A DNA stretch of 32,000 bases from Candidatus Saccharimonadota bacterium (GTDB lineage: Bacteria > Patescibacteriota > Saccharimonadia > Saccharimonadales > Saccharimonadaceae): positions 180,001-212,000 of the forward strand of contig MKSO01000001.1 of the NCBI GenBank assembly GCA_001897305.1, in the 5' to 3' direction. Below the pieces are notes generated by a model that did not search any database, was not told where the DNA came from, and saw only the letters and a list, made by a program, of their open reading frames with translations. How positions within the stretch are numbered: position 1 is the first letter of the stretch; each line of letters starts with the position of its first letter. Below are positions 1 to 32,000 of the stretch, piece by piece. The position numbers and the translations under genes are program-made.

Positions 1-1
1 T

Positions 2-745
2 GAACTGTATGAAACCCTAAAAGAACGTGATCTTTTGAAAAACACCTGTATGCTTTTTGGACAGATGAATGAAATTCCTTCTCAACGTTCATTAGTGGGA
101 GTGGCTTCAACCGCATTAGCAGAGTATTTTAGGGATGAACAGAAAAAGGACATCCTTTTCTTTGTCGACAATATGTATCGATACGTACAGGCTCGTAACG
201 AGCTGGCAGCCGACCTTACGCAAGTTCCTTCCGAAGGTGGGTATGAGCCGACAATCTTCTCTGATGTGAAGACCCTGCAAGACCGTTTAACCTCTAATAA
301 GAACGGTTCTATTACTGCTGTTGAGACTATCTATGTACCCGCCGACGACCTTTCTGACCCAGCCGTACAAATGATTCAACGTGAGCTCGACTCTACGCTT
401 GTCCTTAGCCGTCGGGTTGCTGAGCAAGGTATTCGGCCGGCCGTAGACCTTCTTCGTACGTCATCTTCGCTTTTATCACCTGAGGTAGTAGGGGCTCGTC
501 ACTACGAATTGAGCCTAAGAGTCCAATCTATTCTGCAAAAGTATGAATCTTTGCGTACCATTATCGCCATTATTGGTGAGAGCGAATTGAGTATTGAGGA
601 CAAGAAGGATTACAATCGGGCGAAGGATATAATACAGTATTTTTCACAACGAGCTTCCGTTACCGAAGACTTAAATGGTGCCAAAGGCGAGTACTATACC
701 ATTGAACAGACCTTGTCGGGCTTAGAAAAAATCCTGAAGGACTAA
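2..745 (+). CDS. atpD: F1 ATP synthase beta subunit, C-terminal part; the 5' end lies upstream of the window
   Basis: The frame is open from position 2 to the TAA at 743-745. The translation (..LFGQMNE.., FRDE..ILFFVDN..R..QA..E, GGYEPT, ITAVETIYVPADDLSDPA, then the C-terminal helical domain) follows the conserved order of beta-subunit catalytic-core motifs, though it is divergent. The epsilon gene starts 1 nt after the stop. Confidence 0.93.
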   Translation, partial: ELYETLKERDLLKNTCMLFGQMNEIPSQRSLVGVASTALAEYFRDEQKKDILFFVDNMYRYVQARNELAADLTQVPSEGGYEPTIFSDVKTLQDRLTSNKNGSITAVETIYVPADDLSDPAVQMIQRELDSTLVLSRRVAEQGIRPAVDLLRTSSSLLSPEVVGARHYELSLRVQSILQKYESLRTIIAIIGESELSIEDKKDYNRAKDIIQYFSQRASVTEDLNGAKGEYYTIEQTLSGLEKILKD

Positions 746-746
746 G

Positions 747-1013
747 ATGGCGGTAGACGAGAATGAGACCCTCCTTTCGGTAAAGATATTCTCTCCTCGA
801 GAAGTGTATTACGACGGCAAAGCACAAAGTCTATCGGCCGCAAACGATACGGGGCATTTCGATATTTTGCCATTGCACCATAGTTTTATTACGCTTTTGA
901 ATGCCGGTACGGTGACGGTTGTTCAGCAGGCGGGCCAGTCTAGGGTACTCGAAATTGAAAAAGGCCTTTTGCGGGTCAAAAACAATCAAGCTGTTGTATT
1001 TCTTGACATATAG
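747..1013 (+). CDS. atpC: F1 ATP synthase epsilon subunit, short form (88 aa, beta-sandwich domain only)
   Basis: It follows atpD immediately (ATG at 747). The sequence LSVKIFSPREVYYDGKAQSLSAANDTGHFDILPLHHSFITLL..G resembles the N-terminal epsilon domain (G.fGILp.H.p). The protein ends where the C-terminal helical hairpin would normally begin. Confidence 0.82.
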   Translation: MAVDENETLLSVKIFSPREVYYDGKAQSLSAANDTGHFDILPLHHSFITLLNAGTVTVVQQAGQSRVLEIEKGLLRVKNNQAVVFLDI

Positions 1014-1100
1014 ACGTTGTAATAACAACATTATTTTCTTCAGAAAAGACCCTTTCAAAAAATGTGTGCATTTATGTACAATAATTTTCTTCAAAATCTA

Positions 1101-1129
1101 TTGTTTTTCTCGAGGATAAACCTTATAAT
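1101..1129 (+). promoter_or_regulatory. Putative sigma70-type promoter for the surface-protein gene pair
   Basis: TTGTTT (1101-1106), a 17-nt spacer, then TATAAT (1124-1129), located in the AT-rich gap after atpC. An AGGTGA Shine-Dalgarno sequence precedes the GTG at 1165. Confidence 0.45.
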
Positions 1130-1164
1130 TTTTACCACAAGCATCAACAAAAACAGGTGATGAA

Positions 1165-1938
1165 GTGGTAGGAAAAAATCGTAAACAGGGAACAGTATTC
1201 TTAAGCGCTGCTATTGGCGCTTTCTTGGTAGTTTTAGCTGCCCCTGTTGCGTATGCGTACACGGCAACCGAGTATCCTACAACAACCTCTTGGACTGTAG
1301 GCACAGTTGTGGCAGTCAACGGTGATGGCAGCCCTGTTGCTGCTTCAACTCAAGCAGCTAACTATATCGGCGTTGTTGCCAACCCTTCGACTGGCAAGAC
1401 TGTAGAGGTAGCAGGCACTGGGACAGTTTCGGTAGTCGTAACAGATAAGGACGGAGCTGTTGAAAGTGGTACTCGTTTGGGTCTTTCGTCGGTTGCTGGG
1501 GTAGCGAGCGCCTGGACAAACGGGACCGTCATTGGTGTTGCTCAAGAGGCTCCAAAAGAATGGAAACAAGCTACTCTTGACTCGTCGGCATCTATAAAAC
1601 TGGCATCGGTTAGAGTGCAACTACTCAGTGACGGCGCTTCAAGCGGCAGTTCTCCTATCAACCAGTTCTTCGCAGCCCTAGAGAAGACAGCTTCTGGAGT
1701 GGCGGGCAAACCGGTGGATACATGGAGGATTATTACAGCATTACTTATTGGGCTTGGCGGCCTTATTCTTGCTTTTGGACTACTGTTTATTTCAAGCCGA
1801 GAAAGCTTTTTCTCGATGGGTCGTAATCCAATGGCGAGTAAAATCATCATGCGTGGTTTATGGAAAATGGTAGCCTTGTCTGTTGGTATCCTTTGTATCA
1901 CGCTTACTGCGTCGTATTTGATTGTGAGGATTGCGTAG
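1165..1938 (+). CDS. Secreted or membrane-anchored hypothetical protein (257 aa). It has an N-terminal signal-like segment and two C-terminal TM helices. Its ectodomain is related to the C-terminal domain of the downstream giant protein.
   Basis: GTG start preceded by AGGTGA. The hydrophobic N-terminus is FLSAAIGAFLVVLAAPVAYA. The C-terminal hydrophobic stretches are ITALLIGLGGLILAFGLLFI and MVALSVGILCITLTASYLIV. The motif string YIGVVANPS..VEVAGTGTVSVVV..G..ESGTRLGLSSVAGVA....GTVIGVAQEA parallels LMGVVSTNPG..IALTGRVPVKV..GPIAVGDKVTISSVEGVG....GMIVGTAVES in the giant protein. Confidence 0.75.
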   Translation: MVGKNRKQGTVFLSAAIGAFLVVLAAPVAYAYTATEYPTTTSWTVGTVVAVNGDGSPVAASTQAANYIGVVANPSTGKTVEVAGTGTVSVVVTDKDGAVESGTRLGLSSVAGVASAWTNGTVIGVAQEAPKEWKQATLDSSASIKLASVRVQLLSDGASSGSSPINQFFAALEKTASGVAGKPVDTWRIITALLIGLGGLILAFGLLFISSRESFFSMGRNPMASKIIMRGLWKMVALSVGILCITLTASYLIVRIA

Positions 1939-1939
1939 T

Positions 1940-4900
1940 ATGAACCGCAAAGCCCTACTGCCAGTCTTCGTCTCGCTTGGTATTTTTGTTGTTATTTTTG
2001 GGGTTGTGGCGCTGTATCTTTGGAACGCAAGCCGGCAGGATGTAAAATCAACGGCCGACCAATCTGTCACTACAGTGAAGGGGCTTCAAGACCTTCAAGT
2101 TATTGACCAGCCTGTTTCACCAACGAAGCAAGTGATAGGTGGTGATTTAAAGGTAACGGGTAATGTCAGCATTATCGATGGTCTTTCAAGTTCATCACTA
2201 CAGCTTACACCGGTTACTAACCCAGCCGGCCTTCGTACCGGTCAGCTTTACACGAATACCGATAATAACCTGTACTACTACGACGGTAGGGTTTCATCGA
2301 ACATTTCAGGCGGTTTAGCGACTGCTCGAGTAGACATTAACCAACTTCAGCAAGAAACTGCTCAATTTCTGAACCGTCCAGAGGGTGTGCTCACACTACA
2401 GGGTCAGTCGGGTAATGTCGTACTGGCTGGTTCTGATGGAATTGCTATTTCTGGAACAACCATTACAAATAATGGCGTGCTTACTGTACAGGGTCGGGCT
2501 GGTAATGTTCAGTTCGTAAGCGGTAACGGCATCGATGTAACGGGAACAACCATTAATAATACAGGCGTCACAAGCTTGGGTGGTCAGAACGGCACTGTCG
2601 CTTTGGGCACTGGGCTCAGTATCAGCAACGGCACACTAGTGAACACAGGAATTACTCAACTTATCTCGGGTAGTTCCGATTTGATCGTTTCGAATGTAGG
2701 TGGCGGTGCCTACACAATTAGTTATGCCGGTTCCGGGGTGGGTGGTACGGTCGCTTTGGCACCAAATACATCCCAGGAAGATTCTAGTAATAATGCATCA
2801 ATCGCTTTTAACAAAACGGGTCTCGGCAACTTAATTCAAATTTCTACTGGTACTAATGCTTCGAATAAATTCGTCGTCGATCAGTCAGGTGCAATTATTA
2901 ACGGAAGCATTAACTTTAGCCAGGTAACAGGTGTGCCGAGTCTTGTTAATTCTATTGCGGGCCTTACGGGTACCGTAGGAGTTGGTGCTGGACTGGCTGT
3001 AAATGGTGGCCAGCTGGTTGCTACGACGGCTGTGAATAATCTTGTAGGAACTGCGAACCAAGTAAATGTATCGGGGAGCGGTACGCTTACTCTATCGTTG
3101 CCGCAAAGCATCGCGACGACATCTTCGCCGACTTTCGCCGGCTTGACGCTCACGAATGCACTAACTGTAGGGAACGGTGGTACTGGTGCATCGACTGCTG
3201 CGGGGGCTCGTACTAACCTAGGAGCGGCGGCAAGTGGTGTAAATAATGACATTACTTCGCTTACTGGTTTAACCACGGCGTTGTCGGTTGCCCAGGGTGG
3301 TATTGGTACGACGTCTCTTACTCAAAATGGTGTGCTTATTGGCAATGGCTCTGCCGCCGTGTCTACACTTAATGCGGCGAGTGCTAATCAGTGTCTTGTG
3401 TCTGGTGCGGGTGGCGTATTAAGCTTCCAAACCTGTCCGGGTGCAGGCAGCGTCACTAGCGTAAATGGTAAAAATGGTGCAGTGACGATAGCGGGCGTAG
3501 ACCCAACAAGTATTGATTCAACCGGTTCATCAATTGTTATTCGCGATGCCTCGTATACAACTAAGGGCTTAGCTTCATTTAATAGTACAAACTTCAGCGT
3601 ACTAAACGGAAGTGTTACTACTGCGCAAAATATTAATACAGGCGCTACTCCAACCTTTGCTGGCTTAAACCTCACTGCGGCATTAAGCACTGCTAACGGT
3701 GGAACGGGTCGTACGAGCTTTACGGCCAATTCGTTGCTCGTAGGCCAGGGCGGAGCTGCGCTTGGAACGGTTGGAACAACCATTGATGGGCAGTGTTTAG
3801 TGTCAGGAACTGGCGGGGTGCTTGGTTTTGCATCGTGTCCCGGTTCAAATGGCGTAGCTAGTTTGAACGGGCTTACAGGGGCGGTTAGCCTTAGCACAGT
3901 AACTGCTTCAAGCTTGTCGCAGACCGGGAATGTTATTACTGTTCGCGACGCAAGCGACACCATAAAGGGGCTTGCTGCATTTAATAGCAGCAACCTAGTC
4001 GTAACGAACGGGGTTGTAAATACTGCGCAAAATATTAATACGTCGGCTACGCCTACTTTCGCCGGACTTTCACTTGATACTGCGCTTGCGGTTACTAGTG
4101 GTGGTACTGGCCGTAATACGCTAACCGCTAATAGTCTTTTGATAGGAAATGGTACGGGCGCAGTGTCTATGTTAAGTGCGCCAACGGCCGGCTTGTGTCT
4201 TACTTCTGGCACTGGCGGGGTGTTGAGCTTCGTCACTTGTCCGGGTACTGCGGTTGTAAATACGCTTAACGGACAAAGTGGTGATATTACACTTACTGCT
4301 GCAGATCCGTCAAGTATTACTACGACCGGCGCAACTATCTCGATTCGTGACGCTTCGTATACAAATAAGGGCTTGGCTTCATTTAATGGCAGTAACTTCA
4401 GTGTTACAAATGGTGCTGTTAATACCATTCAGGATATCGCAACAACCGCAACGCCGACCTTTGAGGGCTTAACTCTTACCAGCGCTTTGGGTGTGACGAG
4501 TGGCGGTACTGGTGCAACGAATTTTGCGGCTAATAGCCTCCTTATTGGACAGGGGACTGCAGCGGTGAGTACATTAGGTACGTCGACGGCTGGTCAGTGT
4601 CTTATTTCTGGTACGGGTGGGTATCTATCGTTCTCGGCTTGCCCTGGAAGTAACGGCGTTGCCAGCCTTAATGGGCTGCTCGGAGCTTTGACGGTCAAGG
4701 GTGTGAGTGCCTCTAGCGTGCTTTCAACGGGTTCAACTATTACTATCGCTGATGCAACGGACACGGTAAAGGGCCTTGCCGCATTTAATAGCAGTAACCT
4801 AGTCGTAACAAACGGGGTTGTAAATACTGTTCAGGACATTTCAGTAAATGCGACACCAACTTTCGCCAGCCTTACGCTCTCTAGCCCGCTAGCTGTTAGT

Positions 4901-7900
4901 AGTGGCGGTACTGGTGCAAGTAGCTTTGCCGCAAACGCGGTACTTATCGGTAATGGTAGCTCTACGTTTGGTGCAGTTGCTGCTACGGCCGAAAACCAAT
5001 GTCTAATATCTGCAGCCGATGGCAGCTTAAGCTTTGTGACGTGTCCTGGTGCCGCCGGGGTAACCAGCTTGAATGGTCTTCAGGGCAGTCTTACGCTTAA
5101 CGCTGCTGACCCTAACAGTATTGCGAGCAGTGGTACGACCATTACTCTTCGTGATGCTACTAACTCTCGCAAGGGTCTTGCGTCATTCAATGCCGCGAAC
5201 TTCAGTGTTACCAGTGGTGCGGTAAACTTAGTTCAGGATATTGGCTCTGGCGCGACGCCTACTTTTGCAGGCCTAAGCCTAGGAAGCGCCTTGACGGTAG
5301 CAAATGGTGGTACTGGTGCAACCACAGCTGCTGACGCAAGGACAAACCTCGGGGCTGCGTCTAGTGGTGTTAACAACGACATCACCACACTTGGGTCGGT
5401 TACTTCGATTGCCTCTGGGTCTGGTCTAACAATAAATGCCACAAGCGGCACCCTCAGTCTGCAGGGTGCGGCAACGGTGCTTGCTCAAACTAACGGCACA
5501 AACACAACTCGGCTTGATTTTGCAAATCCAACAGCTGACGTAACGTATCGTCTACAAACTGCCGCCGCTGGTACGTATGAAGTATGTACGACCGCGGGTA
5601 ACTGTGTCGGTGTGGGCGGTGGCGTTACGACGACCGGTGGAACAATCGGCAAGCTTTCCCGTTTTGTCAGCGGCACTGCTATTGGCGACTCAATCATTAC
5701 GGATAATGGCTCAACGGTATCGATAGGGGGCGCCCTTAACGTTAATACTATTACGCCAACGGCGGCTGCTATTATTGGTGCGACTACCCAGTCGCTTACT
5801 CTGCAAGGTTCAACGACAAGTATTACAAGTACCGGCGCGGCTTCAACAAATACCCTCACGTTCGCAACTCCATCGGGCACGAACAAGACGATCACTATTC
5901 CAAACGCCAGCGGTACGGTTGCTATTTCAGCAAGTGGTCCATTAAGTCTTGACGCCAACGGTAACCTTTCGTGTGCCAGCTGTCTGACAAGTGGCGGCGG
6001 CGGTGGTGGTGCGACAGGTGTCTCAAGTGTTAATGGTATCACCGGTGCTGTTACCTTGGTGTCTAGTGACGCAAATTCACTGACGACGGCCGGTACTAGC
6101 ATTACTATTAACGATGCGACGGCAACAACTAAGGGTCTCGCTGCTTTTAATAGTAATAACTTGGTTGTTTCAAATGGCGTCGTAAACACCATCCAAGATA
6201 TTGGTACTGGTGCGACACCAACCTTTGCTAATATTAACCTTAGTTCGCCGTTGACAGTTGCGAATGGTGGTACGGGCCGTTCGAACTTGCCAAAGGGTCT
6301 CGTTATAGGCAACGGCACAGGTGCGGTCGATATCCTTGCTCCAACCGGTGCAAGTGAATGTTTGGCATCGGATTCAAGCAGTAACCTTGTGTTCGTAGCC
6401 TGCCCGGGTACGTCGGTTGTTAATTTCCTTAATGGGCTTAACGGTACGGTAACAATCGACACTGTATCGGCAAGTAGTCTTTCGACAAGTGGCAATAACA
6501 TTCGTATTCAAGACGCTACTTCGTCTATTAAGGGCTTGGCATCGTTCAACGCCTCAAACCTGACGGTGACAAATGGCAGCGTTAATACCGTTCAGGACAT
6601 TAGTACATCATCAACCCCATCATTTAACGGCCTTTCACTCGGTACAGCGCTAGGGGTTGCTAGTGGTGGTACGGGTTCAGCTACGGCTGCCGGTGCGCGC
6701 ACAAACCTGGGCGCGGCTGCTCGTGGTGCAAACAGCGACATTACGTCATTATCTGGCCTTACGACAGCTTTGTCGGTAGCCCAGGGTGGTACTGGTCAGT
6801 CTTCACTGACAGCAAACCGAGTGCTACTTGGTAACGGCACCTCTGGTATTGCAGTGAGTAACGCCGCAGGGGTTGGCCAATGTTTGGTAGGGAATGCAAG
6901 TGGTGCACCAAGTTTCCAAGCGTGCCCTGGCTCTGATGGCGTCCGTACCTTTAACAGCCTAAATGGGGATGTCACTCTTGATACTACATCGGCAAATAGC
7001 TTGGTAGTGAGCGGCAATAACATTCGCATTCAAGACGCAACCTCATCTATTAAGGGCTTGGCATCGTTTGACGGCACGAACCTTACTATTGTGAATGGTG
7101 CGGTTAATACGGCACAGAACATCACCACTAGTGCAACGCCAACCTTTGCTGGCTTGAACCTGACCACTGCCTTAGGTGTTGCGAGTGGTGGGACGGGCCG
7201 CTCAACACTTGCGACAAATGGTGTTGTTGTAGGTCAGGGTACAAGTGCCGTTACTACCGTCGGTACAAACACGGCGGGCCAGTGTCTTGTATCTGGCACT
7301 GGCGGGGCTTTGAGCTTTGCAAGCTGCCCTGGCTCTGGTGGTGTGGCAAGCCTCAATGGCTTGAACGGTGCTGTTACCATCGACACGGTGACTCCATCGA
7401 GTCTTTTGGTTAGTGGCAATAACATTCGCATTCAAGACGCAACTTCATCTATTAAAGGCTTGGCATCATTCAACACTGATAGTCTTACGGTTACAAATGG
7501 TAGCGTTTCAACTGTTCAAAGTATTAACACTACCGCAACGCCAACCTTTGCTGGTCTTACTCTGACAAGTCCGCTTGGCGTTGGCAGTGGCGGTACGGGC
7601 CGCTCGACACTTGCAGCGGGAAGCTTGCTTATAGGTAATGGCTCGGGCGCTATTTCTACACTTGGCACATCTGTAGCGGGTAAGTGTCTCGTCTCTGGTG
7701 CTAGTGGAACGCTTTCATTCCTCGACTGTCCAGGAACCGACGTTGTGAGTAGTTTGAACGGTGTGAGTGGCGCAGTTACGGTAACTGCTGTTGATCCAGC
7801 AAGCATCGACACTACAGGTAACACTATTACTGTTAAAGACGCTTCGTATACAACCAAAGGCCTGGCTTCGTTTAATGGTGGTAACTTTGTTGTTAGCAAT

Positions 7901-10900
7901 GGGGCGGTTAATACAATTCAGAACATCGCTACAACGTCGAGCCCAACTTTTGCCGGCCTAACGCTTTCAAGTGCGCTAGGGGTAGCAAATGGCGGTACTG
8001 GGGCTGGAAGTTTTGCAACTAACGGTATTCTCGTTGGACAAGGAACATCCGCTGTAACGACAGTCAGCACTACTACGGCCAACCAGTGTCTTGTTACGGG
8101 AACGGGTGGTGTTCTAACATTTGCAAGTTGTCCTGGTTCGGGCGGCGTCAGTAGCTTTAATGGCCTTACAGGTGCGGTAAATGTTGCGACGACAACCGCA
8201 AGCAGCCTCCTTACAAGTGGCAATACTGTCACTATTCGCGACGCAAGCGATACTATTAAGGGTCTCGCTTCCTTCAATTCAACCAACCTTACCGTCACAA
8301 GTGGCGTCGTAAATACGGTTCAAGATATAAGCACTGCATCTACGCCAACCTTTGCCGGCCTTACCCTAGGTAACGCGCTGAGTGTTGCTAACGGTGGTAC
8401 GGGTCAAACTACCCTCACTGCTAACCGCGTGCTTCTCGGTAATGGTACGTCTGGTGTGGCAGTGAGCAACGCCGCAGGGGCCGGACTTTGTCTTATTGGG
8501 AATGCGACCGGGGCACCAAGCTTCCAATCTTGTCCAATTGGTGGGAATATCTCATCTGGCACCTCTCAGACTGCTGGTGTTGTGGCGATGTTCGATAGTA
8601 CCGCAAACCAAATTACCGACTCAATCATCTCGCAGTCTGGTTCGGTTGTCTCTGTTGGCGGACAACTGAGTGCTACGACACTAAGTGGCAACGGTGCGGC
8701 GATCACTAACCTTAACGCTTCTAATATTGCCACCGGTACTGTTGCAAACGCTCGTCTTAGCGCCAATGTAACACTTCAGGGCAATAGCTTTAACGGTAAC
8801 AGCCAGTTGCTTAAGCTTGATAGCAGCGGTGCAACTACCCAAAACGGCCTTTGTCTTATGAGTACTGGCTCTGGTACGGGTACTGCTTTCCAGGCGTGCC
8901 CAGGTTCAAACGTAGCCGTAGGCGCAAACACTTCGCTGTCTAACCTTTCGAATGTTGCCATTAATGACATGCTTCTTCCGGGCGCGAGCAATTCTATCGA
9001 CATTGGTAGTACCACCTTGGCATTCCGCAACCTTTACTTGGCTGGTGCAGTAAGTGCGGCGGGCGCCATCAACGGCCTCACGCTTACTTCAAACTCGCTA
9101 CAGAGTGCTGGTGCTCTCAACCTTAGTGCGGGTGGAACAAACCAAGCGGTTACAATTGCTGGCAGCGGTAGTGGTGGAGTGACAATTAACCCAGGTACGG
9201 GGAGTATTACGCTCTCGGGCGTAACCTGTAATACCTCTGCTAACGGTGGAAAGCTTACCACTAATGCGTCGGGTATCTTGGGCTGTGCCGATGATATTGG
9301 CGGCGTCTCGGTTGTGGGTACTATTGACTCGCAGACGGCCAGCGCCAACGGTGCGGTTATTAATGGTAATACTATCTATTTGCAGACGGCGAGTTCAACG
9401 GCAACCGGGCTTGTAAGTACGGCTGCCCAAACGTTCGCTGGTAACAAAACATTTGCCGGAGCTACAACACTGCAGGGCGCAACAACAATGAGTGGATCGG
9501 TGACGATTGGCAGTCCATCGATGGGTGTTCTATACACCGATACGAGCGGTACTGTTCAAAAGGCGTATACATCAGGTGCAACGGTAGGTCAGTGCCTAGC
9601 TTATACTGCAACGAATACTCTTGGCTTCCAGAGCTGTGGCGGTGGCGGTGGGGGTGGAAATCCATTCCTTCAAGGCGGTAATGCCTTCAATGCAACAGCA
9701 ACACTCGGTGTGACAGATAACCAGGCGATAAATATTATTCAAAATAATCAAAATCGTATTGCCATGCCAAATGACGGCAACATCATCATAACGCCTATGA
9801 CTAACAAATTCGTTTTCATTAATACAACCGCCTCTGATAGTGATGCTGATTTGATTGTAAATGGTCGCGTTAAGTCATTGACTGGCTTTAAGGTGGGTAA
9901 CGTAAGCGGAATATCTATTGCGCAGTGTAGCGGATACATTCAGAATGCAGTTGTGAGTGGCGGTATTATTACCAATGGTAACTGTTCGAGCGGGGGTTCA
10001 GCGGGTCAGGCTCTTGTACAAGGTGGTAACGCCTTTAATGGGACGCTTACCATGGGAACGACAGACAACTTTGGTGTTAATATCGTAAAACAAGGCACCA
10101 CCATGATCGGTATAAGCCAGGACGGCAACATCGACTTCTCGCCAAGCGTTAATAAGTGGGTCCGTGTCGGCACTACTGATACTGATAGTACGTCACAATT
10201 TATCGTAGGTGGGCGTATCAAGTCGGGCACTGGTTTCAGGGTCGGTAACAATACGGGCATAGATCTTACATGTCAAAATGGTAACCAGACCTTGGGCGCG
10301 GTTCGTATTGCCGGTGGTATTATCTACCAAGCGCAGTGTGCCACCAACAACTCTGACCTTGCCGAGAATTACGCCTCACCACAGCAACTCGCTCCAGCCG
10401 AGATTGTCATGGCTGCTGGTACTTCTGCAACAACAGTGGTTCGCGCCACCGGAGAAGGTGCTCGCGAAAAACTTATGGGCGTTGTTTCGACTAACCCAGG
10501 CCAGACATTAGGTACCGAACAAGTACCAAACGGGTATCCAATTGCCCTAACCGGACGTGTTCCTGTGAAGGTAAACGGCGAGGGTGGCCCTATTGCAGTA
10601 GGTGACAAGGTGACTATCTCGAGTGTTGAAGGTGTCGGTAAGAAAGCTACAACCCCAGGTATGATCGTCGGTACCGCAGTTGAATCATTTGACGGCAACG
10701 GCCAAGGCTCTATTGAGGTCTTTGTAAACCTTATGTACTGGAGCCCTGTGGATGGTAATAACCTGCAGGCTCAGACAGGCACCTTTGGTTCACTAAATGT
10801 ATCTGGTAACACTACTTTGAACACCCTAACAGTTACTGGTGTAGCTACATTCCAGGCAAATATTGTCGTGAACGGACACATTATTACTGGCGGTGGTGCG

Positions 10901-11203
10901 CCAAACTACAGTGTCGGTGCATCGGCCGGCGCGGGTGCCCAGGTTGTCATTGACGGTAACGATACAGCGGGTACTATTAAAGTAACTACTGGTTCAGGTG
11001 CCAATGCAGGCAGCCTTGCGGATCTCGTCTTTAGTCACGCGTATGGTAAGGCACCAAAGGTGCTTATCACCGGCCAAGATGACGCAAGTGTAAACGCTCG
11101 TGTCTACCCATCGGGTAAATCAAGTAGCGGCTTCTCACTCGGTACATCTCAGACGTTAGCACCAAATACCACCTACTCATTTGACTACTTTATTGTTCAA
11201 TAG
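1940..11203 (+). CDS. Giant membrane-anchored surface protein (3,087 aa) with tail-fibre-like repeat architecture; putative adhesin or host-contact fibre
   Basis: An uninterrupted 9.26-kb ORF. ATG at 1940 follows GAGGA at a 9-nt spacing and lies 1 nt after the upstream stop. The N-terminal TM anchor is LLPVFVSLGIFVVIFGVVALYLW. About 11 repeat units of 134 aa each carry a C-x13-C-P-G loop. The motif ANGGTG..TAA.ARTNLGAA.SG.N.DIT occurs three times (nt ~3206, ~5336, ~6696). A G.G..ITNLNASNIATGTV.NARL motif and two QGGNAFN...LG.TDN modules are present. The protein is T/S/G/N/A-rich and low in charge. Confidence 0.9.
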   Translation: MNRKALLPVFVSLGIFVVIFGVVALYLWNASRQDVKSTADQSVTTVKGLQDLQVIDQPVSPTKQVIGGDLKVTGNVSIIDGLSSSSLQLTPVTNPAGLRTGQLYTNTDNNLYYYDGRVSSNISGGLATARVDINQLQQETAQFLNRPEGVLTLQGQSGNVVLAGSDGIAISGTTITNNGVLTVQGRAGNVQFVSGNGIDVTGTTINNTGVTSLGGQNGTVALGTGLSISNGTLVNTGITQLISGSSDLIVSNVGGGAYTISYAGSGVGGTVALAPNTSQEDSSNNASIAFNKTGLGNLIQISTGTNASNKFVVDQSGAIINGSINFSQVTGVPSLVNSIAGLTGTVGVGAGLAVNGGQLVATTAVNNLVGTANQVNVSGSGTLTLSLPQSIATTSSPTFAGLTLTNALTVGNGGTGASTAAGARTNLGAAASGVNNDITSLTGLTTALSVAQGGIGTTSLTQNGVLIGNGSAAVSTLNAASANQCLVSGAGGVLSFQTCPGAGSVTSVNGKNGAVTIAGVDPTSIDSTGSSIVIRDASYTTKGLASFNSTNFSVLNGSVTTAQNINTGATPTFAGLNLTAALSTANGGTGRTSFTANSLLVGQGGAALGTVGTTIDGQCLVSGTGGVLGFASCPGSNGVASLNGLTGAVSLSTVTASSLSQTGNVITVRDASDTIKGLAAFNSSNLVVTNGVVNTAQNINTSATPTFAGLSLDTALAVTSGGTGRNTLTANSLLIGNGTGAVSMLSAPTAGLCLTSGTGGVLSFVTCPGTAVVNTLNGQSGDITLTAADPSSITTTGATISIRDASYTNKGLASFNGSNFSVTNGAVNTIQDIATTATPTFEGLTLTSALGVTSGGTGATNFAANSLLIGQGTAAVSTLGTSTAGQCLISGTGGYLSFSACPGSNGVASLNGLLGALTVKGVSASSVLSTGSTITIADATDTVKGLAAFNSSNLVVTNGVVNTVQDISVNATPTFASLTLSSPLAVSSGGTGASSFAANAVLIGNGSSTFGAVAATAENQCLISAADGSLSFVTCPGAAGVTSLNGLQGSLTLNAADPNSIASSGTTITLRDATNSRKGLASFNAANFSVTSGAVNLVQDIGSGATPTFAGLSLGSALTVANGGTGATTAADARTNLGAASSGVNNDITTLGSVTSIASGSGLTINATSGTLSLQGAATVLAQTNGTNTTRLDFANPTADVTYRLQTAAAGTYEVCTTAGNCVGVGGGVTTTGGTIGKLSRFVSGTAIGDSIITDNGSTVSIGGALNVNTITPTAAAIIGATTQSLTLQGSTTSITSTGAASTNTLTFATPSGTNKTITIPNASGTVAISASGPLSLDANGNLSCASCLTSGGGGGGATGVSSVNGITGAVTLVSSDANSLTTAGTSITINDATATTKGLAAFNSNNLVVSNGVVNTIQDIGTGATPTFANINLSSPLTVANGGTGRSNLPKGLVIGNGTGAVDILAPTGASECLASDSSSNLVFVACPGTSVVNFLNGLNGTVTIDTVSASSLSTSGNNIRIQDATSSIKGLASFNASNLTVTNGSVNTVQDISTSSTPSFNGLSLGTALGVASGGTGSATAAGARTNLGAAARGANSDITSLSGLTTALSVAQGGTGQSSLTANRVLLGNGTSGIAVSNAAGVGQCLVGNASGAPSFQACPGSDGVRTFNSLNGDVTLDTTSANSLVVSGNNIRIQDATSSIKGLASFDGTNLTIVNGAVNTAQNITTSATPTFAGLNLTTALGVASGGTGRSTLATNGVVVGQGTSAVTTVGTNTAGQCLVSGTGGALSFASCPGSGGVASLNGLNGAVTIDTVTPSSLLVSGNNIRIQDATSSIKGLASFNTDSLTVTNGSVSTVQSINTTATPTFAGLTLTSPLGVGSGGTGRSTLAAGSLLIGNGSGAISTLGTSVAGKCLVSGASGTLSFLDCPGTDVVSSLNGVSGAVTVTAVDPASIDTTGNTITVKDASYTTKGLASFNGGNFVVSNGAVNTIQNIATTSSPTFAGLTLSSALGVANGGTGAGSFATNGILVGQGTSAVTTVSTTTANQCLVTGTGGVLTFASCPGSGGVSSFNGLTGAVNVATTTASSLLTSGNTVTIRDASDTIKGLASFNSTNLTVTSGVVNTVQDISTASTPTFAGLTLGNALSVANGGTGQTTLTANRVLLGNGTSGVAVSNAAGAGLCLIGNATGAPSFQSCPIGGNISSGTSQTAGVVAMFDSTANQITDSIISQSGSVVSVGGQLSATTLSGNGAAITNLNASNIATGTVANARLSANVTLQGNSFNGNSQLLKLDSSGATTQNGLCLMSTGSGTGTAFQACPGSNVAVGANTSLSNLSNVAINDMLLPGASNSIDIGSTTLAFRNLYLAGAVSAAGAINGLTLTSNSLQSAGALNLSAGGTNQAVTIAGSGSGGVTINPGTGSITLSGVTCNTSANGGKLTTNASGILGCADDIGGVSVVGTIDSQTASANGAVINGNTIYLQTASSTATGLVSTAAQTFAGNKTFAGATTLQGATTMSGSVTIGSPSMGVLYTDTSGTVQKAYTSGATVGQCLAYTATNTLGFQSCGGGGGGGNPFLQGGNAFNATATLGVTDNQAINIIQNNQNRIAMPNDGNIIITPMTNKFVFINTTASDSDADLIVNGRVKSLTGFKVGNVSGISIAQCSGYIQNAVVSGGIITNGNCSSGGSAGQALVQGGNAFNGTLTMGTTDNFGVNIVKQGTTMIGISQDGNIDFSPSVNKWVRVGTTDTDSTSQFIVGGRIKSGTGFRVGNNTGIDLTCQNGNQTLGAVRIAGGIIYQAQCATNNSDLAENYASPQQLAPAEIVMAAGTSATTVVRATGEGAREKLMGVVSTNPGQTLGTEQVPNGYPIALTGRVPVKVNGEGGPIAVGDKVTISSVEGVGKKATTPGMIVGTAVESFDGNGQGSIEVFVNLMYWSPVDGNNLQAQTGTFGSLNVSGNTTLNTLTVTGVATFQANIVVNGHIITGGGAPNYSVGASAGAGAQVVIDGNDTAGTIKVTTGSGANAGSLADLVFSHAYGKAPKVLITGQDDASVNARVYPSGKSSSGFSLGTSQTLAPNTTYSFDYFIVQ
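3120..5290 (+). repeat. Coding tandem repeat block 1 of the giant gene: 5 units with an exact 402-nt (134-aa) period
   Basis: The first Cys codon of the C-x13-CPG loop recurs at 3392, 3794, 4196, 4598 and 5000, exactly 402 nt apart each time. Units are diverged (not identical) at both amino-acid and DNA level. Block edges are approximate. Confidence 0.9.
6020..8535 (+). repeat. Coding tandem repeat block 2 of the giant gene: about 6 units (one of 522 nt, then a 402-nt period)
   Basis: Cys codons fall at 6359, 6881, 7283, 7685, 8087 and 8489. A ~55-nt stretch (ggcaataacattcg.attcaagacgc...ggcttggcatc) recurs at 6491, 7013 and 7415 with only a few substitutions. Block edges are approximate. 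Confidence 0.9.
9660..10360 (+). repeat. Two tandem ~116-aa modules (QGGNAFN..LG.TDN..I....G.....DGNI......NK.V...T.......F/L IV.GR.KS.TGF.VGN) near the C-terminus of the giant protein
   Basis: caaggcggtaatgcc at 9671 and caaggtggtaacgcc at 10019 are 348 nt apart. The two translated modules align along their whole length. Confidence 0.8.
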
Positions 11204-11246
11204 ACGATAGTTTCAAGCGAAATATATTGGCGTATCATAAGCGCTT

Positions 11247-11255
11247 TGGTATAAT
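11247..11255 (+). promoter_or_regulatory. Extended -10 element (TGGTATAAT) upstream of the 11302 gene
   Basis: A TGnTATAAT match lies 47 nt upstream of the ATG. A GGAGGGGA Shine-Dalgarno sequence sits 5 nt before the ATG. Confidence 0.5.
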
Positions 11256-11301
11256 CGAGAGGTTAACCAATCGAATCGACAAACAAATGGAGGGGAGTTG
11301 A

Positions 11302-11805
11302 ATGGATTACAAGCAAGAGGCGGAACGTCCTTCTGGTGCAAGCGGCCCACGCAAAGCGGCTGCTAAGCAAAAAAGTATTAAAAAAGTTGTTACTATCGCC
11401 GTCATCAGCGTTGTACTCGTTGCTGCTCTTGCAGTAAGTACCGTACTTCTTCTGACTAACGCGGGTAGCTCTAAAAACGCGGCTATCGGCAAAGATGACT
11501 ACCAAGCGGTCTTCTTAACAAATGGCCAGGTATATTTCGGTAAGTTGCAAAACGCAACCGGTGAATACCTTAAGTTGACAGACATTTACTACCTTCAGGT
11601 AGATAGTGCCGTTCAGCAAGCTGGAAGCACCGAAAAGACTGCTAATAGTACCTCGTCAGACAGCAATGTCCAGCTTATTAAGCTTGGAAACGAATTGCAC
11701 GGTCCTCGCGATGAAATGCAGCTTAATAATACACAGGTACTCTTCTGGGAAAACCTAAAACCAGATAGCAAAGTATCTGAAGCTATCAAGAACTACAAGC
11801 AGTAG
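11302..11805 (+). CDS. Membrane-anchored hypothetical protein (167 aa)
   Basis: Strong Shine-Dalgarno sequence. A basic N-terminus is followed by one TM helix (VVTIAVISVVLVAALAVSTVLLL) and an extracytoplasmic domain (YQAVFLTNGQVYFGKL...YLKLTDIYYLQ). A clean intrinsic terminator follows. Confidence 0.7.
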   Translation: MDYKQEAERPSGASGPRKAAAKQKSIKKVVTIAVISVVLVAALAVSTVLLLTNAGSSKNAAIGKDDYQAVFLTNGQVYFGKLQNATGEYLKLTDIYYLQVDSAVQQAGSTEKTANSTSSDSNVQLIKLGNELHGPRDEMQLNNTQVLFWENLKPDSKVSEAIKNYKQ

Positions 11806-11826
11806 TTAGAATCTTAATATTCTAAA

Positions 11827-11857
11827 TCAAACCCCGTCTTTTGACGGGGTTTGATTT
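11827..11857 (+). terminator. Rho-independent terminator
   Basis: tcaaaccccgtc / tttt / gacggggtttga forms a perfect 12-bp stem, followed by a T-run. Confidence 0.85.
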
Positions 11858-11871
11858 ACGTAAAATGCTCA

Positions 11872-11880
11872 TGGTAAAAT
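11872..11880 (+). promoter_or_regulatory. Extended -10 (TGGTAAAAT) 7 nt upstream of the GTG start at 11888; possible leaderless transcript
   Basis: TGg-TAAAAT, then agcataa, then GTG. There is no Shine-Dalgarno sequence between them. Confidence 0.35.
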
Positions 11881-11887
11881 AGCATAA

Positions 11888-13810
11888 GTGGAAAAAATCA
11901 AAGTACCCACAAAAATAAAAACATTCTTTTTAAATACGCCACGACTACTATTGGTTTTAGGGAGTGTTATATGTATTGCGCTTATAACGGGGTATTGCCT
12001 CGTTTTCTTTATTCCCAAAACGGTGCACTATACATATGCAAATGAGGTATGTTCGCCGCTATTCACGCTACTTCCTCAAGCGCAAAAAGCATCACCAGGA
12101 CAGTTTGATCTATCGCTCAAAGGCGAGTTGCGGGTCGGAAGGTTTGTCTATGCCTCGACCCAAGTGTGCGCCACGCCGACAAACGCACCAAAGCCGGGTG
12201 ACTATCGGCTTGCTATCGCGCCATTAGGTGGTTGGTTTGCGTCTAAGTCGGTTGTAGTAACGGTGCCCGAGTCTCCTACTGTCAAAGTAGCGGACATTGC
12301 AGGTAAGAATATATCAGCAGCCCTACCTCTTAAAATCCCTCTTTCTACTGCTGATACAATCCACTCCTATAGTCTAGCCGTTGACGGGGGCGCAGCAACA
12401 ATGTGCGCTTTTAAGAATAGCTTTTTGTCGTGTGACATCTCAAAACTCGCCCTAGAACCCGGCTCTGACTACAAAGTCCGCCTCTTTAGGGCTTTTAAGT
12501 CTGAGGAAAAGACACAATTGCTCGAGGCCCCAGTGAAAACGCTCGTTCCCATCAAGCAAGTTGCAGCAAGCCTCCAAAATGACGCGACTATCTATGACAT
12601 GCCGACGGCATTTAACTTTGAATACGACCAAGATGTCACTAGTGTGGATGCTACTTTGGAAAAGATAGATGGAGAAACAAAGGCTACTGTGCCTATTTTG
12701 ATTAAAAAGGAAGGCAAGAAACTGAGTATCGACCTAAAAGACAGCCTTCCTCGCCGTAGTACTTTTGTACTAACGATCCGCCAGGTTATAGGCGTTAATG
12801 GCAGTTCTCTTGAAGAGCCGACTGTCTTGAAGTTTACAAGTTCTGGTGGGCCTCAGGTAAAATCGGTTTCAGTTGGGTCTGGCGCGGTTCAGCCAGGCGC
12901 GGTCATTATTGTGACATTAGATCAGCCGATGGTTGATAATGTCGATATCGCTTCTGTGGCCAGCTTGAAAGGGGTTGGCGGTACGGTCGCGAAGAAATCG
13001 GCTACCGAAATAACCTATAGTTTAAATGCGGGAAACTGTCAGGCCTTCAGTCTTGTCCTTGCCAAAGGTATCAAAAGTGGCAGTAACAACGAGGCATCAG
13101 AAGCATGGAACTTTGATTCACGGACAATTTGTGGAACGTCGAGCATAATTGGATACTCGGTAAAGGGGCGGCCTATTACGGCTTACTCTTTTGGGAGTGG
13201 CTCAACGGTAATATTATTTACAGCTGGTATTCATGGTTCTGAACCCAGTAGCACTACTACTTTACAGGCCTGGGTAGAATACTTGAAAGTAAATGGATAC
13301 ACCATTCCTAGTAATAAACGGCTTGTGATCGTCCCGAATACTAACCCTGACGGCATCGCCAGTAATACGCGTAATAATAGCCGAGACGTTAATATAGACA
13401 GGAATTTCCCCACTGCTAACTGGAGCGCTTCCATTGAATCTGCCAACGGTACTCTGCCAATGGGTGGCGGCGCGCATCCAGGTTCGGAGCCCGAAACCAC
13501 GGCTCTTATAAACCTGACCCGTCAGCTACGGCCGCGGCTTTCAGTAGCATTCCATGCTCAGGGTCGGCTCGTTGGTGCAAATAAAGTAGCCGACTCGGTT
13601 GCTATAGGTAATGTGTACGCCAGTACTGTAGGCTATAAAACAATGTATGATAACGCCGAAGCAATAATGGGGTATACGATTACCGGCGAGTACGAGGATT
13701 GGATGGGTGAAGAGCTACGCATCCCAGCCATTCTGATTGAGCTTCCGTCATCTGCGGGTAATTACTTATCATCACAACTGACGGCTTTGTGGAAAATGGT
13801 CACCATATAG
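11888..13810 (+). CDS. Membrane-anchored extracytoplasmic protein with Ig-like/SbsA-like middle region and a C-terminal M14 zinc carboxypeptidase domain (likely peptidoglycan-peptide or gamma-D-Glu-DAP type peptidase)
   Basis: The N-terminal TM is LLLVLGSVICIALITGYCLVFF. The C-terminal ~220 aa carry the M14 signature order: FTAGIHGSEP (HxxE), NPDG, RDVNIDRNFP, GSEPET, FHAQG (third Zn ligand) and a YEDW..E tail. The only in-frame start is the GTG at 11888, so the start is somewhat uncertain. Confidence 0.82.
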   Translation: MEKIKVPTKIKTFFLNTPRLLLVLGSVICIALITGYCLVFFIPKTVHYTYANEVCSPLFTLLPQAQKASPGQFDLSLKGELRVGRFVYASTQVCATPTNAPKPGDYRLAIAPLGGWFASKSVVVTVPESPTVKVADIAGKNISAALPLKIPLSTADTIHSYSLAVDGGAATMCAFKNSFLSCDISKLALEPGSDYKVRLFRAFKSEEKTQLLEAPVKTLVPIKQVAASLQNDATIYDMPTAFNFEYDQDVTSVDATLEKIDGETKATVPILIKKEGKKLSIDLKDSLPRRSTFVLTIRQVIGVNGSSLEEPTVLKFTSSGGPQVKSVSVGSGAVQPGAVIIVTLDQPMVDNVDIASVASLKGVGGTVAKKSATEITYSLNAGNCQAFSLVLAKGIKSGSNNEASEAWNFDSRTICGTSSIIGYSVKGRPITAYSFGSGSTVILFTAGIHGSEPSSTTTLQAWVEYLKVNGYTIPSNKRLVIVPNTNPDGIASNTRNNSRDVNIDRNFPTANWSASIESANGTLPMGGGAHPGSEPETTALINLTRQLRPRLSVAFHAQGRLVGANKVADSVAIGNVYASTVGYKTMYDNAEAIMGYTITGEYEDWMGEELRIPAILIELPSSAGNYLSSQLTALWKMVTI

Positions 13811-13843
13811 TACAAACAGGTCGCTAGGTTTTGCCAATAAAAA

Positions 13844-13880
13844 ACAACCCGTCTCGCAGATCGGGTTGTCTTCTTTTTTT
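13844..13880 (+). terminator. Rho-independent terminator
   Basis: acaacccg ... cgggttgt stem (8 bp) followed by tcttcttttttt. Confidence 0.8.
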
Positions 13881-14053
13881 GTGCCCACGTGGTGGTGTGA
13901 GGCTTTTATAGAATCTTGTCTATATTTGGATAAGATTCAAACAGGTGCCCATTTATAATATCGCACAGAACGCATATGTGCAACAGTAGCATAACCATAA
14001 ATAAGTAATTTCTGCAATAAATATAATGCAATAAAAAAGTGCTTGTGTAAAAC

Positions 14054-14082
14054 TTGACAAAAAGCATAAGCTATGCTATCAT
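14054..14082 (+). promoter_or_regulatory. Near-consensus sigma70-type promoter of the KGG stress-protein gene
   Basis: TTGACA (14054-14059), a 17-nt spacer, then TATCAT (14077-14082). It predicts a ~125-nt leader before the ATG at 14217. Confidence 0.6.
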
Positions 14083-14216
14083 TTAATCAAGCACATATCG
14101 AGGTCTATATCGTATGTGAGGTATAAACGAGGGTTTCCACGCCAGTATGGTAGTGGAAATCTTTTTATTAATGTGGAAATCACCGTCAGTAACGATGGTG
14201 AAAGAGGAGATCCTAC

Positions 14217-14414
14217 ATGGCAGGTACTAAAGAAGGCGGCAAGAAAGCTGCACTTAAAAACCTACAACGCGACCCAGCTTTCTACGCAAAGATTGGTTCA
14301 AAGGGTGGTAAGAACGGTCACACTGGTGGCTTTGCCGCTAACCCAGACCTCGCTCGCATTGCGGGCGCTAAGGGTGGTCGTATTTCACGCCGCCGCAAGA
14401 CAACTGACGCCTAG
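14217..14414 (+). CDS. Small KGG-repeat general stress protein (65 aa, YciG/GsiB-like)
   Basis: A strong Shine-Dalgarno sequence (AAAGAGGAG) sits 7 nt before the ATG. The protein is Gly/Lys-rich with repeated KGG motifs (SKGGKNGHTGGFAANPDLARIAGAKGG), characteristic of the stress-induced KGG repeat family. A terminator follows. I prefer this ORF over the overlapping 162-aa ORF at 14116-14604. Confidence 0.78.
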   Translation: MAGTKEGGKKAALKNLQRDPAFYAKIGSKGGKNGHTGGFAANPDLARIAGAKGGRISRRRKTTDA

Positions 14415-14430
14415 TCTGTTGCTATACACA

Positions 14431-14458
14431 AAAAACTCCCTTATAGGGGAGTTTTTTG
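14431..14458. terminator. Bidirectional intrinsic terminator shared by two convergent genes
   Basis: aaaaactccc / ttata / ggggagtttttt. The hairpin is flanked by an A-run on the left and a T-run on the right, so each strand reads stem-loop plus U-tract. It sits between the stop at 14414 (+) and the stop at 14464 (-). Confidence 0.8.
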
Positions 14459-14463
14459 TTGTC

Positions 14464-14934
14464 TTAGCGAGTTGGGGTTTGTACCTTATATCGACGCAAA
14501 GCACATATACGAGCCTCATTAACCCGCCATTGATGCAAACAGGCTGGGCATTGGTAGGTATTGGTAGTTGTTTGATAGCCATTAGCTGTACATTCGGGGC
14601 ATAGACTACGGGCGTGGAGCCATTCTCGGTACGTATCTAGATGATCTTGAACGACATCATCGTTGAACCGTACAGCGTATTTCTCGGCAAGAGTAGCGGC
14701 GTGTTCCCAGGCGGCTGATTCCATGGCGATAAGCTCAACGTCTCTGTTGTAAGTATGGTGATCAAGTACTGAATGTGAAAATTCATGCAGTAGCAGCAAA
14801 GATGCCTGAGGAGCCTCAGGGTTGTAAAAAATAGTTCTATTAGAGGGAGACCATAAAAACTCCTCACCTTGGACGAAAGCGATGTCGGGGTGGGTGGTTT
14901 TAAGCTTGTGAATCAGCGAGGACATCGAGCGCAT
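14464..14934 (-). CDS. HExxH zinc-metallopeptidase-like protein with a C-terminal CxxC...CxxC zinc ribbon (SprT-like architecture)
   Basis: It carries LLLLHEFSHSVLDHH (HExxH) and CPEC..(x13)..CPAC. Its ~156-aa size and domain order resemble SprT-family proteins. The start is placed at the ATG at 14934 (MRSMSSL..); ATG 14925 or the longer ORF start at 14985 are alternatives. All of these overlap the end of the upstream ROK gene. Confidence 0.55.
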   Translation of the reverse strand: MRSMSSLIHKLKTTHPDIAFVQGEEFLWSPSNRTIFYNPEAPQASLLLLHEFSHSVLDHHTYNRDVELIAMESAAWEHAATLAEKYAVRFNDDVVQDHLDTYREWLHARSLCPECTANGYQTTTNTYQCPACLHQWRVNEARICALRRYKVQTPTR

Positions 14935-15721
14935 AATAATAACATCCGTAAATAACAGCTTCCTCAGGGTGTTTCGCCTGAACAAGTTTTGGTAGGGGAA
15001 TGTGCGGAGGAAGTTTTTCTTTTAAGATGCCCTTTAAATCCTCTTCGTATTGCTTGAAGTACGTACCAATACTGCCGCCTATAATGATAATATCCGGTTG
15101 GATAACAGGTATAACAGCCAAGAAGCCGCGACTAATACGGTCGGCGATTTTGCGCCAAATTCGCTTGCTTTTAATGTCCCTGGCATAGGTTCGGTAGGTA
15201 TTGTAGATAGCCTTGCCTGATGCAAAGCTCTCCCATTCACGCACCACGCCGTCGTACTCAACTAATGAACGGCCGGCTTCGCTATGGCGCAGGCCGGGGT
15301 CGATGCGACCGTTGGTTATAACGCCACTGCCGATTCCGGTACTGACGGTCACGTAAAGGCTAGAGAGCGGCATTGGAGAGCGTTGACGGGTTTCCGCTAG
15401 GCCAGCGAGGTTGGCATCGTTCTCGATATAGAGCGGGGCATTGCCTAGTACGCCTTGCAAGGCACTAGCCACATCGAAGTTCTTCCATTTTAAATTATTA
15501 CACCAGACCGCAACGCCGTTCTTGATAATGCCGGGCATAGCGATAACGATAGCGTCAACCTGTTTACCCCCGAATAGGGTGGTGAGGTGAGTGGTGAGAG
15601 TTTGGATGTAGTGTTCCTTTTGCGGAGGAGTAGGAAACTTAAACAGCGTCGTAACCTTACCGGCTTCGTCAAAGCCTGCAATTAACGTTTTCGTTCCCCC
15701 TGTATCCACCGCGACAATCAT
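14900..15721 (-). CDS. ROK-family sugar kinase (glucokinase-like)
   Basis: MIVAVDTGGTKT (phosphate-1 motif), ENDANLAGLAE, and VSTGIGSGVI. Length is 273 aa. The canonical Cys-rich zinc motif of ROK proteins is not evident. Confidence 0.82.
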   Translation of the reverse strand: MIVAVDTGGTKTLIAGFDEAGKVTTLFKFPTPPQKEHYIQTLTTHLTTLFGGKQVDAIVIAMPGIIKNGVAVWCNNLKWKNFDVASALQGVLGNAPLYIENDANLAGLAETRQRSPMPLSSLYVTVSTGIGSGVITNGRIDPGLRHSEAGRSLVEYDGVVREWESFASGKAIYNTYRTYARDIKSKRIWRKIADRISRGFLAVIPVIQPDIIIIGGSIGTYFKQYEEDLKGILKEKLPPHIPLPKLVQAKHPEEAVIYGCYYYALDVLADSQA

Positions 15722-15727
15722 GCCTCT

Positions 15728-15736
15728 AGTGTAGCA
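15728..15736 (-). promoter_or_regulatory. Extended -10 (TGCTACACT on the minus strand) 6 nt upstream of the ROK ATG; leaderless-type promoter
   Basis: The minus strand reads TGC-TACACT-agaggc-ATG. There is no room for a functional Shine-Dalgarno sequence. Confidence 0.5.
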
Positions 15737-15750
15737 TGAACAATGCAGAT

Positions 15751-15901
15751 TTAGCTCCTAATTTGGTGGCAAGAGGATGGTCTTATATAAGCGACACATT
15801 CCGCAGCCTGAGTTGAGATGGGCGTAGAGACCCCATCGAAACCCAGCGCGAGGACCGTTCGCGTTGTAAGACCATCCTCTTGCCACCAAATTAGGAGTTA
15901 A
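15751..15901. repeat. Long-hairpin element, copy A (shorter, divergent): 31-bp perfect inverted arms around an 81-nt interior
   Basis: The left arm ctcctaatttggtggcaagaggatggtctta (15755-15785) is the exact reverse complement of 15867-15897. Pairing extends 3 bp further after one G/T mismatch. The interior contains TTCCGCAG, ATCGAAACC and GCGAGGAC, which also occur in copies B and C but in a different order. Confidence 0.7.
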
Positions 15902-15965
15902 CCGCTTACGGTTGCATTCTATCTGATAACCTCGCATACTAGGCCCATAACGAGGAGAGCGTGGT

Positions 15966-16391
15966 ATGGCAAGATTTGTATGGGTGCGGCCAACACGGAG
16001 TGGAGTGTTGATGATAGTGGGAATTGTAGTCCTGGCAGCACTTTTGCTGGGCGGCCTTTTTTGGTTGAAACAAAGTGGTGAGCAAGCTCGACGCGGCGAG
16101 GCGATCTCAACCGCAGAGCAGCAGCTTCAGCAAGAAAGCGACAAGGGTGTGGCTTTGAACGAGGGTGACAAAGACCAAGATGCCTCTAAGGATCAGCAAA
16201 CAAACAATGATCAGACGCAATCTGAAAGTTCCTCGGCACCTAACGAGGGGAGTGGTAATTCAAGCACCCCACAAAGCGCGACTGAACTGCCCCAAACAGG
16301 CCCTGAAGCCAATCTATTAGGGCTTATAGTTGTTGCCCTGGTGACCTTCGTGGCAGTATCGTATTATCGTTCGCGACGCAGCTTAGCGTAG
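15966..16391 (+). CDS. Small LPXTG-anchored cell-surface protein (141 aa)
   Basis: GAGGAG Shine-Dalgarno sequence 9 nt upstream. It has an N-terminal TM/signal (VLMIVGIVVLAALLLGGLFWL) and a low-complexity acidic Q/S/N/D-rich middle. The C-terminal sortase signal is LPQTG, then a hydrophobic stretch (LLGLIVVALVTFVAVSYY), then RSRRS. Confidence 0.75.
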   Translation: MARFVWVRPTRSGVLMIVGIVVLAALLLGGLFWLKQSGEQARRGEAISTAEQQLQQESDKGVALNEGDKDQDASKDQQTNNDQTQSESSSAPNEGSGNSSTPQSATELPQTGPEANLLGLIVVALVTFVAVSYYRSRRSLA

Positions 16392-16406
16392 CTATCTGGC
16401 ATACGC

Positions 16407-16435
16407 TGGACTTATCTGTTCATCTGGGGTACAAT
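16407..16435 (+). promoter_or_regulatory. Putative rpsA promoter
   Basis: TGGACT (16407-16412), a 17-nt spacer, then TACAAT (16430-16435). It predicts a ~145-nt leader containing a tttttcgc...gcgaaaaa hairpin. Confidence 0.4.
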
Positions 16436-16588
16436 AGAGATAATCTGTGAGGAAAACCCTTTCTTACGTGTGCGCTTTTTCGCCTAATGAAAACAAGCGA
16501 AAAATACAGCATGGTGCCTCCGCGGCAGAACGGTTGATCTGGTTCTCTTCGAGAAAATATATTTTAAGGAAGGAGTCTGAAAAGACTT

Positions 16589-17668
16589 ATGGCTAAAGCC
16601 ACAATAACAATGGATGAGCTTCTTGCCCAAGAAGAAGCTGGTCTAAAGCAAGTAACACAGGGCGAAGTAATTGACGGAAAGGTGTTGAGTGTTCGTAAAC
16701 ACGAGATCCTCATCGACCTTGGTCCTCAAGGTATTGGCCTTGTACCACGTCGTGAAGTTGGGTTTTCACGCGCACTAAACGAAGGTGACGAAGTATCAGC
16801 AAGTATTGTTGATCCTGAGCTCGAGAACGGCTATGTGCTGCTCTCGCTTCGTAAGGCTGCAAAAGACAAGGGTTGGGACGAAGTTATCGCTAAGCTGGAA
16901 AGCGGCGAAATCATCGATGTTTCTCCATACGACGCTAACCGCGGTGGTCTGTTGGTTGAATACGAAGGTGTACGCGGGTTCTTGCCTGTGTCTCAACTTT
17001 CTGCAGAGCACTACCCACGTGTTGGCAGCAACGACAAGGATGAAATCCTCCAACGTCTTAACTCACTGACCAACCAAAGCCTCAAGGTACGTATTCTCGA
17101 TGCTGACCGTAAGGCAAACAAGCTGATCTTCTCTGAAAAGGAAGCAGTGAAAGAAGGCCTAGCAGCTCGCTTCGAGAAGCTTAAGGTAGGTGACAGCGTT
17201 AAGGGTGTTGCTACTGGTGTGGTTGACTACGGTATTTTCGTAAACGTTGAAGGTATCGAAGGTCTGGTACACATCTCAGAAATTAGCTGGGAACGTGTTA
17301 ACAACCCAAGTGACTACGTAAAGGTTGGCCAAACCATCGAAGCGAAAATTATCGCTATCGACAAGGACCGCCTCAGCCTTAGCATGAAGCAGCTCAGCGA
17401 AGACCCATGGCTCGGTGAAGTTGACCAATTCAAGGTTGGCGAAACTGTTGAAGGTACGGTCACTCGTATTACACCATTTGGTGCCTTCGTACAGATCAGC
17501 CCTGCCGTTGAAGCCCTGGTTCACGTATCTGAACTTGGCGACGGCGATGGTGCTGACCCAGAAAAAGTATTTACCCTCAACGAGCGTAAATCATTCGTTG
17601 TCCTCGACATCGAAAAAGAGAACCGCAAGATCTCTCTTGGTCTGCCTGGTTCAAAGAAGACTAAATAA
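16589..17668 (+). CDS. rpsA: 30S ribosomal protein S1 (four S1 domains, 359 aa)
   Basis: AAGGAAGGAG Shine-Dalgarno sequence. Four consecutive S1/OB motifs are present (G.V..G.V......G..V.L.....G..H.SE..), for example [33 protein letters not shown]. Confidence 0.88.
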
Positions 17669-17689
17669 TACCGTTGGTAGTTAGTCGCC

Positions 17690-17714
17690 GGTAGGGAATA
17701 GCGCATTCCCTACC
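17690..17714 (+). other. Perfect 10-bp hairpin between rpsA and infB, with no U-tract
   Basis: ggtagggaat / agcgc / attccctacc. It is followed by aaacac, so it is not a canonical intrinsic terminator. It could be a partial terminator or an RNA processing or stability element. Confidence 0.4.
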
Positions 17715-17750
17715 AAACACTAATTACTAACACCGAAAAGGAGCATCAGC

Positions 17751-19553
17751 ATGGCCGAAAAAGTGTTATCGATTGCCAATTCAATTACCGTTGGCGAGCT
17801 CGCTGAGGTGTTAAACTTACCCGTAACAACCCTTATTGGGGAGCTTTTCAAAAACGGTATCGCTGCAACTATTAACCAGCGAATTGATTTTGAAACAGCG
17901 ACTATTATTGTGGACGAGCTTGGCCTCGACGTTGAGCTACAAAAAAAGGAAGCCAACGCCGCCGGTTCAGAGCGCGTTAAGCGAGAACTCACCGACAAAG
18001 CCGTTGACCGCCCGCCAATCGTAGCTGTCATGGGTCACGTTGACCATGGTAAAACCAGCTTACTCGATTCTATTCTTGGCCAGAAAGTAGTAGAAGGTGA
18101 AGCTGGCGGTATTACCCAACATATTAGCGCCTACCAAACAGTTCGTAATGGCCGTCCCATTACCTTACTTGATACCCCTGGCCACGAAGCCTTCGCTGCC
18201 TTGCGCCAACACGGGGCAACCCTTACTGACGTGGTTATTATCGTCGTTGCAGCCGACGATGGTGTGAAGCCGCAAACTATCGAGGCAATCCGTTTTGCCC
18301 GTACTGCCAACGCAAAAATCGTCGTTGCTATTAACAAGATCGACAAAGAAGCCGCCAACCCACAGCTGGTGAAGACCCAGCTTGCCACTGAACACAATTT
18401 GAACCCAGAAGAATGGGGTGGTGATACCGTTATGGTCGAGGTCAGTGCTAAAACTGGCCAAAATATCGACAAGTTGCTTGATATGGTACTGTTGGTGGCT
18501 GATATTGAAGAGTTAAAGGCTGAAATTGATGGTGCTGCTGAAGGGTTGGTTATTGAAGCTCACATGGAGACTGGCCGCGGTGCAGTGGTTGGCCTTTTGG
18601 TAGAGCAGGGTGTTGTTAAGCCGGGTGCTTTCTTGGTGGCGGGTACTACCTACGGTAAGGTACGCACCTTGCAAGATTTCGCCGGTAAGACTATTAAAGA
18701 AGCTGGCCCATCGACCCCAATTACCGTTACGGGTTTTAAAGAAGTACCACAGTTTGGTGATGTCTTCGAAGTAGTAAAGAATGAAAAAGAAGCTCGTGCC
18801 AAAGCAACAACCACACGTTTAGAGCGCGAAGCCAATGCTGCCAGCACCAACGTTACCGGTGCCGACCTTCTAAAGCTTATGACCCAAAAGCATGAAGCGG
18901 AGGACTTTAATGTTATTATTAAAGCCGACGTTCAGGGCTCACTAACCTCAGTTATCGATAGCCTTAAATTGATCGAAACCAATGGGGAAGTGTCGCTACA
19001 TGTAGTGAGTAGCGGTGTCGGTAATATTACCGAAAACGACGTTCGCCTGGCTAATGATGGCAAAACGGTTATTTATGGGTTTAACGTTGACTTACCGCCA
19101 GCCGTAAAACAACTGGCTACCCGCGAACGCGCTGAAGTTCGTTTATACAAGGTTATTTACGAACTGCTCGACGATGCCAAAAACTCAATGGAAAAACTAC
19201 TCGCCCCTGAGGTAGTAGAAACTGAAGTAGGAACGCTTGAAGTAAAGGGTGTCTTCCGTACTATGAAAGACGAAGTTATCGCCGGTGGCTTGGTAAAAAG
19301 CGGTAAAGTAACCCCAGGCTTATTAGTCCGCATGAAACGCGGTAAAGTATCGGCCTTTGGTGCCGATGATGCCACGGCTGAAATTCTTGGTGAAGCCGAA
19401 ATTACTGGTTTGCAACGCGAGAAAATCGAAGCCAAAGAAGTCTTTGAAGGTGACCTGTGTGGGCTTAATCTAAAAACCCACAAGAAAACCTTGCTGGAAA
19501 TTGGCGATACGCTCGAATTCTTTACGCGCGAAGTTGTTGAGCGACATTTGTAA
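17751..19553 (+). CDS. infB: Translation initiation factor IF-2 (short form, 600 aa)
   Basis: AAAAGGAG Shine-Dalgarno sequence. G-domain motifs are [25 protein letters not shown] and SAKTG. They are followed by the beta-barrel and C-terminal domains typical of IF-2. Confidence 0.96.
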
Positions 19554-19629
19554 TAATCGTTGAAACCCGGTGCGAAGCCAGTCTGAAAATGAATGATGGT
19601 TAGGTGTATTTCGTATATTCTTACAAATA

Positions 19630-19656
19630 AAAAAGCACCCTTCGGGGTGTTTTTGC
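19630..19656 (+). terminator. Rho-independent terminator after infB
   Basis: aaaaagcaccc / ttcg / gggtgttttt, a GC stem with a UUCG-type loop and a T-run. Confidence 0.8.
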
Positions 19657-19735
19657 ATTCAGTTCTAATTAAGAGAGGTGCCGCCCGGGCACCGCGTTCC
19701 ACCATAAAGGTGTACTTGCGGTGCCCGAGGCGGAG

Positions 19736-19755
19736 CCCCTGTCACATGATCAGGA
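19736..19755. repeat. Left copy of the inverted repeat bracketing the high-GC gene
   Basis: The reverse complement of cccctgtcacatgatcagga is tcctgatCATgtgacagggg. This equals the right copy except for a 3-nt indel. It overlaps the TGA stop codon of the island gene. Confidence 0.7.
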
Positions 19756-20427
19756 CGACGCGGTGGGCGTGACGCCGACTTTGGCGAGCAGCGGGAGGAG
19801 GGTGTCCTTGCTCAGCTTCTTGTGGTCGTCCTCCGAGATCACCTTCACGGTGGTCTTCGAGATACCCGTCCGGATGTGCTCCTCCTTCATGTTGGCGATG
19901 GCCGTGGCGGTCGTCATGATCAGCGGCTTGATGTCGCTGATCTTGACCATGCCGGTCGGCGCGTCGCCGTTGGTGACCGCGTTCGCGTTGGCGGTGAGCT
20001 CGTCGTTCTTGCGACGCAGCTCGACCAGCTCCTTGGGAACACCGGTGGCATCCAGCTCGCTGTCCTTGATGTAGCCCGGGTGGTCCGGGACGATACCGCG
20101 GGCGACGTAGTTCTTGCGGGCGGGGGGCAGCGAGTCCAGCACGACGCGCAACGCGTCGGTGGGCTCGATCGAGGACGGCGAACTGCTGTCCAGACGAGCC
20201 TGGGTGGCAGCGCGGGTGTCCTCATCGACGAGACCGTCGATGAGCGCGGTGAGCGCGACGGCGATCTTCGGCGAGACGGTTCCGGCCTTCAGCAGGCTCT
20301 GGAGCTTGTTCGACGAGGCGAACAGTTCCAGGCGAGCGTCCGTCACGTTGGCGACGAGCTGCTGCTCGCCGCGCTCGGTGGCTGCGTCGAGCATGTCGAT
20401 GTCGGTGGTCGTGGTGGGAGTGGACAT
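19750..20427 (-). CDS. Hypothetical protein (225 aa) with actinobacterial-type codon usage; function unknown
   Basis: The start is the ATG at 20427, preceded by GAAAGGAA (the 25 codons upstream in the ORF track are probably not translated). Of the first 30 codons, 28 end in G or C, against 11/30 for the neighbouring gene at 20752. The protein has a Thr-rich N-terminus, a short ELVELRRKNDEL helix and an ISEDDHKKLSKDTLLPLLAKVGV tail. I do not recognise the family. Confidence 0.68.
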   Translation of the reverse strand: MSTPTTTTDIDMLDAATERGEQQLVANVTDARLELFASSNKLQSLLKAGTVSPKIAVALTALIDGLVDEDTRAATQARLDSSSPSSIEPTDALRVVLDSLPPARKNYVARGIVPDHPGYIKDSELDATGVPKELVELRRKNDELTANANAVTNGDAPTGMVKISDIKPLIMTTATAIANMKEEHIRTGISKTTVKVISEDDHKKLSKDTLLPLLAKVGVTPTASS

Positions 20428-20528
20428 TGTGTTTCCTTTCGTGGGGCGCGGTGCGCCGGGAGGGGTGAGACAATGTCGACACCTACGGAGGTGCCGACAC
20501 AAGTGTTAAGTTATAAGCTTGTGTGGCA

Positions 20529-20545
20529 TCCTGATGTGACAGGGG
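20529..20545. repeat. Right copy of the inverted repeat bracketing the high-GC gene
   Basis: tcctgatgtgacagggg matches the reverse complement of 19736-19755 at 17/17 positions apart from the 3-nt indel. It is followed directly by a perfect 9-bp hairpin, gtcgtgcga/atgga/tcgcacgac (20547-20569). Confidence 0.7.
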
Positions 20546-20711
20546 TGTCGTGCGAATGGATCGCACGACGTACCAGGGCTTATAAAAGCCACAGTATGTC
20601 GCGCGATCACATTTCACACCTTTTTAATGATCAGCGAGGGTATTGCACCTCACGTATGCATAGGATTATAGCACTTATTTGATTTTTTGTCAATAACCAT
20701 AAACAAATACA

Positions 20712-20740
20712 TTGACTTGCGAGTATAACTTTGCTATAAC
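20712..20740 (+). promoter_or_regulatory. Putative promoter of the 20752 gene
   Basis: TTGACT (20712-20717), a 17-nt spacer, then TATAAC (20735-20740) preceded by TGc. The ATG lies only 11 nt downstream, so the leader is very short or absent. Confidence 0.5.
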
Positions 20741-20751
20741 CAGGGGTAAGT

Positions 20752-22389
20752 ATGGAACTTACCGCTCCAGAACACCAAAATACCTCAAATAACCCAGAAA
20801 CGACCGTTGATAAAGAGGCAGCCCTTGCATACGCATTGGGTATTGATCAAATTGCCGATATGCGCGCTCGGCAGGTTAAAGCTTTTAACCAAGCGTGGGA
20901 AACCGCACAAGAAAATGGGGTAGGTATTGATGATCTGCTTATTGAAGCTAAAAATGCAGCTCGTTTAGTAGGTGATGAATATACTAGTAGCATTGTTGAT
21001 ACTGGTTTTTATGATGATGAAGTAGCAGATAGAGCAAAAGGTATCGTGGAGAAGTACTCTTTTCTTTCTATGTCCGAGCACGAATGGCGTCTTGGTAAAG
21101 TAGACAACGACGGGAATGTAGAGCGAAAAAGTGGGCGAGAACGCTTGAGTGATGATTCAGAAGAACTCTTACAATCTATTCCAGCCGGGGCTTCGCGTAC
21201 AGAAGCAGTTGATCCTTATATCGAAGCCGAACGAAATACGTTAGTACGGCTTCGTGAGGAAGTTGCTAAATTAAGCGCCAAACGCCAAGGTCGCCTATGG
21301 GGCGATGGTGGCGAAGCTTATAGTGAGGCAGTCAAGGCGTATAACGCTCAGGTTGTAAAACTTGGTAGACTCGAGAAAAAAGACATTATAGAAGACGAAA
21401 CCATCTCGGATGTTACTAAAAAAGCCGAGGTTGTCGGCTACCTGTTTCAAGAGCAGAATGAGCTGCGTAAAGCTTCGGTTGAGAAACTTGAAAATACAGC
21501 CGTTTCAAAGTTTGTTGAATTTATGAACAGAGGTAATATTGCTCAGCGAATCGCTAAAGGAGTTGCCTTGGGTGTAGGTGCCTCTGTTATAGCCGCCGGT
21601 GCGGGTGCTGTGATTGGTATCGCTGGCGGTGCTGCCATTGTTGGTGGTGCTACGGCGGGTATTATTGGTGCTGGACGCTTTGCTCGTGGTTTTGCCCGTA
21701 GTGACGCAAAACGTGGTCGCGGCCTGCAAGAACTGAACGATATTAGCCACTTAGAGAAAGCCCAGAATGTAGAAGTTGAGAATGATAACCATTTCGACGC
21801 CATCTTCTCGCATTTTCAAGAAAACTACGAGAAAGACATTGATAAAGAACAGGCTAAGCGACGCCGTTCGGTGATTGCCGGTTTGGGCGGTATCGCTCTT
21901 GGTACTGGAATCGGTGCGGCCGTTGCATTCGCAGCTGATGCCCTCCCTGGTGTAGAAGGTTGGTTCAACAGGGGTCCATCGTTACCATTTGCTGATCAGC
22001 ACGTCGGTGCCGAAGCCGCTCCACAAGATCATGGCGGGTACACTCAGGGTGAAGGCTCCCATGCTGAGACCGGCAGTCCCGACACGGGTCAGACCGGTAG
22101 CGGCGCCGAAGGTGAAGGTAAGACGTTCCTTCCTAACGCTGATACGGCTAACGAAATAGCTCCGACTTTTGACCCTAACTTTGTTATTGATAGTGGCGAG
22201 GGTGGTATTCATTTCTTCCAAGACCTCGGCTTAACCGAGTCTAACTGGTATGAAGTACAGAACGAATTACTACAAAACTATCCTAATGACTTCTACTCGA
22301 TGGGCGATGGTAATGTTGGCCTAGCACACCCCGGCCAACTTTCTCTGGAGGCGCAGCAATTTATTAAGGCGCGCTTTAGTTTACCATAA
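20752..22389 (+). CDS. Hypothetical membrane protein (545 aa) with two glycine-zipper TM regions
   Basis: It has a long helical, charged N-terminal half. The TM regions are GVALGVGASVIAAGAGAVIGIAGGAAIVGGATAGIIGAG and VIAGLGGIALGTGIGAAVAFAA. A G/T/E-rich linker and a C-terminal globular region (IDSGEGGIHFFQDLGL) follow. No family was recognised. Confidence 0.7.
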   Translation: MELTAPEHQNTSNNPETTVDKEAALAYALGIDQIADMRARQVKAFNQAWETAQENGVGIDDLLIEAKNAARLVGDEYTSSIVDTGFYDDEVADRAKGIVEKYSFLSMSEHEWRLGKVDNDGNVERKSGRERLSDDSEELLQSIPAGASRTEAVDPYIEAERNTLVRLREEVAKLSAKRQGRLWGDGGEAYSEAVKAYNAQVVKLGRLEKKDIIEDETISDVTKKAEVVGYLFQEQNELRKASVEKLENTAVSKFVEFMNRGNIAQRIAKGVALGVGASVIAAGAGAVIGIAGGAAIVGGATAGIIGAGRFARGFARSDAKRGRGLQELNDISHLEKAQNVEVENDNHFDAIFSHFQENYEKDIDKEQAKRRRSVIAGLGGIALGTGIGAAVAFAADALPGVEGWFNRGPSLPFADQHVGAEAAPQDHGGYTQGEGSHAETGSPDTGQTGSGAEGEGKTFLPNADTANEIAPTFDPNFVIDSGEGGIHFFQDLGLTESNWYEVQNELLQNYPNDFYSMGDGNVGLAHPGQLSLEAQQFIKARFSLP

Positions 22390-22450
22390 GCAAACTCGAC
22401 CCCTTAGCGGATACTTGATATAATAAAAATAACGTAAACAGGAAAATCAC

Positions 22451-22885
22451 ATGTTTCAACTCGACGACCAATTTTTACAAGATATCGGACTAGCCGAACT
22501 GCCAGAAGAGCAGCGTAAGCCTTTCTTGCAGCACGTCTATGACCAGCTGGAATATCGCGTTGGTGTTCGCCTTAGTGAGGGTATGAGTGATGCTCAATTG
22601 GAAGAGTTCGAAGCGATTATCGACAAAAAGCCCGAGGTGGTCGACGCTTGGGTGGCTCAGTATGCACCAGCTTACCAAAGTGATGAATTATTTACTAAAA
22701 TTCAAACCGCCAGCGGGCTTGCCACTGAAGACCCGCTTGTAAAGTCGGAATACGCTGCTACTAAATGGCTCGAAGTGAACCGCCCAGACTATCGCGATGT
22801 GGTTGCGAAAACACTTGAAGAGTTGAAGCAAGAAATTATCCAAAACCGCGATGCGATTTTGGGTACCGCACCAGCAGCTCAATAA
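22451..22885 (+). CDS. Conserved hypothetical cytoplasmic protein (144 aa; resembles the DUF5663-type FL.D.GL..LPEE.K..FL.H.Y..LE.RVG family)
   Basis: Extended -10 TGATATAAT at 22416-22424 and an AGGAAAA Shine-Dalgarno sequence. The N-terminal motif is MFQLDDQFLQDIGLAELPEEQRKPFLQHVYDQLEYRVGVRLSEGMSDAQLEEFE. The family assignment is from memory only. Confidence 0.55.
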   Translation: MFQLDDQFLQDIGLAELPEEQRKPFLQHVYDQLEYRVGVRLSEGMSDAQLEEFEAIIDKKPEVVDAWVAQYAPAYQSDELFTKIQTASGLATEDPLVKSEYAATKWLEVNRPDYRDVVAKTLEELKQEIIQNRDAILGTAPAAQ

Positions 22886-22888
22886 TTA

Positions 22889-23911
22889 CTAGATAAACAA
22901 ATCTTTAAGCAAATGTCCGTAGCCGTTGACGAAGTCACGGGCGGACATTTCTTTTTTACCGGCTGGCTGTAGGCGGGTGATTTGATAGTAGGTTTGTAGA
23001 CCCCGGCTATCTAGGCCAGCCGTTACGTAAAGCAACGGGTAGTCCTGATCATCTTTTAATTTGAGCTGCTCGCCATCAATAAAAGCCGTGCCCGGAACGC
23101 TTGATTCTTGGCGAACTGGGTATACCATTGTTCCATCGGCGATGCGCACCGTGATGCCGGCTATCTCAGTTGAGCTGCCGGGCCAGCCGCGATAGGCAGT
23201 AATTTCTGCAGCAATGCGCTCAACTGGTTTGCTCCAGTCTATGATGCCGTCTTGCTTGGTAATCATGTGGCAGTAGGTAGCCTGTGAATCATCTTGCGCA
23301 ACGGCTGGAATCTCGCCTGAAATAATACCCGGTAGTGTCTCTATAAGCATTTCGACGCCAAGTAAGCCGAGGCTGGTGTAAAGGTTTTCTTTAACGTCCG
23401 ATAAACCATGCAGATCACGGTATTTATCAAGATCGATTGTTTTCTGGGCATAGATTGGACCGGCGTCCATTTCGGCGGAGAGCTTCATAATGGTTACCCC
23501 AGCTTCAGCGTCGTTATTAAGAATAGTCGTTTCAATAGGCGAAGGGCCGCGGTATCTCGGTAGCAACGAGGGGTGAATATTAATAATACCAGGGTCAAAT
23601 AGATCAAGTGTTGATTGAGGAATAATACGCCCGAAACTAACCAGTACACCTATAACAGGTTGTAGGGCTTTGATCTTATCAGTAATCTCGCTTAGCTTAG
23701 AAGGTTGCCACACTTCTATGTCGTGCTCTTCGGCAAACGTTTTAACCGGCGGGGCGATGGTTTTCTTGCCGCGACCTTTTGTCAGGTCTGGTTTTGTAAC
23801 GACCGCTGCGATTGGATACTTTGCTTCAATGAGTTTTTTCAAAACCAGCAGACTCAATTCCTCGGTTCCAAAAAAGATGATAGGGCGAGAGATTGCGGCT
23901 TTGGTTACCAT
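22889..23911 (-). CDS. fmt: Methionyl-tRNA formyltransferase
   Basis: IIFFGT..., VVTKPD...GRG, and NIHPSLLPRYRGPSPI (the formyltransferase catalytic motif), followed by the C-terminal OB-like domain. The start is set at the ATG at 23911, 2 nt after the def stop and preceded by GGAG. The GTG at 23926 is an alternative. Confidence 0.92.
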   Translation of the reverse strand: MVTKAAISRPIIFFGTEELSLLVLKKLIEAKYPIAAVVTKPDLTKGRGKKTIAPPVKTFAEEHDIEVWQPSKLSEITDKIKALQPVIGVLVSFGRIIPQSTLDLFDPGIINIHPSLLPRYRGPSPIETTILNNDAEAGVTIMKLSAEMDAGPIYAQKTIDLDKYRDLHGLSDVKENLYTSLGLLGVEMLIETLPGIISGEIPAVAQDDSQATYCHMITKQDGIIDWSKPVERIAAEITAYRGWPGSSTEIAGITVRIADGTMVYPVRQESSVPGTAFIDGEQLKLKDDQDYPLLYVTAGLDSRGLQTYYQITRLQPAGKKEMSARDFVNGYGHLLKDLFI

Positions 23912-23913
23912 AC

Positions 23914-24492
23914 CTATTCGCTCCACAGAACGGGGCTGTCTTTGATGTGCTCGTCATAATTAAGCGGCACTAATTCGCCCTTCTCGTTGAGAGTGTAGAA
24001 AGCGCCGGTACTATCTTTAATATGGTCAATAAATACGATGCCGTTGGTGTGGTCGATTTCGTGTTGAATAACGCGTGCTAAAAAGCCATCGGCTTTAAAA
24101 CGTACTTCTTGGCCATCAATGTTGAGAGCGCGAACCCGGATTTTACTATAGCGGGGAACTTTACCGTAAATGTCTTTTACACTTAGGCAGCCTTCGTAGT
24201 CTTCGACTAATTCGCCTTCATACTTAACGATTTCTGGGTTAATAAGAGCGGTAAAATCATTATTTGCTTTATCGTCAAAGTCACTGCGAACAATAACGAC
24301 ACGCGACAGGCGGTCCACTTGAACAGCCGCCAAGGCAGCACTAATTTCGTGTGGGCGAGAGGCCTCCCAGTCAATTGCAGCCGCGGTCATATCCTTGATG
24401 AGAGCGAGTGTCGCGTCATCAATACTTTGTATTTTGTCGGATTTTGTACGCAAATGCGGGTTGGGCAGGGTGATAATATCGTCTTTAGTCAT
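23914..24492 (-). CDS. def: Peptide deformylase
   Basis: All three signature motifs are present: ..ALAAVQV (G.AA.Q-like), EGCLS and QHEIDH. Confidence 0.94.
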   Translation of the reverse strand: MTKDDIITLPNPHLRTKSDKIQSIDDATLALIKDMTAAAIDWEASRPHEISAALAAVQVDRLSRVVIVRSDFDDKANNDFTALINPEIVKYEGELVEDYEGCLSVKDIYGKVPRYSKIRVRALNIDGQEVRFKADGFLARVIQHEIDHTNGIVFIDHIKDSTGAFYTLNEKGELVPLNYDEHIKDSPVLWSE

Positions 24493-24499
24493 TGGCCAT

Positions 24500-24508
24500 A
24501 GTATATCA
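24500..24508 (-). promoter_or_regulatory. Extended -10 (TGATATACT on the minus strand) 7 nt upstream of the def ATG; leaderless-type promoter
   Basis: The minus strand reads TGA-TATACT-atggcca-ATG(def). Confidence 0.5.
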
Positions 24509-24519
24509 GAGGTAGCGGT

Positions 24520-24709
24520 GAGGCGGAAGAGGCGGCCGGAGCTCGAGCATAGCGCTTTGATGAAACCTAGCTATCGAACGGCGACTTCTTGGCGGAGCGA
24601 GGACTGTCTGAGCGCAGCGAGTTCCGCAGATCCCCAAGAAGGAGCCGAGATACAGGTAAGGCTTGAATCAACCGCGCTATGCTCGAGCTCCGGCCGCCTC
24701 TTCCGCCTC
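24520..24709 (+). repeat. Long-hairpin element, copy B: 36-bp perfect inverted arms, 118-nt structured interior and a 34-nt conserved core (core in + orientation)
   Basis: The arm gaggcggaagaggcggccggagctcgagcatagcgc (24520-24555) is the exact reverse complement of 24674-24709. Inner pairings are cttcttgg(24585-92)/ccaagaag(24634-41), cggc(24579-82)/gccg(24644-47) and tatc(24572-75)/gata(24649-52). The core agcgaggactgtctgagcgcagcgagttccgcag (24596-24629) matches the reverse complement of 28267-28300 at 34/34 positions. Confidence 0.85.
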
Positions 24710-24718
24710 TGCTACAAT
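24710..24718 (+). promoter_or_regulatory. Extended -10 (TGCTACAAT) 6 nt upstream of the ATG at 24725; leaderless-type promoter
   Basis: TGC-TACAAT-aggtat-ATG. It begins at the nucleotide immediately after the right arm of element B. Confidence 0.55.
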
Positions 24719-24724
24719 AGGTAT

Positions 24725-25273
24725 ATGAAGCAATTGACTAAAGACCAGTTTGATAGCTTGCTGCAAACGGCGGTGATTCGGCCGAAAATTCGTCGCGAGG
24801 TTCGATTCGCGAACGTTGCTCAGTTGGATGAGGCTACTTGGCTGCATACCGAGGTTCTTGCTGTTCCCGATAGATCTGGAAACAAAGGAGTGCTTTTGTT
24901 GAAAGCAACCGAGAATGCCTTATATGTGGCTAGTTATGAACTAAAGAGGGGGATGACCAGCAGCACAGGCAAAGCTCAGCCGATCATTTGTGATTTCTGT
25001 CGCACGTGGCAAACGGGCACTCGAGCGGGCAGTATTACGCTTGATAAGCCCGGCCGCGCCAACGGTTCGGTGACGTTTTTATGTTGCGCTGACCTCGCCT
25101 GTAGCCAGCATGTTCGAAGCCTGACTTCGGCGGCTCGTACGTCACGATCTCAGCTTCGCGAGGACATGACAAATGAAGAGCGGATAGCCCGGCTTGAACA
25201 ACGTATCAACGAGCTCGCCCAGGTTGTAGAGTTAGTAGCGTATACTGGAGAGTATGCGAATACGGAAAAGTAA
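24725..25273 (+). CDS. FBP (FusB-like, EF-G-binding) domain protein with a C-terminal treble-clef zinc finger (182 aa)
   Basis: ICDFCRTWQ...GSITLDKPGRANGSVTFLCCADLACSQHVR matches my recollection of the FBP_C pattern (CxxC ... G..iCaDLaCs..vR). The start is set at ATG 24725, because the upstream 110 codons of the 292-aa ORF run through the palindromic element B. Confidence 0.68.
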   Translation: MKQLTKDQFDSLLQTAVIRPKIRREVRFANVAQLDEATWLHTEVLAVPDRSGNKGVLLLKATENALYVASYELKRGMTSSTGKAQPIICDFCRTWQTGTRAGSITLDKPGRANGSVTFLCCADLACSQHVRSLTSAARTSRSQLREDMTNEERIARLEQRINELAQVVELVAYTGEYANTEK

Positions 25274-25286
25274 GGAAAGGTTTGCT

Positions 25287-26225
25287 ATGCCACCATCACC
25301 AGTATCAACACCATCTTCACGAAAAAAACCACTTGTCATCGGACTAATTGTCGCCGGCGCGCTTCTTCTTATCGCGGCGATTGTCATTCCAATCGTTCAA
25401 GTTAACCGGGCGAATCAAGCCGCATCTACCTACCGTAGTGACGTAAAAGATACGGTGTCGCAATTACTTGCCTCGAATACGCCTAAGCGTCGTGTCGAGT
25501 TGGTTGAAAAGCCACCAGTGCTGCAGCCTATTTGGTTAGGTGAGCAACTGTCCGGAAAGTATCGAGATGCCCAAGCGCTTGAGGCTCGTTACAAGAAATT
25601 AACAGATGACAACATCTCGGTATTTAAATTTATTTACGCGTTTGAAACTCTTAGTGGAAACGAAAAAGATAGCTTCTTCCCACGTTTAACAGCGACACTG
25701 CAAACAGAAGTGCCGCCATTTAGCTACCGTGTTGACACCGAAGCACAAAAGGCCGGTTCTAAAGCCTATGTCGATGCTGCCAATAAGCAAGCGCAGGCCT
25801 ACACGGCACTCGCTGACGAGATGAAGGGGTACGTTCTTCCTGATGCAGCCAAAGAGCCGCAACAACGGATGTACACTGCCCTCATGGCTATGGCGAACGA
25901 GAAAACTGCTCAGGCTACAAAGCAAAAAGACTACACTGAGAAAGCCGAAAAAGGCGAGATTGATGAGAATGGCATGGAGAAGCAGGCTACTCAAAAATCG
26001 TACACAGATAATTTACTTGATACGCTTGATGCATTTAGCTCACAGCTGTACTCATTAAGTACGTCGGTGAGTGGAGATATTTCCCTAGATGCATATCCAG
26101 AGGTTCGTGCTGCCACTAAGGCGCTCGTAGAACCATTTACGCGCACCGATGTTCAGCAGTGGATTGTCGACACAACTCAAAAGACGCAAAATGATTACAC
26201 GGCATTTTCAGATTCGTTGAAGTAA
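25287..26225 (+). CDS. Membrane-anchored hypothetical protein (312 aa), helical and charged ectodomain
   Basis: AAGGAAAGG Shine-Dalgarno sequence 7 nt before ATG 25287. One TM helix (LVIGLIVAGALLLIAAIVIPIV). The rest is K/E/Q/A-rich, with no recognised motif. Confidence 0.65.
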   Translation: MPPSPVSTPSSRKKPLVIGLIVAGALLLIAAIVIPIVQVNRANQAASTYRSDVKDTVSQLLASNTPKRRVELVEKPPVLQPIWLGEQLSGKYRDAQALEARYKKLTDDNISVFKFIYAFETLSGNEKDSFFPRLTATLQTEVPPFSYRVDTEAQKAGSKAYVDAANKQAQAYTALADEMKGYVLPDAAKEPQQRMYTALMAMANEKTAQATKQKDYTEKAEKGEIDENGMEKQATQKSYTDNLLDTLDAFSSQLYSLSTSVSGDISLDAYPEVRAATKALVEPFTRTDVQQWIVDTTQKTQNDYTAFSDSLK

Positions 26226-26228
26226 TAG

Positions 26229-28169
26229 TTAAAGAAGACTTGTGGGGTCCAATTCACTTTGCCAGTGCGTTGGCGGGACAGCGTCAAGTGCTTGGACGAG
26301 CACATCTCTTTTAGGGCTTTTGAGCGTCAGCTGCCAACGATACGTATCGTGTTGTCGTTCATAAAAGGCCGGCGTCGGCCCCAGTACCTCGACGCCTCGA
26401 GGCAGGCGAGACCGGAGTGTACGGGAAAGTTGTTGGGCATTACGAACAGCGGCTGCTTCGCTTTTGTATACGTCGGTAAGTTGGAGTAAATAGCGAAAAG
26501 GCGGAAAGCCTGCCTTTTGACGTTCGGAAAGCGCATATGAGTAGAAGCCCTCATAATCTTGCTTGACGCCATATTGGATGACGGGGTGAGTCGGTTGGTA
26601 GGACTGTACCACCACACTTGTGGCCCGTTCGTCACGCCCCACGCGACCTACAACCTGGGCAATTAACTGAAAGGCGCGTTCGCTGGCGGCATAGTCGGGG
26701 AGGGCTAACCCACTGTCTGCCTGGATAATACCAACCGTACGTAACTTGGGGAGATCAAGACCTTTAGCGACAACCTGGGTACCGATAGCTATATCGATAG
26801 TACCGTTGTAAAGGTCGGTGTAGCGTTCGTTGACCGTTTCGTGAGTGGCGTTATCACCGTCGAAGCGGGCAATTTTTGCTTTAGGAAATAGGCGTTGTAA
26901 TTCGCTTTCGATGAGCTTTGTGCCAATACCTTTGTGAATAATCTGTGAAGCATGGCAAACGGGGCATGAAGTAGGCACTTTTGTTTTGTAGTCACAAATA
27001 TGACAGCTGAGACTGAAAGAGTCGGTATGGAGTACTAACGGCACAAAACAGCGGGGGCATTCGGCGGTCCAGCCACAGTTTTCGCACAGCGTAGTACTGG
27101 CACTGCCGCGACGGTTATGAAAAAGAAGAGTTTGCTGGCCAGATGCAATATTGTGTTCGATTTCGCTAATAAGTGTGTCCGATAGAAAGCGATGATGTTT
27201 GAATGCTTCGCGTTTTTTCATATCAACGACATGCACAGTGGTAGGAGTGGCATTGCTACGAGCTGGCTTTGGGAGTGTGACGATAGGGGAGTTGGTGGTC
27301 TCTGCGATGTAGCGATCGGTGATCAGCGGGGTCGCGCTTCCTAATACTACCCGGGCCTTCGCAGCTCTACCCAGTACCCCGGCGGCCCTGAGGGCAGAGT
27401 AGCGCGGAGCCTGCTCTTGCTTATAGCTTGGTTCATGAGCTTCGTCTACTAGTATGGCGCCAAGTTGGTAAGCTGGCATAAATAGGGCGGAGCGAGGCCC
27501 GATAATAACAGTTGGCTCGCTAGCATGGAGTACTTTTTGCCACGCAAGGTGTCGCTCGGCTTCTGTCATATGAGAATGAGTTACGATCGTATGATTGAAC
27601 TCATGAATAAACTCGTCGACAACTTGGCTGGTGAGTCCAATTTCTGGCACAAGAATAATAACCGACTTGCCGTCGGCGATGGTGCGGCGAGTTATTTCTT
27701 TGTACACTTCGGTTTTTCCAGACCCTGTTACCCCTTGAAGTAGGGTGGTGCCAGATGGTTGAGCCATAATTTTTTTCACAGCTTCAGTCTGATCATCATT
27801 GAGTACAATAGTTGTTCGATTACGGGTTGAGACATGCGGTTGGACTTCTTTGCTGCGTCGCTTTTTTGTCAGTCCGCGGGGCAGGACAGTCTGGAGTACG
27901 GTTGCAAGCGGTGTGTGATAATAGTCAGCTAGCCAGAGCGAAAGCTCAACCAGTGACTGGGGAAGGGCCGTTGTCTCGATGACTCCATCAATCGGTTTCG
28001 TTTCGTAGGCTGGTTTCGAAACAGGCTTTATAACAAGCCCTGTAAGTTGTTGCTTGCCAACCGGGATTAATACCAGGTAACCAACAGATAATTGCTGATT
28101 ACTGTGATATGTAAAGGTATTCGCGTTGCTGCGAACAATCTTAGTTGGGGCAACCTCATAAAACCACAT
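26229..28169 (-). CDS. priA: Primosomal protein N' (replication-restart helicase PriA)
   Basis: Walker A GVTGSGKTEVY, the DEAH box LVDEAHE, the internal Cys-rich zinc region CENCGW..CPRC...CHIC...CPVC, and C-terminal helicase motifs (QVVGRVGR). Confidence 0.95.
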   Translation of the reverse strand: MWFYEVAPTKIVRSNANTFTYHSNQQLSVGYLVLIPVGKQQLTGLVIKPVSKPAYETKPIDGVIETTALPQSLVELSLWLADYYHTPLATVLQTVLPRGLTKKRRSKEVQPHVSTRNRTTIVLNDDQTEAVKKIMAQPSGTTLLQGVTGSGKTEVYKEITRRTIADGKSVIILVPEIGLTSQVVDEFIHEFNHTIVTHSHMTEAERHLAWQKVLHASEPTVIIGPRSALFMPAYQLGAILVDEAHEPSYKQEQAPRYSALRAAGVLGRAAKARVVLGSATPLITDRYIAETTNSPIVTLPKPARSNATPTTVHVVDMKKREAFKHHRFLSDTLISEIEHNIASGQQTLLFHNRRGSASTTLCENCGWTAECPRCFVPLVLHTDSFSLSCHICDYKTKVPTSCPVCHASQIIHKGIGTKLIESELQRLFPKAKIARFDGDNATHETVNERYTDLYNGTIDIAIGTQVVAKGLDLPKLRTVGIIQADSGLALPDYAASERAFQLIAQVVGRVGRDERATSVVVQSYQPTHPVIQYGVKQDYEGFYSYALSERQKAGFPPFRYLLQLTDVYKSEAAAVRNAQQLSRTLRSRLPRGVEVLGPTPAFYERQHDTYRWQLTLKSPKRDVLVQALDAVPPTHWQSELDPTSLL

Positions 28170-28175
28170 ATATTT

Positions 28176-28184
28176 AGTATAGCA
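28176..28184 (-). promoter_or_regulatory. Extended -10 (TGCTATACT on the minus strand) 6 nt upstream of the priA ATG; leaderless-type promoter
   Basis: The minus strand reads TGC-TATACT-aaatat-ATG(priA). It is separated from the left arm of element C by 1 nt. Confidence 0.55.
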
Positions 28185-28185
28185 G

Positions 28186-28376
28186 TGAGCGTAAGGAGGC
28201 GGAGCGAGACTTTTTATATGCAGTTACCTCAAGCCTTGAGTGGCTGCGTGTTTTCTTCTTGAGACGCTGCGGAACTCGCTGCGCTCAGACAGTCCTCGCT
28301 TCGTCAGGAAGAAAACGCTTGCCACTCAGGTTTCGATAAAGCATATAAAAAGTCTCGCTCCGCCTCCTTACGCTCA
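28186..28376 (-). repeat. Long-hairpin element, copy C: 36-bp perfect inverted arms, 119-nt structured interior, with the same 34-nt core in the opposite orientation to copy B
   Basis: The arm tgagcgtaaggaggcggagcgagactttttatatgc (28186-28221) is the exact reverse complement of 28341-28376. Inner pairings are gagtggc(28238-44)/gccactc(28321-27), gttttcttc(28250-58)/gaagaaaac(28308-16) and gacg(28263-66)/cgtc(28302-05). The core lies at 28267-28300. The junction motifs TTTATCGAAACCT and AAGGCTTGA are shared with copy B. Confidence 0.85.
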
Positions 28377-28385
28377 TGCTACAAT
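28377..28385 (+). promoter_or_regulatory. Extended -10 (TGCTACAAT) 6 nt upstream of the ATG at 28392; leaderless-type promoter
   Basis: TGC-TACAAT-aaccat-ATG. It begins at the nucleotide immediately after the right arm of element C. Confidence 0.55.
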
Positions 28386-28391
28386 AACCAT

Positions 28392-29048
28392 ATGTATTTT
28401 GAGAGCCGAATTCAGGCTGGCCAGCAGTTAGCCCAGCAGCTTTTTGAGAAATATCGCTACGAAAACTGCGCCATTATTGCTTTAAGTGATGGCGGTGTTT
28501 TGGTAGGGGAGCAAATTGCCACGCAGCTTCACTGTATTTTAACGATGCTTTTAGTAGAAGATATTCCGGTGCCGGGTGAAAGTGTTAGCTTTGGCGGCGT
28601 GTCCCAAACGGGGCAATTCACGTATAACAGCGAGTTTTCTAGTGGGGAAATTGATGAGTATGCAACTGAGTTTCACGGCTACCTAGAAGAGCAAAAACGT
28701 GAGGCTTTCCAGCGCATCAATCGGCTTATTGGTGATGGCGGCTTAATTGATCGCGATTTGCTACGTGACCATACAATTATATTAGTGAACGATGGCTTCG
28801 CTGATACGACCGTTCTGGACGTAGCGCTCGATTTCCTTAAGCCGATACGTATTAATAGGCTTATTATTGCCGCGCCAGTTGCATCCGAGCAAGCGGTCGA
28901 CCGTTTGCACGTAGTGGCTGACGAGTTGCACATTCTTGATGTAAAGACGAATTTTTTCGATACCGACCATTACTATACCGACAATACAATTCCTACGCAC
29001 GAAGAGACGATCGATAAAATTAATAAGATTATCCTGAATTGGCGTTGA
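28392..29048 (+). CDS. Phosphoribosyltransferase-family protein (218 aa)
   Basis: The N-terminal F..R..AG..LA..L pattern and the hydrophobic-strand-plus-acidic loop TIILVNDGFADTTV resemble the PRPP-binding motif of type I PRTases, although the loop is degenerate (no TG). Confidence 0.7.
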   Translation: MYFESRIQAGQQLAQQLFEKYRYENCAIIALSDGGVLVGEQIATQLHCILTMLLVEDIPVPGESVSFGGVSQTGQFTYNSEFSSGEIDEYATEFHGYLEEQKREAFQRINRLIGDGGLIDRDLLRDHTIILVNDGFADTTVLDVALDFLKPIRINRLIIAAPVASEQAVDRLHVVADELHILDVKTNFFDTDHYYTDNTIPTHEETIDKINKIILNWR

Positions 29049-29118
29049 CCTAGCTAGTAAGGAAAGTGTAGAATAAAACTCAACAGGTTCTGAGAGGCCA
29101 AAGTTTAAAAGGGGAAGC

Positions 29119-29421
29119 ATGTTAGACGTTTTTATTACATCTCGGGTGCGACGCAAGATCGTTGTTGTGTATGCCAAGTATCCCGATTTTCGCACGCACG
29201 TACGAGGCCTTGCGAAACTCATTAAAGAAGATCCAGGTAACATTCAGCGTGAGTTAAAGCGCCTTGAAAAAGTAGGCTTTCTTCTTAGCGAGCGACAGGG
29301 GAACACGAAAATTTATGCAACCAACAAACAATTCCCAATCTTTAAAGAGCTCCAAAGTATTGTTATTAAGTCTCAGCAACAAGCAGCTCGCCCAAAACGT
29401 ACCTCAACTGACGTTGCGTAA
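29119..29421 (+). CDS. Small winged-helix DNA-binding protein (ArsR/MarR-like, 100 aa)
   Basis: AGGGGAAG Shine-Dalgarno sequence. ...VRGLAKLIKEDPGNIQRELKRLEKVGFLLSERQGNTKIY... has the helix-turn-helix-plus-wing pattern. The tail is basic. Confidence 0.68.
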   Translation: MLDVFITSRVRRKIVVVYAKYPDFRTHVRGLAKLIKEDPGNIQRELKRLEKVGFLLSERQGNTKIYATNKQFPIFKELQSIVIKSQQQAARPKRTSTDVA

Positions 29422-29445
29422 GCGCGTAGCTTGCAGGGGTAGTGT

Positions 29446-31131
29446 ATGAATCTTTTTGACCGCATTTTAGAGGCTCGAGGTATTACCGGCCCGACAAAGG
29501 CGGTTTTTCTTTCGCCGCAGTACGATGCTAGGCATGATCCGTTCTTGTTACCAGATATGGAAGCATCTGTGGAAAGGCTTGTGCAGGCGCATGATCGCCA
29601 AGAGCGGATTACTATTTATGGTGATTATGATATTGATGGACTCACTGCCACAACGGTGCTTCTTGATGCGCTTAATAGTTTTGGGTTTGAACGGGTAAAG
29701 GCATTTATTCCTAACCGTTTTACCGAAGGCTACGGGCTTACGATTGATGCAATCGAGCGTATCGCAGCGCAAGGAGCTGACCTTATTATCACCGTAGACT
29801 GTGGGAGCCTGAGTCATGCAGAGATTACTCGCGCTAAAGAACTGGGCGTTGATGTTATCGTGACGGATCACCACAATGTTGCACCTCAGCAGCCTCCAGC
29901 TGTGGCGGTTATTAATCCGAAAAGATTACTACAAGATCATCCTGACGAATACGAAAACTACTTGCTTAAGCCAAGTTCAGCCTTTAAGGGGAAGATTTAT
30001 CCGTTTCTTGACCTACCTGGAGTGGGCGTGGCATTTAAGTTGGTGCAAGCCTTGCAGAGCCGTTTGACGGGTTTAGAGCCCGGCCAAGAGAAGTGGTTGC
30101 TTGACCTTGTGGCGCTGGGTACTGTCTGCGATGTCGTCACGCTGGTTGATGAAAATCGTACCCATGTATTTTGGGGCTTGAAAGTGTTGTCCAAGACGCG
30201 CCGCGCTGGCCTTAAAGCCTTAATGGCGGTGGCAGGGGTGCGACAGCAGGCTGTTGATGCTCGCAGCCTTGGGTTTGCCCTGGGGCCGCGTATGAATGCC
30301 GCCGGACGCCTAGAAACGGCGCAATACGCGCTGGATATGCTCACTGCCACCGACCCAATGGAGGCCTTGCAGTACGCTCGCCAACTTGATGAGATGAACC
30401 AAGCCCGCCGTCGCGAGCAAGATGTTATTTTAAAGGAGGCGCTTATTCAGGCTGAGACATTCAAAGATGACCCAGTGTTAGTGGTTGCCTCCGAAGGGTG
30501 GAATCACGGCATTGTAGGTATTGTAGCTGCTAAATTGCTTGAACGATACCAAAAACCGACCTTCGTATTAGCTATTCATGATGACGAGGCCAAAGGCTCG
30601 GCTCGCAGTTACGGTGACTTTAGCGCGGCAGATGCAATTCGATCGGCCGATTCCATTATTACTAAGGGCGGCGGCCATAAGCTGGCGGCTGGCGTAACAG
30701 TACCAGCTTCTCGTATTGATGATTTTCGAGCCCAAGTGAACGCTTTTTATAAACAGCAAAACCTTCGCGAGCAAGCGCAACTATTACTTCCTTCGGCAGA
30801 TACTGATGCCCACTTAGAAGAAGTAACAGAAGAGTTGATTGCTGCTATAGCAACACTTGAGCCTTTTGGTAACGGTAATCCACAGCCAGTACTACGGACC
30901 GAACCGCTTATGGTAAGGGGAGTTCGTCGTATGGGCGACAGTGGCCAGCATATAAAATTGACACTTCAGAGTGACACGGGCAACTCTATTGATGTCGTGG
31001 CATTTAATGCACCGGACTATTTCTTTGTTGAGCAAGGCGTAAGTATTAGGGTGTGGTATGCCCCTGAACTCAACGAATGGCAAGGACGTCGTAGGGTAGA
31101 GGGGCGCCTGCTGCACCTTGAGGTGGTTTGA
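29446..31131 (+). CDS. recJ: Single-stranded-DNA-specific exonuclease RecJ
   Basis: DHH-family motifs occur in order: IYGDYDIDGLTA, ITVDCG, VTDHH and GH..AAG (DHHA1), followed by a C-terminal OB-like domain. Confidence 0.94.
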   Translation: MNLFDRILEARGITGPTKAVFLSPQYDARHDPFLLPDMEASVERLVQAHDRQERITIYGDYDIDGLTATTVLLDALNSFGFERVKAFIPNRFTEGYGLTIDAIERIAAQGADLIITVDCGSLSHAEITRAKELGVDVIVTDHHNVAPQQPPAVAVINPKRLLQDHPDEYENYLLKPSSAFKGKIYPFLDLPGVGVAFKLVQALQSRLTGLEPGQEKWLLDLVALGTVCDVVTLVDENRTHVFWGLKVLSKTRRAGLKALMAVAGVRQQAVDARSLGFALGPRMNAAGRLETAQYALDMLTATDPMEALQYARQLDEMNQARRREQDVILKEALIQAETFKDDPVLVVASEGWNHGIVGIVAAKLLERYQKPTFVLAIHDDEAKGSARSYGDFSAADAIRSADSIITKGGGHKLAAGVTVPASRIDDFRAQVNAFYKQQNLREQAQLLLPSADTDAHLEEVTEELIAAIATLEPFGNGNPQPVLRTEPLMVRGVRRMGDSGQHIKLTLQSDTGNSIDVVAFNAPDYFFVEQGVSIRVWYAPELNEWQGRRRVEGRLLHLEVV

Positions 31132-31164
31132 AAGCCTGCGCAACTTATGCTTAACTAGGTGGTA

Positions 31165-31992
31165 ATGAAACAGTGGGCAACAGCAAAATCAACAGGCTTT
31201 ACTATCGTCGAACTTCTTATTGTGGTGGTAGTTATCGCTATCTTAGCGGCTATTACACTTATTTCGTATAACGGTATTAAGGACAGGGCCGTAGCAGTGC
31301 AGGTCGAGGCTGGTTTGTCGGAAGCGAATAAAAAAGTACAGCTATATGCAGCTGACCCTGCAAATAATGGCAACTACCCAGCGACATTGGCGGATGCCGG
31401 AGTAACCGACACGAAAAGCGTCACGTATCAATATACTGTTGATACAACAGTTACCCCGGCCTCGTACCTTATAACTGCTTCAAATGGTATTGCGGGCACA
31501 ACTACTTACTATATGGGGAGCGACGTTTCGAGCCCGGTTGTAGGCACGGCACCGGGCCATAACCTTATGCCGTGGAATAAACCAGATAGTGCTAGCGCAC
31601 CGGTTAAGTTGAGCAGTTCGGTGGTGGTTGATACTTCGGTATATCGTACTTCGACCTCCTCGGTTAGGATCGGAACGAATTCAAGTGGGAATCTTTTACG
31701 TTCATCACCGTTTTCGGGTAGTGCAGGGCAAACCTATACGGTCAGCCTTTGGATAAAAACAGATTCTAACTGGAATGGTACAGGAGATAACTCAAAGATT
31801 CGCTTTGGGAATAACGATGGTACGGGAGCACTTTTGCAAGCCTGTGGTTACAGTGGCGTAAAGACGAGTTGGACCCAAGTTACGTGCTCGTACACCCTGA
31901 CGAGTACCTCAACTTCAGTGTCGATTAGTGTGGGTAATAATGGTACAGTGGGTACTATTTGGCTTGATGACGTAAGTGTGTCGTTGAAGTAA
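31165..31992 (+). CDS. Type IV pilin-like protein with a C-terminal carbohydrate-binding-module-like (jelly-roll) domain (275 aa)
   Basis: The prepilin leader and cleavage/methylation motif is ..KSTG/FTIVELLIVVVVIAILAAI (Glu at +5). The C-terminal ~140 aa (..VYRTSTSSVRIG.., GQTYTVSLWIKTD.., TSWTQVTCSYT.., GTIWLDDVSVSL) resemble CBM4/9-type lectin folds. The GTG at 31159 is an alternative start. Confidence 0.82.
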   Translation: MKQWATAKSTGFTIVELLIVVVVIAILAAITLISYNGIKDRAVAVQVEAGLSEANKKVQLYAADPANNGNYPATLADAGVTDTKSVTYQYTVDTTVTPASYLITASNGIAGTTTYYMGSDVSSPVVGTAPGHNLMPWNKPDSASAPVKLSSSVVVDTSVYRTSTSSVRIGTNSSGNLLRSSPFSGSAGQTYTVSLWIKTDSNWNGTGDNSKIRFGNNDGTGALLQACGYSGVKTSWTQVTCSYTLTSTSTSVSISVGNNGTVGTIWLDDVSVSLK

Positions 31993-32000
31993 GTTCTTCA

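Follow-up and report, generated by a model that had tools for sequence, protein, structure and literature searches.

In the Saccharibacteria locus described here, the inverted repeat that brackets an orphan GC-rich gene is probably (we estimate roughly 0.6) the trace of a helix closing the two ends of an mRNA, with a span of about 800 nt from the leader to the start of the 3' UTR and with a local competitor, in a way similar to the tac/fbi pairing of hok mRNA. Taking into account the comparison of alleles, this helix would be expected to form in vivo, and it may control the stability or the translation of the message. Pairing between the mRNA 5' and 3' ends had been the third option in a first-pass annotation of this DNA, and it is the reading favoured by the comparative evidence.

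The repeat belongs to a unit that has been found in nine alleles, downstream of infB and on the opposite strand. In the window, i.e., the whole 32,000-nucleotide stretch of DNA analysed, the unit consists of the following elements, given in the order of transcription.

20665-20693, minus strand: sigma-70 promoter TTGACA-N17-(TG)TATAAT, with 12 of 12 hexamer matches and an extended -10, predicted to drive the island gene.
20634-20653, minus strand: 5'-terminal hairpin of the leader, GAGG...CCTC, from single-sequence folds; a hairpin is seen at the matching position in the leaders of other alleles.
20550-20619, minus strand: long leader hairpin P1, GATCGCGCGACAT...ACGTCGTGCGATC, in which compensatory changes are numerous and one G·U pair is conserved.
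20547-20569, minus strand: perfect 9-bp hairpin, GTCGTGCGA / TCGCACGAC, from the sequence and its equivalents in other alleles.
20529-20545, minus strand: 5' box, the right copy of the repeat, CCCCTGTCACATCAGGA on the gene strand, from sequence, covariation and folds.
20493-20527, minus strand: hairpin with an AT-rich loop, the ACACAAG/CTTGTGT palindrome lengthened by GCC...GGC, from folds and alleles.
20475-20498, minus strand: leader hairpin GTCGGCACC...GGTGTCGAC (leader positions 200-205 pairing with 216-221), upstream of the ribosome-binding site.
20432-20439, minus strand: ribosome-binding site AAAGGAAA, read from the sequence, preceding the ATG at 20425-20427.
19750-20427, minus strand: orphan island gene of 225 aa, GC 0.66 and GC3 0.92.
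19736-19755, minus strand: 3' box, the left copy of the repeat, TCCTGATCATGTGACAGGGG on the gene strand, overlapping the stop codon.
19677-19737, minus strand: 3'-UTR hairpin CCGCC(T)CGGGCACCGC-[A]AGTAC-inner stem-GGAAC-GCGGTGCCCGGGCGG, from covariation and a covariance model.
19628-19655, no strand assigned: bidirectional intrinsic terminator AAAAACACCCCGAAGGGTGCTTTTTT, common to the island gene and the convergent infB.

The promoter region is AT-rich and lies outside the inverted repeat, and an equivalent promoter is present in all nine alleles; its -10 box is of the type TGCTATAAT. Transcription would start near 20658, and the predicted leader has a length of about 230 nt. The 5' arm of the 9-bp hairpin doubles as the 3' arm of P1, and because of this common arm the two structures are mutually exclusive. 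In a similar way, the 5' box has two alternative partners, the 3' box or a short local partner located just downstream (CCTG...CAGG). Every allele has such a local competitor, of 4-8 bp, and a switch from a closed to an open form is thus possible. A comparable ribosome-binding site (AAGGA/GAGG) precedes the gene in all alleles. At the other end of the gene, the 3' box of the other alleles begins 0-14 nt past the stop codon; G021 and G004 have the stop TGA within the box itself. The terminator is kept in the alleles bearing the island, and infB has a different one in genomes without it.

Read on the plus strand, the left copy of the repeat (19736-19755) is CCCCTGTCACATGATCAGGA and the right copy (20529-20545) is TCCTGATGTGACAGGGG. 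They are reverse complements of each other over 12 perfect bases, followed by a 3-nt indel (CAT/ATG) and 5 more bases, and the left copy overlaps the stop codon of the minus-strand gene (TCA on the plus strand, 19750-19752). Re-reading of the sequence bore out the position and orientation of the repeat, its 17 matching bases and its indel, as well as three neighbouring structures that the first-pass annotation had reported: the 9-bp hairpin, with its ATGGA loop (GTCGTGCGA-ATGGA-TCGCACGAC), the GGTGCC-N5-GGCACC hairpin at 19677-19693, which is an alternative pairing of the 3' arm of the 3'-UTR hairpin, and the ACACAAG-N14-CTTGTGT palindrome at 20497-20524. The accompanying argument, that a match of this length is very unlikely by chance, was overstated for a single sequence. 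According to 200 block shuffles, a 32-kb window should contain about 1.7 perfect 12-mer inverted repeats with copies no more than 1 kb apart, and for this reason the repeat in one sequence alone is only suggestive. With the additional 5 bases past one short indel the estimated expectation drops to roughly 0.02-0.03 per window; for a 17-mer inverted repeat, when as many as 3 mismatches are allowed, it is 0.04 per window. The part of the claim that stood is that the repeat is not random, because its core is kept in nine divergent alleles and shows compensatory changes.

Seven of these nine alleles are clearly distinct, with protein identities down to 23-38%, and all nine maintain the same architecture at the same locus. 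The core helix, of 8-9 bp (CCCTGTCA in the 5' box and TGACAGGG in the 3' box), is conserved in nine out of nine; three of its pairs have changed on both sides (C-G to G-C in one case, C-G to U-A in two) and none on one side only. Its covariation score is 0.157 against 0.073 in shuffles, none of the 500 shuffles reaching the observed value, and partners slid along the sequence give at most 0.079; these figures come from an effective sample of about seven independent alleles, and the shuffle tests are inflated by the kinship among alleles. Past the core, the pairing is allele-specific: the window allele and L011 have CAGGA:UCCUG over the stop codon, and L012, whose last codons differ, has ACUC:GAGU; in G014 and in L045 the closing helix has 10 bp. 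Between the window allele and L012, identity is 92% in the leader, 90% in the 3' UTR and 81% in the coding sequence.

The long-range helix appears in the minimum-energy fold of eight of the nine full-length transcripts, with pair probabilities of 0.81-1.00, the exception being G008, for which the predicted fold favours a local hairpin. In a control with shuffled UTRs, 14 of 60 minimum-energy folds contained a stack of at least 8 bp between leader and 3' UTR, and 2 of the 60 a stack of at least 11 bp; after this control, single-sequence folding was downgraded as proof of the helix.

The closing helix itself contains no G·U pair, so that the concerted changes would equally be expected of two copies of a single motif recognised by a protein. 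According to this rather unlikely alternative, the boxes would be inverted copies of the recognition motif of a sequence-specific protein, possibly the encoded one, acting through DNA looping or repression or on RNA, and they would not pair with each other. The 6-nt centre of the boxes (CTGT(C/T)A / T(G/A)ACAG) is nearly invariant, as such a motif would be, a drifting binding specificity also predicts concerted changes in both copies, and the C-terminus of the island protein bears a weak likeness to DNA-binding helix-hairpin motifs (one allele against Lsr2_DNA-bd, E=0.17, not significant). However, the complementarity beyond the core uses different sequences in different alleles, contrary to what a fixed motif would predict; the two boxes adjoin covarying RNA hairpins at a spacing of 0-3 nt, and the complementary changes of the core affect three separate positions.

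These adjoining stems provide evidence of their own. In the leader, 21 of the 35 consensus pairs show two-sided changes, and the folding z-score is -6.9; pair 69/116, in P1, is G·U in six of eight alleles and A-U in the other two, and pair 203/218, in the hairpin at 20475-20498, is G·U in four alleles and G-C in four. The 3'-UTR hairpin has 19 pairs, 9 of them compensatory, with G·U pairs on the gene strand and a folding z-score of -5.6, and its covariance model reaches 84 bits on the minus (gene) strand versus 29 bits on the plus strand. Since the flanking stems covary with G·U on the gene strand only, the comparison points to hairpins that act as RNA, and not DNA, elements. This would include the palindrome at 20497-20524, which had been likened to an operator: it does not show the behaviour of an operator with conserved half-sites, but that of an RNA hairpin whose stem covaries and whose AT-rich loop is conserved, retaining a TTAAyA / TAnAAT-like motif between stems that vary and still pair (ACACAAG/CTTGTGT; GGACAAT/ATTTGTTC in G014; CCGAAT/ATTCGG in L047; CGAAC/GTTCG in G008). 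Counterparts of the 9-bp hairpin are also built with other stems (GTCGTGT/ACACGAC in G004, GTCGTAG/CTACGAC in G014, GTCGTAC/GTACGAC in G021). The elaborate leader and 3' UTR match no catalogued RNA family, the curated Rfam families giving over 19500-20800 only two sub-threshold chance hits (E 0.2-0.35, far under the gathering scores). With the covariance model of the 3' hairpin, no second copy was found in the genome, nor any in 150 other genomes of the family.

It had also been suggested that the repeats are crossover sites at which a site-specific recombinase inverts the ~0.8-kb segment 19756-20528; an inversion of this kind would uncouple the gene from its external promoter and give rise to phase variation. 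This now seems improbable. As in the fimS (FimB/FimE) and Hin/hix switches, a segment in the range of 0.3-1 kb lies between short inverted repeats, and in established switches, fimS among them, repeats of 9 bp are sufficient. Two tyrosine recombinases (at 132.7 and 765.5 kb) and two serine recombinases (at 569.2 and 884.8 kb) are encoded in the genome, and the island protein is hypervariable, as is often the case for phase-variable surface or interaction factors. In contrast to those switches, there is no heterogeneity of orientation in the assemblies: relative to infB, the orientation is identical in 24 contigs carrying the protein and 23 contigs with identical infB (about 47 independently assembled contigs), as well as in the nine alleles, a count that reflects the majority orientation of each assembly. 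Sequencing runs with the locus in their assemblies include SRR5626983, SRR5487609, SRR3901707 and SRR36410686. Moreover, no recombinase is adjacent; none is encoded in the 32 kb, in agreement with the first-pass annotation, or within ~65 kb, the nearest being ~67 kb off. The promoter is outside the bracketed segment, and the G·U pairs and the strand-specific covariation of the neighbouring stems indicate RNA.

The other proposal made from the sequence, that the repeats form the termini of a mobile, non-autonomous cassette carrying a foreign high-GC gene from the actinobacterial host or its phage, is very improbable. It draws on the sharp jump in GC at the island (0.45 to 0.66), on its GC3 of 0.92 versus 0.38-0.46 in neighbouring genes, on a patchy distribution (5 of 39 species of the genus, with at least three gains or losses needed on the infB tree), and on the fact that the cultured carrier TM7i lives with Leucobacter, a high-GC actinobacterium. 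Against it, the unit is present once in the 900-kb genome (at 199.7 kb), and every allele is located between infB and the gene for a 545-aa membrane protein. The repeat is internal to a larger conserved unit, both copies being flanked on the outside by conserved unit-specific sequence (promoter, two leader hairpins, 3' hairpin and terminator), no target-site duplication was seen when the boundaries were read, and no Y1 transposase was found.

An actinobacterial or phage homologue was not detected either. When 1.84 billion representative proteins were searched with a profile, only four hits were obtained, all tracing to this Saccharibacteria locus, and a word-indexed search with the nine-allele profile gave nothing outside Saccharibacteria. 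Scanning for the 3'-hairpin pattern recovered three Saccharibacteria only among 185,579 species genomes (GTDB) and no viral contig; in JGI metagenomes no occurrence was found outside Saccharibacteria, four of the five hits being either high-GC coding DNA with no relation to the unit or a contig likewise unrelated. No donor having been found, the label of foreign gene is doubtful. The layout of the unit also speaks against an integron gene cassette, in which a promoterless ORF precedes an attC site: the unit has its own consensus promoter, and its 3' hairpin is not framed by RYYYAAC / GTTRRRY core sites, the next sequence being CACCTCTCTTAATT.

The divergent alleles all keep a GC3 of 0.85-0.95, in genomes whose genes have a GC3 of about 0.4, and they are found together with a single type of the neighbouring gene (for the 545-aa membrane protein), itself of native composition, which argues for a long residence of the unit. 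From the loci compared, the unit appears to be a variable module of two genes that is resident in this Saccharibacteria genus, made up of the island gene and this particular type of membrane protein. Its changes from strain to strain would take place by homologous recombination through the flanking conserved DNA, and not through the repeat. Since the gene travels with one neighbour type, the pair is a candidate host-interaction module, and the culture of TM7i, whose allele is KI440_03460 in CP075337.1, with its host Leucobacter aridocollis makes these ideas testable. No description of the locus was found in the literature.

The island ORF encodes 211-277 aa across alleles, a hydrophilic protein that is predicted to be helical, with a middle part resembling a coiled coil, and that is hypervariable among alleles, with a dN/dS of about 1. 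It belongs to no Pfam or PHROG family, profile searches against Pfam, PHROGs and PDB giving coiled-coil noise only, and AlphaFold2 models are poor (pLDDT 54 and 58 in two runs), too poor for comparing folds in a meaningful way. A large non-coding RNA in place of a gene was rejected: the frame is open in nine of nine alleles, a ribosome-binding site precedes it in each, and the three codon positions have GC contents of 0.60 / 0.45 / 0.92. GC-biased gene conversion was considered an unlikely cause of the high GC3 because the co-varying neighbour gene has a GC3 of 0.38.

A GC3 of about 0.9 maintained in place appears, from the alleles, to be the real oddity of the locus, and it points to selection on the mRNA itself. 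Alleles at ~30% identity that hold such a GC3, with no detectable donor, challenge the notion that a GC island means a recent transfer. A far-fetched extension would be that the gene is resident and that both its GC3 and a nuclease-proof closed-loop mRNA are kept by selection in accordance with the actinobacterial, high-GC host, since either the message or the gene itself would act or be translated in the host cell; were this true, the unit would be an exported nucleic-acid effector of the epibiont.

Regarding the closing helix, the following mechanism may be proposed. The consensus promoter would start a leader holding several covarying hairpins, and the 5' box comes straight after a hairpin; the 3' box directly precedes the long GC-rich hairpin, and the terminator closes the unit. 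Pairing of the two boxes would then enclose the ribosome-binding site and the whole ORF as one domain, stacked between two stable hairpins, and this closed form could be a nuclease-resistant, stored state of the mRNA. The domain might be opened by a ribosome that unwinds the helix on terminating at the stop codon, or by a swap of the 5' box to its local partner, on the same principle as the tac/fbi/ucb switch in hok mRNA. An effect on translation is a conjecture, because the helix leaves the ribosome-binding site not directly sequestered.

For such a closure there are precedents. In hok mRNA, the tac/fbi pairing joins the 5' and 3' ends and has an alternative local partner (PMC9841398). The Helicobacter aapA mRNAs have an analogous long-distance interaction (see also PMC6733600). 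As in hok/Sok-type systems, a covariation-supported helix between leader and 3' UTR would close the message, and the 5' element has a local partner as in tac/ucb (PMC9841398). Unlike them, the unit encodes a hydrophilic protein of 225 aa, and not a hydrophobic peptide of less than 60 aa, its span is about 800 nt, and the helix does not visibly mask the ribosome-binding site. No antisense RNA gene was found in the unit, and its opposite strand has no promoter-like site, which is weak evidence against an antisense RNA. By analogy, the unit may work like a hok/Sok-type system, of which it is not a member. Documented cases of end-to-end pairing in bacterial mRNAs are few and mostly concern tiny toxin genes, whereas here a full-size ORF would be enclosed. 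[quoted passage not shown]

Other known systems share part of this architecture. In Staphylococcus aureus, an RNase III site arises in the icaR mRNA when its Shine-Dalgarno region pairs with the 3' UTR; as would be so in the present case, two UTRs are base-paired in the mRNA of an ordinary-sized protein. In the present unit, however, about 100 nt separate the 5' box from the ribosome-binding site downstream of it, and the helix has only 8-17 bp. The processing stems of 16S and 23S rRNA precursors, of at least 20 bp, are RNase III substrates around non-coding RNA; they also pair sequences from both sides of a long functional segment, which in this unit would be a translated ORF. A further likeness concerns the 3' hairpin, whose AGUA/GAA internal loop carries, in eight of the nine alleles and as a sequence signature only, the pattern of the sarcin-ricin or loop E (bulged-G) motif.

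The inverted repeat reported around the high-GC gene by a first-pass annotation was confirmed, both copies being present and reverse-complementary (12 perfect bases, a 3-nt indel and then five more).

Copies of the repeat
19736-19755, plus-strand sequence CCCCTGTCACATGATCAGGA: left copy (3' box)
20529-20545, plus-strand sequence TCCTGATGTGACAGGGG: right copy (5' box)

A minus-strand ORF of 225 aa (19750-20427), the island gene, has its stop codon within the left copy; it is placed between infB and a 545-aa ORF in a block with a GC content of 0.61-0.70 (200-nt windows), against approximately 0.45 in the surrounding DNA. Three further structures, i.e., a 9-bp hairpin (20547-20569), a GGTGCC/GGCACC hairpin (19677-19693), and an operator-like palindrome (20497-20524), were all found in 19400-20900. 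The claim that such a match is very unlikely by chance was overstated for one sequence, around 1.7 perfect 12-mer inverted repeats within 1 kb being expected per 32-kb window; extension across the indel lowers this expectation to an estimated 0.02-0.03. A plus-strand match to the 17-mer with three mismatches at 4539-4555 (TCCTTATTGGACAGGGG) is most likely due to chance.

The window belongs to a single-contig 900-kb genome, and an identical island protein is encoded in 24 independently assembled contigs. Nine of these loci were compared with the 2.3-kb region of the window; eight match at 100% and L010 at 99.6%. An identical infB occurs in 23 further contigs, in every one of which the block separates infB from the 545-aa gene, with unchanged orientation; neither an empty site nor a flipped copy was seen among the contigs with the identical protein (24) or the identical infB (23). 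We regard the assembly as sound and the locus as fixed.

Word-indexed and exhaustive protein searches yielded very few relatives, every one of them at the same locus, and a scan of infB-downstream DNA revealed a comparable high-GC gene in five of the 39 species of the genus, including the cultured strain TM7i, whose host is the actinobacterium Leucobacter. The alleles from genus genomes, together with four metagenomic ones, gave nine in total, the more distant sharing only 23-38% protein identity.

Elements of the unit conserved in all nine alleles
Promoter, gene strand: near-consensus TTGACA-N17-(TG)TATAAT, in AT-rich DNA
Leader, gene strand: 190-260 nt, after the promoter
Ribosome-binding site, then ORF, gene strand: after the leader
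3' box, then long hairpin, gene strand: after the ORF
Terminator, common to infB: after the long hairpin

Two of the proposed interpretations, that the repeat marks the termini of a mobile cassette or the recombinase sites of an invertible segment, were not borne out. The conserved unit extends beyond the repeat on both sides, the promoter is outside the repeat, the unit is single-copy in the genome (further copies of the repeat had been suggested as a check), orientation is uniform across assembled contigs, and the recombinases sought elsewhere in the genome do exist (two tyrosine and two serine) but are all far from the unit; thus, neither reading finds support, though a rare inverted subpopulation may exist. 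As regards the cassette, no target-site duplication was seen at the unit, and no Y1 transposase was found in the genome.

The remaining option, pairing between the 5' and 3' ends of the mRNA, was upheld, so that the original interpretation is partly supported. With the two boxes aligned on their invariant centres, all nine alleles retain a 9-bp core helix, three pairs having changed two-sidedly and none one-sidedly. The helix has a covariation score of 0.157; shuffles give 0.073, with none of the 500 reaching 0.157, and sliding the partners gives 0.079 at most. The main rival explanation, in which the boxes would be two copies of a protein-recognition motif, is considered unlikely. Complementarity between the boxes continues past the core, in sequences that differ from allele to allele: around the stop codon, the window allele forms UCCUG:CAGGA, and L012, whose last codons are different, forms GAGU:ACUC. 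The 3' box starts 0-14 nt past the stop codon; in two alleles (G021 and G004) the stop TGA belongs to the box, and in a third (G014) its first two bases are the final two of the TAA stop.

In whole-transcript folding, the helix is part of the minimum-energy structure for eight of the nine alleles, with a pair probability of 0.81-1.00. For the 5' box there is, in every allele, also a short local partner just downstream (4-8 bp), and in the fold of the G008 allele this partner beats the long-range helix. Taking into account that leader-3' UTR stacks of at least 8 bp appeared in 14 of 60 shuffled-UTR folds, thermodynamics alone is weak evidence, and it is conservation and covariation among the sequences that argue for the helix. 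We consider it probable (roughly 0.6) that the boxes pair at the RNA level.

Consensus folding of the alignments gave 35 pairs in the leader, 21 of them with two-sided changes and one a conserved G·U pair, and 19 in the 3' hairpin (nine compensatory, several G·U), whose internal loop is AGUA / GAA. With the covariance model of this hairpin, the gene strand scores 84 bits and the opposite one 29, where G·U pairs become A·C mismatches and therefore lower the score. The leader has a folding z-score of -6.9, the 3' UTR one of -5.6, and the coding sequence one of -2.6. The 9-bp hairpin has one arm in common with a longer covarying hairpin, and the two are therefore mutually exclusive; the GGTGCC/GGCACC hairpin can likewise form as an alternative, from the 3' arm of the long hairpin in the 3' UTR. 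The palindrome is present but behaves as a hairpin and not as an operator, its stem varying in sequence among alleles yet staying paired around a conserved AT-rich loop. Three-part arrangements, X, X', X'', occur in each UTR (20547-20619 and 19677-19737), the middle arm being free to pair with the arm on either side, and both alternative pairings covary across alleles (e.g., GCACC/GGTGC/GCACC versus GCATC/GATGC/GCATC in G004), which suggests putative conformational switches at both mRNA ends. In an unrelated AT-rich metagenome contig, a short GC-rich stretch (L053:565-617, JAAUXV010048725.1) fits the 3'-hairpin pattern (GCACCGCAAGTAC...GGAACGCGGTGC); it could be a chance match or a distant relative of the motif.

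In the mechanism proposed, pairing of the two boxes would close the mRNA, with a stable hairpin on either side, and would give a protected, stored form of the message. A ribosome that terminates at the stop codon could open this form, as could a switch of the 5' box to the local partner. The tac/fbi/ucb logic of hok mRNA (PMC9841398) is the closest precedent. However, the unit falls outside the hok family, since its ORF is large and hydrophilic and no antisense gene was found for it; the mechanism is a variation on a known one in an unusual compositional and phylogenetic context.

Profile searches assigned the island protein to no family, and structure models were not usable. No donor was found, with only four matches among 1.84 billion representative proteins; of 185,579 species genomes, only three, all Saccharibacteria, contain the 3'-hairpin pattern, no viral contig has it, and the covariance model of the hairpin had no match in 150 other genomes of the family. 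The neighbouring glycine-rich membrane protein of 545 aa (20752-22389, plus strand), divergently transcribed from the island gene, has native composition (GC3 0.38). Its full-length homologues are found only in the four other island-bearing species, the other species of the genus having only its C-terminal 60-190 residues in common; therefore, the variable unit is a two-gene module. This module appears, from sequence comparison, to be exchanged via flanking conserved DNA, infB on one side and the neighbour's C-terminal domain on the other. Carriers are scattered on the infB tree, at least three gains or losses being needed. One locus, L011, is a mosaic (4199-4864, versus window 19750-20427) whose 5' half, the first ~115 codons, is identical to the window allele and whose 3' half resembles L012, with a breakpoint near window 20083, indicating between-strain recombination inside the gene. 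L011 also carries an extra segment of ~67 nt between the terminator and infB (L011:5057-5124, corresponding to window ~19555-19625), which forms with neighbouring sequence a 17-nt inverted repeat (GAAATACGCCTAGCTAT / ATAGCTAGGCGTATTTC) and may be a small hairpin insertion; at L047 its counterpart, downstream of the terminator, is in the opposite orientation.

Eight alleles of the island gene have a GC3 of 0.85-0.95, and in G008 it has dropped to 0.69, versus 0.38-0.46 in neighbouring genes and ~0.4 in the carrier genomes, and high values persist among the alleles with only 23-38% protein identity. The overall picture suggests a unit that is resident and not recently acquired. Over the whole gene dN/dS is ~1, rising to 1.7-2.3 in its C-terminal third; dS is low. 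Selection seems to act on synonymous sites, and we infer that high GC3 is kept in place by selection on the message. Some public assemblies (L058) annotate, in place of the 225-aa gene, an antisense ORF of 286 aa at 19822-20682 on the plus strand; this call is probably a mis-annotation typical of high-GC3 genes, given that GC by codon position, like conservation, speaks for the minus-strand gene.

Follow-up and report, generated by a model that had tools for sequence, protein, structure and literature searches.

A long-hairpin element with a conserved apex and copy-specific arms in a Saccharibacteria genome and at loci of many other phyla

Two intergenic elements of ~190 bp each, copy B (24520-24709) and copy C (28186-28376), were found in the window, that is, the whole 32,000-nt stretch that was analysed from a tiny Saccharibacteria genome (one of the streamlined genomes of ~1 Mb). 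We suggest, with a confidence somewhat above even, that they are resident copies of a widespread non-autonomous palindromic (foldback) DNA element, in which the apex would fold in single-stranded DNA or in a cruciform and the arms would be kept perfect because each serves as template for the other. Such a family would work like the REP/REPIN sequences and the Rickettsia palindromic elements, but inside-out.

Results

The left arm of copy B (24520-24555, + strand) forms with the right arm (24674-24709, +) a basal stem of 36 bp that is 100% complementary. Inside the arms lie the 5' junction TTTGATGAAACCT (24556-24568, +; 12/13 identical with copy C) and the 3' junction AAGGCTTGAATCAACC (24658-24673, +; 12/16 identical with copy C), which pair with each other into a helix with a tandem GA/GA internal loop. 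A segmented inner helix follows, with its 5' strand at 24569-24595 (+), a copy-specific sequence whose likeness to copy C is no better than that of shuffles, and its 3' strand at 24630-24657 (+). The conserved apex at 24596-24629 (+) reads as P1 / GAGGACTGTCTGAG / GC-GCA-GC mini-hairpin / CGAGTTCCGC-A / P1. Copy C is organized in the same way on the minus strand, from its 5' arm on the core strand (28341-28376) through the 5' junction TTTATCGAAACCT (28328-28340), the apex (28267-28300) and the 3' junction AAGGCTTGAGGTAACT (28222-28237) to its 3' arm (28186-28221), which is 100% complementary to the 5' arm. The arms are 118 nt apart in copy B and 119 nt apart in copy C. The two apices are identical at 34/34 positions and scored 54.8 bits (E = 7.6e-14) in copy B and 55.4 bits (E = 5.4e-14) in copy C with the covariance model. 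The 34-mer core, AGCGAGGACTGTCTGAGCGCAGCGAGTTCCGCAG, occurs exactly twice in the window, at 24596-24629 (+) and 28267-28300 (-), against an expectation of 0 from 100 shuffles. A rod-like fold with a very low folding energy was predicted for both copies (z-scores of -14.7 for B and -16.5 for C).

The earlier note on this DNA had described two elements of ~190 nt with perfect 36-bp arms, an identical 34-nt core on opposite strands and the junction motifs TTTGATGAAACCT / TTTATCGAAACCT and AAGGCTTGA, and all of these were recovered at their positions. It had also held that the centre is conserved and the termini differ; the first part stood, and the second was too strong. The arms of B and C align at 24/36 positions, which was equalled in only 12 of 2000 shuffles, and every difference between them is compensated, so that each copy pairs 36/36 by Watson-Crick rules with no G.U pair in the 36-bp arms. 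Judged by their sequences, the arms of the two copies are diverged homologues that have been kept paired. The junction helix covaries as well and includes a U.G pair in copy C.

Chimeric fold-back reads from assembly or amplification, or else a chance palindrome, might be suspected on general grounds, since artefacts in MDA and nanopore data are known to include long perfect inverted repeats; nothing in the present data points to them. The same elements were present, identical, in independent ENA and JGI assemblies of other samples, the family also occurs in isolate genomes, the core covaries with its flanking helices and zero matches are expected from shuffles. Shuffles, independent assemblies and covariation refute the suspicion, whose probability we regard as negligible.

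Three genes beside B and C have extended -10-like boxes that abut the elements: TGCTACAAT of the FBP_C gene (24710-24718, +) directly abuts copy B, and copy C is abutted by TGCTATACT of priA (28176-28184, -) and TGCTACAAT of the phosphoribosyltransferase gene (28377-28385, +). The boxes are not a part of the element, because equivalent boxes remain at the empty orthologous site in locus L127. B and C are located upstream of both divergent -10 boxes and outside the predicted transcripts, and no promoter-like site was found within the two copies or facing into them. Across phyla, where gene context was called with ORFs of >=200 aa since cruder calling was too noisy in high-GC loci, the context was mostly convergent or tandem (22 convergent vs 6 divergent loci among the matches listed), and in tandem contexts the core ran with and against the flanking genes equally often (18:18, also among the matches listed).

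No gene was linked to the element. As the earlier note had stated, none of the ORFs in the window has an RT, transposase or RAYT domain, and Pfam showed no transposase, RT, integrase or HUH domain in the 148 ORFs that lie nearest to the element at the 120 loci listed. All-against-all clustering of the ORFs gave no conserved neighbour gene, only common housekeeping families.

A third long hairpin, copy A (15751-15901, +), has 35-bp arms that are 97% complementary and a centre of 81 nt. The modules TTCCGCAG (15799-15806), ATCGAAACC (15835-15843) and GCGAGGAC (15848-15855) were found in it in a circularly permuted order, in which the long arms stand where the apical helix would be and a loop closes the junction helix. 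Copy A is not a linear member of the family: it had no match to the core covariance model, and only the permuted reading fits. It is probably a diverged, permuted relative of B and C. Like them, it sits between divergent genes next to -10 boxes. Three copies were counted in 52 kb of this genome, all within 13 kb, and no further copy was found in the 20 kb flanking the window.

The permuted modules of copy A, the rod-like architecture, the lack of a linked enzyme and a core that is near-identical across distant phyla would be accounted for if the elements had arisen by integration of a small circular replicon or satellite, rod-shaped and ssDNA or RNA-derived, that could open at either terminal loop when it integrated. 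We consider this very improbable. There is only one permuted copy and none in the 140 fetched loci, and a permutation could also arise by deletion from a tandem dimer. Orthologous copies have been inherited vertically over long times, the core was present in just 4 of 2.9 million viral contigs and a free circular form has not been observed. A related and likewise improbable proposal, to which we give hardly more weight, is that the copies are the chromosomal footprint of a new hairpin entity: a rod-shaped single strand, closed or circular at least for a time, would be opened at either loop and joined to the chromosome, and it would propagate and regenerate its arms through hairpin-templated synthesis by a broadly conserved host enzyme, with no transposase of its own. 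It would jointly explain why copy A is permuted, why the centre flips (see below) and why the genome-proximal arms are always perfect, as well as the absence of a linked gene together with a near-identical apex across phyla.

The core is not private to the two loci in the window. An exact-pattern scan found it at no fewer than 120 loci, and the carriers among the matches listed belong to Proteobacteria, Nitrospira, CPR bacteria, Coriobacteriia, Lachnospiraceae, Bacteroidota and Spirochaetes, isolate genomes included. The core is a nucleic-acid module whose nucleotides are conserved over a range from Proteobacteria to CPR bacteria, although this conservation across phyla was partly imposed by the search, which demanded the exact core. 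The hairpins around it reverse the usual logic of bacterial repeats, because the tip is conserved and the stems are free. The length of the unit ranges over ~120-260 nt in the family, and at proteobacterial loci the elements often occur as inverted pairs. A metagenome scan for the core with a junction of the type in the window returned 5 matches, one of them from this species. Phages are not the likely vector: the core was found in only the 4 viral contigs, in one of which (L001) it lies beside tail genes near the contig end, and BLAST against phages found nothing. Against plasmids, BLAST gave a match that was limited to a downstream tail module without annotation.

No Rfam 15 family matched the window at the gathering threshold, in agreement with the earlier note, whose author did not recognise the core as any described RNA family. 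In 16 related loci, Rfam identified unrelated tRNA, lysM-TM7 and TwoAYGGAY only, and at E<=10 it returned only generic hairpin models of miRNA precursors, far below their thresholds. Literature searches with the core sequence strings gave unrelated primer matches only, and keyword searches brought up analogues but no description of the present hairpin family. We regard the family as uncatalogued: it is absent from Rfam 15, and nothing relevant turned up in the literature for its sequence strings. The Rfam result, the number of loci and the covariation around the core, which is conserved in the further copies, bear out the notion that the elements form a family not recognised before, in which the centre is conserved and the paired arms are specific to each copy.

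In the family, the core forms an asymmetric internal loop (5'-GAGGACTGTCTGAG / 5'-CGAGTTCCGC-A), which is enclosed by two helices, P1 and P2, whose sequence is free to vary, and the tip is usually a C-GNA-G triloop of the DNA mini-hairpin type. To this the present Saccharimonadaceae lineage adds a junction with tandem G.A pairs. P1 and P2 covary: 107 double-change cells were counted vs 32 in shuffles, none of 500 shuffles reached as high a value, and the signal collapsed in slid-register controls. G.U pairs occupy only ~7 of ~500 paired cells in P1/P2. In the enclosing stems, G.U-type mismatches are symmetric between the two strands (7.7% vs 7.1%). The apical loops among the matches listed were GAA (29), GCA (21), GTA (13) and AAA (5), with no GNRA tetraloop among them. 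Watson-Crick-only arms, rare G.U pairs, strand-symmetric mismatches and GNA loops together point to pairing at the level of DNA. In DNA, d(GNA) loops with a closing C-G pair are of exceptional stability; in RNA they are much less stable (PMC3201870, PMC13037366).

Some features of the apex would suit a structured ncRNA, in which a kink-turn-like apex would top a long stem for processing, and this stem would be the part to which a protein binds or at which RNase III cuts. The C-stem GGAC/GUUC is followed by a 5-nt bulge, tandem G.A pairs and then helix P2; the covariation of P1 and P2 and of the junction helix with its U.G pair in copy C, as well as the very low folding energies, would also be expected of it. 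The core strand is the more stable one in 101/120 elements among the matches listed, with a conserved G.U/G.T pair and the tandem G.A. An RNA would show this asymmetry too, so it counts against a DNA-only reading. We nevertheless regard an ncRNA as unlikely. Copies B and C lie upstream of both -10 boxes with no promoter-like site facing in, the orientation to neighbouring genes is random, the core in recJ is mostly antisense and a flipped copy is tolerated. Furthermore, the stems are almost purely Watson-Crick with strand-symmetric mismatches, the triloops are GNA and not GNRA or UNCG, and no Rfam family matches. Among the three options in the earlier note (a structured ncRNA, a DNA cruciform or protein-docking site, and a foldback mobile element), the evidence favours a foldback or palindromic element at the DNA level over the ncRNA. 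A further bias does not fit well with the palindromic element. The core is on the C-rich strand at 69/107 loci among the matches listed (p = 0.0035, uncorrected for relatedness), which is the opposite of the prediction from an IS608-like model with ssDNA on the lagging-strand template, and this counts against that reading.

Related genomes showed empty, occupied, centre-deleted and decayed alleles of one site. Between priA and the phosphoribosyltransferase gene, L127 is empty with a spacer of 8 nt, L126 has a coreless perfect palindrome of 31 bp, L128 carries a complete element whose 29-bp arms are unrelated and whose core is inverted, and relics were present in L130 and L132. In recJ, many Saccharimonadaceae show an in-frame gain of 51 aa, in which the core is translated as ..SAELA..QSS.. 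and is kept mostly on the antisense strand. A GT2 glycosyltransferase gene has an in-frame insert as well, and the uninterrupted base state was found in 90/120 homologues. Copies enter intergenic spacers and, in frame, coding regions; they persist for a long time and are lost by deletion of the centre or by decay.

The recJ site also shows how the parts of the element change. The arms of L045 and L130 differ at ~7/27 positions and both are perfect, while L131, with arms homologous to those of L045/L130, has the whole 118-nt centre reverse-complemented in situ. At orthologous sites the apex had 0-1 change in ~27 positions vs ~7 in 27 for the arms. Such slow evolution would not be expected of a purely selfish, immobile copy, so that some host-level or self-maintaining constraint is implied. 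Because the apex survives inversion, this constraint acts on the nucleic acid and not on an encoded peptide.

The origin of the arms was also considered. An inverted duplication of the target flank was rejected at two sites: the GT2 base state FExDxRVRVFHKENGGK reveals both arms as inserted DNA, and the empty spacer at priA has just 8 nt. At the recJ site the outcome was ambiguous. The arms are not spacer-like copies of other DNA either, since short-word BLAST with six arms, run on the window and on every fetched locus, recovered nothing but the arms.

The slow apex, its survival of inversion, the position of all three window copies between divergent genes beside -10 boxes and the persistence of elements in ~1-Mb streamlined genomes might all be taken as signs of a host cis-acting DNA site. 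This could be a ssDNA priming or primosome-type site, a cruciform that absorbs supercoils between divergent promoters or a docking site for a conserved protein that binds DNA structures, and it would be kept by purifying selection and not by mobility. GNA mini-hairpins are known from priming sites in ssDNA (G4, ssiA) and from the single-stranded promoters of N4, and they bind SSB poorly (PMC13037366). A host site is possible, though in our view not the probable answer: close relatives manage without the element at the same sites, convergent contexts across phyla outnumber divergent ones among the matches listed, insertion into coding sequences suits opportunistic spread better, and the 20 kb of flanks hold no extra copies.

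Discussion

For the palindromic element that we prefer, the following scheme is proposed. The apex would fold in one DNA strand, either in transient single-stranded DNA or in an extruded cruciform, and the folded apex may serve as a cis-site for a trans-acting protein encoded elsewhere. The long arms would carry no sequence information. Their pairing is seen in the copies, and we suggest that the inverted arms recombine with each other, or that the template switches from one to the other, which would keep them Watson-Crick; the same templating from arm to arm may also flip the asymmetric centre. No mobilising enzyme was found and no pair of same-armed copies was seen at different loci among those fetched, so that any recent transposition is hypothetical. 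That the apex changes so slowly at orthologous sites implies a protein partner or a function, which should be discoverable.

REP/REPIN sequences are repetitive extragenic palindromes mobilised by RAYT, a Y1 HUH transposase whose gene is typically flanked by REPs, and a genome typically has >100 copies. A REP has 20-40 nt, and its stem sequence and GTAG/CGTC tag are conserved within a species. Like them, the present elements are dispersed, non-coding, non-autonomous palindromes that are thought to act as ssDNA hairpins, have a mini-hairpin apex of the AAGCGnAGCGC type, often form inverted pairs and occur mostly in convergent or tandem contexts. Unlike in REPs, the unit has ~120-260 nt, the apex alone is conserved and the stems are free, and the core is common to many phyla and not species-specific. 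The copy number appears low, with 3 copies in 52 kb, and no RAYT was found in the window or among the 148 nearest ORFs. Enterobacterial REPs have the same AAGCGnAGCGC apex (PMC2817692). REPs are occasionally located within replication and repair genes (PMC3733652), as the present elements are in recJ. Membership by a conserved stem and GTAG/CGTC tag was rejected, because the stems of A, B and C differ. The GTAGC strings beside the arms are not such a tag; they are the reverse of the TGCTAC -10 boxes of the genes, and the occupied L128 is without them.

The families of Rickettsia palindromic elements (RPEs) are confined to Rickettsiales and conserved over their whole length, and to our knowledge their mechanism is not established. 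We know of no description of a flip of the centre in RPEs. The in-frame insertions in recJ and GT2 resemble them. The present family is set apart from RPEs by description, with many phyla, a conserved apex and junction, and carriers among the matches listed that are not Rickettsiales. RPE-1 is mentioned in PMC3733652.

The elements are similar to MITEs in being small and non-autonomous, with an inverted-repeat architecture and presence/absence polymorphism between relatives. MITEs have conserved terminal inverted repeats and target-site duplications, and they were rejected here because the termini diverge, the centre is conserved and no direct duplication was found at the recJ, GT2 and priA sites. 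An asymmetric centre that occurs in both orientations within perfect arms is also known from the flip/flop palindromes of parvoviruses and from the inverted repeats of the 2-micron plasmid, plastids and the Y chromosome. There, too, each arm templates the other, which is a resemblance of working and not of membership; unlike parvovirus termini, the present elements are chromosomal and internal, with arms of 27-36 bp and no known Rep-type nickase. In the Ripley/Lovett model of quasipalindrome template switch, one replication event perfects an imperfect inverted repeat, and this would yield several changes that look compensatory, such as those that separate B from C or L045 from L130. It is a general mutational mechanism, however, and leaves the conserved apex unexplained. 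Hairpins may also arise de novo by template switching (PMC10710096).

The likeness to kink-turn RNA is one of sequence only, in the order C-stem, bulge, tandem sheared G.A and second helix with C-G beside the bulge; the bulge has 5 nt and not 3. We know of no L7Ae-type partner in most of the carrier phyla. Retrons (msr/msd), in which the ncRNA is directly followed by an RT gene, were rejected, with no RT domain in the window or the neighbouring ORFs. In integron attC sites, the R''/L''-L'/R' boxes (GTTRRRY) are at the base of the stem and the cassette array lies beside intI; here the conserved part is apical, and neither an integrase nor a cassette array was found. An inverton, that is, a promoter between inverted repeats on which a site-specific invertase acts, was rejected as well, with no invertase nearby, copy-specific inverted repeats and no promoter-like site inside, though the centre flips over evolutionary time.

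The family provides a natural series for the fate of long perfect palindromes in bacterial chromosomes: how they are tolerated and homogenised, how they flip and how they are lost, even inside essential-type genes of ~1-Mb genomes. Annotation is affected too, since the elements bring about spurious ORFs as well as in-frame insertions, by which families of proteins such as RecJ and GT2 are inflated. Seemingly conserved ORFs that overlap the element were found to be without a Pfam domain and were dismissed as spurious.

Structure of the window hairpins

The earlier note had described two long hairpins, copy B (24520-24709) and copy C (28186-28376), as members of an unrecognised family with a conserved centre, and we consider that the finding is real and the description essentially right. 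The window has exactly two matches to the 34-mer AGCGAGGACTGTCTGAGCGCAGCGAGTTCCGCAG, one at 24596-24629 on the plus strand in copy B and one at 28267-28300 on the minus strand in copy C, where chance would give none; the claimed identity of 34/34 on opposite strands thus stands. In both copies this core lies mid-way in an inverted repeat whose 36-nt arms are 100% complementary, as had been stated, with inter-arm distances of 118 and 119 nt, and the predicted folds are rod-like (z-scores -14.7 and -16.5). The view that the centre is conserved while the termini differ holds for the core but needs amendment for the arms, which are not unrelated: they are 24/36 identical (equalled in 12 of 2000 shuffles), and since each copy pairs 36/36, at least 12 differences have been compensated. 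The 'copy-specific arms' are thus homologues that have diverged while strict pairing was kept. The quoted junction strings, between arms and inner helix, are present in both copies with identities of 12/13 and 12/16, and the inner helices are no more similar than shuffles.

Copy A, a third long hairpin (15751-15901), has 35-bp arms around an 81-nt centre, to which the apex model has no linear match. Its centre contains TTCCGCAG, ATCGAAACC and GCGAGGAC in an order that is a circular permutation of that in copies B and C, ATCGAAACC being identical to the junction of copy C. In the modelled fold the apex GGA/UCC stem forms, a loop closes the junction helix that bears the GA/GA loop, and the long arms occupy the position of the apical helix. 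A circular or tandem-dimer intermediate might account for the permutation; as a single example, with no such arrangement in 140 other loci, it is a lead. A rod-shaped replicon is a rival explanation to be weighed with these folds and this permutation on one side, and on the other the rarity of the core among viral contigs (4 of 2.9 million).

All three hairpins recur base for base in ENA and JGI assemblies made independently for this organism and are therefore not an artefact. In this Saccharimonadaceae (TM7) genome of about 1 Mb, each is flanked by a divergent housekeeping gene pair: ROK-family and LPXTG-anchor genes (copy A), def and an FBP_C-domain gene (copy B), and priA and a phosphoribosyltransferase gene (copy C). 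No more copies were seen in the 20 kb flanking the window.

Distribution and conservation of the core

A scan with the exact pattern GAGGACTGTCTGA-N3-30-GAGTTCCGC, one genome per species, matched at least 120 loci in many phyla, and the core is thus not confined to two loci. Among the matches listed are Beta-, Gamma- and Deltaproteobacteria, Nitrospira, Saccharibacteria, Paceibacterota, Uhrbacteria, Nomurabacteria, Coriobacteriia, Lachnospiraceae, Barnesiella, Spirochaetes and others, including isolate genomes. The one archaeal match, within a coding sequence, looks like an expected chance match. Neither the window hairpins nor those of 16 related loci matched any Rfam 15 family at gathering thresholds, in agreement with the placing of the core outside known RNA families; a permissive search returned only generic miRNA-hairpin noise.

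Across 127 different instances, right-side bases +2 to +5 pair with the four bases that precede the core, base +1 is A in every case, and the variable middle forms a hairpin. In an alignment of 73 sequences, the helices P1 and P2 on either side of the loop show 107 double-sided changes versus 32 in shuffles (0 of 500 as high), and this covariation is lost when the pairing register is slid. The core, conserved in these further copies, therefore amounts to an asymmetric internal loop (5'-GAGGACTGTCTGAG / 5'-CGAGTTCCGC-A) that is invariant and joins two free-sequence helices. The same build was found in Saccharibacteria, Paceibacterota, Uhrbacteria, Spirochaetes, Coriobacteriia, Lachnospiraceae, Pseudohongiella and a deltaproteobacterium, which bears out the idea of a family: the outer stem is long, nearly perfect and particular to each copy, the junction is typical of the lineage, the inner helix varies, and the apex is invariant. 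Stems reach about 65 bp in Coriobacteriia, and the inter-arm distance is fixed at 118-119 nt in four Saccharimonadaceae copies. In Proteobacteria the apex hairpin lies inside a longer repeat with an additional conserved tail hairpin, and inverted pairs of this repeat are frequent at a spacing of about 250 nt.

Apex hairpins of Proteobacteria and some Saccharibacteria often occur as inverted pairs 100-250 nt apart with a variable centre between (loci L088, L010, L108, L001 and L120, the last at 5852-5896 on the minus and 6015-6067 on the plus strand), resembling terminal repeats that bound a larger composite element; in the partner copy CTGTTTGAG frequently takes the place of CTGTCTGAG. A second conserved module, ..CTTyTTTGGyTACTTTCTTTTG-(GCGAAGC or similar)-CAAAAGAAAGTA.., lies 10-80 nt 3' of the hairpin in several phyla (L010 ~4230-4300, L088 ~650-720, L095 ~2870-2950, L024 ~2090-2130, L092 ~2095-2140, L001 ~365-420) and is absent from the window copies. 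Alone, it matches Variovorax and Ralstonia replicons at a place without annotation. The Saccharibacteria locus L120 also has a lysM-TM7 RNA (RF03005, 67.7 bits, 4523-4629), unrelated to the hairpin, which confirms the taxonomic neighbourhood.

Insertion, loss and residence in genes

The element behaves as inserted DNA. Gene order is conserved in relatives whose Def protein is 80-87% identical, and among these and other related loci the priA-phosphoribosyltransferase site is empty in L127, with two -10 boxes 8 nt apart; holds in L126 (2904-2976) a coreless palindrome of 31 perfect base pairs around an 11-nt loop, probably a remnant after centre deletion; holds in L128 a full element with unrelated 29-bp arms and a core variant by one base, which lies on the strand opposite to that of the window copy; and retains short relics (GACAGTCCT; CGAAAC) in L130 and L132. 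L126 and L128 have no element at the def-side site, nor does L130 at the copy-A site.

In recJ of locus L045 the element is in-frame and adds 51 aa. Many Saccharimonadaceae RecJ proteins (611-616 aa) carry ..SAELA..QSS.., the translated minus strand of the core, and entry P0148 carries ..EDCLSEASSA.., its plus strand; other RecJ entries (P0151, P0122, P0127, P0128) and recJ of L133 look like centre-deleted remnants. The element is also in-frame in a GT2 glycosyltransferase of Paceibacterota. Here FExDxRVRVFHKENGGK is uninterrupted in 90 of 120 homologues and about 10 of them have an insert at this point with ..GED(C/Y/L)LSEA(S/N)SA..; both arms are therefore inserted DNA, and arms as a duplicated target are ruled out at GT2. 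Hairpin-encoded inserts, of low complexity and about 50 aa in some 40 RecJ clusters (P0121-P0240) and of 17-44 aa in some 10 GT2 clusters (P0241-P0360), inflate both protein families.

Between the orthologous recJ copies of L045 and L130, about 7 of 27 arm positions have changed, with perfect pairing in each. In L131, homologous arms at the same site enclose an entire 118-nt centre that is reverse-complemented, and the copies of L132 and L133 are decayed. From these patterns we infer that arm-to-arm templating, by recombination or template switching between inverted arms, would keep the arms paired and would also invert the centre; it appears the simplest mechanism for both. Arm templating and centre inversion are known generally for inverted repeats and quasipalindromes (cf. 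PMC10710096).

DNA or RNA

A non-coding RNA is a rival explanation for such a covarying hairpin, and the evidence overall favours DNA. Compensation in P1 and P2 is nearly all Watson-Crick (about 7 G.U in about 500 pairs), the perfect arms have no G.U pair, and G.U-type mismatches in the enclosing stems are alike on both strands (7.7% versus 7.1%). At the tip, GAA, GCA, GTA and AAA triloops sit on a closing C-G pair, and GNRA tetraloops are absent; d(GCGNAGC) mini-hairpins of this type have exceptional stability as DNA, far above that of the RNA form, and are found at single-strand priming sites (PMC3201870, PMC13037366), and enterobacterial REPs, substrates of the HUH transposase RAYT, share this apex (PMC2817692). 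DNA is likewise favoured by the 18:18 orientation of the core relative to neighbouring genes and the excess of convergent over divergent contexts (22 versus 6), both among the matches listed, by the position of copies B and C 5' of the two extended -10 boxes that face outward, no promoter-like site having been found to face into either copy, and by the mostly antisense core in recJ copies.

However, a simple DNA reading is weakened by three observations. The apex is strand-asymmetric, the core strand being the more stable in 101 of 120 elements among the matches listed. The core strand is the C-rich strand (negative GC skew) in 69 of 107 loci (L002-L121, among the matches listed; p = 0.0035, kinship ignored). 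Between orthologous copies the arms have changed far more than the apex, so something constrains the apex in place. This last point speaks for a host cis-site as a rival, and the empty sites in relatives speak against it.

As the earlier note had said, no transposase, reverse transcriptase or RAYT was found in the window, and among the matches listed the core loci showed neither a mobility domain in the 148 nearest ORFs nor a conserved neighbouring protein cluster. Judged by the defining tests, the hairpin falls outside REP, MITE, retron, attC and inverton, and outside every Rfam family. It is best placed with the palindromic non-autonomous bacterial DNA elements (REP/REPIN, RPE), among which it stands out by its conserved apex with free, concertedly evolving stems, its cross-phylum core, its in-frame residence in genes and the evolutionary flip of its centre. 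Its residence in recJ agrees with the reported preference of REPs for replication and repair genes (PMC3733652).

Other observations in the window

Extended -10-like boxes TGCTAYAMT lie at 15728-15736, 20665-20673, 24710-24718, 28176-28184 and 28377-28385 (5 in the window versus 1.05 expected), about 6-7 nt before ATG, which suggests leaderless mRNAs; an additional box, TGATATACT, is at 24500-24508 on the minus strand. Four of the five adjoin the three hairpins, and because such boxes are retained at an empty orthologous site, they belong to the genes. An ORF of 3090 aa (1931-11203), which another assembly gives as 3087 aa, has no recorded Pfam domain. An imperfect palindrome between the S1 and IF2 genes (17673-17731), unrelated to the hairpin family and rich in GTTAGTAG / CTACCAAAC, is conserved in position in L127 (11919-11992) and L128 (11848-11919).

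Follow-up and report, generated by a model that had tools for sequence, protein, structure and literature searches.

Two old paralogues of a widespread hairpin element, designated B and C, carry the perfectly complementary arm pairs found in the window (the whole stretch of 32,000 nucleotides of Saccharibacteria DNA analysed here), and their arms probably co-evolve mainly by compensation in a folded single strand, possibly with the aid of arm-to-arm recombination. Perfect 36-bp arms of differing sequence thereby receive a mostly ordinary cause, namely the compensatory evolution of the strand that folds. The hairpin family has an almost invariant tip and is missing from Rfam and from the searchable literature; with neither an Rfam family nor a paper containing the sequence, it apparently represents an uncatalogued and widespread element. 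The same tip of about 20–29 bases occurs in at least eight bacterial phyla, cultured Ralstonia among them. The conservation of this 20–29-nt motif across phyla, together with the lack of any linked gene, implies a conserved partner as yet unnamed, for the discovery of which Ralstonia offers a cultured and genetically tractable host.

Structural Organization of the Elements B and C

Both elements consist of rod-like hairpins (Table 1) which, like a third hairpin of the window, element A, fold better than any of 200 shuffled sequences. Going inwards, the arms form a long outer helix, next come an internal loop specific to the subtype and a middle helix that varies, and the apex is a nearly invariant stem-loop, CUGUCUGAGCGCAGCGAGUU, with its closing helix. 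In B, the apical core is a small stem-loop (CUG-AGCG-CAG) located within an asymmetric internal loop. The inner parts of B and C can be aligned, with about 75% identity, and have in common an exact 29-nt apical core, GGACTGTCTGAGCGCAGCGAGTTCCGCAG, which occurs twice in the window. The arms of 36 nt are 100% complementary in both elements, as reported in the earlier note, and beyond these 36 bp a small bulge is followed by more pairing, which reaches into the flanking -10 boxes. In the left arm of B, the outer 12 nt (GAGGCGGAAGAG) are kept in orthologues and the inner 24 nt are allele-specific. The homology previously proposed between the arms of B and C holds, with a global alignment score reached by 0.3% of shuffles; its extension to A does not (see below).

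Table 1. Position of the hairpin elements, their parts and the adjoining -10 boxes in the window.
Feature	Position	Strand	Remarks
Element A, hairpin of a different family, without the B/C core	15751..15901	+	z = -13.4
Extended -10 box TGATATACT of def	24500..24508	-	11 nt from B left arm
Element B, 190-nt rod-like hairpin	24520..24709	+ (core-sense)	MFE -143.8 kcal/mol, z = -14.7
B left arm, 36 nt	24520..24555	+	
Conserved 5' internal-loop motif TTTGATGAAACCT, Saccharibacteria subtype	24556..24568	+	invariant columns, alignment A2
Apical core of B, GCGA-GGACTGTCTGAGCGCAGCGAGTTCCGCAG	24597..24629	+	nearly invariant across phyla
Conserved 3' internal-loop motif AAGGCTTGAATCAACC	24658..24673	+	alignment A2
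B right arm, perfect complement of left arm	24674..24709	+
Extended -10 box TGCTACAAT, abutting B directly	24710..24718	+	ATG 6 nt further on, leaderless gene
Extended -10 box TGCTATACT of priA	28176..28184	-	1 nt from C
Element C, 191-nt rod-like hairpin, paralogue of B	28186..28376	- (core-sense)	z = -16.5
C arm, 36 nt, 3' arm on sense strand	28186..28221	-
Apical core of C, identical to B core	28267..28299	-
C arm, 36 nt, 5' arm on sense strand	28341..28376	-
Extended -10 box TGCTACAAT, abutting C directly	28377..28385	+

The arms had also been described as exactly 36 bp long, a specification that does not extend to the relatives of B and C. In L113, the arms of the B orthologue are 34 bp long, further copies of this subtype display 27–28 perfect pairs broken by bulges or mismatches, and outside the window lineage the longest perfect run varies from 3 to 31 family-wide. 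Since orthologues have 34 to 36 bp, the argument from a fixed length fails, and the 36/36 state of the sequenced strain would correspond to the upper end of a continuum. These values bear directly on the proposal that a transcript requires a perfect duplex of about 36 bp for a dsRNA-specific enzyme or binding protein, e.g., RNase III, selection purging even G·U pairs. Both window paralogues and the B allele of L112 do possess exactly 36 perfect pairs, the inner helices are less clean than their arms, and the only weak matches in Rfam are to eukaryotic miRNA-precursor hairpins, albeit in shape only. However, arm length and perfection vary among members as indicated above, G·U-bearing arms occur in strains 99% identical to the window, and the stems of the gut Firmicute and Microsaccharimonas copies are bulged and rich in G·U, so that such a substrate of fixed length was rejected and its requirement appears highly improbable.

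Covariation and Strand Specificity of the Stems

In alignment A2, 92.4% of the cells are paired compared to 70.5% in shuffles, none of the 500 shuffles reaching the observed values; both sides have changed in 46 of the 67 pairs, and slid controls remain about 40% paired. G·U pairs exceed A·C pairs on the core strand (252:69, 26:8 and 34:3, with binomial p values of 1e-25, 0.003 and 1e-7, respectively), which indicates that a particular strand, either as RNA or as ssDNA, is the one that folds. The family displays both significant covariation and wobble pairs specific to one strand, as generally expected of a structured single strand under purifying selection. A G·U excess on one strand is a prediction of selection on a folded single strand and not of templating at the level of the duplex. 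Similarly, the core variants of L112 and L191 consist of C>U changes that preserve wobble pairs, and the Ralstonia orthologues exhibit compensated arm changes along with rare G·U pairs, one A·C pair and one mismatch.

The core-sense strand is selected to fold on itself, and mutations of the stem are tolerated as G·U intermediates and compensated later, so that the arms of copies and orthologues diverge yet stay paired. This strand most likely corresponds to a transcript, the alternative being ssDNA exposed during replication or DNA uptake, and the invariant tip would serve as a putative recognition site for a factor encoded away from the element. Compensation alone may not suffice in the window lineage, where the 142 arm pairs of four alleles (three of B and one of C, each with 34–36 perfect pairs) are devoid of G·U, as compared to about 6% of G·U family-wide. 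In this respect, the contrast drawn earlier between clean arms and less regular inner helices is borne out in the window lineage, and extends to the comparison with the family average.

Arm Changes in Sister Strains

The B elements of the window, L112 and L113 share their flanks and the outer 12 bp of the arms, show about 14 differences among the 24 inner positions of the arm, and are each perfectly complementary (36 pairs in L112), in agreement with the earlier note that both arms change together. The divergence of these alleles at 14/24 positions beside flanks identical between genomes requires either old alleles shuffled by recombination or an element that evolves faster. The B "island" comprises 52 differences in about 165 nt between the window and L112. 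Hypermutation of B was nevertheless dropped, because other patches of 20–27% in the mosaic alignment match the B island, which makes imported old alleles at least as likely.

The same comparison provides the intermediates sought by the earlier note, which had read the arms as the product of a DNA-level process or of a requirement for a perfect long duplex and had set two observations against that reading, orthologues with a single changed arm and many copies with mismatched or G:T-containing arms of variable length. Both kinds were encountered, the former among the C orthologues and the latter in many members of the family. In L120 (99.0% identical to the window), the C element shows two A>G changes in the 28341-28376 arm alone, resulting in G·U pairs, whereas a one-arm CTC>TCT change in L121 results in two G·U and one A·C. 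The C element of L112 displays an additional G·U, a mismatch and an insertion, and that of L242 a 1-nt deletion in one arm. Altogether, the one-arm changes in strains 93.5–99.8% identical to the window amount to about 8 of the G·U type, 2 of the A·C type and 2–3 others.

Inversion and Probable Recombination between the Arms

Besides compensation, events at the DNA level have also affected the elements. Compared with the window, L113 has the entire segment enclosed by the outer B arms in inverted orientation, and in the genome MT5bin.1 the hairpin is found in both orientations relative to its flanks. As perfect inverted repeats of 34–36 bp in the chromosome, the arms presumably recombine occasionally and flip the centre; arm-to-arm gene conversion may in addition polish them, which would explain arms cleaner than the inner helices in the window lineage.

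These events support the assumption that the perfect arms are due mainly to DNA-level templating, by arm-to-arm gene conversion or by replication template switching in a quasi-palindrome, the RNA structure being secondary. The inverted B centre between sister species indicates that the arms recombine, a flipped hairpin occurs in another phylum, and the four G·U-free alleles have inner helices with G·U pairs and mismatches. Furthermore, a length of 36 bp slightly exceeds the minimum usually given for RecA-dependent recombination. On the other hand, one-arm changes persist in the close relatives L120, L121, L112 and L242, duplex-level conversion does not predict the strand-asymmetric excess of G·U, the internal loops, which are conserved and asymmetric, would be erased by templating, as would the imperfect apex, and the left and right arm variants of MT5bin.1 are sometimes mismatched between copies. 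Templating as the main cause is thus rather unlikely. Of the DNA-level process inferred in the earlier note, there remain the joint change of the arms and the inverted centre of B in L113, against which stand the one-arm changes and the G·U excess over A·C on one strand. A broader proposal, advanced here tentatively, combines selection at the RNA level with conversion at the DNA level: the element might represent a structured RNA, or an ssDNA signal, of a new class shared across phyla, in which an invariant 20-nt apical motif would bind a conserved cellular factor and long stems, free to evolve, would behave as a self-homogenising, flip-flopping inverted repeat once they exceed the minimal length for recombination.

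Distribution of the Apical Core

The exact core has been identified in 111 stretches of genomes belonging to Pseudomonadota, Nitrospirota, Bacteroidota, Bacillota, Spirochaetota, Desulfobacterota and Saccharibacteria, and in more than 118 metagenome stretches; variants of the core occur in 70 Ralstonia megaplasmids and in Ilyobacter. Hosts of the family include Saccharibacteria, gut Firmicutes/Bacteroidota, sponge-symbiont Nitrospirota/Gammaproteobacteria, Spirochaetota, Fusobacteriota, and the plant pathogen Ralstonia. The core always occupies the apex of the hairpin, on arms that are unlike between lineages and stems that are unrelated. No match was detected in E. coli genomes, and searches of the literature by sequence and by keywords returned nothing relevant. 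The near-identity of the core across phyla, associated with its patchy distribution, counts against compensatory evolution as the best explanation. Phages were discarded as a vector for its spread, the core being absent from 2.9 million viral contigs. A guide or spacer function of the arms was also rejected, since the arm sequences are found nowhere else in the window; arm segments of 20–21 nt gave no exact match in the same viral contigs.

Depending on the genome, the element is present in one or many copies; MT5bin.1, for instance, contains at least 26, many of them at contig ends, and an Arenicellales MAG at least 14. In MT5bin.1, the hairpin sits within a larger unit having its own TIR-like ends, and is thus a passenger there. 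Such copy numbers, together with the variable presence or absence of the element at orthologous sites, its enrichment at the ends of convergent and co-directional genes, which REPs and MITEs share, and the almost constant head-to-head orientation of close pairs (22:0), as in REP doublets, would suit a MITE- or REPIN-like mobile DNA. Such an element would move as ssDNA by means of an HUH/Y1 enzyme acting in trans and recognising its apical hairpin, the perfect arms being those of young copies or made from target DNA at insertion. Asymmetric deletions occur, and two independent S-X-S' forms (B of L121 and C of L113), which retain one inner arm as a loop, could be counted in the same sense. However, the B copies of three species are orthologous by B-specific motifs, so that these forms are better read as deletions. 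Neither conserved termini, nor a target-site duplication, nor a target motif is visible, no transposase is linked to the copies, the core is missing from the viral contigs, and B and C are old and, at about 75% identity inside, still perfect. Mobility of this kind is therefore quite improbable.

Genomic Context

Element B occupies the intergenic region of the divergent def (-) and FBP_C-domain (+) genes; that of priA (-) and phosphoribosyltransferase (+), likewise divergent, contains C. Neither of the two elements has a canonical promoter or terminator at its flanks. In the window, a hairpin occupies all three divergent intergenic regions; a promoter or insulator role at divergent promoters was rejected, divergent contexts being the rarest family-wide (3/48). 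In this small genome, the copies fill precisely the interval separating the -10 boxes of divergent leaderless genes, probably because no other dispensable DNA exists there. Close pairs of copies are almost always head-to-head (22 of 25 close pairs).

An all-against-all comparison of the ORFs within 2–2.5 kb of about 230 copies revealed no recurrent protein beside the element; the matches were confined to families of a generic kind (ABC ATPases, two-component proteins) and to a single orthologous locus from the gut. A linked protein or autonomous element was also rejected on the basis of a copy pair 4.3 kb apart, which flanks ordinary dehydrogenase genes. As a side observation, the element causes assembly breaks and gene-call artefacts (ORFs running through the hairpin) in compact CPR genomes.

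Comparison with Known Systems

Scanning the window with Rfam 15 gave no match at or above the gathering score, and 12 loci from other phyla gave a sole match, to an unrelated Alpha_RBS. Permissive scans of the B, Nitrospira, Methylotenera, Ralstonia and Ilyobacter copies yielded only sub-threshold matches to generic miRNA-precursor hairpins.

With respect to repeated DNA, the element resembles the REP/BIME/REPIN sequences mobilised by RAYT (TnpA-REP) in being intergenic, non-coding and hairpin-forming, with a copy number from one to many in a genome, an enrichment at the 3' ends of genes, frequent head-to-head doublets, and compensatory changes in the stems; a strand-specific structure would also be expected if it were used as ssDNA. 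REPs differ by their length of 20–40 nt, their species specificity, a conserved part located in the stem, and a 5' GTAG, whereas the element has stems free to vary, a 20–29-nt tip nearly identical across phyla, and no RAYT near any copy, nor does any tyrosine-transposase-like gene recur within 2–2.5 kb of the approximately 230 copies. MITEs, the enterobacterial ERIC/IRU and the Neisseria Correia elements are likewise non-autonomous repeats of about 100–200 bp which form long hairpins between genes, and ERIC also has a conserved central inverted repeat. The definition of MITEs, however, requires target-site duplications and terminal inverted repeats that are conserved among copies; this identity was rejected because the arm termini, the most variable part of the element, are unlike among all independent copies, and no flanking direct repeat or duplication is seen.

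Like 6S RNA and the SRP 4.5S RNA, the element forms a double-stranded rod of about 100–200 nt with stems kept by covariation and a conserved apical or internal feature, which in these RNAs is recognised by a universal protein. Both are single-copy and essential and contain known motifs (central bubble; domain IV GNRA loop), whereas the element is patchy and multi-copy in some genomes. A 6S RNA was excluded by a predicted/consensus structure without a large bubble, the occurrence of 2 copies within 4 kb and of more than 25 in another genome, and the lack of an Rfam 6S match. Integron attC sites are also single-strand-folded recombination sites of variable sequence and conserved structure. In attC, the hairpin base (R''/R' GTTRRRY) and extrahelical nucleotides are conserved while the tip varies; the element does the reverse, has no integrase nearby and neighbours housekeeping genes, so that it was not retained as an attC. 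A retron msr-msd was discarded as well, because neither an RT nor another recurrent protein adjoins the copies.

The plastid IR flip-flop, the Y-chromosome palindromes and quasipalindrome template switching have in common with the element repeat copies identical within and diverging between lineages, and an enclosed segment that inverts. These systems are kilobases long, or their events consist of single templated mutations; the element differs by arms of 34–36 bp, persisting one-arm variants and strand-asymmetric pairing statistics. In an informal comparison by eye, no fit was found with the hammerhead (CUGAUGA...GAAAC), SRP domain IV, 6S, K-turn, sarcin-ricin or group II domain V, nor with the LexA box, the Tn3 terminal repeat, the Neisseria DUS or the integron R box.

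Element A

On the basis of its sequence, element A is assigned to a family different from that of B and C: the core is absent, and the similarity of its arms to those of B or C is not significant (p = 0.24–0.54), for which reason their homology was rejected. A circular permutation of the B/C family, suggested by the common TTCCGCAG and GCGAGGAC, was too weak to be retained. The arms of A had been described as 31/31 without G:T. The 31 perfect pairs are present, followed by G15754:T15898 and 3 more pairs, and a repeat search delimits arms of 35 nt at 97%; with a G:T pair next to the 31 pairs, the absence of G:T is true only if the helix is cut at 31. The inner part of A resembles the elements occurring at the B and C sites in L117.

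Hairpin elements of the window and their setting

The arms (outer paired helix strands) of the hairpin elements A, B and C were recovered by inverted-repeat search at the positions listed in the table, those of B and C being perfect, as the earlier note had stated. In A, for which it had described arms devoid of G:T, the 31 perfect pairs do occur and are followed by a G:T and three further pairs. When folded, each element forms a single long rod, with an MFE of -143.8 kcal/mol for B (z = -14.7), -132.2 for C (z = -16.5) and -100 for A (z = -13.4), values equalled by 0/200 shuffles in each case. B (plus strand) and C (minus strand) can be aligned over their full length, possess an exact 29-nt tip in common, GGACTGTCTGAGCGCAGCGAGTTCCGCAG, and have arms whose similarity is significant (p = 0.003 by shuffling). 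The arm homology previously proposed among all three copies is thus supported for B and C alone, since the arms of A resemble those of B or C no more than shuffled sequence does, and A is devoid of the core, the near-invariant apical sequence of family 1 (B, C and their relatives). A is a member of a second hairpin family, whose inner motifs are GCAGCCYGAG ... TCGAAMCCCRG.GCGA. No tRNA and no Rfam family was found in the window.

The window has three divergent intergenic regions, and A, B and C occupy all of them. Extended -10 boxes (TGnTAnnnT) adjoin the elements on five sides out of six, the right side of A being the exception. The start codon of a long ORF, devoid of a Shine-Dalgarno sequence, occurs 6-7 nt after each box, which indicates leaderless genes and suggests that the source genome commonly uses leaderless transcription units. 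No canonical -35/-10 promoter or intrinsic terminator was found beside the elements. The window belongs to a Saccharibacteria genome; its PriA homologues carry the names Candidatus Saccharibacteria or Microsaccharimonas, and two metagenome contigs match it at 100% over 10.3 kb. Gene calls run through the hairpins, lengthening def from 192 to 260-263 aa and the FBP_C-domain gene from 182 to 251-292 aa, and contigs end inside elements (L120, L242 and many contigs of MT5bin.1, a Pseudomonadales MAG with many family-1 copies); the elements thus cause annotation and assembly artefacts.

Positions and loci of the features discussed (window positions unless a compared locus is named)
Feature	Locus	Position	Detail
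A arms	window	15751-15785 / 15867-15901	35 nt, 97% complementary
B arms	window	24520-24555 / 24674-24709	36 nt, 100% complementary
C arms	window	28186-28221 / 28341-28376	36 nt, 100% complementary
Extended -10 boxes	window	11872, 15736(-), 24508(-), 24710, 28184(-), 28377	5/6 adjoin a hairpin element
Calls extended through hairpins	window; L112; L121; L119	24395-25273; 9474-10256; 7240-8031; 7397-8152	
C site	L120		99.0% identity to window; two A>G in one arm only (A-U to G·U)
C site	L121		95.2% identity; CTC>TCT in other arm (two G·U, one A·C)
C site	L112		93.5% identity; further C>T, transversion, insertion
C site	L242		99.8% identity; 1-nt deletion in arm
C site	L123		99.7% identity; G>A in middle helix
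A-like elements at B and C sites	L117	about 5860-5990, 8490-8640	opposite orientations
Long form	L244	1466-1660	Ralstonia GMI1000 megaplasmid
Long form	L014, L016, L094, L082, L245		
Doublets	L002, L005, L040, L051, L079, L080, L098, L106, L129, L148, L165, L166, L176, L193, L201, L203, L204, L208, L212, L219, L221		
Doublet	L244		Ralstonia
Hairpin within larger repeat unit	L009, L027, L046, L069, L076, L090, L100		MT5bin.1
Repeat-containing ORF	window	1931-11203	3090 aa

Evolution of the arms in orthologous loci

Orthologous loci, fetched through PriA homologues, range from 100% to about 75% nucleotide identity. Three alleles occur at the B site, the window type (five strains), a type found in L112 and L120, and that of L113; their orthology follows from the loop motifs specific to B and the outer 12 bp, which all three have in common. 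About 14 of their inner 24 (or 22) arm positions differ, and each complete allele is perfectly paired, over 36, 36 and 34 bp, which bears out the concerted change of both arms. The fixed length of 36 bp put forward for the arms applies to window B, window C and the L112-type B allele, and breaks down in L113 with its 34 bp; that the arms answer to a strict dsRNA-length requirement seems highly improbable. In L113, the whole segment between the outer arms of B is inverted. L121 has lost the centre and, in one arm, the inner part; its outer arm carries a compensated G>A / C>T.

The C site is the same as in the window in four strains. Two outcomes that the earlier note had regarded as contrary to a DNA-level origin of perfect arms were found: orthologues in which a single arm has changed, at the C site of L120, L121, L112 and L242, and mismatched, G:T-bearing or variable-length arms, both in sister strains and family-wide. 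At the C site of L113 (~81% identity), only a 16-bp hairpin is left, with the former inner arm as its loop. This asymmetric form, S-X-S', occurs in two independent derivatives (the B site of L121 and the C site of L113): the outer arms pair, and the loop is formed by the former inner arm of one side, whose partner has disappeared along with the centre. Such a product would not be expected from symmetric hairpin bypass. Both sites are empty in L115 and both occupied by A-like elements in L117, and two hairpin families therefore share orthologous divergent-promoter gaps across species.

The alignment of the window with L112 is a mosaic of 0 to 27 differences per 100 nt and, between positions 20229 and 31998, stretches with 0 differences from L112, L120 and L121 alternate with patches of 20-27%, a pattern indicating that diverged Saccharibacteria lineages frequently exchange short patches by recombination. 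Despite an overall identity of 99% to the window, L120 possesses the L112-type B allele. Given this mosaic, the divergent B "island" can be explained as an old allele relocated by recombination, and hypermutation is not needed.

Compensatory change and the folded strand

A consensus rod of 67 pairs was derived from nine Saccharibacteria-subtype copies. In this alignment, 92.4% of the cells are paired, versus 70.5% in shuffles and about 40% with the partners slid, and both sides have changed in 46 of the 67 pairs; none of 500 shuffles reached the observed values. Counted on the strand carrying the core in sense, G·U exceeds A·C in these copies (26 versus 8, binomial p = 0.003), in 11 gammaproteobacterial copies (34 versus 3, p = 1e-7) and in 85 individually folded copies (252 versus 69, p = 1e-25). 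Since a constraint at the duplex level predicts equality, the sequence comparison identifies the folded object as one particular strand, of RNA or of single-stranded DNA. The Ralstonia orthologues behave like the sister strains: each arm has several compensated changes, G·U is rare, and an A·C and a mismatch occur once each.

Arms that remain paired yet diverge are most simply explained by compensatory evolution of a folded strand, and plain structure selection with occasional arm recombination is probably what maintains them. That one arm templates the other is unlikely to be the main cause of their perfection: the one-arm variants of the sister strains and the mismatched, variable-length arms across the family speak against it, whereas the window-lineage arms, with 0 G·U or mismatches in 142 pairs (four alleles) versus about 6% G·U family-wide, are cleaner than both their own inner helices and the family average, and the centre of B flips, so that the arms recombine. 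These unusually clean arms and the centre flip suggest a DNA-level contribution added to structure selection.

Distribution of the family and its core

A search for the core in one genome per species, with the tetraloop left free, yielded 111 stretches from Gamma-, Beta- and Alphaproteobacteria, Nitrospirales, Bacteroidota, Lachnospiraceae, Spirochaetota, Desulfobulbia and Saccharibacteria, a phylum count that is approximate because every one of these exact-core matches comes from a MAG and a few bins appear to be cross-contaminated (L029 resembles the Nitrospirales copies and L102 equals the Barnesiella locus). At least 118 metagenome stretches contain the core, from human gut, sediment and ocean samples among others; none occurred among 2.9 million viral contigs scanned, and E. 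coli gave no match. A BLAST search of plasmids revealed core variants in Ilyobacter polytropus and in 70 megaplasmids of Ralstonia, cultured organisms in both cases. On the megaplasmid of Ralstonia pseudosolanacearum GMI1000 (NC_003296.1), two units separate glgB from glgX at about 302.6-303.1 kb. Every core caps a hairpin, and the stems are unrelated between lineages and fit the local base composition. The most invariant piece reads CUGUCUGAGCG(C/U)AGCGAGUU; the closing helix varies (GGAC/GUUCC, GGGGGC/GCCCCC or UCGA/UCGA). No recurring protein family was found among the compared flanking genes, and the core sequence was not found in the literature searched.

Larger units and comparison with known systems

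Many non-Saccharibacteria copies are longer units, of about 245 nt in Nitrospirales. Beyond the rod they contain a repeated YTTTYTTTGG, then a second hairpin, and then a third, small GC hairpin that ends in CGAAAC. The pyrimidine tract CTTTCTTTG is present twice after the rod, its second copy being paired with CAAAGAAAG, so that alternative pairing would be possible. Conservation of this long form extends from Fusobacteriota to Nitrospirota; B and C are devoid of it.

The family resembles REP/REPIN sequences by its gene context (17 convergent, 28 co-directional and 3 divergent, n=48), by bursts of copy number in some genomes and by its doublets: pairs 200-375 nt apart comprise 22 head-to-head (-,+), 3 tandem (+,+) and 0 (+,-). 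The latter arrangement is strongly non-random, like REP doublets or divergently transcribed units. Unlike REP/REPIN, however, the family-1 tip is conserved across phyla and the stems are free to vary. An identity as MITE was rejected owing to the variable termini and the absence of target duplication, as attC because conservation lies in the tip and not in the base, and as guide hairpin because the arms have no targets elsewhere in the window or among the viral contigs; 6S, SRP, retron and any Rfam family were likewise rejected. A mobile-DNA origin of the arms appears very unlikely.

In MT5bin.1, the hairpin sits within a larger repeat unit whose ends are TIR-like (CTAGAGTTTAGAGTTTCAG...), in either orientation relative to the unit flanks. 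Between copies, left and right arm variants do not always match, as if arms had been shuffled among paralogues. A gut Firmicute species (23 human gut metagenome contigs, a subset of L128-L237) contains a single copy at a conserved locus, adjoining a radical-SAM gene and a purH-like gene. Its core is 1 nt shorter (GGATGTCTG...), its stems are bulged and G·U-rich, and at least three unrelated versions of the upstream flank occur, each ending in an A/T-rich -10-like box right before the hairpin. Elsewhere in the window, a 402-nt (134-aa) repeat recurs in at least 11 diverged copies within the 3090-aa ORF, which probably encodes a giant surface protein.

Follow-up and report, generated by a model that had tools for sequence, protein, structure and literature searches.

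Non-coding palindromic repeats probably inserted between older back-to-back leaderless promoters in a Saccharibacteria genome

Three long hairpins occupy gaps between outward-facing genes in the window, a 32,000-nucleotide stretch of a Candidatus Saccharimonadota genome, and we consider it probable (about 60%) that they are non-coding palindromic repeats which were inserted between older back-to-back leaderless promoters, are non-autonomous, and are tolerated in the spacer as a parking place. The promoters appear to be ancestral and independent, and the hairpins to be insertions, because -10 boxes and start codons stay constant among related genomes while the content of the spacer varies and the hairpin interior flips. 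The apparent palindromic promoter module would thus be an ordinary pair of back-to-back leaderless promoters plus an inserted repeat, and its annotation as a regulatory unit would be warranted only by expression data. The hairpin repeat is non-coding, present in many bacterial phyla and apparently undescribed.

Hairpins and outward promoters in the window

The priA-PRTase gap (28167-28394, copy C) is palindromic and consists of a 191-nt hairpin with perfect 36-bp arms and an outward extended -10 box on either side. On the left, the start codon of priA (minus-strand ORF 26229-28169 with PriA domains; gene identities in the window were checked with Pfam) reads CAT at 28167-28169 and is followed by atattt, the box at 28176-28184 (AGTATAGCA on the plus strand, TGCTATACT on the minus strand, 6 nt from the ATG) and a single g before the arm; the priA N-terminus MWFYE is kept across relatives. 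The left and right arms (28186-28221 and 28341-28376, 36 nt each, strandless) form a perfect inverted repeat, complementary at 36/36 positions, and enclose a 119-nt family-1 unit (28222-28340) with a covariation-backed structure, whose conserved strand is the minus strand. Within it lies the invariant apex GCGAGGACTGTCTGAGCGCAGCGAGTTCCGCAG (28267-28299, minus strand), a 33-mer that embeds the mini-hairpin motif GCGCAGC (28278-28284, minus strand). On the right, the plus-strand PRTase box TGCTACAAT (28377-28385) adjoins the arm and is followed by aaccat and the ATG at 28392-28394, again at 6 nt. Direct reading thus agrees with the preliminary description, which had placed the hairpin between two boxes 6 nt from outward start codons. 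Outside the arms, the box-to-start stretches of both sides mirror each other at 14/18 positions. The RNA fold of 28170-28391 reached -127 kcal/mol (z = -14.4; equalled by 0/200 shuffles), and the DNA fold of copy C -73 to -76 kcal/mol for either strand.

The same layout had been described for the def-FBP_C junction (copy B) and was read there directly. The def start codon (CAT, 24490-24492, minus strand) is separated by tggccat (N7) from its box at 24500-24508 (AGTATATCA on the plus strand, TGATATACT on the minus strand), and 11 nt lie between this box and the left arm. Copy B (24520-24709, plus strand) has arms at 24520-24555 and 24674-24709 (36/36), a 118-nt family-1 interior and an apex (24597-24629, plus strand) whose 33-mer is identical to that of copy C; the two interiors are 76% complementary. 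The FBP_C box TGCTACAAT (24710-24718, plus strand) adjoins the arm and is followed by aggtat (6 nt) and the ATG at 24725. Copy A (15751-15901, strandless) is a family-2 element with arms at 15751-15785 and 15867-15901 (34/35) and an 81-nt interior. The box of the ROK gene (TGCTACACT, 15728-15736, minus strand) stands at N6 from the start codon (15719-15721), as previously described. Copy A is not a mirror image, because this box is 14 nt off the arm and the right-hand LPXTG gene has an ordinary promoter (TTGCAT-17-CATACT, 15912-15940, plus strand) and an SD sequence (AGGAG) ahead of its ATG at 15966. The layout of mirror-image leaderless promoters therefore holds for copies B and C, and at copy A for the ROK side only. 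The decayed 3' half of another family-2 element (19556-19600, plus strand) lies in the infB 3' region, upstream of the infB terminator, where the related locus L127 carries a complete matching copy. Family 2 is also present in L127, L131-L133, L136 and L139; its interior measures 64-81 nt in most copies and has helix pieces in common with family 1.

The window was scanned for TGnTAnnnT followed after 4-9 nt by the start codon of an ORF of at least 60 aa, and 10 matches were found against 1.0 expected from shuffles. Six real genes (11888, ROK, def, FBP_C, priA and PRTase) carry such a box 6-7 nt from the start without an SD sequence, and other genes of the window have leaders carrying one. TAnnnT with an upstream TGn and 6-8 nt to the start was found at N6 for priA, PRTase, FBP_C and ROK and at N7 for def; GGAG, GAGG and AGGA were absent from the 6-7 nt ahead of the def, FBP_C, priA and PRTase starts, and ROK has a GAGG at -5, too near the start for SD function. 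Boxes at this distance without an SD sequence presumably give leaderless mRNAs, a view strengthened by 12 related genomes in which both box and spacing are conserved. The boxes, their spacing and the missing SD sequences were thus verified, and the hairpins do occupy, as had been proposed, the -35 and upstream position of the outward promoters, where no -35 hexamer was found. In Actinobacteria and Deinococcus, promoters of leaderless mRNAs likewise place the -10 box some 6-7 nt ahead of the start codon (PMC3160421, PMC3898074, PMC4007540). The likeness extends to the distance, the ATG, the lack of an SD sequence and an arrangement kept among relatives, whereas the present case, with its putative TGn extension and predicted independence of a -35 element, comes from sequence alone.

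The same junctions in related genomes and the placement of copies

Across the 12 related genomes of Saccharibacteria, start codons and -10 boxes are both kept, and the DNA between the boxes is variable. The box at the priA position is mostly AGTATAGCA and elsewhere AGTATATCA, AGTATAACA or ATTATATCA, empty sites included; the PRTase box TGCTA(C/G)(A/T)AT is kept in all 12; and the def box is AGTATATCA in most relatives, with the variants AGTATACCA and AGTATAGCA and, in L138, a different box farther away. Both boxes are retained and the hairpin is absent in the priA-PRTase spacers of L134 (34 nt) and L135 (27 nt) and at the def-FBP_C sites of L139 (27 nt) and L140, the box-to-box distance at empty sites being about 21-34 nt. 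Other spacers hold a family-1 element (window, L140), a family-2 element (L131/132, L133, L136, L139) or a core-less perfect palindrome (L127, 16 bp; L138, 27 bp). Since two families use the same 30-nt spacer, at least two independent insertions must have occurred. The orientation of the interior varies as well (plus in window copy B and L132, minus in L127 and L131), and the def-site copy of L127 is inverted relative to copy B, its reverse complement aligning end to end at 84%. Since the spacer may hold either family, a core-less palindrome or no insert at all, and since the interior is inverted between genomes, an obligatory shared regulatory module is not supported. Between genomes whose 4-fold sites have saturated at 34% identity, the def-site element is 84% identical in its interior and 72% in its arms, which suggests constraint or a history separate from that of the host. 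The gene content of the def-priA junction also differs among relatives (FBP_C, FBP_C plus another gene, DUF218, or nothing), and the hairpin often lies at its def-proximal end.

All three full elements found in 48 kb of the source genome lie at divergent junctions, and these are the only divergent ones among 40 junctions; random placement would give this at about 1e-4. Passive tolerance does not obviously predict this 3/3 occupancy, convergent sites being used in relatives, and the hairpins may have a targeting or regulatory role. An exclusive promoter association is not supported, in view of copies at convergent junctions (L112, L120, L138), of copies in tandem junctions or a 3' region (L018, L133, L127), of the window's own remnant at 19556-19600, and of the distribution across phyla, where 30 of 58 classifiable loci are tandem, 22 convergent and 6 divergent.

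These placements bear on a possible, though doubtful, role of the element as a host promoter module, which would extrude a cruciform under negative supercoiling between the divergent promoters and serve as a supercoil sink, an insulator or a steric spacer, the last keeping two RNA polymerases from competing for space at -10 boxes that would lie about 30 bp apart without it. A cruciform or insulator effect would be plausible on physical grounds. Transcription-driven supercoiling between divergent promoters is established (twin-domain model). The module would account for the occupancy of all three divergent junctions, for a hairpin of some kind in the priA-PRTase spacer of 10/12 relatives (core-less perfect palindromes counted), for the conservation above synonymous sites, for the equal DNA folds of both strands (about -75 kcal/mol) and for the perfect Watson-Crick arms that a cruciform requires. 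However, the same promoters stand at the empty sites of L134, L135, L139 and L140, the two families are interchangeable and flip in orientation, both also occur at convergent or tandem sites and in 3' regions, and a cruciform would need neither an invariant asymmetric apex nor internal loops.

Apex, structure and arms of the hairpins

The family-1 apex GCGA-GGACTGTCTGAGCGCAGCGAG-TTCCGCAG stands at the tip of long hairpins at more than 120 loci spread over many phyla. The loci with the apex 21-mer (more than 120) include many at contig ends, and single MAGs hold several copies; 21-33 nt of the apex are identical among Saccharibacteria, Proteobacteria, Nitrospirota, Bacteroidota, Firmicutes and Spirochaetota. 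The elements are 130-330 nt long, and the 118-119-nt interior of the window copies forms an imperfect hairpin. At the centre of the apex lies GCGNAGC, a DNA mini-hairpin motif with a GNA triloop. In 25 variant cores, the N of GC-GNA-GC was C in 12, A in 7, T in 4 and G in 2 and was the sole freely varying base, the flanking TGAGC and AGCGAG being invariant; one GCGAAAGC apex variant was seen, in L132. The apex would accordingly be predicted to fold with a GC/GC stem and a G-N-A loop in which N is free and G and A are fixed. The motif and its stability have been described (PMC13037366, PMC3201870; d(GCGCAGC) in PMC3201870), and such motifs have been placed at the phage G4 and ssiA priming sites (PMC13037366). 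The family-1 structure is backed by compensatory changes in 28/43 pairs, with 87% paired cells against 67% in shuffles and the observed values attained in 0/500 shuffles, and it contains conserved asymmetric internal loops. On the core strand, G-T exceeds A-C by 103 to 43 across phyla, in copies that are not independent; outside our main account, this hints at a strand-specific single-stranded function.

The arms are copy-specific. They measure 29-36 bp, pair by Watson-Crick rules throughout without any G-T pair and give both DNA strands nearly equal fold energy; they look as if they act at the DNA level. The arms of copies A, B and C are mutually unrelated, and two loci of one MAG (L086 and L112) share 92% of the inner unit and not the outer arms. 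Capture of flanking sequence in the arms was detected in L131/L132 (p = 0.004-0.017), and the same test at the priA site was not significant. Direct target-site duplications, sought by reading the flanks of copies A, B and C, were absent, the flanks of copy C being mirror images instead. Neither a transposase nor a conserved terminal repeat turned up either, so that what points to mobility is presence/absence and copy number. No recurrent neighbour protein was seen within 2.5 kb of 120 loci; the family-1 apex had no match in IMG/VR viral contigs.

We favour insertion between existing promoters, which could have proceeded as follows. Each site would have started as an ancestral back-to-back pair of -35-independent extended -10 promoters (TGnTAnnnT), and non-coding palindromic repeats would then have entered the spacer between the boxes. 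The elements would be non-autonomous mobile or recombinogenic DNA working as a single-stranded hairpin, whose arms may be held perfect by intramolecular template switching, the quasipalindrome correction described in PMC7202029. In at least one case template switching may have extended the arms into local flanking DNA and halted at the selected -10 boxes, so that the arms would come to lie directly against the boxes and the gap between the genes would read as a single palindrome. Arm-to-arm recombination would invert the interior. The elements would persist in the spacer because the genome is very compact and has no other untranscribed DNA, and because an extended -10 promoter works without a -35 element; they would neither supply a promoter nor be required by one. 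A likely side effect is that the promoters are pushed 130-190 bp apart, with cruciform-prone DNA between them.

In a bolder reading, which we regard as doubtful, the hairpins would form an undescribed cross-phylum class acting as single strands, with a GNA-capped invariant recognition apex and with stem blocks derived from flank capture or from some as yet undescribed diversification or targeting mechanism; in Saccharibacteria they would home to supercoiled spacers between back-to-back promoters, as cruciform-forming spacers and hotspots of gene gain and loss. Unlikely is a GNA-nucleated single-strand DNA signal read in trans by an HUH/tyrosine recombinase or a primase-type enzyme, attC-like or ssi-like, which would also promote gene gain and loss at these junctions. 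The invariance of the apex across phyla, its strand-specific motif with a free N (such motifs lying at priming sites, PMC13037366), the core-strand G-T bias and the variable def-priA gene content with its def-proximal hairpin are consistent with such a signal. Against it, the neighbourhoods of the 120 loci hold no associated enzyme gene, the strand of the element is inconsistent relative to GC skew (41 to 62) and to genes (13 to 17), L139 and L140 carry FBP_C without a hairpin, the arm ends read lack an attC R/L box consensus, and the G-T counts come from non-independent copies.

A structured ncRNA gene or cis-acting RNA element is more improbable still. The strong covariation, the asymmetric loops, the one-strand G-U-type bias across phyla and the very negative fold z-scores would suit an RNA. 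RNA, however, prefers GNRA or UNCG tetraloops. The loop seen most often here is a GNA triloop, which has been characterised as a DNA motif (PMC13037366, PMC3201870), and the outer arms contain zero G-U pairs. No promoter or terminator was found in or around the window copies, which would lie in DNA that is not transcribed, since the -10 boxes on either side point away from them; orientation is reversed between some orthologous sites and shows no bias relative to genes. Rfam 15 at its gathering score left the window empty (copy C gave E = 1.6, noise), returned tRNAs only in 17 related loci and did not match a tail-type copy. A Correia-like mobile cassette bringing its own outward -10 boxes, part of the preliminary description, is very improbable: TGCTACAAT does adjoin the arm in both B and C, and an outward TGTTATAAT lies within the palindrome of a distant family in a Pseudomonadales MAG, but the same boxes persist, equally far from the same start codons, at the empty sites and beside unrelated inserts, the two boxes of copy C (TATACT and TACAAT) differ and each matches or closely resembles the same-site box of relatives rather than its mirror partner, and no such boxes stand at copy A or at convergent-site copies.

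Comparison with known systems

The hairpins are of interest because the apex is identical across phyla and yet has no Rfam family, partner gene or literature match by sequence, because the stems differ in every copy and are still perfectly self-complementary, which we saw in none of the known repeat families compared, and because one compact genome shows a striking preference for the divergent-promoter gap, two families having reached the same 30-nt spacer independently. They bear on how palindromes originate and persist in streamlined genomes and on their interplay with transcription-driven supercoiling.

The Correia/NEMIS elements of Neisseria resemble the hairpins in being small, non-coding, multi-copy, intergenic and long-hairpin-forming, often near promoters, with presence/absence differences between relatives. 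Correia elements come with promoter boxes of their own, duplicate a TA target and end in conserved 26-bp terminal inverted repeats; in the present hairpins each copy has different arms, target duplication was not seen, the promoters pre-exist, and the apex rather than the ends is conserved. Correia elements are reportedly (Siddique and colleagues, 2011) MITEs that affect neighbouring promoters. With MITEs the hairpins share small size, a non-coding nature, multiple copies and presence/absence polymorphism, and not terminal inverted repeats conserved between copies or, in the flanks of A, B and C, a target-site duplication. Integron attC sites are likewise imperfect palindromes that conserve structure over sequence, work as folded single strands and are tied to gene gain and loss. 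They have conserved outer R''/R' (GTTRRRY) and L boxes, a variable centre, an integrase and a cassette array. The hairpin family is the reverse, with variable outer arms and an invariant centre, lies on the 5' side of genes and has no integrase; as the arm ends, when read, showed no GTTRRRY and the gene maps no cassette array, an attC identity is not supported.

REP/BIME/REPIN and ERIC sequences are also non-coding extragenic palindromic repeats, with proposed links to supercoiling and single-stranded hairpins, and, like REP-type palindromes, the family members across phyla are mostly tandem and convergent. REPs are species-specific palindromes of 20-40 nt with a GTAG or CGTC head, which RAYTs mobilise (PMC3733652, PMC3116915), whereas members of the present family measure 130-330 nt, keep the apex invariant across phyla and differ in their arms from copy to copy. 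The sole GTAG comes from the -10 box TGCTAC read on the opposite strand, and no RAYT-like neighbour was found around the hairpin loci, so the elements do not classify as REPs or REPINs. Finally, the exact motif of the GCGNAGC/GCGNNAGC mini-hairpins of the single-strand initiation sites of phage G4 and ssiA lies within the apex; each of those sites is a single functional element of a phage or plasmid origin, whereas here the motif, known from sequence, caps a 130-330-nt chromosomal repeat.

Divergent promoters at the hairpin sites

The window's three long hairpins, copy A (15751-15901; arms 34/35 complementary), copy B (24520-24709; 36/36) and copy C (28186-28376; 36/36), folded far better than shuffled sequences (z = -11 to -14), and the DNA folds of B and C reached -73 to -76 kcal/mol, with the two strands about equal. 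Copies B and C, which belong to family 1, occupy the def-FBP_C and priA-PRTase spacers, respectively, and copy A, of family 2, adjoins the ROK gene; the identities of priA, the phosphoribosyltransferase (PRTase), def, FBP_C and ROK were confirmed by Pfam, and a tRNA/tmRNA scan found no such gene. The preliminary description had placed the hairpins between mirror-image, leaderless-type divergent promoters. Reading of the flanks bore out this layout at C and B, where an extended -10 box (TGnTAnnnT) precedes each outward-facing ATG by 6-7 nt without a Shine-Dalgarno (SD) sequence, and the right-hand box directly adjoins the arm. At copy A it was found on the ROK side only (TGCTACACT-N6-ATG, the box lying 14 nt away from the arm); the right-hand gene carries a normal -35/-10 promoter and an AGGAG leader. 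Beyond the arms of copy C, 14 of the 18 positions toward the start codons are symmetrical, and the symmetry seems to extend to the start codons because both -10 boxes are themselves mirror images (TAGCA...TGCTA).

The pattern of a box, 4-9 nt and a start codon was about ten times commoner in the window than in shuffled sequences. Six real gene starts carry it, including one (11888) with no hairpin nearby, and other window genes have a leader with an SD sequence. This distribution points to leaderless-type promoters being a general habit of the genome, independent of the hairpins.

The same locus was then compared in eleven relatives, whose PRTase is 79-92% identical to that of the window. The start codons and -10 boxes of priA and PRTase are kept in all eleven, and the DNA between the boxes is variable: non-palindromic DNA only in L135 (27 nt) and L134 (34 nt), a small imperfect hairpin in L129/L130, a perfect palindrome lacking the core in L127 and L138, a family-1 element in the window and L140, and a family-2 element in L131/L132, L133, L136 and L139. 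Upstream of def, family 1 was found in the window, L127, L131 and L132 and family 2 in L133 and L136; no element was found in L129, L134, L135 and L138, nor in L139 and L140 despite their divergent FBP_C gene, the two boxes of the L139 def-FBP_C spacer being separated by 27 nt and no hairpin. Since boxes and starts are conserved while the spacer content varies, the back-to-back promoters are ancestral and the hairpins are insertions; even where a hairpin is lacking, the promoters function or have at least been retained. As first described, the promoters thus hold, and so does the placement of the element. The proposed regulatory module was not upheld, as the hairpin-free sites weaken any obligatory regulatory role, and a mobile cassette carrying the promoters is ruled out by their presence at hairpin-free sites in relatives. 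The core-less palindromes of L138 (9918-9977; 27 bp, 6-nt loop) and L127 (9933-9980; 16 bp, 16-nt loop), the latter with arms similar to those of copy C, could be either products of deletion or targets as they were before insertion.

Placement in this genome and across the family

Over 48 kb of the source genome (the window with the left and right scaffold extensions L137 and L124), 40 gene junctions were counted, comprising 34 tandem, 3 convergent and 3 divergent ones. The full elements sit one at each of the three divergent junctions, an arrangement expected about once in 9880 if they were placed at random. A decayed family-2 half (the 3′ half) was also found at 19556-19600, past the infB stop codon and ahead of the infB terminator, where the closest relative, L127, has a full family-2 element (2170-2270). 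Placement between divergent genes did not extend across the family: in other Saccharibacteria, family 1 was found at convergent (L112, L120, L138) and tandem (L018, L086) junctions and within a long ORF call (L110), and crude ORF calls over all phyla gave 30 tandem, 22 convergent and only 6 divergent placements. Relative to the flanking genes, element orientation was unbiased (13 to 17), and no clear trend emerged against GC skew. Therefore, the link to divergent promoters is real for this genome and for those closely related to it and is not a property of the whole family.

The occupancy of divergent junctions keeps alive a putative cruciform or insulator effect, or a relief of crowding between promoters about 30 bp apart, each of which is physically reasonable.

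Within the window, the convergent gene pairs at 22885/22889 and 26225/26229 are only 3 nt apart, leaving almost no free DNA at the convergent junctions of this genome. The window also contains a giant 3090-aa ORF (1931-11203) built of at least 11 tandem units of ~402 nt (134 aa) with 60-75% identity. In the left extension, the 23S rRNA match (L137 1042-4321) is 3280 nt long, compared with 2925 nt for the model, an indication that the gene carries an insertion or intron.

Interior, arms and history of the element

Each element consists of copy-specific inverted arms around an interior, which in family 1 measures 118-119 nt in five copies. Covariation backs the structure of this interior, with compensatory changes in 28 of 43 pairs and 87% paired cells vs 67% in shuffles, values reached by none of 500 shuffles. 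Among isolated arm mismatches on the core strand, G-T (103) exceeded A-C (43) in copies that are not independent, a hint that selection acts on one strand folded by itself, RNA or single-stranded DNA alike. That the window copies act as RNA is opposed by the outward direction of the flanking promoters, by a search that found no internal promoter or terminator, by the flips in orientation and by outer arms free of wobble pairs. At the def site, the interior lies in plus orientation in window copy B and L132 and in minus orientation in L127 and L131, and the inverted interiors align end to end as reverse complements with 84% identity. Such inversion at one site is the outcome expected from recombination between inverted arms.

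The arms are perfectly Watson-Crick paired, with zero G-T pairs, and show no relationship from one copy to another, even inside one genome. In the six copies of one Desulfobacterales MAG (L033, L044, L045, L053, L068, L093), a stem block of ~18 nt is unique to each copy and mirrored in the partner arm, and the copies are 89% identical close to the apex. BLAST against the sequences compared here found no second copies of arm sequences, and a scan of IMG/VR with three arm sequences for a phage-derived, spacer-like origin gave 0 hits each. The left arm of L131/L132 contains sequence found unpaired upstream of def in genomes with an empty site (p = 0.004-0.017), which indicates that the palindrome there took in local DNA; at the priA-PRTase site, derivation of arms from the ancestral spacer was not significant after multiple tests. 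Intramolecular template switching is known to turn quasipalindromes into perfect ones (PMC7202029). The same process would keep the arms perfect and might let them spread until the selected -10 boxes are reached.

The def-site elements of the window and L127 are 84% identical, although 4-fold sites in the genes on either side have reached saturation, at 34%. Between L131 and L132, the def genes are 95% identical, but the elements are flipped and share only 83% identity. The locus in these two genomes is a mosaic produced by recombination (nucleotide identity of priA 99.6%, PRTase 98.8%, def 95% and FBP_C 93%), with fmt (80%) and RecJ (79%) much less alike. Together, these identities and the mosaic indicate that the history of the element is decoupled from that of the host, for which constraint on the element or its replacement may account. 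The def-priA junction (window 24493-26228; L127-L140) differs among relatives in gene content, holding nothing, the hairpin only, a DUF218 gene, FBP_C alone, or FBP_C with one further gene of 323 or 171 aa, and is a gain-and-loss hotspot.

A shared apex across phyla

Copies B and C have a 33-nt apex in common, GCGAGGACTGTCTGAGCGCAGCGAGTTCCGCAG. A survey with its central 21-mer, restricted to one genome per species, returned at least 120 loci, and the matches listed include Saccharibacteria, Nitrospirales, Desulfobacterales, several gammaproteobacterial and betaproteobacterial orders, Lachnospiraceae, Bacteroidota and Spirochaetota, as well as complete isolate genomes. In every listed case the motif forms the tip of a long, genome-specific hairpin, often multi-copy and often at contig ends. 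The apex centre, GCGCAGC, represents one form of the GCGNAGC mini-hairpin, which is known to be exceptionally stable as DNA (PMC13037366, PMC3201870). In 25 variant cores, N was C in 12, A in 7, T in 4 and G in 2, with the flanking TGAGC and AGCGAG invariant; the form GCGAAAGC was found in one copy. Readings of the apex as a K-turn, a tyrosine-recombinase core site or a relaxase nic site were dropped as no register fitted.

In a BLAST of the apex against plasmids and phages, genuine copies were confined to Ralstonia megaplasmids and an Ilyobacter replicon, all unannotated; weak Acinetobacter hits within a CDS were taken as chance. IMG/VR gave 0 apex hits, and a Saccharibacteria-specific 40-mer proved too narrow a query for metagenomes, the matches listed being the window's own sequence only. 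At gathering and E-value thresholds, Rfam had no family for the window, copy C, 17 related loci or a proteobacterial copy. No recurrent protein family lies beside the element, and neighbour clustering for a transposase gave only spurious repeat-spanning ORFs; the flanks of copies A, B and C showed no target duplication. Full-text literature searches with the apex, loop-variant and tail strings found nothing relevant and keyword searches general background only; the present genomes fall outside the coverage of PMC2267715.

Two small hairpins form an additional 3′ tail in many of the proteobacterial and Nitrospirales copies. This conserved tail, ..CTTTTCTTTTGGTTACTTTTCTTTGG-loop-CAAAGAAAAGTAAC followed by TCGCC-N4-GGCGA downstream of the hairpin, was seen in Proteobacterial, Nitrospirales, Bacteroidota and Fusobacteriota copies (L002, L008, L011, L019, L095, L103, L121, L122 and others) and is a source of recurrent spurious ORFs. 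In Nitrospirales L035, L043 and L079, short repeats of the form CCTGTCCTGAGCG(N)AGC..GAAGTCGAAGG are nested in the tail hairpin and interrupt it; these repeats look like a related loop motif, GAGC-N-GCGA/GTCGA. A high-copy subfamily in the Pseudomonadales MAG MT5bin.1 (L013, L015, L036, L088, L097, L114) breaks the assembly at many contig ends, and its L013 palindrome exceeds 300 nt, with outward-facing TGTTATAAT in the outer part.

Collectively, the observation in the preliminary description was confirmed and its interpretation upheld in part. The element is a palindromic extragenic repeat, and for such a repeat it has three unusual properties: an invariant apex shared across phyla, perfect arms unique to each copy and a preference for promoter spacers.

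What the first reader, a model, noticed from the sequence alone, without database searches (positions are those of the whole stretch)
28186..28376. Copy C: compensatory helix changes relative to copy B support a selected secondary structure
When copy C is reverse-complemented and aligned to copy B, the junctions and core align, but the sequence between them differs while staying self-complementary.
- Copy B pairs CTTCTTGG/CCAAGAAG, CGGC/GCCG and TATC/GATA.
- Copy C pairs GTTTTCTTC/GAAGAAAAC, GAGTGGC/GCCACTC and GACG/CGTC.

The equivalent positions are helical in both copies, built from different nucleotides. That is the classic signature of structure-level selection rather than of coding or simple sequence conservation.

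The apical ~34-40 nt has little self-complementarity. This suggests an exposed recognition loop for a protein or for a base-pairing target.
Basis: seen in the sequence. Interest (0 to 1): 0.78.

Follow-up and report, generated by a model that had tools for sequence, protein, structure and literature searches.

The report
Mobile hairpin element with conserved cap
Copy C is a real 191-base hairpin-forming repeat between two diverging genes of a Saccharibacteria genome. Its stems change freely but stay paired, and its tip is almost identical in bacteria from at least seven phyla and matches no catalogued RNA family.

Summary
Window 28186-28376 is a near-perfect 191-nt hairpin. On a five-copy consensus structure, 50 of 79 pairs keep pairing after changes on both sides (91% paired against 70% in shuffles, 0/500).

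- The "open 34-nt loop" is a folded cap: helix GCG-A-GGAC/GUUCC-GC, a UGUYU bulge, tandem GA, and a small hairpin P that varies and covaries in other genomes.
- Perfect arms are also what arm-to-arm DNA conversion produces, so stem covariation alone does not prove RNA-level selection. Stem mismatches show no clear RNA strand signature.

The cap is found in more than 120 loci, all from MAGs, metagenomes or viral contigs. It always tops a hairpin whose arms are unrelated between families. No protein gene is linked to it. Rfam, phage and plasmid searches found nothing.

In related Saccharibacteria the same promoter gaps hold this element, a sister type (copy A), a plain hairpin or nothing. The inner 118 nt is inverted between species.

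Best reading: a non-autonomous, mobile palindromic element whose conserved cap is recognised in the folded single strand. Whether that strand is ssDNA or RNA is unresolved. Function unproven.

The parts
28186..28376 (-). Copy C: whole hairpin element. The strand given is the one carrying the cap in the sense orientation used for copy B.
28186..28221 (.). Copy C outer arm, 36 nt, perfect inverted repeat of 28341-28376. The sequence is specific to this locus. Its outer ~25 nt are homologous to the stem of a plain hairpin at the same gap in relative L113.
28341..28376 (.). Copy C second outer arm.
28328..28340 (-). 5' junction box TTTATCGAAACCT (family consensus CTTTGNYGARACC).
   Evidence: Alignments.
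28222..28237 (-). 3' junction box AAGGCTTGAGGTAACT (family consensus AWGGCTTGARNNAAC). It pairs with the 5' box, leaving a conserved bulged C.
28267..28300 (-). Conserved cap, 34 nt identical to copy B: A-GCG-A-GGAC-UGUCU-GA-[GC GCA GC]-GA-GUUCC-GC-AG.
28278..28284 (-). Mini-hairpin P (GC-GCA-GC). It is replaced by 22 different hairpins of 7-24 nt in other loci.
28176..28184 (-). Extended -10 box TGCTATACT of priA, 6 nt before its ATG (leaderless). It lies one base (g28185) outside the left arm.
   Evidence: Read from the sequence; gene identity.
28377..28385 (+). Extended -10 box TGCTACAAT of the phosphoribosyltransferase gene, 6 nt before its ATG at 28392. It abuts the right arm.
   Evidence: Read from the sequence.
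24520..24709 (+). Copy B: same family, cap on the + strand. Arms 24520-24555 / 24674-24709, cap 24596-24629. It lies between the def and FBP_C genes.
15751..15901 (+). Copy A: sister family (A-type) with 35-nt arms and a different conserved core (15792-15869). It lies between the ROK gene and an LPXTG-protein gene.
19558..19613 (+). Remnant: the 3' half of an A-type element downstream of infB. The element is whole at the same place in L113 (2179-2272).

Best explanation
Copy C is one copy of a non-autonomous, mobile palindromic DNA element.

**Architecture**
- An inner unit of about 118 nt: two conserved junction boxes, a free-to-vary middle stem, and a near-invariant 31-34-nt cap.
- Outer arms of 33-36 bp that are specific to each locus and perfectly complementary.

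**Shown**
- The element is multicopy, non-coding, and present or absent at orthologous sites.
- Its inner part inverts between species.
- It decays and gets deleted.
- Its arms evolve in concert.

**Inferred**
- The stems stay complementary for two reasons. The folded single strand (hairpin or cruciform) is the active form. Recombination or template switching between the arms copies each change to the other arm.
- The cap is the recognition or nucleation module for a trans-acting factor that is not encoded next to the element. The cap consists of helix H, a UGUYU bulge, tandem GA and mini-hairpin P, usually with a GNA triloop. The factor could be a transposase or nuclease elsewhere in the genome, or a conserved host protein.
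- I lean to single-stranded DNA as the acting form for the window copies. These copies lie between outward promoters, tolerate either orientation, and have GCGNAGC-type mini-hairpins. Such mini-hairpins are exceptionally stable as DNA (my own knowledge of the Hirao et al. work).
- The gaps between divergent promoters are hot spots, perhaps because that DNA is negatively supercoiled and easily unpaired.
For: - **Real, extreme hairpins.**
- **Covariation.**
- **Multicopy and mobile-like.**
  - The cap pattern gave 109 loci in the genome scan. Many lie within 100 nt of contig ends, meaning a repeat broke the assembly.
  - Further variants came from metagenomes and 3 viral contigs.
- **Turnover at orthologous sites**.
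  - The priA|PRT gap holds the C-type in the window, the A-type in L114, L117 and L119, plain hairpins in L113 and L115, and nothing in L116 and L118.
  - The def gap holds the B-type in the window, L113 and L114, and the A-type in L117 and L119.
- **Inversion.** The inner unit is inverted in L113 and L114 relative to the window.
- **Concerted arms.** Arms are 26/36 identical to L113 with all differences mirrored. Codon position 3 identity is 0.50 and the inner unit is 99/118 identical.
- **Decay.** Half an A-type element is deleted at window 19558-19613.
- **No linked protein.** Neighbour clustering over 1192 ORFs gave only housekeeping families. There is no transposase or recombinase in the window.
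- **No strand signature of RNA.**
- **Passenger in a larger element.** In the MAG MT5bin.1 the capped hairpin sits inside a palindromic repeat of about 340 nt ending in CTAG.
Against: - **No transposition mechanism is shown.** There is no clear target-site duplication: the only candidate, GC, is its own reverse complement. No partner enzyme was found.
- **The conservation pattern is the reverse of an ordinary MITE.** The cap is conserved and the terminal repeats are free.
- **Features pointing to a strand-specific single-strand fold, which could equally be RNA.**
  - Conserved asymmetric internal loops.
  - In many other phyla, a non-palindromic 3' module: a pyrimidine run that mirrors the 5' arm of an adjacent hairpin, 21 mirror against 8 direct, 17 ties.
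  - Some CPR copies are preceded by an extended -10-like TGAGATTAT box (my reading).
- **Possible host function.** All three divergent gaps of the window are occupied, and plain hairpins recur at the same gap in relatives. That could mean a host function for hairpins there rather than selfish insertion.
- **Arm constraint.** Arms at 72% identity are more conserved than synonymous sites at 50%, so they are not simply neutral.
Confidence: 0.5

Rival explanations
1. It is, or derives from, a structured non-coding RNA. The cap is a K-turn-like GA motif bound by a protein. The full-length form carries a 3' U.A-U triple-helix hairpin. The window copies would be transcribed by inward firing of the symmetric -10 boxes that flank them, or are dead palindromised copies of an RNA gene that has spread.
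For: - Conserved asymmetric internal loops between freely covarying helices.
- P varies in length and sequence like a peripheral RNA helix.
- A strand-specific 3' module with mirror-repeat covariation between phyla.
- A candidate extended -10 box just upstream of some CPR copies.
- TAGTAT and TATTGT read inward as -10-like hexamers 5 and 4 nt outside the two arms of copy C (read).
Against: - No Rfam family matches.
- No G.U excess.
- No orientation bias relative to genes.
- The inner unit is inverted between species.
- B and C lack the 3' module.
- GNA triloops are typical of DNA mini-hairpins rather than RNA.
- The K-turn would need a 5-nt bulge instead of the usual 3 nt.
- No expression data.
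Confidence: 0.3
2. It is a host-selected DNA cruciform or RNA hairpin that insulates two back-to-back promoters. It would absorb supercoils or stop backward transcripts from symmetric -10 elements. The cap would be incidental.
For: - All three divergent gaps in the window carry a long hairpin, each directly against or within ~40 nt of a -10 box.
- 6 of 8 related genomes have some hairpin in the priA|PRT gap, two of them without any conserved cap.
- Orientation does not matter.
Against: - Outside Saccharibacteria the capped hairpins lie mostly in convergent or tandem gaps: 20 convergent, 24 tandem, 4 divergent.
- This idea does not explain a cap that is nearly invariant across phyla.
- Relatives L116 and L118 do without any hairpin.
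Confidence: 0.12
3. It is a phase-variable invertible switch (inverton): 33-36-bp inverted repeats flipped by an invertase to switch the two neighbouring genes.
For: - Perfect inverted repeats flank a 118-bp segment in a promoter region.
- The segment has opposite orientation in L113 and L114 compared with the window.
Against: - Five independent assemblies of this species all have the same orientation for B and C (L001-L003, L127, L128).
- There is no recombinase gene in the window.
- Both flanking promoters lie outside the repeats.
- The inner segment is itself almost palindromic, so flipping changes very little.
Confidence: 0.04
4. It is a chance palindrome, an ordinary terminator or an assembly artefact.
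For: - All 109 genome hits are MAGs.
- Palindromic artefacts do occur at contig ends.
Against: - The same sequence occurs in many independent assemblies, including contigs of 0.9-1.3 Mb and closed long-read chromosomes.
- Orthologous copies have diverged by substitution and remain paired.
- There is no T-run after the hairpin, and it lies between gene starts.
- Folding z-scores are about -15.
Confidence: 0.02

Closest known systems
REP / BIME / REPIN elements (mobilised by RAYT, also called TnpA-REP)
   Same: - Short, non-coding, intergenic, multicopy.
- They form hairpins.
- Stems are kept paired by compensatory change.
- No transposase inside; they are thought to act as folded single strands.
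   Different: - REPs keep the stem sequence, with a GTAG or CGTC tag, and vary the loop. Here the stems are free and the tip is conserved.
- No GTAG or CGTC tag at the element ends.
- The cap is shared across phyla, whereas REP families are species-specific.
- No RAYT gene was seen, but only 32 kb was visible.
Bacterial MITEs (for example Correia, ERIC, RUP, Nezha)
   Same: - 100-350 bp, non-autonomous.
- Inverted termini.
- Insertion polymorphism between strains.
- They break assemblies.
   Different: - The terminal arms are not conserved between copies in this genome; only the inner junction boxes are.
- No demonstrable target-site duplication.
- The same cap is embedded in unrelated arm families.
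Rolling-circle origins, CRESS-virus origins and other HUH-nuclease sites (conserved loop on a variable stem)
   Same: - The pattern "variable stem, invariant tip".
- Recognition of a hairpin extruded from DNA.
   Different: - Those loops are about 9 nt with a nick site, next to a Rep gene, on plasmids or viruses.
- Here the tip is a structured module of about 31 nt, chromosomal, multicopy, with no Rep gene nearby.
- Cleavage is untested.
Integron attC sites
   Same: Structure rather than sequence is conserved, and they are recognised as a folded single DNA strand.
   Different: - attC keeps its R''/R' boxes at the base and varies the tip, the opposite layout.
- attC follows cassette ORFs next to intI.
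- None of this is seen here.
K-turn / box C/D-type GA motifs
   Same: The cap has a Watson-Crick stem closed by C-G, a bulge, then GA opposite GA, then a second helix.
   Different: - The bulge is 5 nt, not 3.
- There is no evidence of RNA or of an L7Ae-type protein.
- This is a resemblance by sequence logic only.
Invertons (fimS-like switches)
   Same: Inverted repeats around a short segment in a promoter region, with both orientations seen between species.
   Different: - No flipping within the species.
- No invertase gene.
- The promoters lie outside the repeats.

Membership tests
REP / REPIN | Palindromic unit tagged by GTAG or CGTC at one end. | tested here: not met
   The ends of B (GAGGCGG.../...CCGCCTC) and C (TGAGCG.../...CGCTCA) carry no tag. 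The only CTAC nearby belongs to the flanking TGCTACAAT -10 box. The feature definition comes from the PMC3733652 abstract.
REP / REPIN | The same stem sequence repeated at many loci of one genome. | tested here: not met
   The outer arms of A, B and C share no similarity.
REP / REPIN | A RAYT (Y1 transposase) gene in the genome. | not testable with these tools
   Only the 32-kb window and 20-kb loci could be read. None was found in the window.
MITE | Terminal inverted repeats conserved among copies. | tested here: inconclusive
   The outer arms are not conserved. The inner junction boxes (CTTTGNYGARACC / GGCTTGARNNAAC) are conserved in 5 of 5 copies and could be the true termini.
MITE | Target-site duplication. 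| tested here: inconclusive
   The inner unit is flanked by GC...GC in 4 of 5 copies, but GC is its own reverse complement. There is no direct repeat outside the arms.
MITE | Small, non-coding, multicopy, with presence/absence at orthologous sites. | tested here: met
Integron attC | R''/R' core sites (RYYYAAC / GTTRRRY) at the base, downstream of cassette ORFs, with intI nearby. | tested here: not met
   No such boxes at the ends. The element lies between two gene starts. No integrase in the window.
Inverton | Both orientations within one population, and an invertase gene. | tested here: not met
   Same orientation in 5 assemblies. No recombinase in the window.
Any Rfam 15 family | Score at or above the family's gathering threshold. 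| tested here: not met
   Nothing reaches the gathering threshold in the window. In 24 loci that carry the element, the only matches at threshold are unrelated RNAs elsewhere in three of them: Cobalamin, lysM-TM7 and the L10 leader. E-value mode gives only generic long-hairpin miRNA models far below their thresholds.
Intrinsic terminator | GC-rich hairpin followed by a T-run at the 3' end of a gene. | tested here: not met
   No T-run follows the hairpin, and it lies between two gene starts. The scan finds no terminator there.
Hammerhead ribozyme | CUGANGA ... GAAA core at a three-way junction. | tested here: not met
   The cap reads CUGUYUGA-[P]-GAG at a two-way junction. The A-type reads CUGAGUUGAG...CGAAAC with no stem I. 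No Rfam hammerhead hit even at E <= 10.
K-turn | C-stem, 3-nt bulge, tandem sheared G.A/A.G, NC-stem. | tested here: inconclusive
   The sequence fits except for a 5-nt bulge. The NC-stem (P) covaries. Pairing geometry cannot be tested here.
tRNA / tmRNA-like | Cloverleaf detected by ARAGORN. | tested here: not met

The most novel reading that the evidence does not exclude
The cap GAGGAC-UGUYU-GA-[hairpin]-GA-GUUCCGCAG, together with the downstream mirror-repeat (triple-helix-like) hairpin seen in other phyla, may define an undescribed cross-phylum class of folded nucleic acid. It could be a new structured RNA or RNP, possibly catalytic. It could instead be the recognition end of an unknown single-strand DNA mobilisation system whose enzyme is encoded elsewhere. 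This class has spread horizontally through Proteobacteria, Nitrospirota, Bacteroidota, Bacillota, Spirochaetota, Desulfobacterota and Patescibacteria.
Probability: 0.3. Interest if true: 0.85.

Novelty: new variant of a known kind. Interest (0 to 1): 0.64.

Why it matters
**The conservation is unusual.** A module of about 31 nt, almost identical in at least seven bacterial phyla, is conserved to a degree normally seen only in rRNA, tRNA or ribozyme cores. Yet it is absent from Rfam 15, from about 50,000 phage records and from about 72,000 plasmid records. It always sits on top of hairpins with unrelated stems.

**If the cap is a recognition site,** it points to an unknown and very widespread partner: a mobilising enzyme or a conserved host factor.

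**If it is an RNA,** it is a new structured class that includes streamlined CPR genomes.

**Locally,** the elements occupy every back-to-back promoter gap in the window, in a 1-Mb genome that uses leaderless mRNAs. This makes them a handle on promoter architecture and on how palindromes survive and evolve in concert in such genomes.

**For the scan,** the result is a caution. Compensatory changes in a DNA palindrome do not by themselves show RNA-level selection.

Tried and rejected
**Database and literature searches**
- Rfam at gathering and E-value thresholds on the window and 24 loci found nothing at the elements.
- ARAGORN found no tRNA or tmRNA at the elements.
- BLAST of the cap against plasmids and phages gave no match.
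- The exact cap pattern was absent from viral contigs. A gapped pattern then found 3 contigs, all ordinary full-length copies.
- Literature searches for cap substrings and related strings, and three keyword searches, found no description.

**Search for a partner protein**
- 1192 neighbouring ORFs were clustered. The recurrent families are ABC ATPases, CBS-domain proteins and enoyl-CoA hydratases; there are no transposases.
- Pfam on 20 window proteins gave housekeeping genes only.

**Ideas considered and dropped**
- Inverton: same orientation in 5 assemblies.
- attC, REPIN, terminator, hammerhead: defining features not met.
- Antisense-target loop: no complementary site in the window.
- CRISPR-spacer-like arms: not tested against viral collections. 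The arms turned out to be partly orthologous between species, which argues against acquired spacers.
- Copy A as a circular permutation of the B/C cap: the shared GCGAGGAC / TTCCGCAG strings are not conserved in other A-type copies. I keep only \"sister family with a similar UGA-[hairpin]-GA tip\".

**A slip on my side.** My first mismatch search of the window failed because I wrote 12 Ns instead of 11.

Full report
**What is in the window**

Window 28186-28376 is a 191-nt hairpin. Two 36-nt arms are 100% complementary and enclose 119 nt. As RNA it folds at -120 to -123 kcal/mol on either strand (z = -14 to -16). As DNA it folds at -73 kcal/mol (z = -13.5). No shuffle does as well.

Copy B (24520-24709) has the same build, 36-nt perfect arms around 118 nt. 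Copy A (15751-15901) has 35-nt arms around 81 nt.

Copy C reverse-complemented aligns with B over the inner part. A 33-nt pattern is matched exactly in both copies, at 28267-28299 (minus strand) and 24597-24629 (plus strand); chance expectation is 0. The flanking base extends the identity to 34 nt. The outer arms share nothing.

**Setting**

The window comes from Candidatus Saccharibacteria bacterium 47-87. This ~1-Mb genome has been seen in many assemblies. The neighbouring genes are housekeeping genes: def, fmt, priA, recJ, infB, S1 and a phosphoribosyltransferase.

The genes flanking B and C start 6-7 nt after extended -10 boxes, such as TGCTACAAT-N6-ATG. They therefore appear to be leaderless (read). 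The boxes abut the arms, sit one base away, or, for the def promoter left of B, sit 11 nt away. The window has exactly three divergent gene gaps, and each holds one of the three elements.

**Covariation**

Five B/C-type copies were compared: window B and C, L113, L114 and L097. RNAalifold gives one consensus hairpin of 79 pairs, and 50 of these have changes on both sides with pairing kept.

| Measure | Observed | Control |
|---|---|---|
| Cells paired | 91.2% | 70.3% in shuffles (0/500 reach it) |
| Compensated pairs | 50 | 24.9 in shuffles |
| Cells paired, partners slid 1-3 columns | 91.2% | 39-45% |

Between B and C alone, 40 pairs are the same, 23 are changed on both sides and 1 on one side.

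The copies share these conserved parts:
- junction box CTTTGNYGARACC and its partner GGCTTGARNNAAC;
- a short stem TTCYTGG/CCAAGAA;
- the cap.

**The cap is widespread**

A scan of one genome per GTDB species with GAGGACNGTCTGNNNNCAGCGAGTTCC found 109 loci. By record title they include:
- Gamma-, Beta- and Alphaproteobacteria;
- Nitrospirales;
- Bacteroidota (Polaribacter, Barnesiella, Prevotella);
- Lachnospiraceae;
- Spirochaetota;
- Desulfobulbia;
- Saccharibacteria.

All of them are MAGs. Many hits lie within 100 nt of a contig end, as a repeat that breaks assembly would. A metagenome scan added CPR variants, and a gapped pattern found 3 viral contigs.

In every case the cap tops a hairpin. 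In 50 non-redundant arm families, own-arm complementarity averages 18.1. Arms taken from different families score 6.8 +/- 1.5.

**Anatomy of the cap**

Variants show that the middle of the cap is a small hairpin P of variable length and sequence. There are 22 distinct forms:
- stems such as gc, gcgc, gccc, gccattg and gcgatc;
- loops that are mostly GCA or GAA.

The cap therefore reads GCG-A-GGAC / UGUYU / GA-[P]-GA / GUUCC-GC-AG. It resembles a K-turn-type GA motif with an over-long bulge; that is my inference. GC-GNA-GC is also the classic very stable DNA mini-hairpin; that is my own knowledge.

**Turnover at orthologous sites**

| Gap | Window | L113 | L114 | L115 | L116 | L117 | L118 | L119 |
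|---|---|---|---|---|---|---|---|---|
| priA\|PRT | C-type | plain 57-nt hairpin | A-type | plain hairpin | none | A-type | none | A-type |
| def gap | B-type | B-type | B-type | no element detected | no element detected | A-type | no element detected | A-type |

In this table, "none" means the gap sequence was read and holds no hairpin. "No element detected" means only that the profile search found neither type there.

- The stem of the plain hairpin in L113 is homologous to the outer ~25 nt of C's arms.
- In L113 and L114 the inner 118 nt is inverted relative to window B.
- The window and L113 arms are 26/36 identical, and every difference is mirrored on the other arm, so both stay perfect.
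- For comparison, codon position 3 of the neighbouring gene is 50% identical and the inner unit is 99/118 identical.
- Five assemblies of the window species show the same orientation. This is not a fast switch.
- Downstream of infB, L113 has a whole A-type element with imperfect arms. The window keeps only its 3' half.

Taken together, these points show that the elements insert or are replaced, invert, decay and get deleted.

**RNA or DNA?**

Against an RNA-specific fold:
- G.T against A.C mismatches on the cap-sense strand are 97 to 71, and per hairpin 28 to 29.
- In tandem gene gaps the orientation splits 14 to 10.
- The window copies lie between outward-pointing promoters.
- No Rfam family matches.

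For a strand-specific single-strand fold:
- The internal loops are conserved and asymmetric.
- Many non-Saccharibacteria copies carry a non-palindromic 3' module. It is a pyrimidine run that mirrors the 5' arm of an adjacent hairpin, which would allow a U.A-U or T.A-T triplex. The count is 21 mirror, 8 direct and 17 ties, so this is a weak test.
- A GC-rich hairpin often follows that module.

No conserved protein gene lies nearby.

**Conclusion**

Two processes can do this, and they cannot be separated here: selection on a folded single strand, and mechanical homogenisation of inverted repeats.

The most economical account is a non-autonomous mobile palindromic element whose cap is the recognised part. 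I put this at about 0.5, with an RNA-gene origin at about 0.3 and a promoter-insulator role at about 0.1.

The element fails the defining tests for REP/REPIN, attC, inverton, terminator and hammerhead. It is only loosely MITE-like. The cap family appears undescribed in the sources I could search.

Noticed in passing
Window 15751-15901; L113 2179-2272; L114 9868-9970; L117 7779-7880 and 9870-9972; L119 7099-7178 and 9877-9968: A second hairpin family (A-type) has its own conserved core, CAGCCYGAGUUGARAUGGGCGYAGAGRCCCCAUYGAAACCCRGCGCGARG. Its Y and R positions covary. It occupies the same gaps as the B/C-type in related genomes, and in both orientations.
   Followed up: partly
Window 19558-19613: Truncated remnant (3' half) of an A-type element between infB and its terminator. 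The whole element, with imperfect arms, is at the orthologous site in L113.
   Followed up: yes
For example L010, L016-L018, L022, L058, L094, L103, L120-L126, L133 and L135, 20-60 nt downstream of the capped hairpin: A conserved 3' module. A pyrimidine run (such as CCTTTCTTTTGG) mirrors the 5' arm of the next hairpin (CCTTTTCTTTGG...CAAAGAAAAGG), which is compatible with an intramolecular triple helix. It changes in step between phyla and is often followed by a GC-rich hairpin ending GAAA. Window copies B and C lack it.
   Followed up: partly
Window 24500-24508, 24710-24718, 28176-28184, 28377-28385, 15725-15733: Genes start 6-7 nt after extended -10 boxes (TGnTAnAnT), so the mRNAs appear to be leaderless. 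No -35-like hexamer is evident. The paired boxes on either side of a gap form an inverted repeat themselves.
   Followed up: partly
Window 1931-11203: A 3090-aa ORF containing about 11 tandem 402-nt (134-aa) repeats at 60-75% identity. It is probably a giant surface protein.
   Followed up: no
L006, L011, L013, L020, L028, L033 and other contigs of MAG MT5bin.1: The capped hairpin lies inside a larger palindromic repeat of about 340 nt, whose ends read CTAGAGTTTAGAG...CTCTAAACTCTAG. More than 30 contigs of this MAG end in it. This suggests the cap can ride as a passenger in a MITE of another kind.
   Followed up: partly
All loci: Every one of the 109 genome hits is a MAG. There are no isolate genomes, and nothing in about 72,000 plasmids or about 50,000 phages. 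This may reflect uncultured host lineages, or cap variants in isolates that an exact pattern misses.
   Followed up: no
L053, L061, L076, L083, L088, L133 (proteobacterial type): The internal loop below the cap is made of the same string on both strands (CCGAGCAGCGC ... GAGCAGCGCAGGGAA). The two strands can pair with each other through A.G and A.A mismatches. A small CCCGAAGGG-type hairpin follows.
   Followed up: no
L123 5507-5556 and 5658-5733; L130 13189-13244 and 13349-13427; L132 6340-6435 and 6514-6634; L135 119-163 and 261-310: Capped hairpins often come in head-to-head pairs 50-200 nt apart, with one copy more diverged than the other.
   Followed up: no
L005, L016-L018 and other Nitrospirales loci: These loci hold many other short hairpin repeats of the form CTGTCATTCCGAGCAACGCGAGGAATC or CTGGATTCCCGA...TCGGGAATGACAG. 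Their GAGC-NNN-GCGA loops recall the cap. A relationship is possible but was not tested.
   Followed up: no
Window 11823-11858: A 16-bp perfect hairpin with a 4-nt loop after the ORF ending at 11805. It looks like an ordinary terminator.
   Followed up: no
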